From an uncultured bacterium (GTDB taxonomy: Bacteria; Muiribacteriota; Ozemobacteria; Ozemobacterales; Ozemobacteraceae), in assembly GCA_964580875.1 (NCBI GenBank), contig CAZOMG010000017.1, positions 1 through 64,000 on the forward strand: a stretch of DNA of 64,000 nucleotides. Reading direction: 5' to 3'. Under the pieces are notes generated by a model, which was not told where the DNA came from, made no database searches, and was given only the letters and a program-made list of their open reading frames with translations. Shown one piece after another: positions 1 to 64,000 of the stretch (position 1 is its first letter; every line of letters starts with the position of its first letter). The position numbers and the translations under genes are program-made.

Positions 1-7511: not shown

Positions 7512-8957
7512 TTATTTTATGAAAAATTCGCGGGCGGCGTAGATACCTTCGAGATACTTTTTGCCGTCAGAAAGAAAGGTTGCGAGCAGCGGGGTGACGA
7601 AGACGCAGCGGGCCGTTGAGGTTTGCAGTTTGCCGTCGGGGCCGGGCACCCTGAAGCCGGCGAAATCATGAATAATGTAATAATCATCGTTCTGCCGACC
7701 CAGATATAACATGGCGTGACCGGCCATATAAACCGGGGTACCAGCTGGCAACCGGTCGAAAACCGCCTGGCGTTCGGCGAGGGTCATGGCCGGGTTCAGG
7801 CTGTGGGTAATGCCGATCGCCTGTTTTCCCTGTTCGCCGGCGTTGCGCGGCAGCCACACGCCCATGCTCCGGTAGTTATCCATGATAAAAGCGCTGCAGT
7901 CGCGGGTGTTGAACATGCCGCCCCACCCGTAGCGCTGCCCGAGAAACTTGAAGGCCTGGGTGATGATGTTATGGCGTGTTAAAGGCAGATACCCGACCCT
8001 GACGTCTTCAGATTTCGCGATCAGCCCGGTTCTGAATTCGAGCTGGCCATCGGGGCCTCGGGCGGGCAGTTTGACGACATAATTGCCGGCCGGGTGCTGA
8101 CCATCGATATCCATGGGTATTTCGCCAGGTGGGCTGAGCGGTACCCGGGCGCCCATATCGAGCTGCAGTTCAGAAATCTCTGGCCGGCGCGGGTTGTAGC
8201 CGGTCAGCAGCCCTTTGCCCGTGACCACGAGAAAGCTGTCGGTGTCGAGATATTCAAACAGACTCTGGCGATCGCTGAAGGCCACGGCTTCGGCCGGCAG
8301 CCAGGCGAGATAGTTGTATGACTGGGCAAACAGCCATTTTCCATCGGCGCTCTCGTGCAGAATTGCCAGTGGCTCGACCGGGTAGAGGGCGGTCTCGATG
8401 AACATATCGCTTTCGAAATCGGCGGGTTCGGCAAAAACCCGGTCAGCTGTCGGAAACACACGCATTTCGGTGCGTTTGACCGTGATGCCGAATCTGACCG
8501 GGGTCAGGTTACTTATCTGCTCGAGATTCAGCTGCTTGTCGAGGGCTGCGTAGAAGTCGTCGCTGACCTCTTTGCCGTCGAGATAGCGCTTGCTTTTCGG
8601 GCGGGTGCTGACTTTTCTGATCAGCTGCTGCAAACGTTCGCCGCTGATGGCGCCCGGGTAGACATGCAGGTCTTTGAGAGCCTCGCAGTCTCGAAAACCC
8701 TGGCGGTTGTAGCGTTCGATCTGCCCGGGGGTCATGATCAGGTCGTGCTGGTCTTTGATACCACTGAGCCAGAAAGATGCGTCGAGCATTTCTTCGCTGA
8801 CTCCGGGTATGTTCAGCTCAAACTGCACGAAAGGTTTTTGCGTGCCTGGGGGGGCAGCTTCGGCCGCCGAAACCCCGCCGCCGGTTATCGCCATCAGGCA
8901 GGCTGCAACCGCCAGACGCTTCAGGGTAGTGAGCCGGTATCCGGCTTTCTTAAACAT
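7512..8957 (-). CDS. secreted NlpC/P60-family gamma-D-glutamyl-meso-diaminopimelate (or Lys) endopeptidase with N-terminal SH3b-like region (YkfC-like)
   Basis: Signal peptide 'MFKKAGYRLTTLKRLAVAACLMAITGGGVSAAEA'. The C-terminal NlpC/P60 core has the catalytic Cys in 'GWGGMFNTRDCSAFIMDNYRSMGVWLPRNAGEQ' and a downstream His. It lies immediately upstream of the epimerase, as in the B. subtilis ykfBC arrangement. Confidence 0.75.
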   Translation of the reverse strand: MFKKAGYRLTTLKRLAVAACLMAITGGGVSAAEAAPPGTQKPFVQFELNIPGVSEEMLDASFWLSGIKDQHDLIMTPGQIERYNRQGFRDCEALKDLHVYPGAISGERLQQLIRKVSTRPKSKRYLDGKEVSDDFYAALDKQLNLEQISNLTPVRFGITVKRTEMRVFPTADRVFAEPADFESDMFIETALYPVEPLAILHESADGKWLFAQSYNYLAWLPAEAVAFSDRQSLFEYLDTDSFLVVTGKGLLTGYNPRRPEISELQLDMGARVPLSPPGEIPMDIDGQHPAGNYVVKLPARGPDGQLEFRTGLIAKSEDVRVGYLPLTRHNIITQAFKFLGQRYGWGGMFNTRDCSAFIMDNYRSMGVWLPRNAGEQGKQAIGITHSLNPAMTLAERQAVFDRLPAGTPVYMAGHAMLYLGRQNDDYYIIHDFAGFRVPGPDGKLQTSTARCVFVTPLLATFLSDGKKYLEGIYAAREFFIK

Positions 8958-8981
8958 AATTTCACCAGACCTTTCGATATT

Positions 8982-10139
8982 TTAAATCATTGACAGAATT
9001 TTGCCGACCAGTAACCCACCGCCGGTGCCGATAATGTAGCCGAGCATGGCCATCAGAATGCCGACTGGCACAAGCACTTCGCTGTAGGCAGCGGCTAGAA
9101 TGGGTGCCGATGCAACACCACCGATATTCGCAAGGCTCGCGACGCCGCAGGTGAAAAGGTCGAGTTTGCAAAGTCTGGCGATAATTGCCATCAGCACTGC
9201 GTGAATCACCAGAATCAGAAAACCGCAAAAAATGTAGAGCGGTGCCTGCGAAAGTTCGGAAAAATTGGCTCGCGACCCGATCAGCGCGACAATCAGATAG
9301 AGCATCAGGCTTGAGAGCGGCGAGATTCCCGATACTTTGCCCAACGGCGTCAGGGCCCCGACTATGCCAGCCGTCGTGGCGATCAGAATGACCCAGGTAT
9401 AGGTCGAGACTATCGTTGAGGTCGGCAGCAACGGCGCAAGGTATTGGGCAAACGCGGCGACGAAAAAACTGCTGCCGATAAGCAGGATCAAGTCATGAAA
9501 GGTAGTCGGCAGCGGCTGGTCGGTCTTTTCACTCATCAAACTGGCGCCTACCGCATCTATCTGGCTTGTATCGGCCCCGGTCCAGGTGTTGAAATGCTTC
9601 GCGTAGGGCACGGCCATCAACAGTATCATAACCCAGATGGCGTAGTTGACCGAGTCCATCATCAGGGTGTAGCCCATCTGAGAATCGCTTACTCCGAGGG
9701 CAAGCTGAATGGCGGCCATGTTGCCGGTCCCACCCATCCATGAACCGCACAGGGCCGCGAATGTTTTCCAGGTGTGGGGTTCAAAATGCCCTTTAAAAAG
9801 TGCGTAGGTGATGATAAAGCCGGCCGCTATCGTGAAAGATGCCGCGAAAAAGCCGAGCAGCATGCGTGGCCCGAGTTTGATGATCTTCTTAAGGTCGCAG
9901 TGCAGCAGCATCAGAAAAATCATAACCGGCAACAGGTTGTTCTTGAGCTGGTTGTAATAGAAGTTGATTTCGTCGGTCTGTTTCCAGAACCCGAGCGTAG
10001 ACAACGCCATCACCGAAAAGTACAGCACTACAATGCCAGGTACGTAGTCGAAAAAGGTGCGAAATCGCTTGTCGAGCTGAACGATCAGCGCTGCAATGAA
10101 CAGCAGGGCTGCAATGAAGGCAAAGCCACTTTCAATCAT
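8982..10139 (-). CDS. polytopic inner-membrane protein (possibly DUF819/YjcL-like), a candidate transporter of the murein-peptide module
   Basis: 385 aa with about ten predicted TM helices and no soluble domain. It is the first gene of the three-gene minus-strand operon and sits 24 nt upstream of the NlpC/P60 gene. The family assignment is from memory only. Confidence 0.45.
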   Translation of the reverse strand: MIESGFAFIAALLFIAALIVQLDKRFRTFFDYVPGIVVLYFSVMALSTLGFWKQTDEINFYYNQLKNNLLPVMIFLMLLHCDLKKIIKLGPRMLLGFFAASFTIAAGFIITYALFKGHFEPHTWKTFAALCGSWMGGTGNMAAIQLALGVSDSQMGYTLMMDSVNYAIWVMILLMAVPYAKHFNTWTGADTSQIDAVGASLMSEKTDQPLPTTFHDLILLIGSSFFVAAFAQYLAPLLPTSTIVSTYTWVILIATTAGIVGALTPLGKVSGISPLSSLMLYLIVALIGSRANFSELSQAPLYIFCGFLILVIHAVLMAIIARLCKLDLFTCGVASLANIGGVASAPILAAAYSEVLVPVGILMAMLGYIIGTGGGLLVGKILSMI

Positions 10140-10395
10140 CCGGTTTCTCTCCTGTTATTATGCCTCGGCCACCGCTTTATATCTGAGATTGCAATCTGCG
10201 GTGGCTCTACTGATGCCATGCATTATAACGTTAAAACCTTCTGTTGCAAACCAGAGAAAATTGCACCCCCAAAATTGCAGTCTTAAAGAAACGGCGATTT
10301 TGCCTGCTGATATCTTTTATAGACCCCTTCAGTCACTTGGCAGCCTCGAGCGGCCCGTGCGACTGAGCGGGTTTTAATTGAATCTAAAATTGAAA

Positions 10396-10422
10396 AGCCC
10401 GGGTAAAAAATTTACCCGGGCT
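10396..10422 (-). terminator. rho-independent terminator of the lytic-transglycosylase/periplasmic-protein operon
   Basis: Stem AGCCCGGGTAAA / TTTACCCGGGCT lies 15 nt beyond the stop at 10437. On the minus strand it is followed by TTTTCAATTTT. Confidence 0.45.
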
Positions 10423-10436
10423 GCAAAAATATTAAT

Positions 10437-10973
10437 TCAGCCGGCTTTGCCGGGTGGCAGAGTTTTGAGAAGGCTCACCTTGCCGCTTTTGAAGCTGTAG
10501 ATGCCGCGTGCTTCTTTCGGTGGCGTGTCGTCGGTAAAATATTCGATGACAATGTCGGGGTTCTTGTCGCCGTCCTGGTCGGCGAGCGAAACTTTGCCGG
10601 CACTGAAACCGGTTTCTTCCCAGATCTGCTCGTATTTGCCGTCTTTAAACTGCATCATCGCCAGCTCCAGCATCCCGGCAGAACCGCCGAGTTCCATGAC
10701 TATGAGCAGTTCATCGCCGCCGGTTCCGTCGAGATTGGCGTGCAGAACCCGCTCAATTGCCCGGCCTTCTGAAGAAAATACCAGGCTGGCTTTGCCGTCT
10801 TTTTCGATGGTCAGGCGGTCTTCGCGGGCAACCATGCCTTCGGCCTGTTGTTTATGCAGCATCAACCTGCCGGCAGGGCCGGTGGCTATTTCAATTTTTT
10901 CGTTGAGAGCCTCGGCTGAGGCTGTGAATGGCAGGAGCAACGCGGCGAACAGTGCTAAAAAGTTTTTTTTCAT
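10437..10973 (-). CDS. secreted/periplasmic hypothetical protein
   Basis: The internal ATG at 10971-10973 is preceded by GGAGAAAAACCAC and gives 'MKKNFLALFAALLLPFTASAEA', a signal peptide. The remainder of the ~178-aa protein has no family I recognise. The 5' extension in the ORF track is unlikely. Confidence 0.5.
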   Translation of the reverse strand: MKKNFLALFAALLLPFTASAEALNEKIEIATGPAGRLMLHKQQAEGMVAREDRLTIEKDGKASLVFSSEGRAIERVLHANLDGTGGDELLIVMELGGSAGMLELAMMQFKDGKYEQIWEETGFSAGKVSLADQDGDKNPDIVIEYFTDDTPPKEARGIYSFKSGKVSLLKTLPPGKAG

Positions 10974-10986
10974 GTGGTTTTTCTCC

Positions 10987-12132
10987 TCAGGCACCCAGGC
11001 CATGCGAGTAAGAATAAAGCTGGTCAGCATAAGCATCGACGCTCTTGCTGCCCGACATCTTTTCTTTAACATAGGAACGCTCAAGGTCAGTCAGGGCCAG
11101 ACCGAGGCACATTTTAACCTTCAGACCATAGCCAACCGCCCCACTTCGGTTTCTGACCATGTCTTCGAACGAACCGGCCAGTTTTTTTGAATACGGCCCC
11201 ATGTTGTAGGCACAACCGGCCATGACGAGCTTGTCGATTCCTGATTTCTGGCCAACGTAACGACTCGAAAACACTTCTTTAAAAAACTTGGCGCCGCCCA
11301 TCAGGTTCTGCGCCGGGTCAGTGCCATCGACGCCAAGGCCCTTCGCGGTGGCTGGCATCAACTGCATGAAGCCCTGGGCGCCACAATAACTGGTGGTGAG
11401 TTTGCCGCTGGCGTTGCGATGTACACCGCTGCTTTCGATAAATATGATAGCCTTCATGAATTCTTCGACGCTGACTTTTTTGCCGTATTTGTTGGTCACA
11501 TCAGGAAACGCCCACTTGCCGGCCCAGGTAGAAACGGCGTTGTCAAACCACTTTTTGAATTCAGGTGATTTTGTGGTGATTGCCTGCCCGGTCGGTGCGC
11601 CCGGAACCTTTGCCGCCGGGGCGTTGCCGTTGACCGTGGCAGAAGTCGAGGTCGGGGTCGAAGTTGCATTGGTGCTGCTCGAACTGCTGGCGGCAGATTT
11701 TGCGGCGGCGATGCCATCGTTTAGCGGCAGATAGCCGCCTTCGCGGGTGTCGCCCGGGTAATATGGTGCCGCAAAAGTGGCCGGGGCATTCGGAAGATTG
11801 ATATAGTTGCGGTGCATGTAGCCCTTCTGGCCATTGACCTCAACATAAAAAAACTCGCCCGAAACACCAAGAATATTGAGCGAAGTGCCACCCGGGTATT
11901 TGGTCATAACCTTGCCCCATGGCCACTGCCGCATTCTCAGAGTGCCGCACCCGGCTATGGTGCCGGTGACCGGAAACCCGTTGGTTTCAGGCTTGACGAT
12001 CTTGTTGATCGCTTCCATTTCGGCCGCTGCCGTGTCTTGAAGCCTGACCGTCTGCTCGGTGAACGGGGTTTCAGCCCAGCACGGCATGGCAAAAGAGAAA
12101 ACCATAAACAGTAAAAGAAAATACTTATTCAC
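10987..12132 (-). CDS. secreted SH3-domain lytic transglycosylase (SLT domain)
   Basis: Signal peptide 'MNKYFLLLFMVFSFAMPCWA'. An N-terminal SH3-like beta region is followed by a Ser/Thr/Ala-rich linker. The C-terminal SLT catalytic motif reads 'IIFIESSGVHRNASG…GAQGFMQLMPATA'. Confidence 0.8.
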   Translation of the reverse strand: MNKYFLLLFMVFSFAMPCWAETPFTEQTVRLQDTAAAEMEAINKIVKPETNGFPVTGTIAGCGTLRMRQWPWGKVMTKYPGGTSLNILGVSGEFFYVEVNGQKGYMHRNYINLPNAPATFAAPYYPGDTREGGYLPLNDGIAAAKSAASSSSSTNATSTPTSTSATVNGNAPAAKVPGAPTGQAITTKSPEFKKWFDNAVSTWAGKWAFPDVTNKYGKKVSVEEFMKAIIFIESSGVHRNASGKLTTSYCGAQGFMQLMPATAKGLGVDGTDPAQNLMGGAKFFKEVFSSRYVGQKSGIDKLVMAGCAYNMGPYSKKLAGSFEDMVRNRSGAVGYGLKVKMCLGLALTDLERSYVKEKMSGSKSVDAYADQLYSYSHGLGA

Positions 12133-12460
12133 TGTCTGTCTCCTTTTCGGGTATTTTTGATTCTACCACGCGCCGGCCTGAAAGTTTTTTAGCATTTTTT
12201 CACCAGCCTTTTTCAATGCTTGAGGTTTGTGATAATTAAGACTCGCCTCCCTGGGTTTTGCCAGCAATTCTCGGTCAAAACCAACCCGGCTGATAGGCCG
12301 AAGCTGCCACTTTTTCAAGACAATCAGTTAAATACAAGTGGCTTTTAATGCGAGTTATAATACTTACCGAGAATTGATGGACTTTTGCCAGGCGGGCTGT
12401 TTTTTTTTGCTCTGCCTGCTATAATTGGGCGATCTGACAATTTTCGACAAGGAAGCAAAC

Positions 12461-13540
12461 ATGCGCATCAAGAACATCGCCTCTCTGTTACTGTTGCTTG
12501 GCCTTCTGCTGCTGCCTCAAAGCTGCCCGGCCTGGGAAGACTTTCCCCGCGATGACCAGCGCAACTATCTCGATTATTCTAGCGATGCAGACAAAGAAGA
12601 AGACTATTACCCGGGCATTACCGACGATAACCCCTATTACGAAGATTCCACCAGCGTCGAATCAGGCGAAGATTCGTTGGGTCTGCCTTCTGATGCCGGC
12701 AGTGTCGAAACACCCCCCTTGCCGGCACGCCCGGCGCCATTGCCACCCGGCCCGGCCATTGACCTCAAGACCAAGAGCATCCGCTTCGGGCGCATTCCGT
12801 ATGTGAGTCTGCGCGAACTGATGACCAAGGCGGTGCCGTTGCTGAGCTTTCTGAAAAAAGAGACCGGTGCCCAGGAAGTTCGTCTGGTCTCGAATCGCAA
12901 AGATTACGCGAGTGTTCTTGACGCTCTGGCCCGTGGAAACATCGATTTTGCCTGGGTTGGCCCGACCGCCTATCTGGCCCGGCGCGACAAAGACAAGCTG
13001 ATGCCGGTTGCCAAAGCAAAATTCGGCACCCGAACTGAATACCGCGGCGTTTTTATCGCGCTGGCCAACGGCAAGGTTCAGGGCCTTGAAGACATCAAGG
13101 GAGTCACGGTCGGCTTTGTTGACCCTGAGTCAGCGAGCGGTTACCTTTACCCTCTTTATCTGCTGTTTCGCCTGAAGATCAACCCTTACAAAGATTCACG
13201 GGTAGCGTTTCTGCATAACCATGACAACGTGGTGCGTGCGGTGCTGGCCGGCAAGGTCGATGTGGGAGCCTGCCTTGAAGCAACGCTGACTTCGCTCGCA
13301 CCCGAATTGCAGAAGAAGCTCATCGTGCTGGCCAAAACCAATGACATTCCGTCTGATGTTATTGTCTGCAGGCAGGATTGCCCGTTGAACCTGCGCGAAA
13401 GCTTTCTTAAAGCGCTGTTAAAGGTTGACGCAAAGGCGATGCCGGCCGGGTCGCCAAGTTTTCTCGCCGCTGTCGATGAAGATTTTACCGCAGTCGAAGA
13501 ACTGATGCGCTATATTGATTCACTGAAAACCCGAAAGTAA
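12461..13540 (+). CDS. PhnD/SsuA-like ABC-type periplasmic substrate-binding protein with a long acidic/Pro-rich N-terminal extension
   Basis: The ATG at 12461 (RBS AAGGAAG) gives the signal peptide 'MRIKNIASLLLLLGLLLLPQSCPA'. Residues ~25-110 form a low-complexity D/E/Y-rich stretch and then a proline-rich stretch ('PPLPARPAPLPPGPA'). The C-terminal domain ('GRIPYVSLRELM…DFAWVGPTAYLARR…VDPESASGYLYPLY') is a phosphonate/transferrin-type binding fold. An isolated -10 TATAAT lies at 12420-12425. Confidence 0.65.
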   Translation: MRIKNIASLLLLLGLLLLPQSCPAWEDFPRDDQRNYLDYSSDADKEEDYYPGITDDNPYYEDSTSVESGEDSLGLPSDAGSVETPPLPARPAPLPPGPAIDLKTKSIRFGRIPYVSLRELMTKAVPLLSFLKKETGAQEVRLVSNRKDYASVLDALARGNIDFAWVGPTAYLARRDKDKLMPVAKAKFGTRTEYRGVFIALANGKVQGLEDIKGVTVGFVDPESASGYLYPLYLLFRLKINPYKDSRVAFLHNHDNVVRAVLAGKVDVGACLEATLTSLAPELQKKLIVLAKTNDIPSDVIVCRQDCPLNLRESFLKALLKVDAKAMPAGSPSFLAAVDEDFTAVEELMRYIDSLKTRK

Positions 13541-13551
13541 ATCTTGATAAA

Positions 13552-13589
13552 AGCTCTGAATCGTCATTGCGCGATTCAGAGCTTTTTTT
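13552..13589 (+). terminator. rho-independent terminator
   Basis: Perfect 12-bp stem AGCTCTGAATCG / CGATTCAGAGCT with loop TCATTGCG, followed by TTTTTTT. It lies 12 nt after the stop at 13540. Confidence 0.7.
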
Positions 13590-13668
13590 ATGGCGATCAG
13601 CTTGAAACTCGCTGATTGCTGCCAAATAGGGTATAATGTACAGTAAGTGCATAAATTGGGGGCTTGAA

Positions 13669-14511
13669 ATGATAGACAAATTGCAGATGTTTCTGGCATC
13701 GCTTAACAACGCTGATAATACCGGCAAAACCGGTGCTAAAAATGGTAACGCAGCGCAGAACCGCCTGGTTAACGGCTTGAACGCCGACACGTTCGGGCTT
13801 TCTCAAGATGCACGCCAGAAGGTTATTTTTGCCAACGCCCAGTTTCAGGCAAACTACCAGGTTCTGAAGTCGATGAATTCAGCCAACGGCTACACCACCA
13901 GTGAAGAAACCTTCTCATTGTCTGCCAGTTACCAGTTCATGCAGAATGTTTCAGGTGCAGGCAGCGATGTGTCAGGAACCGTTGATACGCCTGCGACCGG
14001 CGAGAACCCTGCCGCTGATGACGCCCCTGTCACTGAAACAACCGCAGAGCAGGATATGCTGACCAAGCTCCAGGAATACTTTTCGCCCGAAAATACCGCC
14101 CGACGTATTCTTGATGTGGCAACCAGCTTTTTTTCTATGAGTTCAGCTTTCAGGGCTGGCGGCGACAGTGAATCAACCCGACAGCAATTCGCCGATTTTA
14201 TCGGCGGTGCCATCGAAACCGGTTTCAGCCAGGCTCGCAATCTGCTTGGCGAAATGCCCGACAATGTCGTGACCGGCATCGATAAAACGCATTCGCTCGT
14301 ATTCAGTGGTCTGAATGACTTTGTCAAAAATGGCATTGATGCCGAAAAAGCCGCCCCCGGCGGTGTTCTTGAAAAGATCGCCGCTTATCGCGAAGAGGGC
14401 AGAGCTCAGTTGAACAGCGTTATCAAGGGTTCGACCGCGCAAAGCTACAATGCCAACGGCGAAGCACAACCAGGTTCAGGCGAATCAGGCAAACTTTTGA
14501 CCCGTGGCTGA
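13669..14511 (+). CDS. hypothetical protein (Gly/Ala/Asn/Ser-rich, no TM)
   Basis: The ATG at 13669 is preceded by GGGGG. The protein is about 280 aa with a low-complexity N-terminal half and the motif 'SPENTARRILDVATSFF'. I cannot assign a family reliably. Confidence 0.45.
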   Translation: MIDKLQMFLASLNNADNTGKTGAKNGNAAQNRLVNGLNADTFGLSQDARQKVIFANAQFQANYQVLKSMNSANGYTTSEETFSLSASYQFMQNVSGAGSDVSGTVDTPATGENPAADDAPVTETTAEQDMLTKLQEYFSPENTARRILDVATSFFSMSSAFRAGGDSESTRQQFADFIGGAIETGFSQARNLLGEMPDNVVTGIDKTHSLVFSGLNDFVKNGIDAEKAAPGGVLEKIAAYREEGRAQLNSVIKGSTAQSYNANGEAQPGSGESGKLLTRG

Positions 14512-14538
14512 TTTTAAGCATATTCAATAAAGGCCACC

Positions 14539-14733
14539 ATGAACGAAATACCACGATCTGCCATTAAACCCGGGCTTCGGGTCAAGATTGTTCTAAAGCA
14601 AGATCAACGCACCGGTCGGCTGACCGAAGGTGTTGTTCAAGACATTCTCACCAGTTCGCCAACTCACCCGCACGGCATTAAAGTGCGGCTGACCAGCGGC
14701 GAAGTAGGCCGCGTAAAAGAAATCTGTGGGTAA
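14539..14733 (+). CDS. YwbE-family small protein (DUF2196)
   Basis: 64 aa containing '…PGLRVKIVLKQDQRTGRLTEGVVQDILTSSPTHPHGIKVRLTSGEVGRV', which matches the YwbE signature (KDQRTG…HPHGIKVRL) as I recall it. Confidence 0.6.
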   Translation: MNEIPRSAIKPGLRVKIVLKQDQRTGRLTEGVVQDILTSSPTHPHGIKVRLTSGEVGRVKEICG

Positions 14734-14776
14734 CCATGTGTTGGCGGGTCTGAGCGTGCTTTAGCCCTGTTTGTTA

Positions 14777-16390
14777 TCAGCCGGTGGAAGCGGCGGCGCG
14801 GGCGAGGTCGGCGGCGATCTGGCGTTCGAGCAGAATTGTCTGTATTCTTGGGCGTTCGGTGAAGTCGGCGACTCTTTCGAGAGAATTAGTCAGCAGAATA
14901 ATTTTCAGTTCGGGGTTTTTTTGTTCGGCAACACTGATTACCGTATCGGCGACAACCAGTTCAGATTCTGTGATGATCAATGTCTTGGCGTTGCTGACCC
15001 CGGCGCTTTCCATGATGCTTTCGCGGTCAGGTTCACCGAAGATTATCTGGTGTTCCCGGCCTGCCAGATTGCAGAACCGCTGATAAAAAGGCTCGACGAC
15101 GATGTAGGGCAGTTGTTTGTCGCGGAAGGCATCGGCGATGAACTCAGAAACTTCGCTGCCGCCGGTGATGATAGTATGGCCCCTGAAACCTGATTCAGGA
15201 ATAGTGACACTTTTCATGCTGGCTTCGGGTTTGTATTTGCGCAGCAGGCCGTAGGCCGGCCCTGAAAGCCCTGCCAATACAGGCCCGGCCAGCATCGAGA
15301 GAATGACGACGTTAAGAATCACCAGGTATTGTTCCTGGTTGATGGCGCCGATGCTTAGCCCGGTGCGCACTACGATAAAGGCGATTTCAGAAATAGGAAT
15401 CATGCCGAAGAACATGGCGAGCGGGATAATGCGCCGATAACCAAAACCACGGCCGACCAACGCCAGGATAATTCCTTTGCTGCCGGTGGTGGCGATGACC
15501 AGCACGATGATGGTGCTGAGATTGGCGAAAACAAAGGCCGGGTCGAACAGCATGCCGATCGACGCAAAAAAGGTCAGCCCGAAGAGGTCGCGAAGTGGTG
15601 CCGTTCCAGAAAGGGCTTTATGCGCGTAATCAGACTCTTTGAGTACCAGGCCGGCAACAAAGGCGCCGAAAGCCAGTGATAGACCGAACAGATATGATAT
15701 GTAACCGACTCCAAACCCTATTGTTACAACTGCCAGCATGAATAATTCTTCTGAATTGAGCCGGGCAACGTAATGAAGGGCTAGTGGAATGATGCGAACC
15801 GCTATCAAAGCGATCAGCAGCACAAAAATCACAGTGCTGACGATGGGTTTAAAGACTGCGGTCAGGGCAAAACCAGCAGTGCTGACGCTGCTGAGCAGAA
15901 TCATGATAGGGATCACCTGAATATCTTGAACGATTGATACGCCAAGCATGACCTTGCCTGAAAGGGTGTGGCGAAGCCCTTTGTCGCTCAAGGTTTTGAG
16001 AATCAGCGCCGTGCTCGAAGACACGATGGCGGTTGCGAGCCATAATGATGGAATAATCGGCCAGCCCAGGCAATAACCGATAAAACCACCGAGCAAAAAG
16101 GTCAGAAACACCTGAATGGTGCTGCCGAAAAAGGCAATGCGACCGATGGGCTTCAGATCTCGGGCCGAAAATTCAAGCCCGAGAGAAAACAGCAGCAACG
16201 CCGCACCGATATCAGCGAGATCGGCAATATTATCAACACTTGAAACCGTTGCCCCACCAGTGTATGGCCCGATGATAATACCCGAAAGTATGTATCCAAG
16301 CACCAGAGGTTGCTTGAAAAATCTTGCGAGCAAACCGCCGAACAAGCCGGCAAAAATTACAAGAAACAGGTCGGCGGTTATCGCTGACAA
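14777..16390 (-). CDS. monovalent cation:proton antiporter (CPA2/Kef-type) with C-terminal RCK/TrkA-N-like domain
   Basis: 537 aa. The N-terminal ~380 aa form 12-13 TM helices with a Na+/H+ exchanger-like 'GLEFS' region. The C-terminal soluble domain carries a Rossmann-like 'HTIITGGSEVSEF…' run. Confidence 0.8.
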   Translation of the reverse strand: MSAITADLFLVIFAGLFGGLLARFFKQPLVLGYILSGIIIGPYTGGATVSSVDNIADLADIGAALLLFSLGLEFSARDLKPIGRIAFFGSTIQVFLTFLLGGFIGYCLGWPIIPSLWLATAIVSSSTALILKTLSDKGLRHTLSGKVMLGVSIVQDIQVIPIMILLSSVSTAGFALTAVFKPIVSTVIFVLLIALIAVRIIPLALHYVARLNSEELFMLAVVTIGFGVGYISYLFGLSLAFGAFVAGLVLKESDYAHKALSGTAPLRDLFGLTFFASIGMLFDPAFVFANLSTIIVLVIATTGSKGIILALVGRGFGYRRIIPLAMFFGMIPISEIAFIVVRTGLSIGAINQEQYLVILNVVILSMLAGPVLAGLSGPAYGLLRKYKPEASMKSVTIPESGFRGHTIITGGSEVSEFIADAFRDKQLPYIVVEPFYQRFCNLAGREHQIIFGEPDRESIMESAGVSNAKTLIITESELVVADTVISVAEQKNPELKIILLTNSLERVADFTERPRIQTILLERQIAADLARAAASTG

Positions 16391-16519
16391 AGCTTTCTCC
16401 TGTGAATGATAAAGAGTGACTGGGTAAAGGTGCGTCTCAGTTCAGCAGCTGTAATTGTAGACTTTAGCTGGCTAAATTGCAACCCGGCTGACGAGCCGGG
16501 GTTTTGTAAGTTCTGCTGA

Positions 16520-17608
16520 TCAGGGTGTGATCAGAAAAATTGAGCTGGGCAACATGCTGATGCTCACGGGTTCAGCTTCGACGACGCTGATTTTGCGGGC
16601 GGCGGCATCGTGAATATCGATTTCGACCGCGACTTTGTCATCACCAGCTTCGACGACGATTGTGTGCATGCGGCCACGCGTGTAGAGCTTTTTGACCGTC
16701 GCGGCGAAAATGTTTTCGAGGGTTTTTTCATGGCCTGGGCGCTGTATGTATACTGCTTCTGAACGGATGCCGAAGTGCACAGATTGTTGCAGTGTGAAGC
16801 GTTTGTCGCTGCAATGACATGGGATGACGAGGTGCCTGTTCATGGCGGTCCAGTGGATAGTGACACTGCCTTCTTCGATTGCGGTGACCGTGGCGGGAAA
16901 GAGATTCTTGATGCCGAGAAAATGCGCGGCAGCAAAGCTTTGGGGGTAATAATAAAGGCGCTCGCGGTTGCCGCTCTGCAGAATTCGGCCGTTGATCATG
17001 ATCGAAATGTGGTTGCCAAGAAAGAAGGCTTCATCGAGATCGTGAGTAACAATCAGGGTTGTGGTCGAGAATTCTTCGAGAAGTTCCTTTATCAGACGCC
17101 TGATGTCTTCGCGCATTGAATGATCGATGGCTGAAAATGGCTCATCGAGAACCAGCAGGGCCGGCCGGGGCACCAGCGCTCTGGCCAGGGCGACGCGCTG
17201 CTTCTCGCCACCCGAAAGCTTGACCGGGTAACGGTCAAGCAGGTGCCCGATGTGCAAAAAGCTGATCAGATGATCGATCAACGGTTGTGCTTCGCTCTGG
17301 CTGATTCCACCCATGCGGACTCCGTAGAGAATGTTGTCTCTGACGGTCATGTTGGGAAACAGACAGGTGTCCTGGGGTACATAAGAAACCTTGCGGTCGC
17401 GGGGTGCCAGCAACGAAACCGGTTGGCCGTCGATCAGAATTTCGCCGCTGCTTAAATCACGAAGACCGACGAGCGTTTCAAGCAGAAAGGTTTTGCCCGC
17501 ACCAGTCGGCCCGACTACCACATGGCATTCGCCACCAGCGATGGTGATATCGATATTCTCAAGCGTAAAAACGCCGGCAATGGCGCAGAGTTGCCGGAAT
17601 TCAATCAT
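16520..17608 (-). CDS. modC: ABC transporter ATP-binding protein, ModC-like (molybdate/tungstate-type, C-terminal TOBE domain)
   Basis: Walker A 'GPTGAGKT', the ABC signature 'LSGGEKQRVALARAL' and Walker B 'LLVLDEPFSAID'. The C-terminal ~120 aa form a TOBE-like beta domain. Confidence 0.8.
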   Translation of the reverse strand: MIEFRQLCAIAGVFTLENIDITIAGGECHVVVGPTGAGKTFLLETLVGLRDLSSGEILIDGQPVSLLAPRDRKVSYVPQDTCLFPNMTVRDNILYGVRMGGISQSEAQPLIDHLISFLHIGHLLDRYPVKLSGGEKQRVALARALVPRPALLVLDEPFSAIDHSMREDIRRLIKELLEEFSTTTLIVTHDLDEAFFLGNHISIMINGRILQSGNRERLYYYPQSFAAAHFLGIKNLFPATVTAIEEGSVTIHWTAMNRHLVIPCHCSDKRFTLQQSVHFGIRSEAVYIQRPGHEKTLENIFAATVKKLYTRGRMHTIVVEAGDDKVAVEIDIHDAAARKISVVEAEPVSISMLPSSIFLITP

Positions 17609-18374
17609 ATTTTGCTCTTAAAATGAACTTTAGAAACAGCAGCACCGCCAGCCCGACCGCCAGCAGAATGAGAATCATCATTGCCATTCCCTCTATGTCG
17701 GCGCTGCCAAGTCGCATAAAAATCGAGACCGGCATGGTTTCGCTTTTCATCGGCATCGCACCGGCAACCATTATCGTGGCTCCAAATTCGCCGATACATT
17801 TGGCAAAACAGACAACTGTGGCCGCCAGAATGCCGTTGCGAGCCATAGGCAACGTGATAGTGAAGAGCGCCCGGGCCGGGGTGGCCCCCAGGGTGCAGGC
17901 AACTGCTTCATAACGTGGCGAAATCGCGTCAAAGGTGCTTCTGATAGTGCGAATGGCCAGGCCGGCGGTGGTGAGAAACTGCGCCAGCACAATGCCCGAA
18001 AACTCAAAAACGAATTGCCAGATGTGTTGCTGCAGACCAACCCCGGTTCTGGTGTTAAAAAAGATCAGCAGCATCGCCCCAAGCGCCACGGGGGTGACGA
18101 TCAACGGAAGCTCCAAAAGCATGTCAACCAGATCCTTGCCAGGAAAATTGTAGCGGGAAAGGGCATAAGCGGAGGGAATAGCAATAATTATCGCTAAAAA
18201 AGTGGCAATTAAAGCAGCTTTGACGCTCAGCCCGATCGAAAACATAACCCGGTCTGAGCCAAGAGCGGTGAACAACCGCCCCGAATCAATAAAAGTGAAC
18301 AGACTGCCAACCAGCACCAGGTAGATGCAGGTTACGGCGACCGCGATTGCGATAGTCAGACGTCTGAAAGTCAT
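17601..18374 (-). CDS. modB: ABC transporter permease, ModB-like
   Basis: 257 aa with six TM helices and the EAA-like loop '…AACTLGATPARALFTITLP'. It overlaps modC by 8 nt. Confidence 0.8.
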   Translation of the reverse strand: MTFRRLTIAIAVAVTCIYLVLVGSLFTFIDSGRLFTALGSDRVMFSIGLSVKAALIATFLAIIIAIPSAYALSRYNFPGKDLVDMLLELPLIVTPVALGAMLLIFFNTRTGVGLQQHIWQFVFEFSGIVLAQFLTTAGLAIRTIRSTFDAISPRYEAVACTLGATPARALFTITLPMARNGILAATVVCFAKCIGEFGATIMVAGAMPMKSETMPVSIFMRLGSADIEGMAMMILILLAVGLAVLLFLKFILRAKYD

Positions 18375-18382
18375 TGAATGGC

Positions 18383-19237
18383 TCAGTGCATCCAGGTGGG
18401 GGGAACCTTGAATGGCTCGCCGCCGACCGGTTTGTCTGCACCGAGGTATTCGAGAGCTTCGGCAGATGTGGTGAAGTATTTGAATTTTTTAAAAAACGCC
18501 AGACCCTCGTCAGACTTCATGAATTCAATGAAATTGCGGGCTGTCGCCGGGTTGCCCGCATATTTTGTGACCGCTACCGCCAGATAACTGATTCTGACGA
18601 TTTCCTCGGGCTTGAGTTTTACGGTTTCAATCAGCTCGGGGTTCCAGTGTTCAAAAACCCCCCAGCCAATAATCGCGTCAACAGCCTTCAGGGAAATAGC
18701 GGTCGCGGTTTTTTCGCAACTTTCGGTGTAGGTGACCAGATTTTGCCGCAGCGCCTGAATCTCGGCACTGCTCAGATTTTTTTCGAACAGTTCGGTGGCA
18801 AAGACTCCGAGGCAGACTGATTCAGGGTTGGCAATCGCCACCTTCAAGCCCGGTCGGCAGAGATCTTTGAGGTTTTTGATGTTCTGGGGATTGCCGCGTT
18901 GAACATTGATCGCCGGCACAAGATAGACGATCGGGGTAATGGTGCTTGCATCGATCTGGTTTTCTTTTTTTGCCTGTTCGATAAAATCGATCGAGCCAGG
19001 AAAATAGACATCGCCTTTGCCGGTCAGTTTTATCTGTGAGAGCAGCATTCCGGAACCGCCGATATTAACATGCACCCGAACCCCGGTTTTGACTTCGAAA
19101 GCTTTGGCAAGTTCTTCAATAACCGGCGCCGACGCGGCCCCTGCCATGAGCAACAGGCTTTCTTCGGCCAGGACAGACTGACAGAGAGTGCAAAAGCTTA
19201 GAATGACCACCAGCAGCGTAATTGTGCATTTTTTCAT
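18383..19237 (-). CDS. modA: periplasmic molybdate/tungstate-binding protein, ModA-like
   Basis: Signal peptide 'MKKCTITLLVVILSFCTLCQSVLA'. The ModA-family fold includes 'VNIGGSGMLLSQI'. It is the first gene of the modABC operon. Confidence 0.75.
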   Translation of the reverse strand: MKKCTITLLVVILSFCTLCQSVLAEESLLLMAGAASAPVIEELAKAFEVKTGVRVHVNIGGSGMLLSQIKLTGKGDVYFPGSIDFIEQAKKENQIDASTITPIVYLVPAINVQRGNPQNIKNLKDLCRPGLKVAIANPESVCLGVFATELFEKNLSSAEIQALRQNLVTYTESCEKTATAISLKAVDAIIGWGVFEHWNPELIETVKLKPEEIVRISYLAVAVTKYAGNPATARNFIEFMKSDEGLAFFKKFKYFTTSAEALEYLGADKPVGGEPFKVPPTWMH

Positions 19238-19281
19238 TTATCGCTCCCTGTTGAAAGAACCAGTGGCTCTATTGAACTAAC

Positions 19282-19953
19282 TTAATCTTCGCTGGTGTCT
19301 TCTTCGGTGTCGTCGCCTTCGCCATCTTCGGTGGTCTCAGCGTTGGCTGTGAAGTTCATGAAGGTTGAAACAATCGAAGTGCGGGGAGAATAGATTTTCT
19401 TTTCGTAATCAAAACTGGCATCATCGATGGTCAGGTCAATCTCAGAACGGCTGCCATCAGTGTTTACCATTTCCCAGATGAATCTGGCGTAGCGCAGCAC
19501 CTTGCCGTTGCTTGATCTGGGGCGTGAGGCAATTGAACTCTTCACCCACTGGCCATCATAAATAACTTTATCGTGCTCATACTGATTTTCGAAGTCTTCG
19601 GGTTCGTAATAGCTCAGGCTATACTGCACTGGCGAAGAACTGCCCGGTTTTAAAAGCCCCGGATCATAACCGTCACCAGTTTCGACTACAGCTTTCAGCT
19701 GACTTGCATACCACTTGAAGACTGCATCTGGAGTCGAGGGAGTTGAAGCCGCATTTAGCCCCTTGGCCAGCAGACCCTTCATGCCGGTCGTCGAATCGTC
19801 AAAGTTGTTTTGCTCTTGTTCGAGGATTGCATAATCAACTTTGCTGCCCGGAAAAACGGGTATCTCATTGAGGTTGCGCGGTGTCTGCGCACAGGAAACG
19901 CCTGGTAGAAGCAGTGTCGATAAAATCAGTGCCGTCAGCGCCGTTCTGATCAA
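19282..19953 (-). CDS. secreted hypothetical protein with acidic C-terminal tail
   Basis: TTG start with GAGGAA RBS. Signal peptide 'MIRTALTALILSTLLLPGVSCAQT' and C-terminal tail '…TEDGEGDDTEEDTSED'. It lies 44 nt upstream of modA on the same strand. Confidence 0.45.
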   Translation of the reverse strand: MIRTALTALILSTLLLPGVSCAQTPRNLNEIPVFPGSKVDYAILEQEQNNFDDSTTGMKGLLAKGLNAASTPSTPDAVFKWYASQLKAVVETGDGYDPGLLKPGSSSPVQYSLSYYEPEDFENQYEHDKVIYDGQWVKSSIASRPRSSNGKVLRYARFIWEMVNTDGSRSEIDLTIDDASFDYEKKIYSPRTSIVSTFMNFTANAETTEDGEGDDTEEDTSED

Positions 19954-20075
19954 TTTGGGTTCCTCGGTTAAATCTGGTAATTAAATTATGGGTTCCAGTT
20001 CGCATAGTATAGCACATCTACACCTTGTATTGCTGCATCTTATGACTTAATTTACCGGCTGATTCTCCTTGCGCG

Positions 20076-20107
20076 AAAAACCCCCCGGCTGACCGGCAGC
20101 CGGGGGG
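20076..20107 (-). terminator. rho-independent terminator (minus strand)
   Basis: 11-bp GC-rich stem CCCCCCGGCTG / CAGCCGGGGGG with loop ACCGG. On the minus strand it is followed by TTTTT, 49 nt after the stop of the 20156-20713 gene. Confidence 0.6.
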
Positions 20108-20155
20108 TTAAGAGACCTGCAATCAGGCATTGTCTGCCTGTGTGGAGGTTAGCAG

Positions 20156-20713
20156 TCAGCGGACGACGACAATATTGCCAGGAAGATTCGGGCGATTGAT
20201 GCGGGTAGAGATTCCACCGCTTACCTGGCCCCAGTTAAAACCACGGAAAAACCTGGCGAGAACAGCGCCAATTCCGATTGCGACCGGAGCAGCGATCAGA
20301 GCGCCCGCGGCGGTGCGACCACGGTAACTGTTGTGGTTGTTTGTGCTCTGGTTGTTGCCCCTGGTGCCGTTCTCTACCATTCTGATGGCAGTGTTGATGC
20401 GTTCAAGGGCATCCTGACGGTTGTTCCAGAGAATTTCCATCTTTGCCTGGTCAATGACCCGGTGCAGGCGATGATCAAAGCATGCCGACACACCGTTCTT
20501 GTTCAGCAGGCGTTCAGCGTGGCTGAGATAGGGTCTGGCGTTCTGCAGTTCAGTGTATGCGTAACCGCCGCAAACGATGTTGCTGGCAGAATTGAGATCA
20601 GAATAAATCGCATTTACCAGGTTGTTGTAACCTGCTTCAGCACCCGGAAGAGAGGAAAAAATAAAAGAGCAGATCAATACCAGACAAAGCATTTTTGAAA
20701 AATTACGTTTCAT
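20156..20713 (-). CDS. secreted hypothetical protein
   Basis: The ATG at 20711-20713 is preceded by GAGGTG and gives the signal peptide 'MKRNFSKMLCLVLICSFIFSSLPGAEA'. The C-terminal region is Gly/Ala-rich and hydrophobic. Confidence 0.5.
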   Translation of the reverse strand: MKRNFSKMLCLVLICSFIFSSLPGAEAGYNNLVNAIYSDLNSASNIVCGGYAYTELQNARPYLSHAERLLNKNGVSACFDHRLHRVIDQAKMEILWNNRQDALERINTAIRMVENGTRGNNQSTNNHNSYRGRTAAGALIAAPVAIGIGAVLARFFRGFNWGQVSGGISTRINRPNLPGNIVVVR

Positions 20714-21299
20714 ACAGCTCACCTCGTTATTTTTTTTCTGACATACTGCCGTCTGCGGCGTTCCTGAGTGGCAGTATGCAAAAGGTATTCTGCCTTGAGC
20801 AATATTTGTGCCAATTTATATAAGCGGCAGGGCTAATCGTTGCCTGGCCCGTTCTGATGTATGTTTGCTCTTACTGAATATTGAGAAATAATTCTCACTG
20901 TAAATTTTAATCGCCAGATTTTGGTTAACCGCCACAAAAATTCCGGCAATAAGTTAAAATTACTGCATTAATGAGGCTTCTCTTTCTCAGGTCAGGCTGT
21001 TGGCCTTCCACGCCGTCGAATCGGCGAAATATACTCAATGTGCTCTTATATAGTCTGCGCCCATCATGTTAAAGTCATCATGGGTTGTGCAATTTGCCAG
21101 ATTTCTGAATTTGGTTTGATTGGCTGGCAAAAAGCAGTTCTTGTGCTTTGTGAACAACTATGTTTTCATTTTGTCGTCAAAAGTAAGGTTTTGGGTCGGC
21201 AGAGTTTTGCATCAGGCAGAATTCTTGATCTTGAACATTGTATCGACATTATTGAGAAGTCCTCTTGTGGCGCATTGAAAGGGTTGCGGGAGTTAATTC

Positions 21300-22475
21300 A
21301 TGAATAAAAAAATGCTTTTAGCATTGCTGTTGCCGGCCCTCGTGGTGGCGTATTTCGCAAGCACCGGCTACGGCCGGAACAAATCAGAGACCGTAATGAT
21401 GTCGGGCAATTTTGAAATCGATGAAGTGGCGACGTCTTTCAGAATCCCGGGGGTTCTCATCGAAAGAGCCTGTTCAGAAGGCGAGCATCTCGCATCCGGG
21501 GCCATAATTGCCCGGATCGACCCGGAAGAATTTCAGATTGCCGTAGCCAAAGCTTCAGCGGCTTATGAAGCCGACCGAGCCGCGCTTCTTGAACTCGAAA
21601 ATGGTGCCCGGACAGAAGAAAAGGAGCAGGCCAGGGCGCAGCTTCAGGTTGCACAGGCCATGTTGCAGCAACTTGAAACCGGCTCACGCCCCCAGGAAAA
21701 GAAGTCGGCGCAGGCAATGCTGCTGCAGGCAGAGGCCATGGTTGCCAAAAATCGTGCTGCTTTTGATGAGGCAATGAAAGATAACCGCAGGTTTGCCCGA
21801 CTGTATGCTGAAAATGCGGTCAGCGAAAAAGATTATCTGACCGCCAGAACCCGAGAAAAAACAGCAGGAGCCAGCCTTGAAGAAGCCATCGCCAAAGTTG
21901 AATCGGCCAGGCAGGGGCTGAGCATGGCCGACGAAGGGCCAAGAAATGAAGAAATTCTCAGGGCCAGGGCCGCAGTAAAAGCCGCGCAGGCCTCTCTCGA
22001 TCTCATGATGGCCGGAACGCGTTTTGAACGAATCGAACGCGAAAGGGCGAGAGCCGCTGTTTCAGAAGCGACTCTCAAACAGGCACAACTGGCGCTTGCT
22101 TATTCAAATCTGCGAGCGCCGATTGCCGGGGTAGTGCTCACCAAGGCAGCTGAGCCCGGAGAATTCGTCAGGCAGGGCCAGGTCATTGCCACCCTCGGCA
22201 ATCTTGATCAGATTTTTTTGCGAGTTTATGTCAGCGAGTCCCGCCTGGGCAAAGTGAAGGTCGGCCAGCCCGTCAAAATCATGGTCGATAGTTTCCCGGG
22301 TGAAACTTTTGCGGGCCAGATTGTCTTTATCAGCCAAGAAGCTGAATTTACCCCCAAAAGTGTTCAGACCCACGAAGAGCGGGTTAAACTGGTCTACCGC
22401 ATCAAGATCGCTGTTGCTAACCCAGATCACAAATTCAAGCCAGGCATGCCTGCCGATGCAATTCTTGAACCGTAA
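21300..22475 (+). CDS. HlyD-family membrane-fusion/secretion protein (YbhG-like)
   Basis: An N-terminal TM helix is followed by a lipoyl/barrel region, a long Ala/Gln-rich coiled-coil hairpin and a C-terminal beta domain. It is the first gene of a YbhGFSR-type operon. Confidence 0.8.
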   Translation: MNKKMLLALLLPALVVAYFASTGYGRNKSETVMMSGNFEIDEVATSFRIPGVLIERACSEGEHLASGAIIARIDPEEFQIAVAKASAAYEADRAALLELENGARTEEKEQARAQLQVAQAMLQQLETGSRPQEKKSAQAMLLQAEAMVAKNRAAFDEAMKDNRRFARLYAENAVSEKDYLTARTREKTAGASLEEAIAKVESARQGLSMADEGPRNEEILRARAAVKAAQASLDLMMAGTRFERIERERARAAVSEATLKQAQLALAYSNLRAPIAGVVLTKAAEPGEFVRQGQVIATLGNLDQIFLRVYVSESRLGKVKVGQPVKIMVDSFPGETFAGQIVFISQEAEFTPKSVQTHEERVKLVYRIKIAVANPDHKFKPGMPADAILEP

Positions 22476-22477
22476 AC

Positions 22478-24406
22478 ATGCAGATCATCGCTGAGGCACA
22501 GAACCTCTGTCGCAGTTTTGCCCAGAATCAGGCAGTGGCATCAGTTTCTCTGTCACTACAAACCGGAGAAATTTTTGGCGTGGTTGGCCCCGATGGAGCC
22601 GGGAAATCGACCCTGCTGAGAATGCTGGCAACCATTCTGCAGCCCGACAGCGGCAAAATTAAAATTTGCGGCTTTGCCGTCGGCGAAAACTCAGCAGCGG
22701 TCAAAAACCGCATTGCCTACATGAGCCAGAGATTTGCCTTGTATGTCGATCTTACCGTTGAAGAAAACATTCGATTCTACGCCGATCTATACAGTGTTCC
22801 CGAAGAAGGCATGAGCCGCCGTATCGACGAACTATTGCATTTCAGCTACATGCACCCTTTTAAAAAACGTTTGGCCGGCCGGCTTTCGGGTGGCATGAAG
22901 CAGAAGCTCCAGCTGATCTGCGCCTTAATTCACACACCCGAACTCCTGATACTCGATGAACCGACCAACGGAGTCGATCCGGTCAGCCGCAGAGATTTCT
23001 GGCGAATGCTTCAAAGCCTTGCCGAGAAGGGTGTAACTATTCTGGTTTCGACCTCGTATCTCGATGAAGCTGAGCGTTGTGGGCGACTGGCCCTCATGCA
23101 TGCCGGCACCTTTTTCAAAACCGGCACAGTCAAAGAAATTATCAGCCAGTCCGGGTTTGAAATTGCGGTCTGGCGAAGCGAACAAGCGAGAGTTCTTTTC
23201 AGCGAACTTAAAAACCGGGTGGGCGATCAGGGGGTCAGACTGTTTGGCAACAGCGTCAGAATAAGAAAAGCAGACGATTTTGCTGCGACCCGGCAACTGG
23301 TGAACGATCTCGCTGCCACAGCAGGCATTACCGGAGCGTGGGAATCCGATGAACAGCCTGGCCTCGAAGACATTTTCGTGCGCTATCTTGAATCAGAAAC
23401 CCAGGCAAAAAAATCAGATGTTTATGACCTTGCCATTGTTGAAAAGGGCAAAAATGCCGGAAGCTCAGTTAAGATCGCCGGATTGAGCCGTGTGTTTGGC
23501 GATTTTATTGCCGTCGATTCAATCAGTCTTGAAGTCGGACAGGGCGAAATCTTTGGCTTTCTTGGGCCAAACGGGGCGGGCAAGAGCACAACTATCAGAA
23601 TGCTCTGTGGGCTGCTGCTGCCTACTTCCGGGTCTGGAACAGTTGTTGGTCTCGATCTGAAAAGCGAATCCGAAAAAATCAAGCAACGAATCGGTTATAT
23701 GAGCCAGAAGTTTTCGTTGTATGTCGATCTGACCGTTGCTGAAAACATAAGGTTTTACGGCGGTATATACGGCCTTAATGGTGAATCGCTGAATCATAAA
23801 CTCGCCTGGGCACTAAAGATAACCGGGCTTGAAGGCCTTGAGAGCAGTCAGGTAAAAATTCTCAGCCTGGGTTTCCGGCAGCGCCTGGCGCTTGCCTGCG
23901 CCTTGTTGCACGAACCCTCGATTGTTTTTCTCGATGAACCGACCAGCGGGGTTGACCCGCTGACCAGACGCCAGTTCTGGAGCACGATAAGGGACCTGGC
24001 GCATTCAGGGGTTACGGTTTTCGTCACCACGCATTATATGGAAGAAGCTGAATACTGTGACCGGATCGCTTTCATAAACAATGGAAAAATCATGGCGTGC
24101 GGCTCACCCGAAATGCTGAAGAGAGACACGATCAGGCATCGAATTTATAAGATTGACAGAAAGATTTCGGCAGAGCAACTTGACCGCCTGCGGCAGTTGC
24201 CGGGCGTAATTGATGCGTATATTCAGGGCGCCGGCCTGCACATTGCAGCGGCCAGCCTGCCAGATTCAGCCGGACTGCATGATGTTTTTGCCGGAAAGGT
24301 TTCTGAATCGTCATTCAGAGAGGTGGCTCCGGGCATGGAAGACGTGTTCGTGCAGTTGTCGATGGTCGGCATTGCCACCGCAAGAAACGAGGAATATAAC
24401 GGATGA
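22478..24406 (+). CDS. ABC transporter ATP-binding protein with two tandem ATPase cassettes (YbhF-like)
   Basis: Two Walker A sites ('GPDGAGKST' and 'GPNGAGKST'), two ABC signatures ('LSGGMKQKLQL' and 'LSLGFRQRLAL') and two Walker B motifs. Confidence 0.85.
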   Translation: MQIIAEAQNLCRSFAQNQAVASVSLSLQTGEIFGVVGPDGAGKSTLLRMLATILQPDSGKIKICGFAVGENSAAVKNRIAYMSQRFALYVDLTVEENIRFYADLYSVPEEGMSRRIDELLHFSYMHPFKKRLAGRLSGGMKQKLQLICALIHTPELLILDEPTNGVDPVSRRDFWRMLQSLAEKGVTILVSTSYLDEAERCGRLALMHAGTFFKTGTVKEIISQSGFEIAVWRSEQARVLFSELKNRVGDQGVRLFGNSVRIRKADDFAATRQLVNDLAATAGITGAWESDEQPGLEDIFVRYLESETQAKKSDVYDLAIVEKGKNAGSSVKIAGLSRVFGDFIAVDSISLEVGQGEIFGFLGPNGAGKSTTIRMLCGLLLPTSGSGTVVGLDLKSESEKIKQRIGYMSQKFSLYVDLTVAENIRFYGGIYGLNGESLNHKLAWALKITGLEGLESSQVKILSLGFRQRLALACALLHEPSIVFLDEPTSGVDPLTRRQFWSTIRDLAHSGVTVFVTTHYMEEAEYCDRIAFINNGKIMACGSPEMLKRDTIRHRIYKIDRKISAEQLDRLRQLPGVIDAYIQGAGLHIAAASLPDSAGLHDVFAGKVSESSFREVAPGMEDVFVQLSMVGIATARNEEYNG

Positions 24407-25542
24407 ACTGGCGTCGTTTTCGCGCGATTGCCCGCAAAGAATGCCTGCATGTCTGGCGTGACTGGCGCAGTCTAGTCATTTCGCTGGCTATCCCGGTTCT
24501 GCTGTTGCTGTTATTCGGGTATGCGCTCAACATGGATCTGAACAATGTGCCAACTATTCTCTATGACCAGGCAGGCAACGTTCAGAGTCGCGATTTTGCT
24601 GAATTGTTCAGTGGTTCACCATATTTCGCTATTGTCGCACGCACCGATAACTATCGCGAGGTAGAGCAGGCGCTTGGCTCAGGCAAAGCGTTGGTAGCGC
24701 TGATTATTCCGACTGATTTCGGAAAAGACGTTGTAAGTGGCCGGGAACCTGCCGCCCAGGTGATCGTCGATGGTGGTGACGCCAATACAGCCACCTTCGC
24801 ATTGAATTACGCCAGGGCGATAGGCCTGATTGCCGGGGCAGCCATCGAAACATCGATTGCAAAGGATTCTAAGCCGGGCACCCCCATCAGAATCAACCTA
24901 TACAACCGTGTCTGGTATAACCAGGATCTGCGCAGCCGCAATGTAATTGTTCCGGGAGTGATCGCGATTGTCATGGTAATTATTGCCTCAATGCTTACTT
25001 CGGTCACCGTGGCCCGCGAATGGGAGACCGGCACGATGGAACAGTTGATCAGCACGCCGGCAACCGTTTCTGAACTGGTGCTTGGCAAGGTTGTGCCCTA
25101 TTTTGCCATCGGCTTTCTTGATCTGCTGATTGCTTTTGTTGTGGGCAGATGGTGGTTCGGAGTGCCGTTCAGGGGCAATTTGGCGCTGCTGTTCATTCTG
25201 AGCGGCTTTTTTCTTTCCGGTTCTTTGTTTTTTGGCCTGTTTTTGAGCATCCGCCTGAAAAAGCAGGTTCTGGCGAACCAGGCGGCTCTGATGTCTGGTT
25301 ACCTTCCGACTCTTTTTCTCAGCGGTTTTGTCTTTGCAGTGCCTAATATGCCCTGGTTTCTACAGAAATTGAGTTATATCATTCCGGCAAAATACTTTAT
25401 CAGCATTCTTCGGGGAATCTACCTGAAGGGTGTCGGTATCGAGGTTCTCTGGTTTAATGCCCTGATTCTTACGCTTTATGCTTTTCTGATGCTGCTGATC
25501 GCCCATCGTAATCTTGATTTGAAACTGGATACCAATGCTTAA
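24403..25542 (+). CDS. ABC-2 type transporter permease (YbhS-like)
   Basis: An N-terminal TM helix is followed by a large periplasmic loop and five more TM helices. It overlaps the upstream gene by 4 nt. Confidence 0.8.
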   Translation: MNWRRFRAIARKECLHVWRDWRSLVISLAIPVLLLLLFGYALNMDLNNVPTILYDQAGNVQSRDFAELFSGSPYFAIVARTDNYREVEQALGSGKALVALIIPTDFGKDVVSGREPAAQVIVDGGDANTATFALNYARAIGLIAGAAIETSIAKDSKPGTPIRINLYNRVWYNQDLRSRNVIVPGVIAIVMVIIASMLTSVTVAREWETGTMEQLISTPATVSELVLGKVVPYFAIGFLDLLIAFVVGRWWFGVPFRGNLALLFILSGFFLSGSLFFGLFLSIRLKKQVLANQAALMSGYLPTLFLSGFVFAVPNMPWFLQKLSYIIPAKYFISILRGIYLKGVGIEVLWFNALILTLYAFLMLLIAHRNLDLKLDTNA

Positions 25543-26623
25543 TCGCTTCAAACAACTCTTTATCAAAGAATTTCTCGAACTTTTTCGTGATCCGCGCATG
25601 CGGGTTCTGACGTTCATATTTCCGGCGATTCAGATCGTGATTATGGCGCAGGCATTTGTTCTTGAATTAAAGAACGTCGAACTCGCGGTTGTCGATTTTG
25701 ACAACTCACAACTGTCGCGTGAATTGATTGCCGATTTTACCGCAAGCGGCCATTTTATAAGTCGATATTCAGAAAATATTGCAGCTGCTGAAAAACTTCT
25801 TGCCGCCGAAAAGGTGCGGGCGGTAATGGAAATCCCGCCTGGATTCAGTGAAGATGCCCGGCGTGGTGAAGGCAATGTCGGGCTGTTTACCGACGGAACC
25901 AGTAGTAACGATGCGGGGCTGATTCAGGGGTATTCAGCGACGATTCTGGCTCAATTTCAGAAGCGGCACAATAAAACGGGGAGTAACCTGCCTGAAACTC
26001 GCGCCTGGTTTAACGCTAATCTTGAGAGCCGGTATTATTATGTTCCGGGTTTGATAGGTATTCAGCTCGTGGTTATCGGCTTTCTACTCGCTTCAATAGC
26101 CATTGTTAAAGAAAAAGAAGTCGGCACGATCGAACAATTGATGGTGACGCCGATAACCGTTGTTGAATTCATTCTTGGCAAGACGCTGCCCTACATGGCG
26201 ATTGGCTATATCGGGGCAACTATAATGCTGCTGGCTGCTTTTGGTTTTTATGACATTGGGGTTAAAGGCAGCTGGCTGCTGTTGTATCTCAGTATTGGCA
26301 TCTTTCTGGCCGGCAATCTGGGCTGCGCCTTGATCATCAGCGTTGTTTCGACTACGCAGCAACAGGCGCTGCTGACCTCTTTCTTTTTCATGCTGCCGCT
26401 GGTTATGCTTTCCGGGCTGCTTTTTCCGATCAGAAACATGCCGGCTGCCGTGCAGTATCTGACGGTATTGAACCCTTTCCGCTGGTTTTTTCAGATGATC
26501 AATGGCATTATCTGCAAGGGAAGCGGGCTGAGCGAGCTGATGACGCCGATCATGGCTCAGGTGACCCTTGCAGTTGTCTTTATTTCTGTCGCGATCAGCA
26601 AGTTCAAGAAGGCTGCAGATTGA
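25535..26623 (+). CDS. ABC-2 type transporter permease (YbhR-like)
   Basis: Paralog of the preceding permease with the same topology and an 8-nt overlap. Confidence 0.8.
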   Translation: MLNRFKQLFIKEFLELFRDPRMRVLTFIFPAIQIVIMAQAFVLELKNVELAVVDFDNSQLSRELIADFTASGHFISRYSENIAAAEKLLAAEKVRAVMEIPPGFSEDARRGEGNVGLFTDGTSSNDAGLIQGYSATILAQFQKRHNKTGSNLPETRAWFNANLESRYYYVPGLIGIQLVVIGFLLASIAIVKEKEVGTIEQLMVTPITVVEFILGKTLPYMAIGYIGATIMLLAAFGFYDIGVKGSWLLLYLSIGIFLAGNLGCALIISVVSTTQQQALLTSFFFMLPLVMLSGLLFPIRNMPAAVQYLTVLNPFRWFFQMINGIICKGSGLSELMTPIMAQVTLAVVFISVAISKFKKAAD

Positions 26624-26626
26624 AAT

Positions 26627-26653
26627 TTGCGGGCGCTGCGATCGTGCTATAAT
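26627..26653 (+). promoter_or_regulatory. putative extended -10 promoter (TTGCGG-15-TGcTATAAT) for the histidine kinase gene
   Basis: -35 TTGCGG at 26627-26632 and TG-n-TATAAT at 26645-26653. It lies 55 nt upstream of the ATG at 26709. Confidence 0.4.
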
Positions 26654-26708
26654 ACAGGCGAAGATCAGATGACAAGTTTTGCGTGCTAGAGAAAAGTTGA
26701 GCGAAAGC

Positions 26709-27566
26709 ATGAATGAAACTGGGCCTGGAGCAGGTCAGAAGAAGCTTGAAACCCTTGGTGCGCTTATTTCAGGCATTACGCATGAAATCAACACGCCGAT
26801 GCATTATCTCGAAAATAATCTGACCTTTCTGAAAGCCGCTTTTAAAGACCTGGTCGAACTGTCGTTGAGTTATCAGCAGTTGCTTGCCAGAGTCAGAAAG
26901 GGCGAGATGCCGAGTGACCATGACTGGCGTTGCCTCGACGCGAGAGAGGCCGAAGCCGAACCCGGGTATCTCACAACCGAGATCCAGCAGGCTCTGCAGC
27001 AGTCTCATGAGGGCATAGATATGGTTTCCCGGCTTGTTCTGGCCTTAAAAGATTTCTCGCACCCATCGATGCATGAATTTTCAATGACCGATGTTAATAA
27101 ATGTGTCGATACGGTCTGCACCATCTCGCGCCATGAATGGAAGCGGGTTGCCGAGTTTACTACCGACCTGGCCCGCGACCTTCCATATCTGTATGCCTCG
27201 CATGATGAGCTGCATCAGGTGCTATTGAATCTGGTGGTGAATGCCGCGCATGCGATCGGCGAAAAGATTGCCGCCAAAGCCTACAGCCGGGGCAACATCA
27301 GCATTCGCACCAGGTTTGTCAATGACCAGATTGAGATCGTGGTTGCTGACGACGGCCCCGGTATTGCCGCCGAAAACCTGCCGAAAATTTTTGAACCAAG
27401 TTTTACCACCAAAGAGGCCGGTAAAGGCACAGGTTTTGGTCTCAGTCTGGTGCGGCGTATTGTTGAAGACGCGCATGGTGGCAAGGTCAGCGTTGAGTCA
27501 GATGCCACCTCGGGCACGGTTTTTACTATTATTCTTCCGCATCGTTGTAACGAAAATAATCTCTGA
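26709..27566 (+). CDS. cytoplasmic sensor histidine kinase (HisKA + HATPase_c, no TM)
   Basis: H-box 'ISGITHEINTPMHYL', with N-box, G1 'DDGPGI' and G2 'GKGTGFGLS'. There are no hydrophobic segments. I preferred the ATG at 26709 over the TTG at 26679. Confidence 0.75.
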   Translation: MNETGPGAGQKKLETLGALISGITHEINTPMHYLENNLTFLKAAFKDLVELSLSYQQLLARVRKGEMPSDHDWRCLDAREAEAEPGYLTTEIQQALQQSHEGIDMVSRLVLALKDFSHPSMHEFSMTDVNKCVDTVCTISRHEWKRVAEFTTDLARDLPYLYASHDELHQVLLNLVVNAAHAIGEKIAAKAYSRGNISIRTRFVNDQIEIVVADDGPGIAAENLPKIFEPSFTTKEAGKGTGFGLSLVRRIVEDAHGGKVSVESDATSGTVFTIILPHRCNENNL

Positions 27567-27583
27567 ATGGCCAGGAGAGCCTC

Positions 27584-28813
27584 ATGACTAAATTCAGCCT
27601 GTTGTTCGCAGACCCTGATAAAAACGTGCATGATGGGCATCGTCGCATGATCAAGGCCCTTAAGCCTGACTGGTCGCTGATGTTTGCTGTTACCGCCCGC
27701 GAGGCCATGTCAAAGATAGTTATTCTGCGGCCGGCCGTAATTATTTCCGAACTGAACATGGAACTTGAAGACGGCTCTGATCTGCTGCAGACGGTGCAAA
27801 AGGCCTACCCCGAGGTTATTCGTATCGTTTTGTCGAGTGAGCCAGACGGCGAATCTGAGGTGGTGCTGCGGGCAACCCAGTCGGCGCACCGTTTTCTGGC
27901 AAAGCCCTGCAAAGGTGAAGTTCTGGTCGGCCAGATCGAACGGGCCGGCAGCCTGCGCCGTCTTCTCAATAGTAGAGAATTGATCACCATTATCGGCGGT
28001 ATCCCTTATTTGCCGAGTTTGCCGGCTATTTATCATGAACTGGTGGCGGCCATAGCTTCGCCCCTGACACCGCTGAGCGAGATCGGCGATATCATCGCCC
28101 GCGATGTGTCGATGACCGGCCGGGTGCTGCATCTGGTTAATTCGGCTTTCTTCGGCCTGCCTCGCAAGGTTTCAAACCCACAGACCGCAGTGGTAATGCT
28201 GGGTATCAATGTCATTAAATCACTGGTCTGTTATGTAAAACTATTTTTTGCCGCACCCGATGTGATTCTGCCGGGCCTTTCTCTCGACCAGATGTGGTCG
28301 CACAGTTCGCAGGTTGCCCGCCTGAGCAAAGAGATCGCCGCAAGTTGCAATGCCTCGGCGGCCGTTCAAGAAGAGGCTTTTCTTGCCGGCATGCTTCACG
28401 ACGTCGGCAAACTCCTGCTTCTCGATCATCCGGCTTATTATCACAAAGTGATGAAGCCCCTGGCCGGCGTCAGTGAAAAAACCTTTTCTGACGCCGAATA
28501 TAGAACGTTCGGCACTTCACATGCCGAAATTGGCGCTTATCTTCTTGGTTTGTGGGGTTTATCAGATCAGGTTGTCGAGGCGGTCGCCTGCCACCACCGC
28601 CCGGCCCAGCTGCAATTCGAAAGTTCGGTTGTGCTGAGGGCGACGCATCTTGCCAACGCCTTGTTGTGCATGGCGGCCGACGAGGCCTTTTCCATTGACC
28701 CGGCAATTATGGCTGATGCCACCGTGAAGAAATTTTTTGACAGCTGGCAGAAACGTGCCGCACACATCTACAGGGAAAGCTCTAATGAAACCAAAAATAC
28801 TGCTGGTCGATGA
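27584..28813 (+). CDS. pseudo-receiver (REC-like, Glu at the phospho-acceptor position) fused to an HDOD domain
   Basis: The N-terminal ~120 aa have REC topology ('LLFADPD…', conserved Lys 'LAKP'). The position of the phosphorylatable Asp reads 'VIISELNMELEDG', with Glu in place of Asp. The C-terminal domain '…GMLHDVGKLLLL…' is HDOD-like. Confidence 0.7.
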   Translation: MTKFSLLFADPDKNVHDGHRRMIKALKPDWSLMFAVTAREAMSKIVILRPAVIISELNMELEDGSDLLQTVQKAYPEVIRIVLSSEPDGESEVVLRATQSAHRFLAKPCKGEVLVGQIERAGSLRRLLNSRELITIIGGIPYLPSLPAIYHELVAAIASPLTPLSEIGDIIARDVSMTGRVLHLVNSAFFGLPRKVSNPQTAVVMLGINVIKSLVCYVKLFFAAPDVILPGLSLDQMWSHSSQVARLSKEIAASCNASAAVQEEAFLAGMLHDVGKLLLLDHPAYYHKVMKPLAGVSEKTFSDAEYRTFGTSHAEIGAYLLGLWGLSDQVVEAVACHHRPAQLQFESSVVLRATHLANALLCMAADEAFSIDPAIMADATVKKFFDSWQKRAAHIYRESSNETKNTAGR

Positions 28814-29933
28814 CGAACCGAATATAATTCATTCATACAGTCGCGGACTTCGCAAAGACTGGGATCTGGTGACCGCCATGAGCGGCGAAGAGGGTCTGCG
28901 TGCCATTCAGGAACAGGGGCCATTTTCGGTGATCGTCTCAGATTTTAACATGCCGCGCATGGATGGCATTACTTTTCTCTCCAAAACCATCGAGATATCA
29001 CCCGAGACTGTTCGCATGGTGCTGACCGGCGAAGGCGACTTCCATATCGCTACCAAGGCTGTTAATGAAGGCAATATCTTTCGTTTTATCACCAAACCTT
29101 GCCCGCTAGAACAGCTGGTTAAGGCCTTGCAGAAGGGTTATCATCAGTATCGCCTTCAGCAGCTCGAAAAAGAGGCGCACCGCCAGGAACTGGTCATCGC
29201 CGGCGAGATTCAGAAAACCCTGCTGGTTGAGGGGGTGCCGGTCGGTTTTAGTGAACTCGATATTGCTGCCGTAACCGTGCCGTCGAGAGATGTAGATGGC
29301 GATTTCATCGATTTTTTCAGGTTTAACGACCGGCGTCTTGATGTGGTGATCGGTGATGTCATGGGCAAAGGTTTGCATGCGGCCATGGTCGGTGCCGGGG
29401 CAAGAAACCAGCTGGCACGGGTGCTCTGGCAGCTTTCATTAAAGAACGTGCCCCAGGCTCTCGAACCCGATTCAATAATGGAAACCTTTAAACAGGCAAT
29501 GGCGGCAGGGTTAGACCAGGTTCAGATTTTTATAACCATGATGTACGCGAGATTTGATGTGGCGGCCCATAAGTTGACCTTCGTTGATGCCGGGCACACG
29601 CCGATTCTCTGGTATTCGGCTGCCAACCGAGCTTGGCGTGAAGTCAAGGGCAGCGGCGGGCCGGTCGGGCTGCCGTTCAAAAACCCTTTCGAACAGAAAG
29701 AAGTCGCCTACGGCAGCGGAGATCTTTTTCTGTTCTATTCTGATGGTCTCTGGGACGGCAGAAACACTGAAAAACAGGCATACGGCAGCGCGGCGTTGCG
29801 TGCCTGTGCTGAACGTCTTGTCGGTTGCCCGGCTGCTGAATTTGTGGCGGCTATGCTCGAAGATTACCGCCGTTTCGTTGTTCCAGGCCCGTTTTTTGAT
29901 GATCTCACCATGGTTCTGGTGCGGGCGCTCTGA
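28785..29933 (+). CDS. response regulator with canonical REC domain fused to a PP2C/SpoIIE-type serine phosphatase
   Basis: The REC domain reads 'KILLVDDEPNII…VIVSDFNMPRMDGITFL…FITKP'. The C-terminal SpoIIE/PP2C domain includes 'DVDGDFIDFF…VIGDVMGKGLHAAM…LFLFYSDGL'. I set the start at the ATG at 28785 (RBS GGGAAAG). The 5' end overlaps the upstream gene by 29 nt. Confidence 0.75.
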   Translation: MKPKILLVDDEPNIIHSYSRGLRKDWDLVTAMSGEEGLRAIQEQGPFSVIVSDFNMPRMDGITFLSKTIEISPETVRMVLTGEGDFHIATKAVNEGNIFRFITKPCPLEQLVKALQKGYHQYRLQQLEKEAHRQELVIAGEIQKTLLVEGVPVGFSELDIAAVTVPSRDVDGDFIDFFRFNDRRLDVVIGDVMGKGLHAAMVGAGARNQLARVLWQLSLKNVPQALEPDSIMETFKQAMAAGLDQVQIFITMMYARFDVAAHKLTFVDAGHTPILWYSAANRAWREVKGSGGPVGLPFKNPFEQKEVAYGSGDLFLFYSDGLWDGRNTEKQAYGSAALRACAERLVGCPAAEFVAAMLEDYRRFVVPGPFFDDLTMVLVRAL

Positions 29934-29950
29934 GCTGAGGGCAACCACCC

Positions 29951-31540
29951 TCAAGGGTAATCGATGGTGAAGCCGGGGCTGGCCTGCGACAAATCACTCG
30001 GGCTGACGAAATCAGTCTTGATTTTGCCATCGCCATTACCGGGCATCAGGTTTGCAAGCCATCCGCCAACGATCGGCCACTTTTTGACTTCCTCACGCTT
30101 GTTGACGCCCCAGTCGACGATTTTAAGAACAGTCTGAACACCTTCGGGCAGGTTCACAACGTTGTTCTTGTCGAGGCCGGTGAGCAGTTCGCCAAAAGTG
30201 CCGAGATTCTTGTAAATCGGCAAAAACAGTTTTGTTGCGACGATAAACAGACTTTTGCGACTGGCGCCGGTTTCTTTGCCCAATTTGTCGATGTCTTTCA
30301 GCAGAGACAGGCCAATTGCCGCCTTGCTCTTGAGTTCGCGCAGCTTGCCGATGCCCCAGCCGGCATTGAACTTTCCGGCTTTTTTGTCGGCTTCATAAGA
30401 CTGATTGGCAGCGGCAAAACTTTTGAAAGCTTCATTGCTTTTGATTTTGTTGAAAACCTTGTTGAGCCGGTCACGGCCTTCCTGGCCGGGGAAAGCGTCA
30501 TCAAGCACCTTACAGCCGGGTGCTACTTCATTAATGATAAAACTCTGAAGTTTGTTAAGATCGGGGCTGTGTGAATAATCGATCCCGAAATTCATAATTT
30601 TGTCGGCCAGCACGTATTTATCCTTGGGCTCAAGGCCATCAATAGCCGCGTGCAGGGCAATAATCGTTTTATCGCGGTTCGCATTTTTGCTGGCGATTTC
30701 GGTGCCGGCACTGCGATAGGCCTTGCTTACCAGTTCGCTGCAATAAAAAGCGTTGTTGCCATCGCCATCAGAAAACGAGTAGTCATAAGGCTTGCCAAGT
30801 TGTGCTATGGCGTAACCAACTGCTTTTTCGATGGCCTCACCAGCCTTGTCGGCCGGTTGCCCCCATGTGGGCCGTACCAGGCGGTACGCCGCCCAGTTGC
30901 CGAATTCTTCATACCAGGTGCTCATGCGCACCTTGTCACTGGTCGTGTCAAATTTATTGCCGGTAATGCCGACCGCCTCGATGATAACGGGGGGAACAGC
31001 ATCAACGACCAGAGTCGCATGGTAATAAGGACCCTTGGTCATCAGGCAGATAAAGTTTTCATCAATGTCTTTTTGCTTTTGAGGCCCCGTAAGATAGACA
31101 TCGCCACGCCTTGACGAAGTGACGACCTTAACCATCTTTTCGTCGTTGCAGTATCTTTTGGCCCAGTCAAGCATGCGAACCGGGTTGCCAAAATCGCGTG
31201 AATAGTTGCCCTGCCCATAGGGAAAAAAGCTCTGACAAAGTTCTTTGGCTTTGCTTAACCCGCCATCTTTGCCCGTAAACGGCTCTTTGCCGTTGAGGCA
31301 TTGCTTCAATATCGGGTAGTAATAAGGCAACAGTTGCATTTCAAGAAACTTTTGCTCTTCTTCGGTAAGGTCAAGGGCGGCACTGGCGTTGATCGAAGTG
31401 AAATCGCCGCTTTTACCGGCCGAAATGACCACAGTTTTGACCGAGAAGGGGTTTGCCTGGGCCAGAAGTGGCTGGCATGAGCCGCCCGCCGCGAGCAAAA
31501 ATAACATCGAAGCCAGTGAGACTTTAACTTTTTTGAGCAT
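29951..31540 (-). CDS. secreted protein with a possible permuted-papain (YiiX/NlpC-P60 superfamily-like) cysteine peptidase/amidase core
   Basis: Signal peptide 'MLKKVKVSLASMLFLLAAGGSCQPLLAQA'. The motif 'GKPYDYSFSDGDGNNAFYCSELVSKAY' resembles the catalytic Cys region of YiiX/YaeF-type enzymes. The C-terminal ~200 aa are Lys-rich. Confidence 0.45.
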   Translation of the reverse strand: MLKKVKVSLASMLFLLAAGGSCQPLLAQANPFSVKTVVISAGKSGDFTSINASAALDLTEEEQKFLEMQLLPYYYPILKQCLNGKEPFTGKDGGLSKAKELCQSFFPYGQGNYSRDFGNPVRMLDWAKRYCNDEKMVKVVTSSRRGDVYLTGPQKQKDIDENFICLMTKGPYYHATLVVDAVPPVIIEAVGITGNKFDTTSDKVRMSTWYEEFGNWAAYRLVRPTWGQPADKAGEAIEKAVGYAIAQLGKPYDYSFSDGDGNNAFYCSELVSKAYRSAGTEIASKNANRDKTIIALHAAIDGLEPKDKYVLADKIMNFGIDYSHSPDLNKLQSFIINEVAPGCKVLDDAFPGQEGRDRLNKVFNKIKSNEAFKSFAAANQSYEADKKAGKFNAGWGIGKLRELKSKAAIGLSLLKDIDKLGKETGASRKSLFIVATKLFLPIYKNLGTFGELLTGLDKNNVVNLPEGVQTVLKIVDWGVNKREEVKKWPIVGGWLANLMPGNGDGKIKTDFVSPSDLSQASPGFTIDYP

Positions 31541-31757
31541 ATTTTATTACCCCACCGAAAATTGATTGTACAAGTATACTCTAAAAAGGCGAAAAAGTTT
31601 ACAGCCACCCGCCAATTCCAGCCCAATTTCTAATGCCTGATAAAACCATTCCCGCCCGTTAAAAGACAAATTGAGTGATGATATATAATTACGGCACTTC
31701 CTGTCATTGGCAAATTGGTGTATAAATTACTGTCGAATCAAATTTCGGGAGCTATCT

Positions 31758-32915
31758 ATGAACCTTGTTTATCTTTCTCCACATTATCCTTCTCATTATT
31801 CACAGTTCGTCGAAGCGTTGGCCCGCCATGGAGTCAGGGTTTTCGGTATTTCTGACCTGCCTGACGAAGCACTTGACCCGAGGGTAAGACAGGCTCTCAG
31901 CGGCCATTACAAGGTTGAACGTCTCGAAAATCATCAGCAGGTAATTGATGCCGCCGGTTTTTTTCATGAAAAAGTCGGCGAAATCGACCGTGTTGAGTCG
32001 CATCTTGAACCCTGGATCGAACTTGAAGCCATGGTCAGGGATGCCTTTAATGTAACTGGCCCAAAACCAGAACAACTGCAGTTTATCAAACGCAAATCCC
32101 TGATGAAGGAAGTTTTCAAAAAAGCCGGCGTTCCGGCGGCTCGCGGTATTGTAATAAAAGACATGCAGCAGTGCCTCGACTTTATTAATGACCATTACCC
32201 GGTGTTCATCAAACCAGACATCGGCGTCGGCGCCGCTGATACCTACACTATTCGCAGCGAAGACGATCTTAAAAAGTTTTTCGCCGGCAAGCAGGATTAC
32301 GATTATTTCATGGAAGAATTTGTCGATGGCGATCTGCAGTCGTTTGACGGCCTCACCGACAAAGACAACAACATCGTTTTCTGCACCTCACATGTTTTCA
32401 GCAACGACATTCACAAGGTCGTCAAGAATAACGAGAACGTCTGGTATTATTCGCAGATCGATATTCCGGCAGAAATCGAAAAATACGGGCGCGCGGTCGT
32501 TAAGGCCGCCGATGTGCGTGAAAAATTCTTTCATATTGAATTCTTTAAACTGAAAAACGGCAAGTATCAGGTGCTCGAAATCAATATGCGCCCCCCCGGA
32601 GGCCTGACCACCCACATGTTCAATTTCGCCTGCGATATCGATGTTTATGACTGGTGGGCATCGATTATGGCTGGCCACAACCCGAAACGCCCATTCAGCC
32701 GGCGTTACCATTGCGCTTTCATCGGTCGAAAACATGATCGTTCCTACAAATACTCTCATGATCAGCTTTACGCGAAGTGGGGCGAACGTATTGTGCACAG
32801 TCAGCCAATGGCACCGATTGAATATGATGTAATGGGCCATTGGGGGTATCTTGCACGTTCTGCCAATCTCGATGAACTCAAAAAGATCATCCGCGACCTG
32901 ACCTGGGAGGACTAA
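31758..32915 (+). CDS. ATP-grasp family ligase (function unknown)
   Basis: The ATG at 31758 has RBS GGGAG. An N-terminal pre-ATP-grasp region is followed by a central nucleotide-binding region ('…YPVFIKPDIGVGAADTYTI…') and a C-terminal 'QVLEINMRPPGG' run, where E and N ligate Mg2+ in ATP-grasp enzymes. It overlaps the next gene by TAATG. Confidence 0.7.
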   Translation: MNLVYLSPHYPSHYSQFVEALARHGVRVFGISDLPDEALDPRVRQALSGHYKVERLENHQQVIDAAGFFHEKVGEIDRVESHLEPWIELEAMVRDAFNVTGPKPEQLQFIKRKSLMKEVFKKAGVPAARGIVIKDMQQCLDFINDHYPVFIKPDIGVGAADTYTIRSEDDLKKFFAGKQDYDYFMEEFVDGDLQSFDGLTDKDNNIVFCTSHVFSNDIHKVVKNNENVWYYSQIDIPAEIEKYGRAVVKAADVREKFFHIEFFKLKNGKYQVLEINMRPPGGLTTHMFNFACDIDVYDWWASIMAGHNPKRPFSRRYHCAFIGRKHDRSYKYSHDQLYAKWGERIVHSQPMAPIEYDVMGHWGYLARSANLDELKKIIRDLTWED

Positions 32916-33721
32916 TGAACAGGGAATACCGGACAACCCCGAGCAAAGTGCTCGGCCGTCAGATGGAAATGCTTGTCTATGGCACCTCGGGTAAGCCGAT
33001 GGTTGTTTTTCCATCACAGGAGGGGCGGTTTTTTGACTATGAAAACTTTGGCATGATTGATGTGCTGGCGCCCTATATTCAAGCCGGCAAGCTTCATGTT
33101 TACTGCATCGACAGCATCGATCACGAAAGCTGGTTCGCCCGGGTCAACCCGGTCGAGCGGGTGCAGCGTGCCAACGATTATGACCAGGCGGTTAAAGAAG
33201 ATGTAGTCGCGCTGATTCAGCGTGATGGCCATGAAGGCGCCGGTATCATCGCGCATGGTTGTAGTTTTGGCGCTTTTCATGCCGCCAATTTTGCGTTGCG
33301 ACACCCCGACGCCTTCGACAGCTGTATTGCCCTGAGCGGTTGTTACAACATCGAATTCGCGATGCAGGGCTTTTACAGCAACGAAATGCATTTGCACAAT
33401 CCGATGCGTTACAGTGCCGACCTCAAGGGCAAGGCGATCATCGGGCAGCTTAAAGAGAATCTGCTGATCGTTTGCAGCGGTCAGGGCGCCTGGGAAGAGT
33501 GGACAGGCGAAGCCATTCAGATGTGCAACAATCTCAGCGGTGCCGGCGTGCCGGTTATGCTCGACCTGTGGGGTTACGACGTCAACCATGACTGGCCCTG
33601 GTGGAAAAAAATGATAACGTATTATCTCGATAAATTCGACCGCTCGGGCTTTCTTTCCGCGAAGCATCGCATGAATGCCGGGCAAAGTGCCGGCTTCCTT
33701 CATAATTTCCATTCAATCTGA
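32915..33721 (+). CDS. alpha/beta-hydrolase of the 'putative esterase' family (esterase D / enterochelin esterase / Ag85-like)
   Basis: The nucleophile elbow 'IIAHGCSFGAFHAA' is G-x-S-x-G. The upstream segment 'MEMLVYGTSGKPMVVFPS' and the downstream 'HDWPWW' region are typical of this family. Confidence 0.7.
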   Translation: MNREYRTTPSKVLGRQMEMLVYGTSGKPMVVFPSQEGRFFDYENFGMIDVLAPYIQAGKLHVYCIDSIDHESWFARVNPVERVQRANDYDQAVKEDVVALIQRDGHEGAGIIAHGCSFGAFHAANFALRHPDAFDSCIALSGCYNIEFAMQGFYSNEMHLHNPMRYSADLKGKAIIGQLKENLLIVCSGQGAWEEWTGEAIQMCNNLSGAGVPVMLDLWGYDVNHDWPWWKKMITYYLDKFDRSGFLSAKHRMNAGQSAGFLHNFHSI

Positions 33722-33724
33722 CCC

Positions 33725-34924
33725 ATGACAAACCAGCCGAACCGCAATCCAAATCAGAAGCTGCGGCCTGCCAGCCGGGTATTAAACCTGCCGCCTTATA
33801 TTTTCAGCGAAATTGACGACCGCAAAAACGAGCTGAAAAGGCGCGGAATCGATCTGCTGAATTTTGGCATCGGTGACCCTGACCTGCCTACTCCTGATTT
33901 TGTGGTCGAAGAACTCTGCGAACAGGCACACCAGAACCACAACCAGAAATACCCTTCCTATAATGGCAGTGCCGCCTTTCGCCAGGCGGTCTGCGAGTAT
34001 ATGCAGACTCGCTTCGCTGTCAAACTGAACCCTGAGACCCAGGCATCTTCAGTTATTGGCACCAAGGAAGGCCTGGCGCACTTTTCATGGGCTTATCTCG
34101 AAGAAGGCGATCTCGCGCTGATACCCGATCCGAGCTTTCCGGTTTATGCCAATTCGGCCCGTTTCGCCGGTGCTGGTGTCTACCTGATGCCGCTTCTTGA
34201 ACAGAACAATTTCGTGCCCGACGTTACCGTTATACCCGAAGAGGTGGCGGCCCGCAGCAAGGTGATGTTCATCAATTACCCGAATAATCCCACCGGTGCG
34301 GTGGCCACTCGGGGCCAGGTGCAGAAGATCATCGACTGGGCGGTGGCCAGAGACGTGATTGTGGTGGCTGATGCTGCCTATGCCGAGCTGGTTTATGACC
34401 CGGCCGACCGCTTCAGCGCCCTCTGTCTGCCCGGGGCCGAAAAGGTTGTGATCGAGTATCATTCGTTCAGCAAGACTTTTAACATGACTGGCTGGCGACT
34501 GGGGTTTGCGGTCGGGAACCCTTCGCTGGTCGCTGGTCTGGTCAAGCTTAAAACCAATATCGATTCAGGGGTGTTTGACGCGATTCAGCTCGCGGGAATC
34601 AAAGCCCTGCAGCAACTCCCCGCCTGTTCTGACCAGCTGATGCAGATTTACCGGCAACGTCGTGATGCACTGGTTCAGGTTCTTGGCAAGGCAGGGTTCG
34701 ATTGTTTCATGCCGGCCGGTGCTTTTTATCTGATGGTCAGATGCCCGCCAGGTGTCAGTTCGATGCAGTTTACCATCGACCTGATGGAAAAATGCGGCGT
34801 CATTACCACCCCCGGTTCGGGTTTTGGCGCCTGTGGTGAAGGTTATATCAGGTTCGCGCTGACCCGGCCGGTTGAGGTTATCAACCGCCTGGCAGAGCGC
34901 CTGCCGGCTTTACAATACCGCTGA
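33725..34924 (+). CDS. class I (fold-type I) PLP aminotransferase, LL-diaminopimelate/aspartate aminotransferase-like
   Basis: 'NFGIGDPDLPTP' near the N-terminus, 'NYPNNPTG', and the Lys-containing segment 'SFSKTFNMTGWR' as the PLP-binding lysine region. Confidence 0.75.
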   Translation: MTNQPNRNPNQKLRPASRVLNLPPYIFSEIDDRKNELKRRGIDLLNFGIGDPDLPTPDFVVEELCEQAHQNHNQKYPSYNGSAAFRQAVCEYMQTRFAVKLNPETQASSVIGTKEGLAHFSWAYLEEGDLALIPDPSFPVYANSARFAGAGVYLMPLLEQNNFVPDVTVIPEEVAARSKVMFINYPNNPTGAVATRGQVQKIIDWAVARDVIVVADAAYAELVYDPADRFSALCLPGAEKVVIEYHSFSKTFNMTGWRLGFAVGNPSLVAGLVKLKTNIDSGVFDAIQLAGIKALQQLPACSDQLMQIYRQRRDALVQVLGKAGFDCFMPAGAFYLMVRCPPGVSSMQFTIDLMEKCGVITTPGSGFGACGEGYIRFALTRPVEVINRLAERLPALQYR

Positions 34925-34936
34925 AGGGAAATACCA

Positions 34937-37294
34937 ATGAGCAACGAAAAATTCGCTGATGCCTGGTTCAAATGGGGTGCCGGTTTTATTGTTCGCCGGC
35001 GTCGCCTGCTGTTTTTGGCGCTTGTTATCGTTTCGTTCTGCGGTCTGATATTTTCGCGCAATATCAATCTTGATAACAGCCTCGAACTCTGGTTTCTCGA
35101 AGGCGACCCGGCCCTTGAAGCCTACAATGAGTTCAAAAAGAAATATGGCAACGATGAAGTCATTCTCGCCATGGTTGACTGCACGAAAGATGGCATGTTC
35201 TCGCCGGCGATGCTCTCTGCCATTTATAAGGCATCGAAAGAAATTGAAGACGATACAAAGAATTTTAAAAGGGTTTTGAGTGTCGGTCTGTCGCCCTACA
35301 TCGGCCTCAATGGCAATGATCTGACCATTGAGGATATGATGAAAGGGCCGGTTAATACTATTGAAGAAGCCGAAGAAATCAAGCGCCGCTTCAATGATGA
35401 CCCATTCAAACGGCGAATTCTGCAAAATGCCAGTTCGACCTGGGCAATCATTATTGCCGAGCCGGTCGCTACGCCAGACATGGATGTTCGCCGCCCCGAA
35501 ATTATCGAGGCGATGCGTAGCCGGTTAGCGGGTTTCAATTTTCGCCTGGCTGGTATGGGTGTCATGTATAATGAGCTTAACCGGCTCAGTGTCCAGGATG
35601 GCGTTGTTTTCAACGCGGTCGCTTACGTGGCGATTGCCGCCATGGTTTTTATTCTCTACCGTTCCTGGGTTTTTCTGCTGATGGCCCTGGGCGCCATGTT
35701 TTTCAGCGGTCTCGGCTTTCTGGGTTTCTACGGGTTGTTCGGGCAGAACTTCAATATGGTCACCATTGTTCTGCCTACTCTGATGATGATCTTGTCGGTT
35801 TCTGATGTCGCCTACGCTTATAATAACTACTGTTATAACTCAGCCCACGTCAGAAAAAACCGCGAAGAAGGCCTCGAACACGTATTCTACGAGGTTCTCT
35901 CACCATGCCTCTTCACCTCGCTGACCAATGCAGCCGGTTTTCTGGCACTGGTGACCAGCCCGCTCCAGGTTCTCAGGGTGTTTGGTCTATTTGCTGCCTT
36001 TGCCTGCCTCGCCGAATATATCGTTTCGATGGTTGTTTCGGCATTTCTACTTGGCCGGGTCGATCTTAAAGAAGATGTTCAGATCAGAAGGCCTTTCGAA
36101 GGCCCGGTTGACTGGTGGATGCAGCGAATGCCGCGTTATTACATGCACATTATGGTAATCACTTTTATTCTGACAGTGCTTTCAATATACGGTATTACCA
36201 AATTGCAGGTCGATACCTACTCAATGGGCTTTCTACAGGAACAGAATGCCATCAGAGTTGACAGCGATGCCGTTGAAGCTACTTACGGCAACTATCTGCC
36301 CCTAGAGGTTCGACTGCTGACCGGTGAAAAGGATGGCGTCAAAAAGGTCGAATTTCTCAGACGACTCGAGCAGACCCTCAGCGATCTCGTCGCGGTTCCA
36401 GGGGTCGAAAAACCGGCCTCTATTCTTGACGTGCTCAAAAAGATGAATCAGGTAATGAGTACCGGCGATATGGCACAGACCTATGTGGTGCCGGCCAGTG
36501 ATGAGGCGGTCAGCCAGTTGCTGATGCTCTATGAATCTGATCCTGATAACGATCTCGAATACATGACCGATAACCCTGATTATACTGAAGCGCGTTTGAC
36601 GGTGCGGGTTCCGATGATCAGTGCCGCCGGTCTGTATGAATTTGAAGAAAAGGCCAGCCGGATTCTCGAAAAGAACTTTGCCGGCAGCAAAACCACCTGG
36701 AAATTCGGCGGCTATGTACCCCTTTATGCCCGCATCATCACCTATGTTACCTGGAGCCAGATCAGCAGTTTTGCCACCGCTTTTGTTTTTGTTTTCGGGG
36801 CCATTTTTATTCTGTTCAGGCGCCTGAAGGCAATGACGCTGATAATTCTGCCGAATATTTTCCCGATTATCTTTACTCTTGGTTTCATGGGCATAACCGG
36901 CCTGAAGCTTGATATTGCAACGGTTACCATCGCTGCTATTGCCATGGGTATTGTGGTTGATGACTCTATTCATGCGCTGTACCTGTTTTATGATCCATCG
37001 CGGTCGAAGTTTGCCCCGGTTGAAGCTGTGGTCGATGGCATAAGAGAAGCTGGCCCGGCAATCGTTTCGACCTCGCTGATTTATTCGATCGGCTTTCTCT
37101 TTATGGTTTTTGCCAGCATCAAATCAGTTATATATTTTGGCCTGCTGCTGTCGCTGACCATCATTGTGGCTCTGGTATGCGAGGTGACGATCATGCCCGC
37201 CCAGGTCTGCCTGTTGCACCGGTTTCTCTCGTCTGATTTCGCTTCTGGCAAAGAAACAGCCGTTCCTGCGCCTGAAGAAAACAGCAAAGGGTAG
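34937..37294 (+). CDS. MMPL/RND-superfamily exporter (two 6-TM bundles, each followed by a periplasmic domain)
   Basis: 785 aa with TM clusters at about residues 15-35 and 230-400, and again at about 420 and 600-780. This is the typical MMPL/HpnN-like exporter topology. Confidence 0.7.
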   Translation: MSNEKFADAWFKWGAGFIVRRRRLLFLALVIVSFCGLIFSRNINLDNSLELWFLEGDPALEAYNEFKKKYGNDEVILAMVDCTKDGMFSPAMLSAIYKASKEIEDDTKNFKRVLSVGLSPYIGLNGNDLTIEDMMKGPVNTIEEAEEIKRRFNDDPFKRRILQNASSTWAIIIAEPVATPDMDVRRPEIIEAMRSRLAGFNFRLAGMGVMYNELNRLSVQDGVVFNAVAYVAIAAMVFILYRSWVFLLMALGAMFFSGLGFLGFYGLFGQNFNMVTIVLPTLMMILSVSDVAYAYNNYCYNSAHVRKNREEGLEHVFYEVLSPCLFTSLTNAAGFLALVTSPLQVLRVFGLFAAFACLAEYIVSMVVSAFLLGRVDLKEDVQIRRPFEGPVDWWMQRMPRYYMHIMVITFILTVLSIYGITKLQVDTYSMGFLQEQNAIRVDSDAVEATYGNYLPLEVRLLTGEKDGVKKVEFLRRLEQTLSDLVAVPGVEKPASILDVLKKMNQVMSTGDMAQTYVVPASDEAVSQLLMLYESDPDNDLEYMTDNPDYTEARLTVRVPMISAAGLYEFEEKASRILEKNFAGSKTTWKFGGYVPLYARIITYVTWSQISSFATAFVFVFGAIFILFRRLKAMTLIILPNIFPIIFTLGFMGITGLKLDIATVTIAAIAMGIVVDDSIHALYLFYDPSRSKFAPVEAVVDGIREAGPAIVSTSLIYSIGFLFMVFASIKSVIYFGLLLSLTIIVALVCEVTIMPAQVCLLHRFLSSDFASGKETAVPAPEENSKG

Positions 37295-37319
37295 ACAATT
37301 CTGGCAGAAGAGTTATAAT
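37292..37319 (+). promoter_or_regulatory. putative sigma70 promoter (TAGACA-16-TATAAT) for the DUF4178/DUF350/SpeE cluster
   Basis: -35-like TAGACA at 37292-37297 and -10 TATAAT at 37314-37319. It lies 35 nt upstream of the ATG at 37354. Confidence 0.35.
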
Positions 37320-37353
37320 ATTATTATGAAATAATCTGCCGGGGGGTGTGAGG

Positions 37354-37962
37354 ATGGCCGTAACTCTAACCTGTCCTTCTTGTGGCAACCAGATCACTCA
37401 GATCACCAGGTCGCCGCAGATTCTTGTGTGCCCGGCCTGCAATACCACAAGCTTTTTGCAGAACGGCAAGCTCGAAGATGTTGGCAAATCAGCGATTTTG
37501 ACCGATATCCCGAGTATTTTCAAGATCGGCAAGATGTTTCGCCACAAAGACTGGCGTTTTACCCCCGTTGGGCGTGTCAGATACGACTATGGTGACGGCT
37601 GGTGGGATGAATGGTTCGTTAGAAGCGACAACGGCAAAGAAAGCTGGGTTTCGGTCGATGAGGGCGAAATAGCCATAGAAACCCTCGTTCAAGATAAACT
37701 CAACGTGCCCCCCTTCGATAAGCTTTCGGTGGGCGGGGTTCTGGTTATCAATCGCATTCGCATGACCGTCATCGAAAAAAATACCTGCACGATGATAGGT
37801 GCTCAGGGCGAACTCCCATTCCGCATCATCCCAGGCGAAACATATGGCTACATTGACCTTCTTGGCCAGAAACGCGCTTCTTTCACAATTGAATACCAGG
37901 CCGGCGGCATCGAGTGCTACAAAGGCGTCTGGATCGACCCGTTCGAGATTCAAGAGGTTTAA
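37354..37962 (+). CDS. zinc-ribbon + DUF4178-like protein (soluble paralog)
   Basis: The N-terminal run 'CPSCGNQITQ…VCPACNT' forms a four-Cys ribbon. It is followed by a ~150-aa beta-rich domain containing '…WVSVDEGE'. I preferred the ATG at 37354 over the GTG at 37348. Confidence 0.55.
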   Translation: MAVTLTCPSCGNQITQITRSPQILVCPACNTTSFLQNGKLEDVGKSAILTDIPSIFKIGKMFRHKDWRFTPVGRVRYDYGDGWWDEWFVRSDNGKESWVSVDEGEIAIETLVQDKLNVPPFDKLSVGGVLVINRIRMTVIEKNTCTMIGAQGELPFRIIPGETYGYIDLLGQKRASFTIEYQAGGIECYKGVWIDPFEIQEV

Positions 37963-37965
37963 TTT

Positions 37966-39264
37966 ATGGCACAGGCAGTAGCAAAACCGGCTCTCAGAGC
38001 CTTAAAATGTACTCAGTGCGGCGGTTCAATTGAACTGCGCGGTGGCCATAACGTCAGATCAATCGTTTGTCAGTATTGTGGCTCGTGCCTTGACGCTAAA
38101 GACGAATTCAAACTGCTGCATAAATTTGTTAATAACAAACGGCCGTATATGCCCATTAAAATTGGTGCTTCCGGCAAGCTCAGAGGGGTGATGTTCACGG
38201 TAATCGGCGCTCTTCAATACGAAGAACGCGAAGAAGGTGAAGTCTATCACTGGCTCGAATACCTCATGTTCTCGCCAACCCACGGCTATGTCTATCTCTG
38301 CTACGAAGATGGCCACTGGGTGCTGGTGCACGAAGTTAAAGATCTGCCCGAGACCCCGGTAGAACTTTTCAGCCCCCGCAAGACAAAATTCAAGGTCCGC
38401 GATAAGAGTTTCAAGGTCTTCGAAAGCTCCGGCGCCCAGATTTCCTACGTCGAAGGCGAACTGACCTGGCTGGCCAAGCAGGGCGAAAAGATCATGTATC
38501 TTGATGCTGTCTGCCCGCCTTACATGTATTCAATTGAGCAGCGCGGCTCCGAACAGGAATTCTTCTGGGGCGAATACATCAGCCCGGCCGAAATGAACGA
38601 AGCTTTCCGCATCGAAAATATCGAGCCGGCCTCGGTTTTTTGCTGCCAGCCCATGTTGGTCAGCCCTTTGTTTGAAGCTTTTTCCAAAGGGGCGCTGGCG
38701 GCTTCGGTTCTCGCCCTGATTATGTATTTTATGATTTCCAGCAATGGCAGAACTGTCTTTCAGCAAAACTTTACCAATCAGTTGTTCGCTGACGGTGAGA
38801 CTTCAAAAGAGTTCAAAGTTGATTCCCCGGGCACTCTTTATGGCATAACCGTCCAAACCCCCAACCTTAAGAACGCCTGGTCGTTCTTCGATGTCAGGGT
38901 TGTAGATCGTGACGAGACGAATCAGTTGTTCACCATGCCGACCGCACTCTCTTACTATGAGGGTTACGAAGATGGCGAATACTGGTCAGAAGGCGAAACC
39001 GAGGTCGTTTCGTATTTCAGGGTCCCTGAAACCGGTGAATTCAAGCTCGCTATTGATGGTGAGGGTGGTACCGGTGAAGAACCGGCCCCTAATTTTTCTC
39101 TTGGAAATGTTGCCGTTACGATTCGCAAGGGCGTCAGGCTCGGGCATTACACACTCAGCTGGTTTGTACTCTGCCTGTTGCTTGCCGCTCCTTATGCCAT
39201 CAAGTATCTGCGTTTTGAGCAGGCTCGCTGGCACTCAGATGACGACGATGAGGATGACGACTGA
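37966..39264 (+). CDS. zinc-ribbon + DUF4178-like protein with C-terminal TM helix and poly-acidic tail
   Basis: 'LKCTQCGGSIE…VCQYCGSCLD' is a Zn ribbon, followed by a DUF4178-like domain ('HWLEYLMFSPTHGYVYLCYEDGHWVLV'). A second beta-rich domain follows. The TM helix reads 'LSWFVLCLLLAAPYAIKYL' and the tail ends 'SDDDDEDDD'. Confidence 0.55.
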   Translation: MAQAVAKPALRALKCTQCGGSIELRGGHNVRSIVCQYCGSCLDAKDEFKLLHKFVNNKRPYMPIKIGASGKLRGVMFTVIGALQYEEREEGEVYHWLEYLMFSPTHGYVYLCYEDGHWVLVHEVKDLPETPVELFSPRKTKFKVRDKSFKVFESSGAQISYVEGELTWLAKQGEKIMYLDAVCPPYMYSIEQRGSEQEFFWGEYISPAEMNEAFRIENIEPASVFCCQPMLVSPLFEAFSKGALAASVLALIMYFMISSNGRTVFQQNFTNQLFADGETSKEFKVDSPGTLYGITVQTPNLKNAWSFFDVRVVDRDETNQLFTMPTALSYYEGYEDGEYWSEGETEVVSYFRVPETGEFKLAIDGEGGTGEEPAPNFSLGNVAVTIRKGVRLGHYTLSWFVLCLLLAAPYAIKYLRFEQARWHSDDDDEDDD

Positions 39265-39446
39265 TGAATAAAATGGTATTAATGTTTGCCGGCGTCTTTA
39301 CGATGGTAACTGTTTTGGCAATTGCAACTGACTATCTGCGCCCCGAGGGCTATTCGACCACCCCGTCCGTAAAAAAAGAAAAGAATATCCGCGAACGCAG
39401 TGTCTACATGAATGGCACTCATCGCGGTTTCATGCATGGCAAGTAA
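39264..39446 (+). CDS. small single-TM protein (60 aa)
   Basis: ATGA overlap with the upstream stop. The translation starts 'MNKMVLMFAGVFTMVTVLAIATDYL…'. Confidence 0.4.
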   Translation: MNKMVLMFAGVFTMVTVLAIATDYLRPEGYSTTPSVKKEKNIRERSVYMNGTHRGFMHGK

Positions 39447-39498
39447 TTATCTGCCGCAGTTATTGCAGCAAAATCAATAAAACTGGAGCATAGACAAC

Positions 39499-39723
39499 AT
39501 GGGAAACAATATTGCAGACCTTTCGACGGGTCCGATTCTATCGACGATCGTTTATTCGATTATCGGCCTGGTAATTTATATGATAGCTTTCTGGCTCATC
39601 TGCAAAATTTCACCGTTTTCAGTGCGCAAAGAAATCGAAATTGATCAGAACACCTCGCTTGGCATTATCATCGGTTCAGTAATGATCGGTCTGTCAATCA
39701 TCATCGCATCATCGATGCATTGA
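39499..39723 (+). CDS. DUF350-family small membrane protein (YjfL-like)
   Basis: 74 aa with two TM helices: '…STIVYSIIGLVIYMIAFWLI…' and '…LGIIIGSVMIGLSIIIASSM'. RBS GGAG. Confidence 0.55.
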   Translation: MGNNIADLSTGPILSTIVYSIIGLVIYMIAFWLICKISPFSVRKEIEIDQNTSLGIIIGSVMIGLSIIIASSMH

Positions 39724-39868
39724 ACGACTTTTCTCTGTTAACCGGGCGGGCGGCCTGTTAATTATCCAGAAATAGCGAAAGTCATTTTAGAGCAGCAGCG
39801 AAATTCCCAGATGGTCAGTCTGTTTGATTGCCCGGCTGGTTGCGTTTCAATGACGGAAGGTTACAGCA

Positions 39869-41410
39869 TTGCAGGTATTTCTTCTCGCGGCGGTCTTTTT
39901 TATTGCCGTCTGTGGTCTTGTTTATCAACTTCTCGCCGGTACTATATCCAGTTACCTGGTCGGTGACTCTGTTTACCAGTTTTCTCTGGTAATCGGCCTG
40001 TTCATGAGTTCAATGGGGCTGGGGTCTTTTTTGTCGCGATTTATCAACGACCGGTTGCATGACTGGTTTGTTTTTGTGGAAATTATGACCGGCATGGCTG
40101 GCGGGCTAAGTTCAATCATTTTGTTTGTTGCTTTTGCCCAGATAGAGAATTATACGCCATTTCTGCTGCTGGTCTCAATCACGATCGGCACACTGATTGG
40201 CCTTGAATTGCCGATCATTCTTCGCATCGTCAAAGAACACAATACCCTCAAAATTGTCGTTTCTAATGTCATGACCGCTGATTACGCCGGTGCCTTGTTT
40301 GCTTCGCTGCTTTTCCCGCTGGTACTGGTGCCGCAGCTCGGTCTGGTTCGAACCAGCTTGATGTTTGGTCTGATGAATGTTGCGGTGGCCACAGCGGCTA
40401 TTCATGTGTTTCGCGACCGGTTGACTTCGCGAAATAATCTGCTGCTGCTGGCAACGACCGGTATGCTGCTGCTCGCCACCTGTTTTGCCTATGCTGACCG
40501 CATTTCGAGCTATGCCGAAGATACCCTCTACAAAGACGACGTTATTTATGCGGCGACTTCGCCTTATCAGCGGGTTGTAGTTACGAGAACCCGCAATGAT
40601 GTGCGCATGTTTATCAATGGTAGCATTCAGTTCAGCAGTCAGGACGAATACCGTTACCACGAGGCTCTGGTGCTGCCTGCCATGTCGGCGGCCCATTCCC
40701 GTCGGAATGTTCTGGTTATAGGTGGTGGCGATGGGCTGGCGGCTCGTGAAATCTTTAAATTCAGCGATGTTGAGCACCTGACCGTTGTTGATATCGACCC
40801 GGCCATCACCAATTTTGCCCGCGATAACCTGTTGATGCGAGAACTCAACAAGAACTCACTGCGTGATACCCGTACCCGCATCGTCAACGAAGACGCCTGG
40901 AAATATCTTGAGAGCGCCCCTGATATGTATGATGTAGTCATTATTGATCTGCCAGACCCCGATGATCTGTCGTTGAGCCGCCTTTATTCGAAAACTTTTT
41001 ATCGACTGCTGGCGCAGAAGTTAGCCCGGGGCGGCAAAATCGTCACGCAGGCAACTTCGCCGCTCTATTCCCACAAGGCTTTCTGGTGCATTCACAACAC
41101 TCTGGCCCAGATCGAAAACCCGCTCGTTAAATCCGAAAATGCCTCAGAAACCATTTTTTTGCAGCCCGAAGCTTATCATTGCTACGTTCCATCATTTGGC
41201 AGCTGGGGGTTTGTAATGGCCTCAAACACCCCGTTTAACTGGCAGAACATCGAGGTGCGGGTGCCGGCAAGATTCGTTAACAGCGATTACCTAAAGGTAA
41301 TGAACCGGTTTCCGTCTGATATTGCCCGCGTAGATACCGAAATCAATTCAATCGATACTCATATCGTCAGAACCTACTACGAAGAAGGCTGGGATAAATG
41401 GTCGCTTTAA
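39869..41410 (+). CDS. membrane-anchored spermidine/spermine synthase-like aminopropyltransferase (N-terminal ~7-TM domain + SpeE catalytic domain)
   Basis: TTG start with GGAAGG RBS. There are ~200 aa of TM helices, then 'VLVIGGGDGLAAREI…VVDIDPAIT…VIIDLPDPDD', which are the SpeE-type Rossmann and Asp motifs. Confidence 0.75.
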   Translation: MQVFLLAAVFFIAVCGLVYQLLAGTISSYLVGDSVYQFSLVIGLFMSSMGLGSFLSRFINDRLHDWFVFVEIMTGMAGGLSSIILFVAFAQIENYTPFLLLVSITIGTLIGLELPIILRIVKEHNTLKIVVSNVMTADYAGALFASLLFPLVLVPQLGLVRTSLMFGLMNVAVATAAIHVFRDRLTSRNNLLLLATTGMLLLATCFAYADRISSYAEDTLYKDDVIYAATSPYQRVVVTRTRNDVRMFINGSIQFSSQDEYRYHEALVLPAMSAAHSRRNVLVIGGGDGLAAREIFKFSDVEHLTVVDIDPAITNFARDNLLMRELNKNSLRDTRTRIVNEDAWKYLESAPDMYDVVIIDLPDPDDLSLSRLYSKTFYRLLAQKLARGGKIVTQATSPLYSHKAFWCIHNTLAQIENPLVKSENASETIFLQPEAYHCYVPSFGSWGFVMASNTPFNWQNIEVRVPARFVNSDYLKVMNRFPSDIARVDTEINSIDTHIVRTYYEEGWDKWSL

Positions 41411-41423
41411 CAATGGCAAGCCT

Positions 41424-41789
41424 ATGAAAACCCCAGATTCGATCCATATTATCGCCGATTTCAGCGGTTGCCCGGCTGACCTTTTGCAATTCAGCAGTCA
41501 GGGCGAAGAAATTCTCAAAAAGACCATCGAAAAGAGCGCCCTCAGTTGTGTCATGCTCATGTCGCATCAGTTCGCGCCGGTGGGTTATACCGCGGCGGCC
41601 CTGCTCACCGAATCACATATAACGCTGCATACCTGGCCCGAGTTCTCGGCGGTGCAGATCGATATTTTTACCTGCGGCAGCCATGATAAAGCTCGACTGG
41701 CCTTCAGTGAACTGCAGAACATTTTCAGCCCGACCCGGATTGCCGAAAAAACTCTTTTCCGCCGTCTCAGCAGTCTCGTAGAAGATTGA
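41424..41789 (+). CDS. speH: S-adenosylmethionine decarboxylase proenzyme, class 1A (SpeH/SpeD-type)
   Basis: 121 aa containing '…LLTESHITLHTWPE…', the self-cleavage Glu-Ser site that yields the pyruvoyl group. Confidence 0.8.
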   Translation: MKTPDSIHIIADFSGCPADLLQFSSQGEEILKKTIEKSALSCVMLMSHQFAPVGYTAAALLTESHITLHTWPEFSAVQIDIFTCGSHDKARLAFSELQNIFSPTRIAEKTLFRRLSSLVED

Positions 41790-41879
41790 CCAGTCTGCCT
41801 GCCGGTAAGTTTTTCGAGTTGCATTTTTTTAAAAAAACACATAAGCTGTACAGCGCGGTTCGAAACAACGGAGGATAAT

Positions 41880-42035
41880 ATGAGAAAATGGGAAAACTAC
41901 ATCTATGGCTTCACCGGCGCCGCTCTCGGCGCTCTGGGGTTTCTTTTTCTCATTCTCGGCGCTGGCTGTCTGCTTGGTTCTTTTGCGGCGGTCGTCGTAA
42001 CCATTAAGAAACAAACGGGTTTTCAGCTGTTCTGA
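41880..42035 (+). CDS. small hydrophobic protein (51 aa, below the ORF-track threshold)
   Basis: The ATG at 41880 is preceded by RBS GGAGG at 41870-41874. The translation is 'MRKWENYIYGFTGAALGALGFLFLILGAGCLLGSFAAVVVTIKKQTGFQLF' with two TM helices. Confidence 0.3.
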   Translation: MRKWENYIYGFTGAALGALGFLFLILGAGCLLGSFAAVVVTIKKQTGFQLF

Positions 42036-42052
42036 ATTCTCAGGCTGAATGA

Positions 42053-45000
42053 ATGCTAGAACTATCTGATATCTTTCGTATGCTGCCGGGGTACTATATC
42101 TTTATCGGTGGTATCTGCCTGGTGGTAATTGGTGCTTTGCTGAAGGCCGGTGCCCCTTTTGCCCGCGACAGAACCAGTCTCAATTGGCTGGTGACGGCAC
42201 TGATTGCCCTGGGGCTTGGGCGAATTTTCATGGCGTTTACTACGCTGCTGCCTGACAGAGTTTTTTTTCTTTTCGAGGCGGTCGCACGCATTGTAGCCAC
42301 ACACGCGTTTCTTGAGTTCGCACGACAGGTGCTTGCCACGCATATCTGCAACGCATTGCAGGTGCATCTGCCTCTTGCGACTGCTTTAATAAGTCTTTAT
42401 GCCTTGTCAGCCGGTCGAGCCTCGCCATCATTGCTGGTGGTTATGTCGTTGGTGAGGCTGCTGGCCTGTTGGGCCGGAATCAAGTTCGCCAGTCGGCTGC
42501 CGCCCGAGAGTCGACGCTTTGGCATCGCCGCTTTCATTGTGGCCATACCGATGATTTTGGTGCAGGGTGTGTTGCATCTGGTGATGGCCAATGCTGGCAT
42601 TGGTTTTTCTCAGATTACTGAGAAATGGTTGCTGAAGTTCTATTTTGATCTGGCATCCCTCGGCGTGATAATGATTCTGGTGCTGCTGGCAGGTTTTGCC
42701 CGTGAAAAAGCCCATAAACTGTCATCGCCGGCTGTTCAGTACATTCCGGCGGCTATTGCACTGGCGATCATGGCGGTTACGGTTTTTGGTTTGCACTTAA
42801 GCCACCAGGTGGCTCTGAATAATTTTAACAACAGTAAGGCCCGTCTTGAACAGGCAGTGCAAAGTCTGGGCAAAATTGTCGATCAGCGTATTGCTTTTGT
42901 ATCGACTGCTTCGGCTATTCTGGCGGCCGCGCCAATCATGTCTGGTTACCTCGCCAATCCTGATGCCGATAATTTTCGCCGTTTGAACCATTTCATCGAG
43001 GCTTTTTCTCAGAGAAACCCAGGTTCGATCTGCTATATCATGAACGATTCTGGTCTGGTTAAGGCGGCTTCTGATCTTAAGCAACTTTTTATTGGCAAAG
43101 ACCTGAGTTTTCGCAGGTATTTTCAAGATTCCATGACCGGAAAATATTCATTGCAGGCTGATGTCGGGGTTTTAACCAATACCCTGGGCTTCTATGCGGG
43201 TTCTCCAATCCGCAAAGATGAAAATGGCCCGGTTATCGGCGTCTGTGCAGTTAAACGTAATCTCGATGACCTTGACCAGACCTTTAAAATGTATCATCCT
43301 GCAATGCTCATCGATGCCTCAGGTACCGTAATTCTTGCTAGCAATCGGTCGCTGCTCGGCACCAGTCTGCCATCACTGGCTGGCATCTCTTCAACAGTTA
43401 AACCCTTTGCCGAAACGAAAGTCGATCTTCCGGGTATTGACGCAAATCAATATTTATTTGGGCTTGCCACCCTTGAGCTTTTGAATTGCCGAATGATCAT
43501 GCTGCTTCCTTCTGATGCCGGTTTTAACCAGTCCTGGGTCTTTTCGATAATTCTGTTGATTGTTATCGTTTTTCTTGCGGTTTTGAGCAGTTTCACCAGG
43601 CATATCGAGTCGGTGCGTTCAATTGAAGCGGCTCAGAATCACTTCAAAGCCCTTTTTGAAAACGCCCCCGAAAGCATTCTGGTAGTTTCAGTGCCCGGCT
43701 TGAAAGTTGTTGAGGCCAATCAGAGCATGTTGCGGCAGTTTCAGTTGCAGGCTCTGCCAGTCGGTCTCTTATACCCTGCCCTGATGCCTCAGGGAAGACT
43801 CAAAATTACCAATGCCTGGCACAGCGTCTCAAAACAGATGTTCAAGCATCAACGTGAGTTTCGCAAACAGGGGGGCGAGATTTTTTTTGCTGAGGTTATT
43901 GGTTCAGTCATAGATTTTAACGGCGAAAAATCGCTGCTGCTGATTCTTCATGACATAACCGTTCACCATGAAGTCGAAAATCGCCTGCGCGAAGCAAAAA
44001 ATGCCGCCGAAGAAGCAAATTCGCTTAAAGCGCGATTTTTTGCCAATGCCAGTCACGAAATCCGCACACCGATGACCGCGATTATTGGCCTGACTGAACT
44101 TGCTGTTGATGCATGCCAGGAAGAAAAGCTGAAACGTCTCATTGAATTGATACGCACTTCAAGCAAGGCGATGCTGACCCTGCTGAATGATATTCTTGAA
44201 CTCGCTCAGATCGAGTCGGGAAAACTCGCTATCAATCCGGTGCAGTTTAATCTGCCACTGCTGCTGCATGATCTGATCGAGATTATCAGGTTCCAGGCAG
44301 AGAAAAACGCTGTCAGGGCTGAGCTCAAGGTTGCTGCCACTATCCCAGAAATCGTGATTGCCGACCCTGACCGCATCAGACAGATCCTTCTTAACCTTCT
44401 TGCCAACGCGGTCCGCTTTACCCGACATGGGGTAATAAGCCTGACTGCCGATCTTTCAACTGACAGAAACGGCCATTATTCAGTTGATTTTATGGTTTCA
44501 GACACTGGAATGGGAATTTCGGATGAAATGAAGCGCAATCTTTTTGGTGCCTTCGTTTTTAATGACCCCTTTGTCAAAAATGATGCCCAGAACGGCAATC
44601 TTGGCTTGTCAATCAGCAAACAGCTGATCGATCTGATGGGCGGCAGCATCAATGTTGACAGCCGACCCGGCGAGGGCACCACCTTTCGGGTTTCCATTCC
44701 GGTTGCCTGCAAGGATATTGCCACTCCCGGTGTGCATGCAAGCCCCTTGCTGAATTTAGAACTCATCAGAGATGGTCGGCCCCTGCATTTTCTCATTGCT
44801 GACGACAATGATATCAACCTGTTTCTGGCCAGTTCGATCATCGAAAGATTCAAGGGCACCTCGCAGTGCGTCAATGATGGAGTTGAGGTTCTTGAAGCCG
44901 TTGGCAAAAGCTCTTATGATGCCATACTGCTCGATATTCAGATGCCCCGCCTCGACGGCATTGCCACTCTGAAAGAATTACAGAAAACCACTGCTGCATC

Positions 45001-45601
45001 TATTCCGGTAGTTGCCATCAGTGCCTTTGCCTCTGACCAGGAGAAAAACCTGGCCCGCGATGCCGGTGCTAAGGCTTATTTAGGCAAACCTTATTTTCCT
45101 GAAGACCTTTTTGTGATCCTTAAAAACTTGTTGCTTGATCAACCTTGTTCAGGGTTTGGTGCAGCAGATTCTGGCGAATCGACATTCGTTGCCGAAAGGG
45201 TTCTGGAGCCGACTGAACCCAGGCAGGTGACTACTGGTTCTGGCTTGCGGCAGATCAATCGCGAGGAGCTTGAATTGCGGGTTCTGAAAAAGCCCGAGAA
45301 TATTTTGCAGATCAATGAAATTTACCAGCGCCGTTCTCAGATGCTCGTGGCGGCTATCGATGAATGTCTGCAGACATCTGACAGCGCTAAACTTAGAGAT
45401 ACCGCACATTCAATCAAGGGCCTGGCGGGTATGCTTGCCGCTAACACTACTTTTGAACTTGCCCGAGATATCGAAACCCTCAGCCGGGACGGCAAATTTG
45501 CGGAGGCCGCGGCAATGGTTCCAGCGCTGAAGTTGCAATTGCATGATATTTCTCGCGATTTGCTGTTTTTGACTGCCGAAATCGAGAAGAAACTTGTCTG
45601 A
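42053..45601 (+). CDS. hybrid sensor histidine kinase / response regulator (7-TM N-terminal domain, periplasmic sensor, PAS, HisKA, HATPase_c, REC, HPt)
   Basis: 1182 aa. About 230 aa of TM helices are followed by a ~250-aa extracytoplasmic region, another TM helix and a PAS domain. The H-box reads 'FFANASHEIRTPM', with G-boxes 'DTGMGI' and 'GNLGLS'. The REC domain includes 'FLIADDNDINL…ILLDIQMPRLDG', and the C-terminus is an HPt-like helix bundle ('AHSIKGLAGM'). Confidence 0.85.
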   Translation: MLELSDIFRMLPGYYIFIGGICLVVIGALLKAGAPFARDRTSLNWLVTALIALGLGRIFMAFTTLLPDRVFFLFEAVARIVATHAFLEFARQVLATHICNALQVHLPLATALISLYALSAGRASPSLLVVMSLVRLLACWAGIKFASRLPPESRRFGIAAFIVAIPMILVQGVLHLVMANAGIGFSQITEKWLLKFYFDLASLGVIMILVLLAGFAREKAHKLSSPAVQYIPAAIALAIMAVTVFGLHLSHQVALNNFNNSKARLEQAVQSLGKIVDQRIAFVSTASAILAAAPIMSGYLANPDADNFRRLNHFIEAFSQRNPGSICYIMNDSGLVKAASDLKQLFIGKDLSFRRYFQDSMTGKYSLQADVGVLTNTLGFYAGSPIRKDENGPVIGVCAVKRNLDDLDQTFKMYHPAMLIDASGTVILASNRSLLGTSLPSLAGISSTVKPFAETKVDLPGIDANQYLFGLATLELLNCRMIMLLPSDAGFNQSWVFSIILLIVIVFLAVLSSFTRHIESVRSIEAAQNHFKALFENAPESILVVSVPGLKVVEANQSMLRQFQLQALPVGLLYPALMPQGRLKITNAWHSVSKQMFKHQREFRKQGGEIFFAEVIGSVIDFNGEKSLLLILHDITVHHEVENRLREAKNAAEEANSLKARFFANASHEIRTPMTAIIGLTELAVDACQEEKLKRLIELIRTSSKAMLTLLNDILELAQIESGKLAINPVQFNLPLLLHDLIEIIRFQAEKNAVRAELKVAATIPEIVIADPDRIRQILLNLLANAVRFTRHGVISLTADLSTDRNGHYSVDFMVSDTGMGISDEMKRNLFGAFVFNDPFVKNDAQNGNLGLSISKQLIDLMGGSINVDSRPGEGTTFRVSIPVACKDIATPGVHASPLLNLELIRDGRPLHFLIADDNDINLFLASSIIERFKGTSQCVNDGVEVLEAVGKSSYDAILLDIQMPRLDGIATLKELQKTTAASIPVVAISAFASDQEKNLARDAGAKAYLGKPYFPEDLFVILKNLLLDQPCSGFGAADSGESTFVAERVLEPTEPRQVTTGSGLRQINREELELRVLKKPENILQINEIYQRRSQMLVAAIDECLQTSDSAKLRDTAHSIKGLAGMLAANTTFELARDIETLSRDGKFAEAAAMVPALKLQLHDISRDLLFLTAEIEKKLV

Positions 45602-46523
45602 GGTATTCAACAGCGCCAACGCCTACAATAAAAGGCTGTTTGGTGGTCGGGTTCAGAAGATACCGCTAGATGCAGGCTTTTCGTGCCCAAATCGCGATGG
45701 CACTCTTTCTAATGATGGTTGCATCTATTGCTGCAACAAGAGTTTTTCGCCGTTTTACACAGGCAACGGGCAGTCAATTACCGCGCAGTTGCTCGCCGGT
45801 ATTGAGTTTTTCGGTCGGCGTTATAATTGCCAACGTTTTTTGGCCTATTTTCAGAGTTTTTCGGGCACCTATGCGCCCCCTGAGATACTTCGGGCCAGGT
45901 ATGAAGAAGCGCTGGCAGTCAATGGAATCGAAGGTCTGGTGATTGCGACCCGGCCCGATTGCCTGGATGCCACTACAGTCGATCTGTTAAGCGAACTGGC
46001 CCGTCGGGTAAATCTAAGAGTTGAACTCGGGGTAGAATCTTTTGACGACCGGGTATTGCGGGTGATTAATCGTTGTCACGATTCGCATGCAATTTTTCAG
46101 GCCGTTGAACTGCTGCGGCAGGCAGGTATTGAGACCTGCATTCATCTTATTTTTGGGCTGCCGTATGAAGATGAGCGTTGCGTAGAAGAGTCGGCACGCC
46201 TTGTTTCAGAGTCTGGGGCATCTCTGGTAAAACTTCATCACTTGCAGGTGATTGCCGGAACCAGACTGGCAGCGATGCTCGAACGCGGCGAAATTGATGT
46301 GCGTCTGCACAGCGTCGATTCGTTTCTTGAAGTCGCGGTGCGCTTTATCACGCATCTTTCGCCGGTTCTGTTTGTTGAAAGGTTTATCAACCGCGTTCCG
46401 GAGCCTTTTCTTGTGGCGCCGCGGTGGGGCGGCATCACTGGCAGCGAATTTGAGTCGAGATTGCAGAAAAAACTTGTTTCTCAGGGGCTTTTTCAGGGGT
46501 CAAATTCTGGCATTTTGCGTTGA
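45594..46523 (+). CDS. TIGR01212-family radical SAM protein (YhcC-like)
   Basis: '…KIPLDAGFSCPNRDGTLSNDGCIYC…' is the characteristic C-x-N-R-D-G…C-x2-C cluster. The TTG start overlaps the kinase stop and the exact start is uncertain. Confidence 0.7.
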   Translation: MSEVFNSANAYNKRLFGGRVQKIPLDAGFSCPNRDGTLSNDGCIYCCNKSFSPFYTGNGQSITAQLLAGIEFFGRRYNCQRFLAYFQSFSGTYAPPEILRARYEEALAVNGIEGLVIATRPDCLDATTVDLLSELARRVNLRVELGVESFDDRVLRVINRCHDSHAIFQAVELLRQAGIETCIHLIFGLPYEDERCVEESARLVSESGASLVKLHHLQVIAGTRLAAMLERGEIDVRLHSVDSFLEVAVRFITHLSPVLFVERFINRVPEPFLVAPRWGGITGSEFESRLQKKLVSQGLFQGSNSGILR

Positions 46524-46683
46524 ATATCTGGCACTTGTGCAAAAAATACACGTTATAAAAAGGTGCAACAGATTCGAGAAGACCCACCAGCAAAAGCGTT
46601 AACAAATTAGCTGCAAATGCCGAAAGGCTGGTACAACAATTGCATATTATTACATCATGATTATCAAGGTCGGTGAAGCAGGT

Positions 46684-46914
46684 ATGAAAAAAACCACATT
46701 GGTTGCTCTGCTGTTTTTGGCCTCGCTCTATTCAGGGCTGGCTTTTTCATGCCCCGACACTCTCAGCCCCAGTCGTATTCTTCAGGTTCTTGCTGCCCTG
46801 TATGCTCCTTCAGAACCAGATAAAAATGATCGTTTCATGACTTTCGGCCGAGAACACACCGACACACAAGCCCAGCCTGAGGCTGGTGCGGTCGCCAGAA
46901 CATTTCACAAGTAA
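46684..46914 (+). CDS. small secreted hypothetical protein
   Basis: The internal ATG gives the signal peptide 'MKKTTLVALLFLASLYSGLAFSCP'. It is followed by a terminator. Confidence 0.3.
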   Translation: MKKTTLVALLFLASLYSGLAFSCPDTLSPSRILQVLAALYAPSEPDKNDRFMTFGREHTDTQAQPEAGAVARTFHK

Positions 46915-46950
46915 TTCAGAGCTCAGCAAACCTCAACCAGCAGTAAGCAA

Positions 46951-46976
46951 AAAACCGCATTCGCGGTTTTTTTTTA
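46951..46976. terminator. bidirectional terminator hairpin (AAAACCGC-ATTC-GCGGTTTT)
   Basis: A short GC stem flanked by A- and T-runs lies between two convergent genes. The T-run overlaps the M48 gene stop. Confidence 0.4.
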
Positions 46977-47831
46977 TTTTTCAGAGGTGCTGGTGGCTTC
47001 GGCCTGCGGTGCAGATTTCCAGAAAACCGGCTTAACGCTGCCTATCTGATAGTGATTGTTGGCAGTGAGTTGTTCAATAGCCTTGATTCGCTTCGCTGAT
47101 GCGGGGTGCGTTGACAGATAGTGCACCAGATCGGGCAGGCTTTCACGGGCGGCCAGGCGGGTGAAAAAATCGCTGGCGCCACCAGAATGCCCGTAATGTT
47201 TGACCAGCAGATGCAACGCAAAGGCGTCAGCGGCGTATTCCTGCTCCCGGGAGTAGTTGTTTTGCAGTATTCCTGACGAATTCATCAGTGATTTGGTCGC
47301 GGAGCTGTCACCTAAAAAAACGTTTGCCACGATAAAGAATAGAAAACTACGCCCCAGGCCGCGCAGATGATCGCGGCTGACGAAATGACCAAGCTCATGG
47401 GCGAGAACCATCGCCAGTTCATTTTCTGACTCGATCTGTTCGAGAAGTTCGGAATAAATAACAATGTGGCCGCCAGGCAGTGCCAGAGCGTTTATGTCTT
47501 TTTCGACGACAACGCTGACCTTGAATTTCCTTGAATTGTTTTCGATTTTATCGGCCAGAGAATCAAGCAGTTGCTGAATTTCGGCAGTTTTGAAGTTGTC
47601 GGTATTTTTGCGGGTGGCACTGACTTCTTCCATTATGGGGGCGGCAAGCGCGTCTTCCCAGCTTGGGGGGATATAGGGCACCACAAAATCTACGAGCAGG
47701 CCGAGCACCAGATAGACGCCCAGACCGAGCAGCACCACCTGAAACATGACGCGCAGGCCGGCAGAGAATGTTGAATAGGGCGAGACATTGATGTTTTCGT
47801 CTTCTTCAACCAGTCTGGCTACGAATTTCAT
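46974..47831 (-). CDS. M48-family zinc metallopeptidase (HtpX-like) with N-terminal TM helix
   Basis: HExxH in 'MVLAHELGHFVSRDH'. A TM helix reads 'VMFQVVLLGLGVYLVLGLLVDFV'. I placed the start at the ATG at 47829-47831, 1 nt after the upstream YbjQ stop. Confidence 0.65.
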   Translation of the reverse strand: MKFVARLVEEDENINVSPYSTFSAGLRVMFQVVLLGLGVYLVLGLLVDFVVPYIPPSWEDALAAPIMEEVSATRKNTDNFKTAEIQQLLDSLADKIENNSRKFKVSVVVEKDINALALPGGHIVIYSELLEQIESENELAMVLAHELGHFVSRDHLRGLGRSFLFFIVANVFLGDSSATKSLMNSSGILQNNYSREQEYAADAFALHLLVKHYGHSGGASDFFTRLAARESLPDLVHYLSTHPASAKRIKAIEQLTANNHYQIGSVKPVFWKSAPQAEATSTSEK

Positions 47832-47832
47832 T

Positions 47833-48321
47833 TTATTGCCTGGCGTAACGGATTGCGGTGCCATAGGCGACGACTTCCACGATGCCCATTGGTTCTCCGC
47901 CGGCATTGTGCCCAACGCTCATGGTATCCATGCGGAAATTAATGACTTCGTCGGCCTGCATTTTGGCAGCGCTTTCTTTCATGCGCAGTACGGCTTCGCG
48001 ACGCGCCCGGTCGAGAGGTGCCTCAAAAACCGAAATGCGGCCCCCGACCAGGTTAACCAGAGAAGCGATGTAGCGTTTGAAAGGGTCTGAGCCGATAACG
48101 ACCTGACCCGTAACCAGCATGATTGATTCAACGTGTCGGGTTTCGTCGATGGTATCTGAAGGCGAAAAAGGCAATTTGCTGAACCGGGCTTCGCGTTCTT
48201 TAATAGAAACGTAATGCTTGTTTTCGAAGTGCTTGCCGATCTTATACCAGAAATAGAGCGGCACCGCGGTAAACAGAACAAAAAAGAGCACCGTCATTAC
48301 CAGTTCTGCCATGCTATCCAT
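47833..48321 (-). CDS. YbjQ/DUF74 (UPF0145) family protein with N-terminal TM helix
   Basis: An N-terminal TM helix 'LVMTVLFFVLFTAVPLYFWY' is followed by the YbjQ fold ('…VTGQVVIGSD…GEPMGIVEVVAYGTAI'). Confidence 0.65.
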   Translation of the reverse strand: MDSMAELVMTVLFFVLFTAVPLYFWYKIGKHFENKHYVSIKEREARFSKLPFSPSDTIDETRHVESIMLVTGQVVIGSDPFKRYIASLVNLVGGRISVFEAPLDRARREAVLRMKESAAKMQADEVINFRMDTMSVGHNAGGEPMGIVEVVAYGTAIRYARQ

Positions 48322-48323
48322 AA

Positions 48324-48674
48324 TCAGGCCACCTTTACGGCGGTTCCGTAGACATAGATTTCGGCAGCGCCCTGGGCGACCGAAGAAGTTGAAAACCTGA
48401 TGTTGATGACGGCATTGGCGCCAAGTTTTTTGGCCTGGGCTACCATGCGTTCAGTGGCTTCCTGGCGGGATTCATTGAGAAGCTCGGTATAGGTAGTCAA
48501 TTCGCCGCCAAACAGGTTTTTGATGCCAGCCATGAAATCTTTGCCGACGTGTTTGGCGCGAATGGTCGAACCGGCGACCAGCCCGTAATGCTCGACTATT
48601 TCACGACCTGGTACTCGGTCGATGTTGGTGAGAATGAGTCTGCCAGGCAGGTCTTTACGTTCCAGATTTTCCAT
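48324..48674 (-). CDS. YbjQ/DUF74 (UPF0145) family protein (soluble)
   Basis: 116 aa reading 'RLILTNIDRVPGREIVEHYGLVAGSTIRAKHVGKDFMAGIKNLFGGE…AAEIYVYGTAVKV'. Its stop lies 2 nt before the downstream gene's start. Confidence 0.7.
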   Translation of the reverse strand: MENLERKDLPGRLILTNIDRVPGREIVEHYGLVAGSTIRAKHVGKDFMAGIKNLFGGELTTYTELLNESRQEATERMVAQAKKLGANAVINIRFSTSSVAQGAAEIYVYGTAVKVA

Positions 48675-48806
48675 GTTGATTCCTCCCGAAATTTTTTAAC
48701 TGCAGCCATTCTATCTCAGATCAGTAAAATTTTCATTCTTAAAAACCAGCCGCCGGTTGGTGCGGTATAATATTATTCAAGAGATGTTTTTTTAAGGAGT
48801 TATTTC

Positions 48807-49715
48807 ATGAAACTGCGCCTGATTTTGCTGGCCCTGTTCTCTGGAATCTTTTGCAGCCACGGTCTATGGGCTGCGAACCCGTTTGCTGCCGATACGGTCA
48901 AGGTCAGTGATGGGGCGGCAACTCTGACGCAGGCTCCGGGCACGGCGATCATCAAAGCCAGTCAGAGTTTGATTAAGCTGCGGGCCGGCGGGTACAATAT
49001 TGCCCATGCGCGGGGTGAAGAATCTGGCGGCCTGAATGAGATCGGAAAGCCTTCAAAACTGAAAGGGATTGCCCGGCTGGTTAAGAATAACAAGCTTGAT
49101 ATCATAGGTTTTACCGAGATTTCGAAAGGCGATATGCGCGTTCTTTTCAGAAACCAGCCAAAATTCATCGCCGAATATCTTGGTTATCATCATGTTTATG
49201 CTGAAAATTTCAGGCGCGGCCTGCTTGCAACCCAGGGTAATGCTCTGGTTACCAGGTTTCCAATTGTTTCGCATCAGAACCATTTATTGTACCGCAACGA
49301 CGCATCGCATGAACAAAGAGGTTGTCTTGAAGCGATTCTCGATCTCGGCAAGGCTGGTCGCATAATGGTTCTGGTGGCTCACCTCAGTCTTGTTAAAGAA
49401 GAAGCGACCCGGCAGATCGAAGAAATCTGGAATATTGCCCGGGCAAGTCGTTACCCGGTAATTCTATGTGGTGATTTCAATTCACGACCGAAATCTGAGC
49501 GCATAAAATGGCTTTCAGAGCAGATGAAAGACGCTTCAGCCAATCTGAACACCACATACAAAAACCTCCCGGATGTAAAAATAGACTATCTTTTTATTTA
49601 TGGTCCATGGCGCCATGGGGTGAGCAAGGTAACCGGTTTTGACCTTGATTATTCAGATCATGGTCTGCTTTATAACGATTTCTGGCTGATGAAGAACCCT
49701 GTGAAAGCAAACTAG
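48807..49715 (+). CDS. secreted endonuclease/exonuclease/phosphatase (EEP) family protein
   Basis: RBS AAGGAG. Signal peptide 'MKLRLILLALFSGIFCSHGLWA'. 'ILCGDFNSRP' and the C-terminal 'DYSDHGLL' are EEP catalytic motifs. Confidence 0.7.
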   Translation: MKLRLILLALFSGIFCSHGLWAANPFAADTVKVSDGAATLTQAPGTAIIKASQSLIKLRAGGYNIAHARGEESGGLNEIGKPSKLKGIARLVKNNKLDIIGFTEISKGDMRVLFRNQPKFIAEYLGYHHVYAENFRRGLLATQGNALVTRFPIVSHQNHLLYRNDASHEQRGCLEAILDLGKAGRIMVLVAHLSLVKEEATRQIEEIWNIARASRYPVILCGDFNSRPKSERIKWLSEQMKDASANLNTTYKNLPDVKIDYLFIYGPWRHGVSKVTGFDLDYSDHGLLYNDFWLMKNPVKAN

Positions 49716-49757
49716 AGCCGACTCAACAGCCCGGTTGTTCTGCGCCCAAGGCTGTGT

Positions 49758-49784
49758 TTGTATTCCTGGCAGTTGTGTTATAAT
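49758..49784 (+). promoter_or_regulatory. putative extended -10 promoter (TTGTAT-15-TGtTATAAT) for cmoAB
   Basis: -35 TTGTAT at 49758-49763 and TG-n-TATAAT at 49776-49784. It lies 32 nt upstream of the cmoA ATG. Confidence 0.4.
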
Positions 49785-49815
49785 GCGCTTTAACTTAACT
49801 TGAGGCGCATTTTTC

Positions 49816-50541
49816 ATGGCAAAAGACCGTATTTTCTCAGAAATTATACAGAAGCCGGCAGATTTTGTTTTTGATGAGCGGGTAGCGGCAGTGTTTCCTG
49901 ATATGTTGCAACGATCTATTCCGGGTTACCCCGCGATTATCAACATGATTGAGACGCTGACGGCCAGATTTGCCCAGCCGGGTTCAAATCTTTATGACCT
50001 CGGTTGCTCGCTCGGGGCAAGTTCGCTGGCAATGCTGAAAGGCCTGCGGGTCGATAACTGCCGTATCATAGGCATAGATAACTCAGAGTCAATGATTGCA
50101 GGTTGTAATAAAATCGCGGCCCGGCCTGGTGACCGTGCTGCCCTTGATTTCATCTGTGAAGACATCAGCAGCAGTTCAATCAAAAATGCCTCGGTGGTGG
50201 TGATGAATTTTACCCTGCAGTTTGTTGACCCTGGCCTGAGAAGCACTCTGCTGCACAAGATCGCTGCTGGTATGCTGCCGGGTGGTGTGCTGGTGCTGTC
50301 TGAAAAAGTGATTTTTGCAGATCAACAGGTCAATGAACTGCTTATCGATGTTTACCACGCCTTCAAGAAAGCTAACGGTTACAGTGATCTCGAAATCAGC
50401 CAGAAACGCACTGCCCTCGAGAAAGTTCTGCTTCCGGAAACTATCGATACCCACGTTCAGCGTCTTCTGGCCGCAGGTTTCAGCAGTGCCAGCGTCTGGT
50501 TTCAATGTTTTAATTTCATGTCGATGCTGGCAATAAAATGA
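49816..50541 (+). CDS. cmoA: carboxy-S-adenosyl-L-methionine synthase
   Basis: 241 aa with a SAM-binding 'YDLGCSLGA' motif and CmoA-type N- and C-terminal segments. It is paired with cmoB through an ATGA overlap. Confidence 0.85.
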   Translation: MAKDRIFSEIIQKPADFVFDERVAAVFPDMLQRSIPGYPAIINMIETLTARFAQPGSNLYDLGCSLGASSLAMLKGLRVDNCRIIGIDNSESMIAGCNKIAARPGDRAALDFICEDISSSSIKNASVVVMNFTLQFVDPGLRSTLLHKIAAGMLPGGVLVLSEKVIFADQQVNELLIDVYHAFKKANGYSDLEISQKRTALEKVLLPETIDTHVQRLLAAGFSSASVWFQCFNFMSMLAIK

Positions 50542-51509
50542 GCTCGCCGTTTGATTTTTCAGATTTTTATAGTTTTCTGCAACAGCGCGGTCTGGGTGAT
50601 TTGCAGCAGCAGTTTTCGACCGGCATCGCGGCGGCTTTGAACCGGCCGGATGGCAACCTGCCCCGCTGGCTCGCTTCTTTGCAGTTGATTCCCGAGGTTC
50701 AGGCCAGGCGCGTGCAGCTTGACTGCGATGCAATAACCGCAGTTGCGGGTGATGACGGGGCTTCAGCTGAAGTTGAGGCCGGGTTGCTTGGTCTTTCGCC
50801 ATGGCGAAAAGGGCCTTTCAGGCTGGGTGGCATTTTAATTGACAGTGAATGGCGCTCCTGCATGAAATGGGAGCGGGTAGCCCCGCACCTGGCAGCGCTA
50901 AAGGGTCGTTTGATTCTCGATGTCGGCTGTGGCAATGGTTACTATCTTTTCCGCATGGCGGGTTCAGGCGCCGAGGCTGTAATCGGCATTGACCCGTCGC
51001 TGCTTTTTCTGGCGCAGTTCACGGCGGTGCAGAGATTCGTCGGTCAAAAAAACGTTTTTATGTTGCCGATCGGCTTTGAAGAGATGCCCACTGACCTTGA
51101 AGTTTTTGACACGGTTTTTTCGATGGGAGTATTTTATCATCGCCGTTCCCCGTTCGATTTTCTGAAAAGTCTGAAGATGCTTCTGAGAAAGGGCGGCGAG
51201 CTGGTTCTCGAAACCCTGGTTATTGAGGGCGACCACCGGCAGGTGCTGGTGCCCCCCGGGCGTTACGCCCGCATGAGCAACGTCTGGTTCATTCCATCTG
51301 TTGAAGCTATGCTTCTCTGGCTCGAAAAGGCCGGGTTCAGTGACGCCCGGGCCGTCGATCTTTGCCCGACTACCATTCATGAGCAGCGATCAACGCGCTG
51401 GATGCCAGGTGAATCTTTTGACTGCTGCCTTGACCGCAACAACCCCGCTCTGACCATTGAAGGTTTGCCGGCACCCCTCAGGGCAGTTTTTATCGCCCGG
51501 CGCCCCTGA
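50538..51509 (+). CDS. cmoB: tRNA U34 carboxymethyltransferase
   Basis: 323 aa with '…SPWRKGPF…LDVGCGNGYY…' and full-length CmoB-type architecture. Confidence 0.85.
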   Translation: MSSPFDFSDFYSFLQQRGLGDLQQQFSTGIAAALNRPDGNLPRWLASLQLIPEVQARRVQLDCDAITAVAGDDGASAEVEAGLLGLSPWRKGPFRLGGILIDSEWRSCMKWERVAPHLAALKGRLILDVGCGNGYYLFRMAGSGAEAVIGIDPSLLFLAQFTAVQRFVGQKNVFMLPIGFEEMPTDLEVFDTVFSMGVFYHRRSPFDFLKSLKMLLRKGGELVLETLVIEGDHRQVLVPPGRYARMSNVWFIPSVEAMLLWLEKAGFSDARAVDLCPTTIHEQRSTRWMPGESFDCCLDRNNPALTIEGLPAPLRAVFIARRP

Positions 51510-51612
51510 AATGTACGGGTACTTGACAAAATTTGCTAAACTTGGCATAAGCAAAGTAGGAACAAGTTTAATCTTCACTGATTTTTCTATGTTTGCAAAG
51601 GAGACCGGCAAG

Positions 51613-51771
51613 GTGAAAACTCAAAAACCAGAAAAGAAAACTTTGAGAAAAATGAAGCGAGAGTATGATGATTTCTTTGACGAGGAGTCGCGCAAAGCGA
51701 AGATCAAAAAGCCGCGCCGCGGCCACAAAGAGCTTCTCTTTGATCCTGAAGAAGATACCACCCCGGAATAA
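51613..51771 (+). CDS. possible small, highly charged protein (52 aa)
   Basis: GTG at 51613 has a near-consensus RBS AAGGAG at 51598-51603 with a 9-nt spacer. The translation is 'VKTQKPEKKTLRKMKREYDDFFDEESRKAKIKKPRRGHKELLFDPEEDTTPE'. The longer ORF-track version from 51457 overlaps cmoB and is unlikely. Confidence 0.3.
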   Translation: MKTQKPEKKTLRKMKREYDDFFDEESRKAKIKKPRRGHKELLFDPEEDTTPE

Positions 51772-51812
51772 AACGCCGTGGTGGCTTGAGAAACCGAAAG
51801 GAAATAAATATT

Positions 51813-52451
51813 ATGAGAACCAGGATTCTGACGGTTGCCCTGGCGCTGGGCCTGGCTTCCATGAGCTGCGATCCGCTCATGGCCGCTTCTTTTTCCGGAA
51901 TGATCAAAGTAACGCGTGATGCCAGTCGCCAGATTACTGGTGCCGTTCTCGAGACCAGCAATCGTGATGGTGCAGGCAACCCGGTGGCTTATAACATCGT
52001 CATGGACGAAAACGGCCGGGCAATTGCCCAGCAGTATGAATACAAAGATATCAAGATCGATGGCATGCTGACCGGCAAAGATATCAAAGCCGACACCTGG
52101 GAAAGCATTGCTGAAGGCTCTTCTAGCTCCTCAAGTTCATCAGGTTCTTCTGCTGGCGAGCCAGAACCAGACCCCGAACCGGCTGCCGGCGATTCAGGTG
52201 ACTCCGGTGACAGCGGTGACTCGGGTGATTCAGGTGACTCCGGTGACTCCGGTGACTCCGGTGACTCTGATACCCCCGACGACAGCGACAAGCCCACTGA
52301 TGACTCTGGTGACAGCGGCACTGACGAAAAACCTGCTGATGACAGCGGCGACACCGACGAGAAACCTGTTGAAGAAACGCCACCTGATGATTCTGGCTCC
52401 AGCAGTTCAGATGACAGCAGTTCGTCTGACGATTCTTCATCCGAAGACTGA
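51813..52451 (+). CDS. secreted acidic low-complexity protein with (D-S-G)n repeats
   Basis: The ATG at 51813 has RBS AAGGAAAT. Signal peptide 'MRTRILTVALALGLASMSC'. A ~100-aa folded N-domain is followed by S8-10, the run 'GDSGDSGDSGDSGDSGDSGDSGDSD', and further D/S/E/P-rich segments. Confidence 0.6.
   Translation: MRTRILTVALALGLASMSCDPLMAASFSGMIKVTRDASRQITGAVLETSNRDGAGNPVAYNIVMDENGRAIAQQYEYKDIKIDGMLTGKDIKADTWESIAEGSSSSSSSSGSSAGEPEPDPEPAAGDSGDSGDSGDSGDSGDSGDSGDSGDSDTPDDSDKPTDDSGDSGTDEKPADDSGDTDEKPVEETPPDDSGSSSSDDSSSSDDSSSED
52191..52271 (+). repeat. in-frame 9-bp tandem repeat (GGTGACTCC variants ×8) encoding (Gly-Asp-Ser)n
   Basis: gattcaGGTGACTCCGGTGACAGCGGTGACTCGGGTGATTCAGGTGACTCC GGTGACTCC GGTGACTCC GGTGACTCTgat. 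Confidence 0.8.
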
Positions 52452-52474
52452 TATCAGCTGAATAGACTTTTCAT

Positions 52475-52516
52475 AATCCAGCCCGGGCCTTGATGGCGTG
52501 GGCTGGATTTTGCTTT
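52475..52516 (+). terminator. rho-independent terminator after the acidic repeat protein gene
   Basis: 10-bp stem AATCCAGCCC / GGGCTGGATT with a 15-nt loop, followed by TTTTGCTTT. It lies 24 nt after the stop. Confidence 0.55.
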
Positions 52517-52654
52517 CCATCAAAGCCTGTTGCCAGTGTCTTTTTTTTGCAGAAAGAAATAAAAGTTTGTGATAGCATTAACAAACAAGACAGCTGATTT
52601 GCTCTGACACAGCTTAATTTGCATTACCGAAGGCATATATCTGGAGGGAATGAA

Positions 52655-53908
52655 ATGTACGACGCAGCCAAATTGAATTTAAGCAAAAGCATGGCCGAAT
52701 TTGAACATGGCAAGACCTGCACCCCGGGCGGTGTTCTTGGTATCAGACGCCCATACAATTTTATCGAAGGCGAATACCCGATCTATTTTGAAAATGGCAA
52801 AGGTGGTCGCATAACTGACATCGACGGCAATGAGTATCTTGATTATCTGTGCGCTTATGGCCCGATTATCATCGGTCATCGCGAAGAAGAAATCGACAAT
52901 GCTGCAATTGAGCAGATTCGCAGCAAGGGCTTTTGTTTTTCTTTGACCCAGTCGATTCAGAACCGGCTGGCCGTTAAGCTGAAAAGCCTTATCAAATGCG
53001 CCGAAATGACGGTTTTTGTTAAAACAGGTTCAGACGCCACCACCCTCGCCACAAGAGTGGCACGTGGTTACACCGGTCGAAACAAGATCATGCGCTGCGG
53101 CTATCATGGCTGGCATGACTGGTGTGTTGAAGTTAAGGGTGGCGTTCCGGCCAAACTCTACGAAGATGTTCATGAATTTCATTACAACCACCTCGAACAG
53201 CTCGAAGACCTGATGAAACAGCATGGTGACCAGACGGCAGCCATCATTGTTACGCCGATCGGTCACCCCCTCGCCGAACAGGTCGAATACCCCAAACCCG
53301 GCTTTCTTGAAGGGGTTCGCGCCCTGGCTGACAAATACGGGGCCGTGTTGATCTTTGATGAAATCCGCTCTGGTTTTCGGGTTCACATTGGCGGCGCCCA
53401 GACCCTGTTCGGCGTTACCCCAGATCTATCGACATTTGGCAAGGCCATGGCCAACGGTTACCCGATCGGTGCCTGCGTCGGTCAAACGAAATTCATGAAA
53501 AAAATCGAAAAGGAAGTTTTCATCTCTTCGACTTTCTTTCCGAACAGTCTTGAATTCGCCGCGGCTCTCAAAACCATCGAAATGCTTGAAAGAGACAAAG
53601 TTCTCGATGTGGTTAAAAAGAAGGGCGAATGGTTCAACGCTGAACTCGGCAAGGTGCTGGCCAGGCACAAAGTTTCGACCGCAGCTTCCCCGGTGCCACA
53701 GATGCCTTTCGTCACATTCAATAAAGACGAAGCCAAGACCTACAAAGCGAAACGCGTCGATTTTTATACTCAGCTGATCAGGCGCAAGGTCTTTTTGCAG
53801 CCCTATCATCACGGCTATATCGCCTACCGCCACACCGACGAAGACCTTAAATACACGATCAAAGCCATTGACGAGTCGTTGTCATTCGTTGATGAAAAGA
53901 AATACTGA
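52655..53908 (+). CDS. class III aminotransferase, a candidate 3-aminobutyryl-CoA aminotransferase (Kat)
   Basis: The ATG at 52655 has RBS GGAGGG. The fold is class-III PLP with 'GKA' as the Schiff-base lysine region, in 'DEIRSGFRVHIGGAQTLFGVTPDLSTFGKAMANGYPIG'. It is the first gene of the kce-atoDA-kdd-kamA-kamDE cluster, and no 3-aminobutyryl-CoA ammonia-lyase gene is present. Confidence 0.65.
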   Translation: MYDAAKLNLSKSMAEFEHGKTCTPGGVLGIRRPYNFIEGEYPIYFENGKGGRITDIDGNEYLDYLCAYGPIIIGHREEEIDNAAIEQIRSKGFCFSLTQSIQNRLAVKLKSLIKCAEMTVFVKTGSDATTLATRVARGYTGRNKIMRCGYHGWHDWCVEVKGGVPAKLYEDVHEFHYNHLEQLEDLMKQHGDQTAAIIVTPIGHPLAEQVEYPKPGFLEGVRALADKYGAVLIFDEIRSGFRVHIGGAQTLFGVTPDLSTFGKAMANGYPIGACVGQTKFMKKIEKEVFISSTFFPNSLEFAAALKTIEMLERDKVLDVVKKKGEWFNAELGKVLARHKVSTAASPVPQMPFVTFNKDEAKTYKAKRVDFYTQLIRRKVFLQPYHHGYIAYRHTDEDLKYTIKAIDESLSFVDEKKY

Positions 53909-53919
53909 GGAAGCAGCCC

Positions 53920-54744
53920 ATGGAAAAACTGATCATCACCGCCGCGATCTGTGGCGCCGAAGTTACCAAGGAAAATAATCCGGCCGTTCCCTACACGATT
54001 GCCGAACTGGTGCGTGAAGCCGAATCAGCCATTAATGCCGGCGCATCGATCATTCATCTGCATGTTCGTGAAGACGATGGCAAGCCAACCCAGAGTCGCG
54101 AGCGCTTTCGCGCGGCCATGGAAGCGATACGCGCCCGCTGCCCGAAGGCGATCATTCAGCCTTCAACCGGTGGTGCTGTGGGCATGTCGAACGAAGAACG
54201 CCTGCAGCCCGTCGATCTGCGCCCGGAAATGGCCACGCTTGATTGCGGCACGGTCAATTTCGGCAATGATGACATTTTTGTCAATTCCGAAAATACCATC
54301 ATCGCCTTTGGCAAAAAGATGCTCGAACTCGGCGTCAAGCCAGAAGTTGAAGTCTTTGACAAGGGCATGATCGATACGGCGATTCGACTGCAGAAAAAGG
54401 GTTTCATCGCTGCGCCGATGCACTTCAACTTTGTTATGGGCGTGCCGGGGGGCATCAGTGCCACGGTTCGAGATGTCGTTTATATGCAGGGCAGTCTGCC
54501 GGCGGGCAGCACCTTCACGGTCTCGGGAGTTGGCAGATCGCAGTTTCAGATGGCCGCTACCGCCATACTGCTAGGCGGGCATGTGCGTGTTGGTTTTGAA
54601 GACAATACTTACCTTGCTAAGGGCGTGCTTGGCGCTTCTAACGGTGAGATGGTCGCCAAAGCTGCCAAAATCGCTAAAGAACTCGGCCGTGAGATCGCGA
54701 ACCCCGAAGAAGCGCGGGCTATACTTGGGCTTGCCCCCCGCTGA
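53920..54744 (+). CDS. kce: 3-keto-5-aminohexanoate cleavage enzyme (BKACE/DUF849 family)
   Basis: 'MEKLIITAAICGAEVTKENNPAVPYT…ASIIHLHVRED' is the typical Kce N-terminus as I recall it. A TIM-barrel BKACE fold follows. Confidence 0.8.
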   Translation: MEKLIITAAICGAEVTKENNPAVPYTIAELVREAESAINAGASIIHLHVREDDGKPTQSRERFRAAMEAIRARCPKAIIQPSTGGAVGMSNEERLQPVDLRPEMATLDCGTVNFGNDDIFVNSENTIIAFGKKMLELGVKPEVEVFDKGMIDTAIRLQKKGFIAAPMHFNFVMGVPGGISATVRDVVYMQGSLPAGSTFTVSGVGRSQFQMAATAILLGGHVRVGFEDNTYLAKGVLGASNGEMVAKAAKIAKELGREIANPEEARAILGLAPR

Positions 54745-54868
54745 CTTTTGTGGCGTGCAATCTGAATGCATGGCATTGTTGCAAAAGTTCAAAACCCATC
54801 TGTTCAGGCCAGTCAGTTGATTTTTGTTCGCATGACCTATTTATTAAAAAACAGGAAAGGTTCATCTG

Positions 54869-55528
54869 ATGTTTGACAAGATTATCACCAGAGATGATTT
54901 TGCCGCCCTGATCAAAGACGATATGGTGATCATGGTTGGCGGTTTTCTTGGCTGCGGAACGCCCGAAACGCTTATTGACATTATTCTTGCCGGTGGTGCA
55001 AAAAATCTGACCCTCATCTGCAACGATACTTCTTTTGTCGATCGTGGGGTGGGTCGCCTGATTGCTGCGCAAAGGGCCGCGAAGGTCATTACTTCGCACA
55101 TTGGCACCAACTCTGAAACTGGCAGGCAGATGGTTGACGGTACGCTCAATGTTGAGCTGGTGCCGCAGGGAACCCTTGCAGAACGGGTCAGATGCGCGGG
55201 GGCTGGTCTGGGAGGGGTGCTTACCCCAACCGGGGTCGGCACAGTCGTTGAAGAAGGCAAAGAAAAAATTTCGATCGATAACCACGAATATCTTCTTGAA
55301 TTGCCGCTCAAGGCAGATCTGGCTATTATCTACGGCAGTGTGGTCGATAAGGCTGGCAACGTGGTTTATAACGCCACTACCCGAAACTTCAACCCGTTGA
55401 TGGCTATGGCTGCACCGGTTGTCGTGGTCGAAGCCATGAAACTTGTGGAAATTGGCGAGATCATGCCTGAGCTGGTTATGACGCCCTCACCTCTGGTAAC
55501 CCACATTTTCAAGACTGAAAAACGCTGA
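54869..55528 (+). CDS. atoD: 3-oxoacid CoA-transferase subunit A
   Basis: '…DMVIMVGGFLGCGTPETLI…' followed by an A-subunit fold. Confidence 0.8.
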   Translation: MFDKIITRDDFAALIKDDMVIMVGGFLGCGTPETLIDIILAGGAKNLTLICNDTSFVDRGVGRLIAAQRAAKVITSHIGTNSETGRQMVDGTLNVELVPQGTLAERVRCAGAGLGGVLTPTGVGTVVEEGKEKISIDNHEYLLELPLKADLAIIYGSVVDKAGNVVYNATTRNFNPLMAMAAPVVVVEAMKLVEIGEIMPELVMTPSPLVTHIFKTEKR

Positions 55529-55546
55529 CGGCAAGGAGCAAAACAG

Positions 55547-56212
55547 ATGATCGAAGATATCGAACTGGCTAAAAACATTATCGCAAAACGTATTGCCAGA
55601 GAATTTAAAAATAATCAGCTGGTGAACCTGGGTATCGGCCTGCCGACCATGGTTGCCAACCATATTCCCGCTGACGTCAATGTCATTCTGCAGTCAGAAA
55701 ATGGCATGATCGGTATGGGCCCTGCCCCTGAGCCAGGCAAAGAAAACCCCGAAGTGACCAACGCCGGGGCTTCTCTTGTTACAATCCTGCCTTATGGCTG
55801 CTATTTCGACAGCGCAACTTCGTTTGCCCTGATTCGTGGCAAACATGTCGAATACACCGTGCTTGGCGCTCTTGAAGTCGATCAGGAAGGCAGTCTGGCC
55901 AGCTGGATCATCCCGGGCAAAAAGGTTCCGGGAATGGGCGGCGCCATGGATCTGGTGGTTGGCGCGAAGAACGTCATTGTTTCAACGCTGCACACCGAAC
56001 GCGGCAAACCAAAGATTCTCAAAAAGTGCCGTTTGCCTCTCACCGCGCGGCATGTCGTTAACATGATTGTAACTGAGCTTGGTGTTTTCAGGGTGACGCA
56101 GGCCGGGCTTTCGTTGGTGGAAATCAATAAAGCCAGCACCGTCGATGAAATACGCGCAAACACTGACGCTGAATTTATTGTTTCTGAACATCTCAAAACC
56201 ATGGAAGTTTAA
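55547..56212 (+). CDS. atoA: 3-oxoacid CoA-transferase subunit B
   Basis: RBS AAGGAG. '…NLGIGLPT…' and the catalytic Glu region 'SENGMIGMG' are typical of B subunits. Confidence 0.8.
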   Translation: MIEDIELAKNIIAKRIAREFKNNQLVNLGIGLPTMVANHIPADVNVILQSENGMIGMGPAPEPGKENPEVTNAGASLVTILPYGCYFDSATSFALIRGKHVEYTVLGALEVDQEGSLASWIIPGKKVPGMGGAMDLVVGAKNVIVSTLHTERGKPKILKKCRLPLTARHVVNMIVTELGVFRVTQAGLSLVEINKASTVDEIRANTDAEFIVSEHLKTMEV

Positions 56213-56340
56213 GGCGCAAAGCCGCTAATTTCGAATTGGTAAGTTGCTAGATTTGTTGATATGATAATCTGCTTTTCTTGAAGATGCCATTTCGCAAGGC
56301 ATAGTCTATACAAATTCAAACCAGGCAAGGAGAAATGACT

Positions 56341-57378
56341 GTGAAAAAAGGATGCCCCTACGGAACCCACCGAGTTATCGAACCAAAAGGCGTATTGCCC
56401 CAGCCGGCGACCCGAATCGACAACAACATGGAAATTTATGATAACGAAGTCCTGATCGATGTTCAGACCTTGAATGTCGACTCAGCCAGTTTCACCCAGA
56501 TCGAAAAACAGGCTAAAGGTAATATTGCCGAAATCAAAAAGATCATGATGGGTCTGGTTGAGAAGCAGGGCAAGCACAAAAACCCGGTAACCGGTTCCGG
56601 CGGCATGCTGATCGGTACTGTTAAACAGATCGGGTCAGCTCTCAAGGGAAAAACCCCTCTCAAGGTCGGCGACAAGATCGCTACCCTGGTATCGCTGTCG
56701 TTGACCCCGCTGGTTATCGAAGAAATCCTCGAAGTCAGACCCGACATCGACCAGGTCGATATCAAGGGCAAGGCGATTCTCTTTGAAAGCGGTATTTACG
56801 CTGTGCTTCCCAAAGATATGCCCGAAACTCTTGCCCTTTCGGTTCTCGATGTGGCCGGCGCTCCCGCTCAGGCTGCCAAACTTGTGCATCCGGGCGATAT
56901 CGTCGTTGTAATCGGCGGCGGCGGCAAATCAGGCCTGCTCTGCCTCTATGAAGCCAAAAAACGCGCCGGCATCAGCGGCAAGGTTATCTGCGTGGGCGGC
57001 AGCGAAAAGAGCACCAAACGCGCCAAAGATCTTGGTCTCGCCGATGAATATTTCGCTTTTGACGCGACTGATGCGGTTGGCATGTATAACAAGATCATGA
57101 AGTTGACCGATGGCAAGCTCGCTGACCTGGTAATCAACTGCGTTAATATTCCAAACACCGAAATGGCCAGCATTCTTGCCTGCCGTGACGGTGGAACCGT
57201 TTATTTCTTCAGCATGGCCACCAGCTTCACCCAGGCTGCCCTCGGCGCCGAAGGCGTTGGCAAAGACGTGAACATGATCATCGGCAATGGCTACACCAAA
57301 GACCATGCCGCCATTTCTCTCCAGGTTCTGCGTGAATGTCCGCCGCTCCGCAAACTCTTCGAAGAAATGTACTGCTGA
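56341..57378 (+). CDS. kdd: L-erythro-3,5-diaminohexanoate dehydrogenase
   Basis: 'KKGCPYGTHRVIEPKGVLPQPA…' matches the Kdd N-terminus as I recall it. A Rossmann 'VVVIGGGGKSGL' motif is present. I preferred the GTG at 56341, which is 8 nt after AAGGAG. The ATG at 56335 is only 2 nt from the RBS. Confidence 0.7.
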   Translation: MKKGCPYGTHRVIEPKGVLPQPATRIDNNMEIYDNEVLIDVQTLNVDSASFTQIEKQAKGNIAEIKKIMMGLVEKQGKHKNPVTGSGGMLIGTVKQIGSALKGKTPLKVGDKIATLVSLSLTPLVIEEILEVRPDIDQVDIKGKAILFESGIYAVLPKDMPETLALSVLDVAGAPAQAAKLVHPGDIVVVIGGGGKSGLLCLYEAKKRAGISGKVICVGGSEKSTKRAKDLGLADEYFAFDATDAVGMYNKIMKLTDGKLADLVINCVNIPNTEMASILACRDGGTVYFFSMATSFTQAALGAEGVGKDVNMIIGNGYTKDHAAISLQVLRECPPLRKLFEEMYC

Positions 57379-57398
57379 TAGCGAAAGGAACTGAGTAA

Positions 57399-58670
57399 TT
57401 GAACAGCGCATACACTCGTGACGAGCATATCCAGAGACGTGCAAAACTTTTTCCCAACGTCAGTGATACCGACTGGAACGACTGGAAATGGCATGTCAAA
57501 AACCGGATTGAAACCGTCGAAGATCTGAAAAAATTCGTCAAGCTTACTCTCACCGAAATCGACGGTATCAAAGATTGTCTGACCACCTTGCGCATGGCAA
57601 TTACGCCATATTACCTGACGCTGATCGACCCCGATAATCCGAACGACCCGGTGCGCAAGCAGGCGATTCCGACTGATCTTGAGCTGTATCGCTCGCCGGC
57701 AGATCTTGAAGACCCGCTGCACGAAGACGGGGACTCCCCGGTGAGCGGTCTTACACACCGATACCCCGACCGGGCATTGCTGCTGGTTACTGACCAGTGC
57801 TCGATGTATTGCCGACACTGCACGCGCCGCCGCTTCGCCGGCCATAAAGACTCGGCCATGCCTGGTACCCAGATCGACAAGGCTATCGAGTATATCTCTG
57901 CCAACCCGCAGATTCGTGATATCGTCGTGTCGGGCGGCGACCCGCTACTTCTGGCAGATGGCAAGCTCGAAGGCATTCTTCAGAAACTCCGCGCTATTCC
58001 GCATGTCGAAATCATCCGCATCGGCACCCGTACGCCGGTGGTGCTGCCACAGCGCATTACTCCCGAACTCTGCGATATGCTCAAAAAGTATCACCCGGTG
58101 TGGGTGAATACTCACTTCAATCACCCCCGCGAAATCACCACCGATGCCGCCCGGGCCTGCGAGCTTCTGAGTTTCGCCGGTATTCCGCTCGGTAATCAGT
58201 CGGTGCTGCTCGCTGGCGTCAACGACTGCGTTCACGTCATGCGCAAGCTGGTGCATGAACTGGTGAAGATCAGGGTCAGACCCTACTACATCTACCAGTG
58301 CGACCTGTCTTACGGGTTATCGCATTTCCGAACCCCGGTAGCGAAGGGAATCGAGATTATCGAGGCCTTGCGCGGTCATACCAGCGGCTTTTGCGTGCCG
58401 ACTTACGTTGTTGATGCGCCCGGCGGCGGCGGCAAGATCCCGGTCATGCCGAATTATCTGATCTCGAGCGGTTACGAAAAGACCATTCTGCGCAATTATG
58501 AAGGGGTAATTACCTGCTATAACGAACCCGAGGGCTACCGGCCGACCTGCAAATGTGAAGCCTGCCAGAAGGGCAACGTCGAGATCGAAGGCGTTGCTGG
58601 TCTGCATCAGGGCAAAATTTCGCTTGAACCCGAAGGTTTGAAGCGGAAAAAACGCAAAAAAAGATCATGA
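57399..58670 (+). CDS. kamA: L-lysine 2,3-aminomutase (radical SAM, PLP)
   Basis: The protein is collinear over its whole length with clostridial KamA as I recall it. Shared segments include '…DWNDWKWHVKNRIETVEDLKK…LRMAITPYYL…LLLVTDQCSMYCRHCTRRRFAG…'. The C-x3-C-x2-C cluster and the zinc-site cysteines near the C-terminus are both present. TTG start with AAGGAA RBS. Confidence 0.9.
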   Translation: MNSAYTRDEHIQRRAKLFPNVSDTDWNDWKWHVKNRIETVEDLKKFVKLTLTEIDGIKDCLTTLRMAITPYYLTLIDPDNPNDPVRKQAIPTDLELYRSPADLEDPLHEDGDSPVSGLTHRYPDRALLLVTDQCSMYCRHCTRRRFAGHKDSAMPGTQIDKAIEYISANPQIRDIVVSGGDPLLLADGKLEGILQKLRAIPHVEIIRIGTRTPVVLPQRITPELCDMLKKYHPVWVNTHFNHPREITTDAARACELLSFAGIPLGNQSVLLAGVNDCVHVMRKLVHELVKIRVRPYYIYQCDLSYGLSHFRTPVAKGIEIIEALRGHTSGFCVPTYVVDAPGGGGKIPVMPNYLISSGYEKTILRNYEGVITCYNEPEGYRPTCKCEACQKGNVEIEGVAGLHQGKISLEPEGLKRKKRKKRS

Positions 58671-58674
58671 CCCT

Positions 58675-59703
58675 ATGGGCAGGTCGCTTGCTGAATGTGT
58701 AGATAACTGTCGCTGCGTTGCCATTATCGGCATGGAAAAAAATGCCGGCAAGACGACGGTTCTGAATTATCTGCTCGGCCGGCGATTGCCCCTGATTCAT
58801 GCCATTACCTCGATCGGCTACGATGGTGAAGACACCGATCAGGTCACCGGCACTGATAAACCCGCGATTTACGTTGGCTGTGGCACCTTGGTGGCCACAG
58901 CCAGCGGTCTTCTCGGGGCATGTGATTTTACCCGGGAACTGCTGAGATTCACGGATTTTCACACGCCGATGGGCGAAGTCGTCATTCTCAGGGCGCTCAG
59001 CGATGGCTATGCCCAGATTGCCGGGCCATCGACAACTGTGCAGATGTCGGCACTCGTCGAAATGCTCCACAGAGCCGGCGCTGAACGGGTCTACATTGAC
59101 GGAGCCGCCGCCCGCAAGTCTACGGCGGCGCTCTCTACTTCCGATGCCTGCATTCTGGCTACCGGTGCATCTTTTTCGCATAATATTGAAGAAACGGTCG
59201 AACAGACGCGGCATTATGTCGAACTGCTGACCTTGCCACGCTTTGAGCCTGGCCTGCCCGCCGGTGTGCCCACAGATAATATCAATGATTGCCTGATCTT
59301 CTCGGGCGATGGCACGCTGGTCAACAGCTGCAGCGCCCTTGATGATCAGTGTGCCGAACTGATTGCCGCGCGAAACGGAGAGTCAACGTGCGTTATGGTG
59401 CGCGGCGCGTTTACTCAGCGGCTGGCGCAGCGGCTTCTTGATAAATGCCGGCAGCTGGGCTGGTTGCGATTGGTTGGCGAAGATGGCACCCGCCTGTTGA
59501 TAAGCGCTTCCCAGAAAAGTGAAATGATGCGCCGGGGCTGCAATTTGCAGGTTCTGAACCGGGTAAACCTCTGTGCCGTCACCGTTAACCCTGTTTCACC
59601 GGCCGGGTTGGTTTTTGATAGCGGCGATTTGTGCCGCCGGCTCGCCAGAACCATTTCTCTGCCTGTTTTTGACGTGCTGGCCGGTCAGCAGATGTTCGTT
59701 TAA
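58675..59703 (+). CDS. P-loop-containing protein of unknown function
   Basis: The N-terminal run 'VAIIGMEKNAGKTTVLNYLLG' is Walker-A-like, and an 'YIDGAAARKS' segment follows. The gene starts 4 nt after kamA. No other family motif was recognised. Confidence 0.45.
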   Translation: MGRSLAECVDNCRCVAIIGMEKNAGKTTVLNYLLGRRLPLIHAITSIGYDGEDTDQVTGTDKPAIYVGCGTLVATASGLLGACDFTRELLRFTDFHTPMGEVVILRALSDGYAQIAGPSTTVQMSALVEMLHRAGAERVYIDGAAARKSTAALSTSDACILATGASFSHNIEETVEQTRHYVELLTLPRFEPGLPAGVPTDNINDCLIFSGDGTLVNSCSALDDQCAELIAARNGESTCVMVRGAFTQRLAQRLLDKCRQLGWLRLVGEDGTRLLISASQKSEMMRRGCNLQVLNRVNLCAVTVNPVSPAGLVFDSGDLCRRLARTISLPVFDVLAGQQMFV

Positions 59704-59786
59704 TGATCAGCGCCAGGCGGGCCGGGCTGATCAATCGATTTAATTATTTTTTTTGCAGAATTCAAGACTGGCAAGGATAAAAACTT

Positions 59787-61256
59787 ATGCATCGACAGAA
59801 GAAATATCGGGCGGTAACTCCCGGCGTTGCCTGGGTTCTTGCGGGCCTGCAGATCGACTCGCCCTATGGCCTGGCCGCGCTGAAAGCGCTCAGGCCTGCC
59901 AGGGCAAAAGACCTTGCCAGTCTTGAGCAAAATTTCGTTGAACTTGCCAGGGTTGTCGGGTTTGCTGAACAGGATTGCGAGTTCTTTGCCCGGCCCGGCA
60001 GTATTTTTAAGCACCTGCGCTATATTGGCGGCTCTCTCGATAACCTTGAGGCCGGGCTGGTTATTGATGAGACCGAGTTGCTCGAAATAAAAGGCTTCTC
60101 GTTGCTCCTCACCGATCTGAAGCATTGGTATGACGCTTCGGGGCTGAGCCTTTCTTCAATCGACTTCGCTGAAATCGACGCGGTGGTTAAAATTCTGAAT
60201 CCCGATAAGACGCTTGTCGCGTCATTTCATCTTCATGATGCCTATTCTGAGCGCCTCAAAGAAATCAGAGCCGCCAGGAAACTTCTTGAAAGCGCCATTC
60301 TTCAATGCCAGGATTCGCACAGGCGCGAAGAACTCAGGCGAGAACGCCTTGAAATTGTTCATCAGGAAAGAGACGAAGAAAGCTCGGTTCGGGCTGAACT
60401 GGGGCATCGCCTGCGCCCCTGGGTGGCCAAACTACGCCTGAATGGCGAACTTGCCGGTCAGCTCGAATTGCTGCTGGCTCGCGCCCGAATTGCCGTCGAG
60501 CATTCCTGTTGTCGGCCCGAGCTTCTGCCCGCAGATTGCCGGGTGTCGCTGCTGGCTGAGAATATGATAAACCCCGAAGTTGCTGAGGCATTACTGAGCA
60601 AAGGGCATGGTTTTACCCCGGTTACAATTGAACTTATCAACGGCACCACCTTGCTGACCGGAGCGAATATGGGTGGAAAGACAGTTGCATTGCTTACTCT
60701 CGCCATGAATGCGGAACTGGCTTCTCTCGGTTTTTTTGTTTTTGCCAGTCGTTTTCGCATGCCGTTGTTTGATTTTATCTGCCTGATGGCGGGTGACGCG
60801 CAGAATCAGGCCTCGGGCCTGAGCAGTTTTGGTGCCGAAATCATCAGGTTGACCGAGTTGACAGCTCTGGTTCGCTCGGGGGTTGGGTTGGCGGTCTGCG
60901 ATGAATTTGCCAGATCGACGAACCCTTCTGAGGGTCGCCGTTTCGTGCAGGCTCTCGGTGAGTTTCTGCAGCGCAGCGGTTCTTATGGCATAATTGCAAC
61001 TCACTATGATGGTATAAAAATTGCCGGGGCTGCCTGCTGGCAGGTAGTCGGGCTGAAAAACCGTTCGCAGCATTACGGCGGCGGCGATCAGAACGAGGTG
61101 CTCGGTAGATTGTGTGCCAACATGGACTATCGGCTGAAAAAACTTGCGGGTGATTATGAAGTGCCGAAGGAAGCGCTGCATATTGCGACGATACTCGAGG
61201 TAGACCCTGAGTTCATGGCAATTTTGCGGGGCTATTACCCACCTGAGGATAAATAA
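59787..61256 (+). CDS. MutS-domain-V-like ATPase (short MutS-related protein without mismatch-binding domains)
   Basis: Walker A 'GANMGGKTVALLT' and the MutS-type Walker B/signature 'LAVCDEFARSTNPSEG'. An N-terminal helical clamp/lever-like region is present. No endonuclease or Smr domain is present. Confidence 0.6.
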   Translation: MHRQKKYRAVTPGVAWVLAGLQIDSPYGLAALKALRPARAKDLASLEQNFVELARVVGFAEQDCEFFARPGSIFKHLRYIGGSLDNLEAGLVIDETELLEIKGFSLLLTDLKHWYDASGLSLSSIDFAEIDAVVKILNPDKTLVASFHLHDAYSERLKEIRAARKLLESAILQCQDSHRREELRRERLEIVHQERDEESSVRAELGHRLRPWVAKLRLNGELAGQLELLLARARIAVEHSCCRPELLPADCRVSLLAENMINPEVAEALLSKGHGFTPVTIELINGTTLLTGANMGGKTVALLTLAMNAELASLGFFVFASRFRMPLFDFICLMAGDAQNQASGLSSFGAEIIRLTELTALVRSGVGLAVCDEFARSTNPSEGRRFVQALGEFLQRSGSYGIIATHYDGIKIAGAACWQVVGLKNRSQHYGGGDQNEVLGRLCANMDYRLKKLAGDYEVPKEALHIATILEVDPEFMAILRGYYPPEDK

Positions 61257-61330
61257 AGGCATAAAAAATACTGCGGAATGTACCGTTCAGCTGTATAATT
61301 GAGCAAATATTTCAAGGTTAAGGGAAGACG

Positions 61331-62890
61331 ATGAAAAGCAAACTCAATCTTAATTTTGCCGTAGTCGATAAAGCTAGACAATTTGCCCGCGACATCGCAG
61401 CAGACACCCAGAAGTTCATCATCAGACATACCAGCGTCACCATTGAGCGCACCTGCGCCCGCCTGCTCGGTATCGACGGAGTCGATGCCCAGGGCGTGCC
61501 GTTGCCGAACATTCTTGTTGATAATATTCGCAGCAACAACGGCCTGGCGCTTGGTCTGGCTGTTTATCTTGGCAATGCCATGCTGCAGACCGGCAAAGCG
61601 CCGCAGCAGATTGCCGAAGCGGTTGCAGCCGGCGAGCTTGATATTACCAGGCTTAAAATGGCCGACCTGTTCGAAATTCGCGCGAAAATCGAAGAGATCG
61701 CGACGCAGACTGTCGAACGCATCAAAAAGAACCGGCAGCAACGCGAAGCTTACCTGGACCGCTTCGGCGATAAAAAAGGCCCTTACCTTTATGTGATCGT
61801 AGCCACGGGCAATATTTATGAAGATATTATTCAGGCGCGGGCCGCTGCCAATCAGGGCGCAGATATTATCGCCGTCATCAGAACCACCGGGCAGAGTCTG
61901 CTTGATTTTGTGCCCTTCGGCGCCACCACTGAGGGTTTCGGCGGCACCTTCGCCACCCAGGAAAACTTCAGACTGATGCGTGCCGCTCTCGACGAGGTCT
62001 CTGAAAAACAAGGTCGCTATATCAGGCTGTGTAACTATTGCTCAGGCCTATGCATGCCTGAAATCGCGGCCATGGGTGCGCTTGAACGCCTCGATGTCAT
62101 GCTAAACGATGCTTTGTATGGTATTCTTTTTCGCGATATCAACATGCAGCGCACTCTGGTTGACCAGTATTTTTCGCGCATCATCAACGGTTTTGCCGGG
62201 GTAATTATCAATACCGGCGAAGACAATTATCTCACCACCGCCGATGCCGTTGAAGAAGCCCATACAGTGCTGGCTTCACAGCTGATCAACGAGCAATTCG
62301 CCCTGATCAGCGGCATTCCAGAAGAACAGATGGGTCTGGGGCATGCTTTTGAAATTAACCCTGATCTGAAGAACGGCTTTTTGTTTGAACTGGCGCAGGC
62401 ACAGATGGCACGCGAAATTTTCCCGCGTGCGCCGCTTAAATACATGCCGCCGACCAAGTTCAAGACTGGTAATATTTTCAGGGGTCACGTTCAGGATGCC
62501 CTTTTTAATATGGTCACCATCATGACGAACCAGAAACTGCATCTGCTGGGCATGCTCACTGAGGCCATTCACACGCCGCTGATGTCAGACCGCGCCCTGT
62601 CAATAGAGAACGCCCGTTATATTTTCAATACCATGGCCGATCTCGGCGATGAAATTGAATTTAAACAAAACGGCACCATCGCCGGTCGTGCCAATCAGGT
62701 GCTCAACGAGGCCTGTAATATGCTCGAAACCATCAAGCGCGACGGCCTGTTCAAAACTCTCGAGATGGGCCGGTTTGCCAATGTTAAGAGGCCATTCACC
62801 GGGGGCAAAGGCCTTGACGGCGTCGTCGAAAAACACAAAGACTATTTTAACCCGTTTGTCGAAATGATGCTGAAAGGGGGCCTCAAATGA
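61331..62890 (+). CDS. kamD: lysine 5,6-aminomutase alpha subunit
   Basis: 'MKSKLNLNFAVVDKARQFARDIAADTQKFI…RLLGIDGVD…' is the KamD-type N-terminus. It is a 519-aa TIM-barrel PLP subunit. The ATGA overlap with kamE is the typical arrangement. Confidence 0.85.
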   Translation: MKSKLNLNFAVVDKARQFARDIAADTQKFIIRHTSVTIERTCARLLGIDGVDAQGVPLPNILVDNIRSNNGLALGLAVYLGNAMLQTGKAPQQIAEAVAAGELDITRLKMADLFEIRAKIEEIATQTVERIKKNRQQREAYLDRFGDKKGPYLYVIVATGNIYEDIIQARAAANQGADIIAVIRTTGQSLLDFVPFGATTEGFGGTFATQENFRLMRAALDEVSEKQGRYIRLCNYCSGLCMPEIAAMGALERLDVMLNDALYGILFRDINMQRTLVDQYFSRIINGFAGVIINTGEDNYLTTADAVEEAHTVLASQLINEQFALISGIPEEQMGLGHAFEINPDLKNGFLFELAQAQMAREIFPRAPLKYMPPTKFKTGNIFRGHVQDALFNMVTIMTNQKLHLLGMLTEAIHTPLMSDRALSIENARYIFNTMADLGDEIEFKQNGTIAGRANQVLNEACNMLETIKRDGLFKTLEMGRFANVKRPFTGGKGLDGVVEKHKDYFNPFVEMMLKGGLK

Positions 62891-63675
62891 GCAGCGGCTT
62901 GTATTCGACCAGAGATAAGAATTTCAGCAAAGAACTCGACCTGACACGCCTGAAGCCATACGGCGATACCATGAATGACGGCAAGGTGCAGGTTAGCTTC
63001 ACCCTGCCAGTGGCCGACGATGAACGCGCCGTGGAAGCGGCTCGCCAGTTGGGCGCCCGTATGGGGTTGAGCGATGTGCAGGTCTCGCATCACGAAGCGC
63101 TCGACAAGGATTTTTCGTTTTTCGTTGTTTACGGAAACCTGAGCCATACGGTTGATATAACCGGAATCAAGGTCGCCACCATCGATTCGAAGATCATGGA
63201 CATGCACGGTGTCGATGAATTCATCAAAGAAAATATCGGTCGCAAACTGGTTGTCATCGGCGCCAGCACCGGCACCGATGCCCACACGGTCGGCATCGAC
63301 GCCGTCATGAACATGAAAGGTTACGCGGGTCATTATGGCCTTGAGCGCTACCAGATGCTCGAAGCCTACAATCTTGGCAGTCAGGTTGCCAACGAAGACT
63401 TTGTTAAAAAGGCCGTTGAACTTAAAGCCGATGTGTTGCTGGTATCGCAGACCGTTACCCAGAAAGACGTGCATATCAGTAATCTGGTTGAGCTTGTAGA
63501 ACTGCTTGAAGCCGCTCACCTTCGCGACAAGGTTATTCTTGTTGCCGGCGGGCCGCGCATTACCAATGATGTCGCCAAAGAACTGGGTTATGATGCCGGT
63601 TTTGGCCCCGGGAAATACGCGGAGCACGTTGCGTCATTCTTTGTCGATGAGTTTGTTAAACGTAAAATGAAGTAG
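62887..63675 (+). CDS. kamE: lysine 5,6-aminomutase beta subunit (B12-binding)
   Basis: '…LKPYGDTMNDGKVQVSFTLPVA…VVIGASTGTDAHTVGIDAVMNMKGYAGHYGLE…' contains the DxHxxG cobalamin-binding motif and the Rossmann-like B12 domain. Confidence 0.85.
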   Translation: MSSGLYSTRDKNFSKELDLTRLKPYGDTMNDGKVQVSFTLPVADDERAVEAARQLGARMGLSDVQVSHHEALDKDFSFFVVYGNLSHTVDITGIKVATIDSKIMDMHGVDEFIKENIGRKLVVIGASTGTDAHTVGIDAVMNMKGYAGHYGLERYQMLEAYNLGSQVANEDFVKKAVELKADVLLVSQTVTQKDVHISNLVELVELLEAAHLRDKVILVAGGPRITNDVAKELGYDAGFGPGKYAEHVASFFVDEFVKRKMK

Positions 63676-63687
63676 AAAGGCCCAATG

Positions 63688-64000
63688 TGAGCCGCTGGCA
63701 ATTTGTTAAACAGTTCTGCCGCGAACCGAAGCGCATCGGGGCCATTGCCCCGAGTTCTTCAAAGCTGGCGCGTCGTATGCTGCAGCCGATCAATTTCAGC
63801 CGTCTGAAGGTGATCGTTGAATATGGCTCAGGCACAGGTGCTTTTACGCGCCAGGTTGTAGAACGAATCGACCCCGAAAAAACCCTGTTTTTTGGTTTTG
63901 AACTCAACGAACAGATGAATCGCATCGCCTGTGAAAACGTTCCGGGCATCAGAATTTTTCAGGATTCAGCTGCTGAGATCCGCAAATATCTGAGAAGATA
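63688..64000 (+). CDS. class I SAM-dependent methyltransferase (3'-truncated by the window end)
   Basis: The GTG at 63688 opens a frame to the window edge. 'VIVEYGSGTGAFTRQVV' is a methyltransferase motif I glycine loop. Confidence 0.45.

Follow-up and report, generated by a model that had tools for sequence, protein, structure and literature searches.

A conserved gene cassette with no neighbouring pspA probably encodes a membrane-embedded aminopropyl-transfer machine

Introduction

The DUF4178, DUF350 and seven-transmembrane (7-TM) spermine-synthase-like families are documented neighbours of PspA (Ravi et al. 2024, PMC11237479), as an earlier note on this DNA had stated. A contig from a Candidatus Riflebacteria (Ozemobacteraceae) metagenome, analysed here over a window of 64,000 nt (the whole stretch of DNA under study), carries all three together with an AdoMet decarboxylase (AdoMetDC), and raises the question of what such genes do where pspA is missing from their surroundings and which amine their aminopropyltransferase modifies. 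Based on sequence comparison, we propose that the locus is probably an operon with its own promoter, independent of PspA, whose products form a machine embedded in the membrane that transfers aminopropyl groups from decarboxylated AdoMet (dcAdoMet).

Organization of the locus

Six open reading frames (ORFs), A to F, were found between 37354 and 41789, all on the + strand, in agreement with the six co-directional genes described before. They are listed here with the features that flank them.

37292..37319, + strand: candidate sigma-70-like promoter, TAGACA-16 nt-TATAAT, match to consensus
37354-37962, + strand: gene A, 202 aa, four-cysteine zinc ribbon and DUF4178, soluble, predicted cytoplasmic
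37966-39264, + strand: gene B, 432 aa, bitopic, zinc ribbon and DUF4178
39264-39446, + strand: gene C, 60-aa microprotein with an N-terminal helix
39499-39723, + strand: gene D, 74 aa, DUF350 (YjfL family), two TM helices
39869-41410, + strand: gene E, 513 aa, 7-TM domain and aminopropyltransferase
41424-41789, + strand: gene F, 121 aa, class 1b pyruvoyl AdoMetDC proenzyme
41880-42035, + strand: 51-aa TM ORF, downstream, lineage-specific
42053-45601, + strand: hybrid histidine kinase with dCache, PAS, HisKA, HATPase, REC and Hpt domains (Pfam)

The ATG of gene A is preceded by a ribosome-binding site, GGGGGGTGTGAGG, whereas the ORF list begins the gene at GTG 37348. Gene E starts at a TTG behind a GGAAGG ribosome-binding site, and an independent gene caller agrees on this start. 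Genes B and C overlap by one base (TGATG), and the ATGA noted at 39264 does occur there; the other gaps measure 3 nt (A/B), 52 nt (C/D), 145 nt (D/E) and 13 nt (E/F). Rfam gave no match in 31-47 kb, thus pointing to no riboswitch in the 145-nt D/E gap, and a terminator scan returned nothing convincing 3' of gene F.

Position 37292, formerly taken as the start of the module, is not a gene start and falls instead on the first hexamer of the promoter-like site. This TAGACA-16-TATAAT sequence matches the consensus at 11 of 12 positions, is the best + strand site in a scan of 31.4-46.7 kb, and is placed within the 59-nt gap between the stop of an MMPL gene (37294) and gene A. The upstream ATP-grasp, alpha/beta-hydrolase, DapL and MMPL genes were left out of the system, since they co-occur with it within Riflebacteria only (8-9 loci) and the promoter-like site lies between them and gene A. 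Downstream, 13 loci share the 51-aa ORF and 16 the kinase cluster, most of them in Riflebacteria; this pair is a possible regulator outside the conserved core.

Zinc-ribbon, DUF350 and decarboxylase components

Profile searches bore out the families first suggested for the DUF4178 pair, the DUF350 protein, the 7-TM-fused aminopropyltransferase and the AdoMetDC, with A, B, D, E and F all exceeding the curated cut-offs of Pfam and NCBIfam. Gene A scores 45.4 bits against DUF4178 (PF13785; cut-off 25) over profile positions 2-136 of 136, and gene B 69.8 bits over positions 1-136. The full length of A aligns to residues 12-213 of B (22% identity, E 4e-4), so that the paralogy proposed for these two zinc-ribbon proteins is real. 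Protein B comprises a zinc ribbon, DUF4178 (65-207), a TM helix (234-257), a beta-sandwich (262-388), a second TM helix (394-422), an FExxRW motif and a DDDDEDDD tail. The acidic tail attributed to B before is thus present, while the single C-terminal TM helix gives way to two helices flanking the sandwich. This sandwich of ~130 aa contains the motif SYYxGYEGGExWSEG (AF2 model of B, pLDDT 85), and its conserved aromatic and acidic residues would suit the binding of an amine or cation. To our knowledge, a TM-sandwich-TM module of this kind has not been described before.

A and B are modelled as beta-barrel/sandwich folds rather than NTF2. Their comparison with YdjG finds no support in Ravi et al., who describe YdjG, from the ydjFGHL pspA operon of B. 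subtilis, as two zinc ribbons with a YpeB/NTF2-like domain and a TM segment, without DUF4178 (Ravi et al. 2024, PMC11237479). Profile searches for B and for microprotein C found no match to DUF4247 or DUF2617, and a PDB sequence search with the B profile returned zinc-ribbon noise only. Two apparent Rosetta-stone fusions of A and B (B of 650 and 819 aa in L036 and L043) were rejected as ORF over-extensions in GC-rich DNA.

Gene D matches PF03994 with 46.9 bits (cut-off 26, E 4e-12) over profile positions 5-65 of 133, making it a half-size, two-TM member of DUF350; E. coli YjfL has 132 aa, against 74 aa here. In 67 of 82 loci (the 79 loci of the census below, the window, L002 and L007), and in the window itself, a DUF350 gene immediately precedes that of the TM-aminopropyltransferase. 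Gene F scores 96.9 bits against AdoMet_dc and 87.4 bits against TIGR03330 (cut-off 75.65), aligns to the Aquifex (2iii) and T. maritima (1tlu) enzymes, and retains the ESH processing site, the HTWPE motif and the FTCG cysteine. Its earlier assignment to class 1A needs correction, as the small T. maritima/B. subtilis type to which it belongs is class 1b in the usage of the field (PMC10407285).

Conservation of a five-gene core

The census comprised 79 species-level loci, 63 of them with enough upstream DNA to judge the core. An ordered core of small DUF4178 protein, large DUF4178 protein, microprotein, DUF350 and TM-aminopropyltransferase was found in 50 of these 63. The genes are thus conserved as neighbours, contrary to the outcome that would have refuted the earlier note. 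The core spans Riflebacteria, Lentisphaerota/Verrucomicrobiota, Gamma- and Alphaproteobacteria, Campylobacterota and one Desulfurellales MAG, and further, independent metagenome contexts show a consistent arrangement; identical gene order in dozens of species from several phyla puts the arrangement far beyond chance. The remaining 13 of the 63 loci carry enzyme E, with or without DUF350, and no A-B-microprotein set nearby, and one Bacteroidia locus has A, B and the microprotein but lacks E, showing that the two halves can be uncoupled.

Of the 79 census loci, 19 have an AdoMetDC gene next to E, as do the window and L007; these 19 are every Riflebacteria whose contig extends past E and four others. 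AdoMetDC is a lineage-specific addition and not, as once supposed, a dedicated part of the module, and for the remaining loci we infer the supply of the dcAdoMet donor. In Campylobacterota, an nspC-like carboxy(nor)spermidine decarboxylase gene stands immediately 3' of E in 19 loci and nearby in 23. The flanking decarboxylase varies by lineage yet remains within polyamine chemistry.

The membrane aminopropyltransferase

Protein E has seven hydrophobic segments in residues 1-209 and an aminopropyltransferase domain at about 220-513. It scores 122.8 bits against Spermine_synth, 599 bits against NCBIfam PRK03612 (cut-off 472) and 58.8 bits against NF037959, 'fused MFS/spermidine synthase' (cut-off 40), while falling under the equivalog cut-offs of the cytosolic SpeE models TIGR00417 (126.8 vs 249.55) and PRK00811 (156.7 vs 260). 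Its nearest solved relatives are thermospermine synthase ACL5 (6bq2, 1.5e-34) and Thermus SpeE. The catalytic site is intact, with D259, E260, Y263, H264, E265, G285, D288, D308, D310, D342, D360, D363 and Q394 invariant among 82 orthologues. The TM domain likewise has invariant positions: D33 in predicted outer loop 1, N133 in predicted loop 4, and E113, D138 and Y139 embedded in the membrane. By the positive-inside rule, applied to K+R counts per loop, E is predicted to have its N-terminus inside and its C-terminus outside, placing the catalytic domain beyond the cytoplasm. We know of no periplasmic pool of dcAdoMet, and so this predicted placement is hard to square with a simple cytoplasmic reaction.

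It could be that E is an ordinary membrane polyamine synthase that converts a free di- or triamine into spermidine, thermospermine or norspermine, in which case the 7-TM domain or DUF350 would export the product or position it at the envelope and A, B and C would only regulate. We consider this plausible without favouring it. PRK03612, whose cut-off E exceeds, is named a polyamine aminopropyltransferase by NCBIfam, the nearest solved enzymes make thermospermine or long polyamines, the adjoining AdoMetDC and nspC-like enzymes belong to the polyamine pathway, and the invariant D33, E113 and D138 fit a cation path. The shortfall of E against both cytosolic SpeE models is harder to accommodate. 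Moreover, in work of 2019 by Li, Kurihara, Kim, Liang and Michael, species carrying such a fusion are said to have been without spermidine, and the fusion enzymes reportedly made none and failed to complement an E. coli speE mutant. The description of this module as polyamine-producing was overstated. Ordinary synthesis would also leave four strictly co-inherited accessory genes and the Gly-Lys terminus of one of their products unexplained.

The Gly-Lys microprotein

The product of gene C has a signal-anchor or signal-peptide-like helix at its N-terminus; a conserved (S/I)(V/I)R-x-x-S motif follows, then a variable spacer rich in G, S and Y, and an invariant Gly-Lys at the C-terminus. It matched no Pfam or NCBIfam family, and a single-sequence HMMER search of 1.84 billion representatives gave just five matches, far fewer than a profile search through a word index. 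The C-terminus reads [S/G]-[Y/F/W]-x-x-Gly-Lys in all 60 census orthologues and in 104 of 105 database clusters, whereas the rest of the tail is variable and of low complexity; in 91% of clusters, the final 21 residues contain no Lys but the terminal one. Among background small ORFs, 19 of 4726 end in GK. The gene is always 3' of B, including in L068, where A-B is relocated, and in L006, which is without SpeE. As far as we know, the microprotein has not been described before; its Gly-Lys ending is new here, as is the outer placement predicted for the catalytic domain of E.

Such a tail raises the prospect of peptide aminopropylation, which we regard as rather unlikely overall. The acceptor would be the epsilon-amine of the C-terminal Lys, the product a membrane-anchored peptide ending in an aminopropyl-lysine or in a longer polyamine-like chain, and the B beta-sandwich would bind or present the tail. 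A terminal motif kept while its surroundings vary and a unique terminal Lys both fit this, and the microprotein tail, the B sandwich and the catalytic domain of E are all predicted on the outer side. E resembles enzymes with long-amine acceptors (ACL5, Thermus SpeE), the fusion enzyme of Li and colleagues reportedly does not use putrescine, and the sister DUF350 operon of E. coli offers a precedent for peptide-polyamine conjugates in YjfC. Yet the microprotein follows B and not E, as seen in the Bacteroidia locus without E and in the 13 of 63 E loci without the microprotein, and for the reaction to take place in the periplasm dcAdoMet would have to be exported, for which we know of no precedent. 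Quite unlikely is the fullest version, in which periplasm-facing E obtains dcAdoMet via its own 7-TM domain (D33, E113, D138) and aminopropylates Gly-Lys to yield a ribosomally encoded, membrane-anchored peptide-polyamine conjugate bound or presented by the B sandwich. Should E modify Gly-Lys, the long-sought acceptor that widespread TM-SpdSyn-like fusions use in place of putrescine would be identified, and bacteria would have a counterpart of diatom silaffin lysine polyamination and of YjfC peptide-spermidine conjugates.

Search for PspA and its partners

The absence of pspA reported before holds for the window at ~6.5-64 kb, and pspA does not recur beside the cassette in the 79 other species. 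PspA_IM30 (PF04012) was not found among the Pfam-annotated genes of the window at ~6.5-64 kb, and the three long ORFs of the first 6.5 kb, covered by an NCBIfam search only, gave no PspA-like match (one had no match of any kind). Searches by phmmer with E. coli PspA and YjfJ produced 0 matches in 88 sources (87 loci and the window). Likewise, PspA_IM30 is absent from the families matched by at least 2 of 150 neighbour proteins and from the Pfam-annotated cassette contexts. YjfI (DUF2170, CesT/Tir-like) had no match in the loci, and phmmer found no homologue of YjfI, YjfJ, YjfK, YjfM or YjfC in any cassette locus. PspB and PspC matched once, ~10 kb away in L069, a locus without A, B and the microprotein. 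Since the absence of pspA is established for locus neighbourhoods, and the gene may lie elsewhere in the genome, 'self-contained' was too strong a word for the module.

The cassette might still belong to a PspA-dependent envelope-stress system that simply has its pspA and CesT/Tir genes at another locus of the genome. The same partner families do occur in Shewanella PspA operons (Ravi et al. 2024, PMC11237479), and two genes for Band_7, a PspA-context family, sit beside the cassette in 8 Riflebacteria loci. This dependence is nevertheless unlikely: no PspA lies within 10 kb in roughly 85 loci across several phyla, a sample in which some linkage would be expected if PspA were required, and the cassette has a promoter-like site of its own.

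Finally, it is very improbable that the microprotein is an Lpp-like tether cross-linked through its C-terminal Lys to peptidoglycan or another envelope polymer while the aminopropyltransferase acts on something else. In favour of this, the tail is predicted periplasmic with a unique terminal Lys, such a Lys is the peptidoglycan attachment point of Braun's lipoprotein, and L092/L093 carry two genes for YkuD L,D-transpeptidases, ~6 kb away from that of the microprotein and ~4.5 kb past the cassette end. However, the YkuD genes were seen in one lineage only and are not adjacent, and the reading does not account for the microprotein's strict linkage with B and with an enzyme of polyamine type.

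Proposed mechanism and implications

For the aminopropyl-transfer machine that we prefer, gene F would supply decarboxylated AdoMet in the cytoplasm, with which E would aminopropylate an acceptor amine at the membrane. Proteins A and B, the Gly-Lys microprotein and DUF350 may be fixed subunits or clients that assemble E, gate it or present the acceptor, with B spanning the membrane between a cytoplasmic zinc-ribbon/DUF4178 module and a periplasmic beta-sandwich. The sequence data establish the gene content, the families, the intact catalytic site, the conserved gene order and the absence of pspA nearby; that the proteins form a complex, which way signals run and what the acceptor is, we infer. 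The acceptor may be a free polyamine, for example spermidine or norspermidine, at somewhat under an even chance; the C-terminal lysine of the microprotein is a doubtful candidate, and a lipid or other envelope amine a distinctly improbable one.

Together, the window and the census define a compact five-gene core that travels across phyla without PspA, with the microprotein as a specific candidate acceptor or ligand for the enzyme. A peptide or envelope component as acceptor would amount to a new kind of envelope modification, while a free polyamine would make this an unusual membrane-coupled polyamine synthase with dedicated partners.

Comparison with known systems

A great many bacteria, mycobacteria reportedly among them, have TM-fused SpdSyn-like enzymes together with DUF350 and AdoMetDC. 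Clusters of AdoMetDC, an MFS-like/SpdSyn-like fusion and DUF350 are said to have been described by Li and colleagues in 2019. The window resembles these in uniting a class 1b AdoMetDC, a multi-TM SpdSyn-like fusion and DUF350; in contrast to them, the conserved core has five genes, including two zinc-ribbon DUF4178 proteins and the Gly-Lys microprotein, and the AdoMetDC is merely a lineage-specific neighbour. Ravi et al. refer to Li et al. 2019 on the gene linkages of AdoMetDC and on 'aminopropylation of other substrates' (PMC11237479). Clusters of this type have been published before (Li et al. 2019; Ravi et al. 2024).

In Shewanella oneidensis, AAN56744-AAN56747 belong to a CesT/Tir-PspA operon with a 7-TM spermine synthase, DUF350, a Ctha_1186 lipoprotein and DUF4178 (PMC11237479). 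DUF4178, DUF350 and the 7-TM aminopropyltransferase are common to this operon and the cassette, and an RHH-type regulator is sometimes attached; REC-RHH genes are found in 13 of the loci analysed here. However, the cassette is without PspA, CesT/Tir and the lipoprotein, its DUF4178 is duplicated with one copy membrane-spanning, its DUF350 has 2 TM helices instead of 8, and it possesses the Gly-Lys microprotein.

PspA-free polyamine operon variants with AdoMetDC, and thus less novelty than the earlier note implied, are found in the same survey, which includes M. tuberculosis CCP45394 (DUF2617) and CCP45395 (DUF4247) (Ravi et al. 2024, PMC11237479). The M. tuberculosis variant is PspA-free like the cassette, with DUF4247 and DUF2617 as accessory proteins where the cassette has the B sandwich and the microprotein. 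We take CCP45394 and CCP45395 to be Rv2598 and Rv2599, which would precede the DUF350 gene Rv2600 and the membrane speE Rv2601.

ACL5 and Thermus thermophilus SpeE (PDB 6bq2, 1uir, 3anx) share with E the motifs DE(F/Y)xYHE, GGG(D/E)G, DID, DLxDP and PS(Y/F)..WG(F/W)V(M/L)AS; unlike E, they are soluble and cytosolic, without a TM domain or partner cassette. The E. coli yjfIJKLMC operon, like the cassette, links DUF350 (YjfL) to an enzyme of polyamine chemistry; in contrast to the cassette, it has an ATP-grasp ligase in place of the aminopropyltransferase, and also contains PspA-like YjfJ and CesT. By its RefSeq name, and reportedly in Pederick 2023, YjfC is a peptide-spermidine ligase joining spermidine to peptide C-termini, and its product resembles the one expected from aminopropylation of a C-terminal Lys.

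Gene organization and family assignments

The cassette comprises six genes, A to F, and an independent gene caller gave the same genes on the identical metagenome contig ENA ERZ27257423. Judged by the names that its close homologues bear, the window belongs to Candidatus Riflebacteria/Ozemobacteraceae.

37354-37962, + strand: gene A, small DUF4178 protein, 202 aa
37966-39264, + strand: gene B, large DUF4178 protein, 432 aa
39264-39446, + strand: gene C, microprotein, 60 aa
39499-39723, + strand: gene D, DUF350 protein, 74 aa
39869-41410, + strand: gene E, membrane-fused aminopropyltransferase, 513 aa, TTG start
41424-41789, + strand: gene F, AdoMet decarboxylase (AdoMetDC), 121 aa

The junctions measure 3 nt (A/B), -1 (B/C, TGATG), 52 nt (C/D), 145 nt (D/E), and 13 nt (E/F). 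A 59-nt gap separates the cassette from an upstream MMPL/HAE3 transporter gene and holds the site TAGACA-16-TATAAT, the top sigma-70-like match of the surrounding 15 kb, which coincides with position 37292, where an earlier note had begun the module. Pfam profiles detected DUF4178 in A (45.4 bits) and B (69.8 bits), a half-length, two-helix DUF350 in D (46.9 bits), Spermine_synth in E (122.8 bits), and AdoMet_dc in F. In NCBIfam, E exceeded the cut-offs of the membrane-fused aminopropyltransferase model PRK03612 (599 bits, cut-off 472) and of NF037959, "fused MFS/spermidine synthase" (58.8 bits, cut-off 40), while F matched TIGR03330 (87.4 bits, cut-off 75.65). The profile searches gave no family assignment for gene C. 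The observation made in the earlier note, from sequence alone, is confirmed: its six reading frames and four family calls hold, and three points, concerning the helices of B, the type of DUF4178, and the class of F, are corrected below. Its reading of the region as a membrane-stress/polyamine module lacking PspA is supported in part.

Conservation of the cassette

Scanning with an alignment of E, one genome per species, yielded 80 loci, of which 79 were kept (one duplicated a contig already included); together with the window and two comparison loci, L002 and L007, these make 82 orthologues. ORFs were called in each locus and searched with HMMs that represent the window proteins and relatives of these. 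Sequence reaching 2.7 kb or more upstream of E was available for 63 loci. In 46 of these, one strand carries A, B, the microprotein, and DUF350 in order, and in four additional loci the microprotein was recognized by inspection only; five others have DUF350 only, and eight have neither. The genes are thus conserved neighbors; a lack of such conservation would, according to the earlier note, have refuted its reading. Carriers of this core include Riflebacteria, Victivallales/Verrucomicrobiota, Thiotrichales, Chromatiales, Methylococcales, Beggiatoa/Thiomargarita, Geminicoccaceae, many Campylobacterota (Sulfurovum), and one Desulfurellales MAG; a cultured carrier is Thiolinea disciformis DSM 14473 (L086). 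The contexts of distant B homologues revealed the same five genes in Gammaproteobacteria MAGs and on a complete 5.2-Mb Ozemobacteraceae chromosome.

In a Bacteroidia MAG (GCA_041391725, locus L006, 9390-12269), A and B are followed by an 80-aa Gly-Lys microprotein, with neither DUF350 nor the aminopropyltransferase, so the A-B-microprotein half is able to stand alone. The 223-aa protein that follows had no match in Pfam or NCBIfam.

The absence of pspA from the surroundings of the cassette was likewise borne out. No PF04012 protein was found among the called genes at ~6.5-64 kb of the window, and the three long ORFs of the first 6.5 kb (one ankyrin-repeat-like, one CorA, one without a match) gave no PspA-like match in NCBIfam, the only library scanned there. 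E. coli PspA, YjfJ, and YjfI as phmmer queries had zero matches in any locus. When 150 neighbor proteins of PspA-like size, ranked by coiled-coil-like composition, were scanned with Pfam, PspA_IM30 was absent from the families matched by at least two of them, and it was also missing from four additional Pfam-annotated contexts.

The DUF4178 proteins

Over its full length, A aligns with the first 213 residues of B (22% identity, E 4e-4), and the two are therefore paralogous zinc-ribbon plus DUF4178 modules. The anatomy of B was derived from an alignment of 24 homologues and an AlphaFold2 model (pLDDT 85). Its N-terminus is a four-Cys zinc ribbon, followed by an all-beta DUF4178 domain (65-207) and two TM helices (234-257 and 394-422), where the earlier note had seen one. 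Between the helices lies a beta-sandwich of ~130 residues (262-388) carrying the aromatic/acidic and, across the homologues, almost invariant motif SYYxGYEGGExWSEG; past the second helix come FExxRW and an acidic tail. Residues E338, W340, and E342 of B mark a candidate pocket. B is thus bitopic: its sandwich would lie in the periplasm, with the zinc ribbon, the DUF4178 domain, and the acidic tail all on the cytoplasmic side. The label "YdjG-type" is not supported, as the description of B. subtilis YdjG includes no DUF4178 (Ravi et al. 2024, PMC11237479).

A microprotein ending in Gly-Lys

The microprotein is conserved wherever B occurs: at locus L068, where A-B is displaced downstream of E, it still follows B, and it does so in the Bacteroidia locus without E or DUF350. 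Gly-Lys-stop ends all 60 HMM-detected orthologues; among 4726 small ORFs taken as background, 19 do so. The same ending is seen in the microprotein ORFs recognized by inspection, which lie in the B-DUF350 interval or, at L068, behind the displaced B; all four from the census are included. In a profile search of 5.8 billion proteins, the GK terminus was present in 104 of 105 clusters, the exception sitting on a 992-nt contig, and position -5 was aromatic in 97, so that the terminal motif reads [S/G]-[Y/F/W]-x-x-G-K. It is preceded by a freely variable G/S/Y-rich spacer, and the terminal Lys is the sole Lys of the last 21 residues in 91% of clusters. A positive N-terminal flank and a net acidic charge over the first 15 residues past the helix predict that the tail resides in the periplasm or is released into it.

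One lineage (L092 15669-18201 and L093 10193-12725) has a pair of YkuD-type L,D-transpeptidase genes that encode PG_binding_1 domains as well; the distance is ~6 kb to the microprotein gene and ~4.5 kb to the cassette end. They would be relevant only if the terminal Lys is a cross-link site.

The aminopropyltransferase

The solved catalytic domains nearest to E are those of thermospermine synthase ACL5 (6bq2, E 1.5e-34) and Thermus thermophilus SpeE, and E scored below the equivalog cut-offs of the cytosolic SpeE models in NCBIfam. All catalytic-motif residues (D259, E260, Y263, H264, E265, G285, D288, D308, D310, D342, D360, D363, and Q394) are invariant in the 82 orthologues, which argues that E is an active enzyme under selection. 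The TM-domain residues D33, E113, N133, D138, and Y139 are invariant as well; by our own segment boundaries, E113, D138, and Y139 fall within helices, D33 in outer loop 1, and N133 in loop 4, and the domain looks able to bind a cation.

Across the 82 sequences, the mean K+R count is 1.2 at the N-terminus and then 0.0, 2.2, 0.1, 2.9, 0.3, and 2.9 in successive loops. Combined with seven hydrophobic segments and the positive-inside rule, this predicts an inside N-terminus and a catalytic domain outside the cytoplasm. Such a placement is unexpected, since we know of no extracytoplasmic pool of decarboxylated AdoMet (dcAdoMet), the aminopropyl donor. It does match the usual layout of those envelope-modifying enzymes whose TM helices are odd in number and whose catalytic domain is external. 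The predicted helices of B, C, D, and E (37966-41410) sum to twelve (7 + 2 + 2 + 1), as in a full MFS transporter, which may be numerology.

Decarboxylases beside E

In alignment, F matches the Aquifex and Thermotoga enzymes and retains the ESH self-processing site, placing it by sequence in the small class 1b form; the earlier assignment to class 1A does not stand, as class 1a is the E. coli type (PMC10407285). An AdoMetDC follows E in 19 census loci (all Riflebacteria whose contig extends past E, one Verrucomicrobiota, one Methylomonas, and two Chromatiales), as in the window and L007. In Campylobacterota, a PLP decarboxylase of ~357 aa lies directly 3' of E in 19 loci and nearby in 23 in total; it is nearest to carboxynorspermidine decarboxylase NspC (TIGR01047, 304 bits, below the 409 cut-off).

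L058 2671-3768, and 22 further loci: nspC-like PLP decarboxylase, in 19 of the loci directly 3' of the TM-aminopropyltransferase, in the position of the Riflebacteria AdoMetDC

The flanking decarboxylase is thus variable, but remains one of polyamine chemistry.

Flanking genes

Riflebacteria add ATP-grasp and alpha/beta-hydrolase genes (9 loci each) and an MMPL gene (8 loci) upstream, with a DapL-like aminotransferase between the ATP-grasp/hydrolase genes and the cassette in 4 loci; this group was not seen in other phyla. An ATP-grasp ligase beside the poly-Asp/Glu-tailed protein B is suggestive. The positions of these and other flanking genes are as follows:

window 31707-37294 and L007 6011-9265: ATP-grasp, 268-aa alpha/beta-hydrolase, and DapL-like aminotransferase preceding the cassette, joined in the window by the MMPL/HAE3 transporter
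window 41880-45601 and L007 15856-19614: a Riflebacteria addition downstream of the cassette, with a conserved 51-aa TM ORF and then a dCache/PAS hybrid histidine kinase (13-16 loci)
L007 13785-15811, also L016, L018, L019, and L021: two opposite-strand Band_7 (SPFH) genes, which separate AdoMetDC from the 51-aa ORF/kinase in 8 Riflebacteria loci and are absent from the window
window 46974-48674, - strand: M48 metallopeptidase adjoining two YbjQ_1 (DUF74) genes, just past the histidine kinase and an MnmL/YtqA-type radical SAM gene
window 52619-63675: downstream lysine-fermentation set (Pfam, identical JGI contig), with beta-lysine/aminotransferase-like, BKACE (Kce), two CoA-transferase subunits, Kdd-like dehydrogenase, lysine 2,3-aminomutase (radical SAM + LAM_C), and lysine 5,6-aminomutase alpha and B12-binding subunits

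Lysine/cadaverine chemistry near a polyamine-type operon may be coincidence. The cassettes of other phyla have REC-RHH response regulators (13 loci) and further kinases in their vicinity.

Proposed function and acceptor

The best-supported reading, which we hold to be moderately probable, is a PspA-independent membrane complex in which the 7-TM E would transfer the aminopropyl group of dcAdoMet, made in the Riflebacteria lineage by F, to an amine, with A, B, the microprotein, and DUF350 acting as fixed partners. The conservative choice of acceptor is a free polyamine, consistent with the neighboring decarboxylases. The most interesting candidate is the invariant C-terminal lysine of the microprotein, as its tail, the sandwich of B, and the catalytic domain of E are all predicted on a common side; yet this reading loses weight, as the microprotein tracks B and not E, and as dcAdoMet would have to be exported for a reaction in the periplasm. 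Concrete experimental handles are offered by the core of five genes, by B as a bitopic DUF4178 protein, by the microprotein with its Gly-Lys end, and by the catalytic domain with its predicted outward orientation.

Comparison with known systems

Li et al. reportedly described, in 2019, thousands of genomes in which AdoMetDC genes form clusters with DUF350 and an MFS-like/SpdSyn-like fusion. Spermidine was reportedly not found in species with such clusters, the fusion is said not to have complemented a speE mutant, and the authors reportedly concluded that its substrate is not putrescine. In a Shewanella operon, CesT/Tir and PspA occur as a pair together with DUF350, DUF4178, a lipoprotein, and a spermine-synthase-like protein of 7 TM helices, and related polyamine operons have PspA-free variants with AdoMetDC; such systems have been suggested to monitor polyamines "or aminopropylation of other substrates" (Ravi et al. 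2024, PMC11237479, citing Li et al.). The RHH regulator of that study is echoed by the REC-RHH response regulators near the cassette in other phyla, and Band-7, present at the 8 Riflebacteria loci, is a family it tied to PspA and polyamine operons. E. coli YjfC, from the sister operon with DUF350, now bears the RefSeq name of a peptide-spermidine ligase (see also Pederick 2023, as cited in other papers). The cluster type is thus already noted in the literature, and the cassette described here is a variant of it, not a new system.
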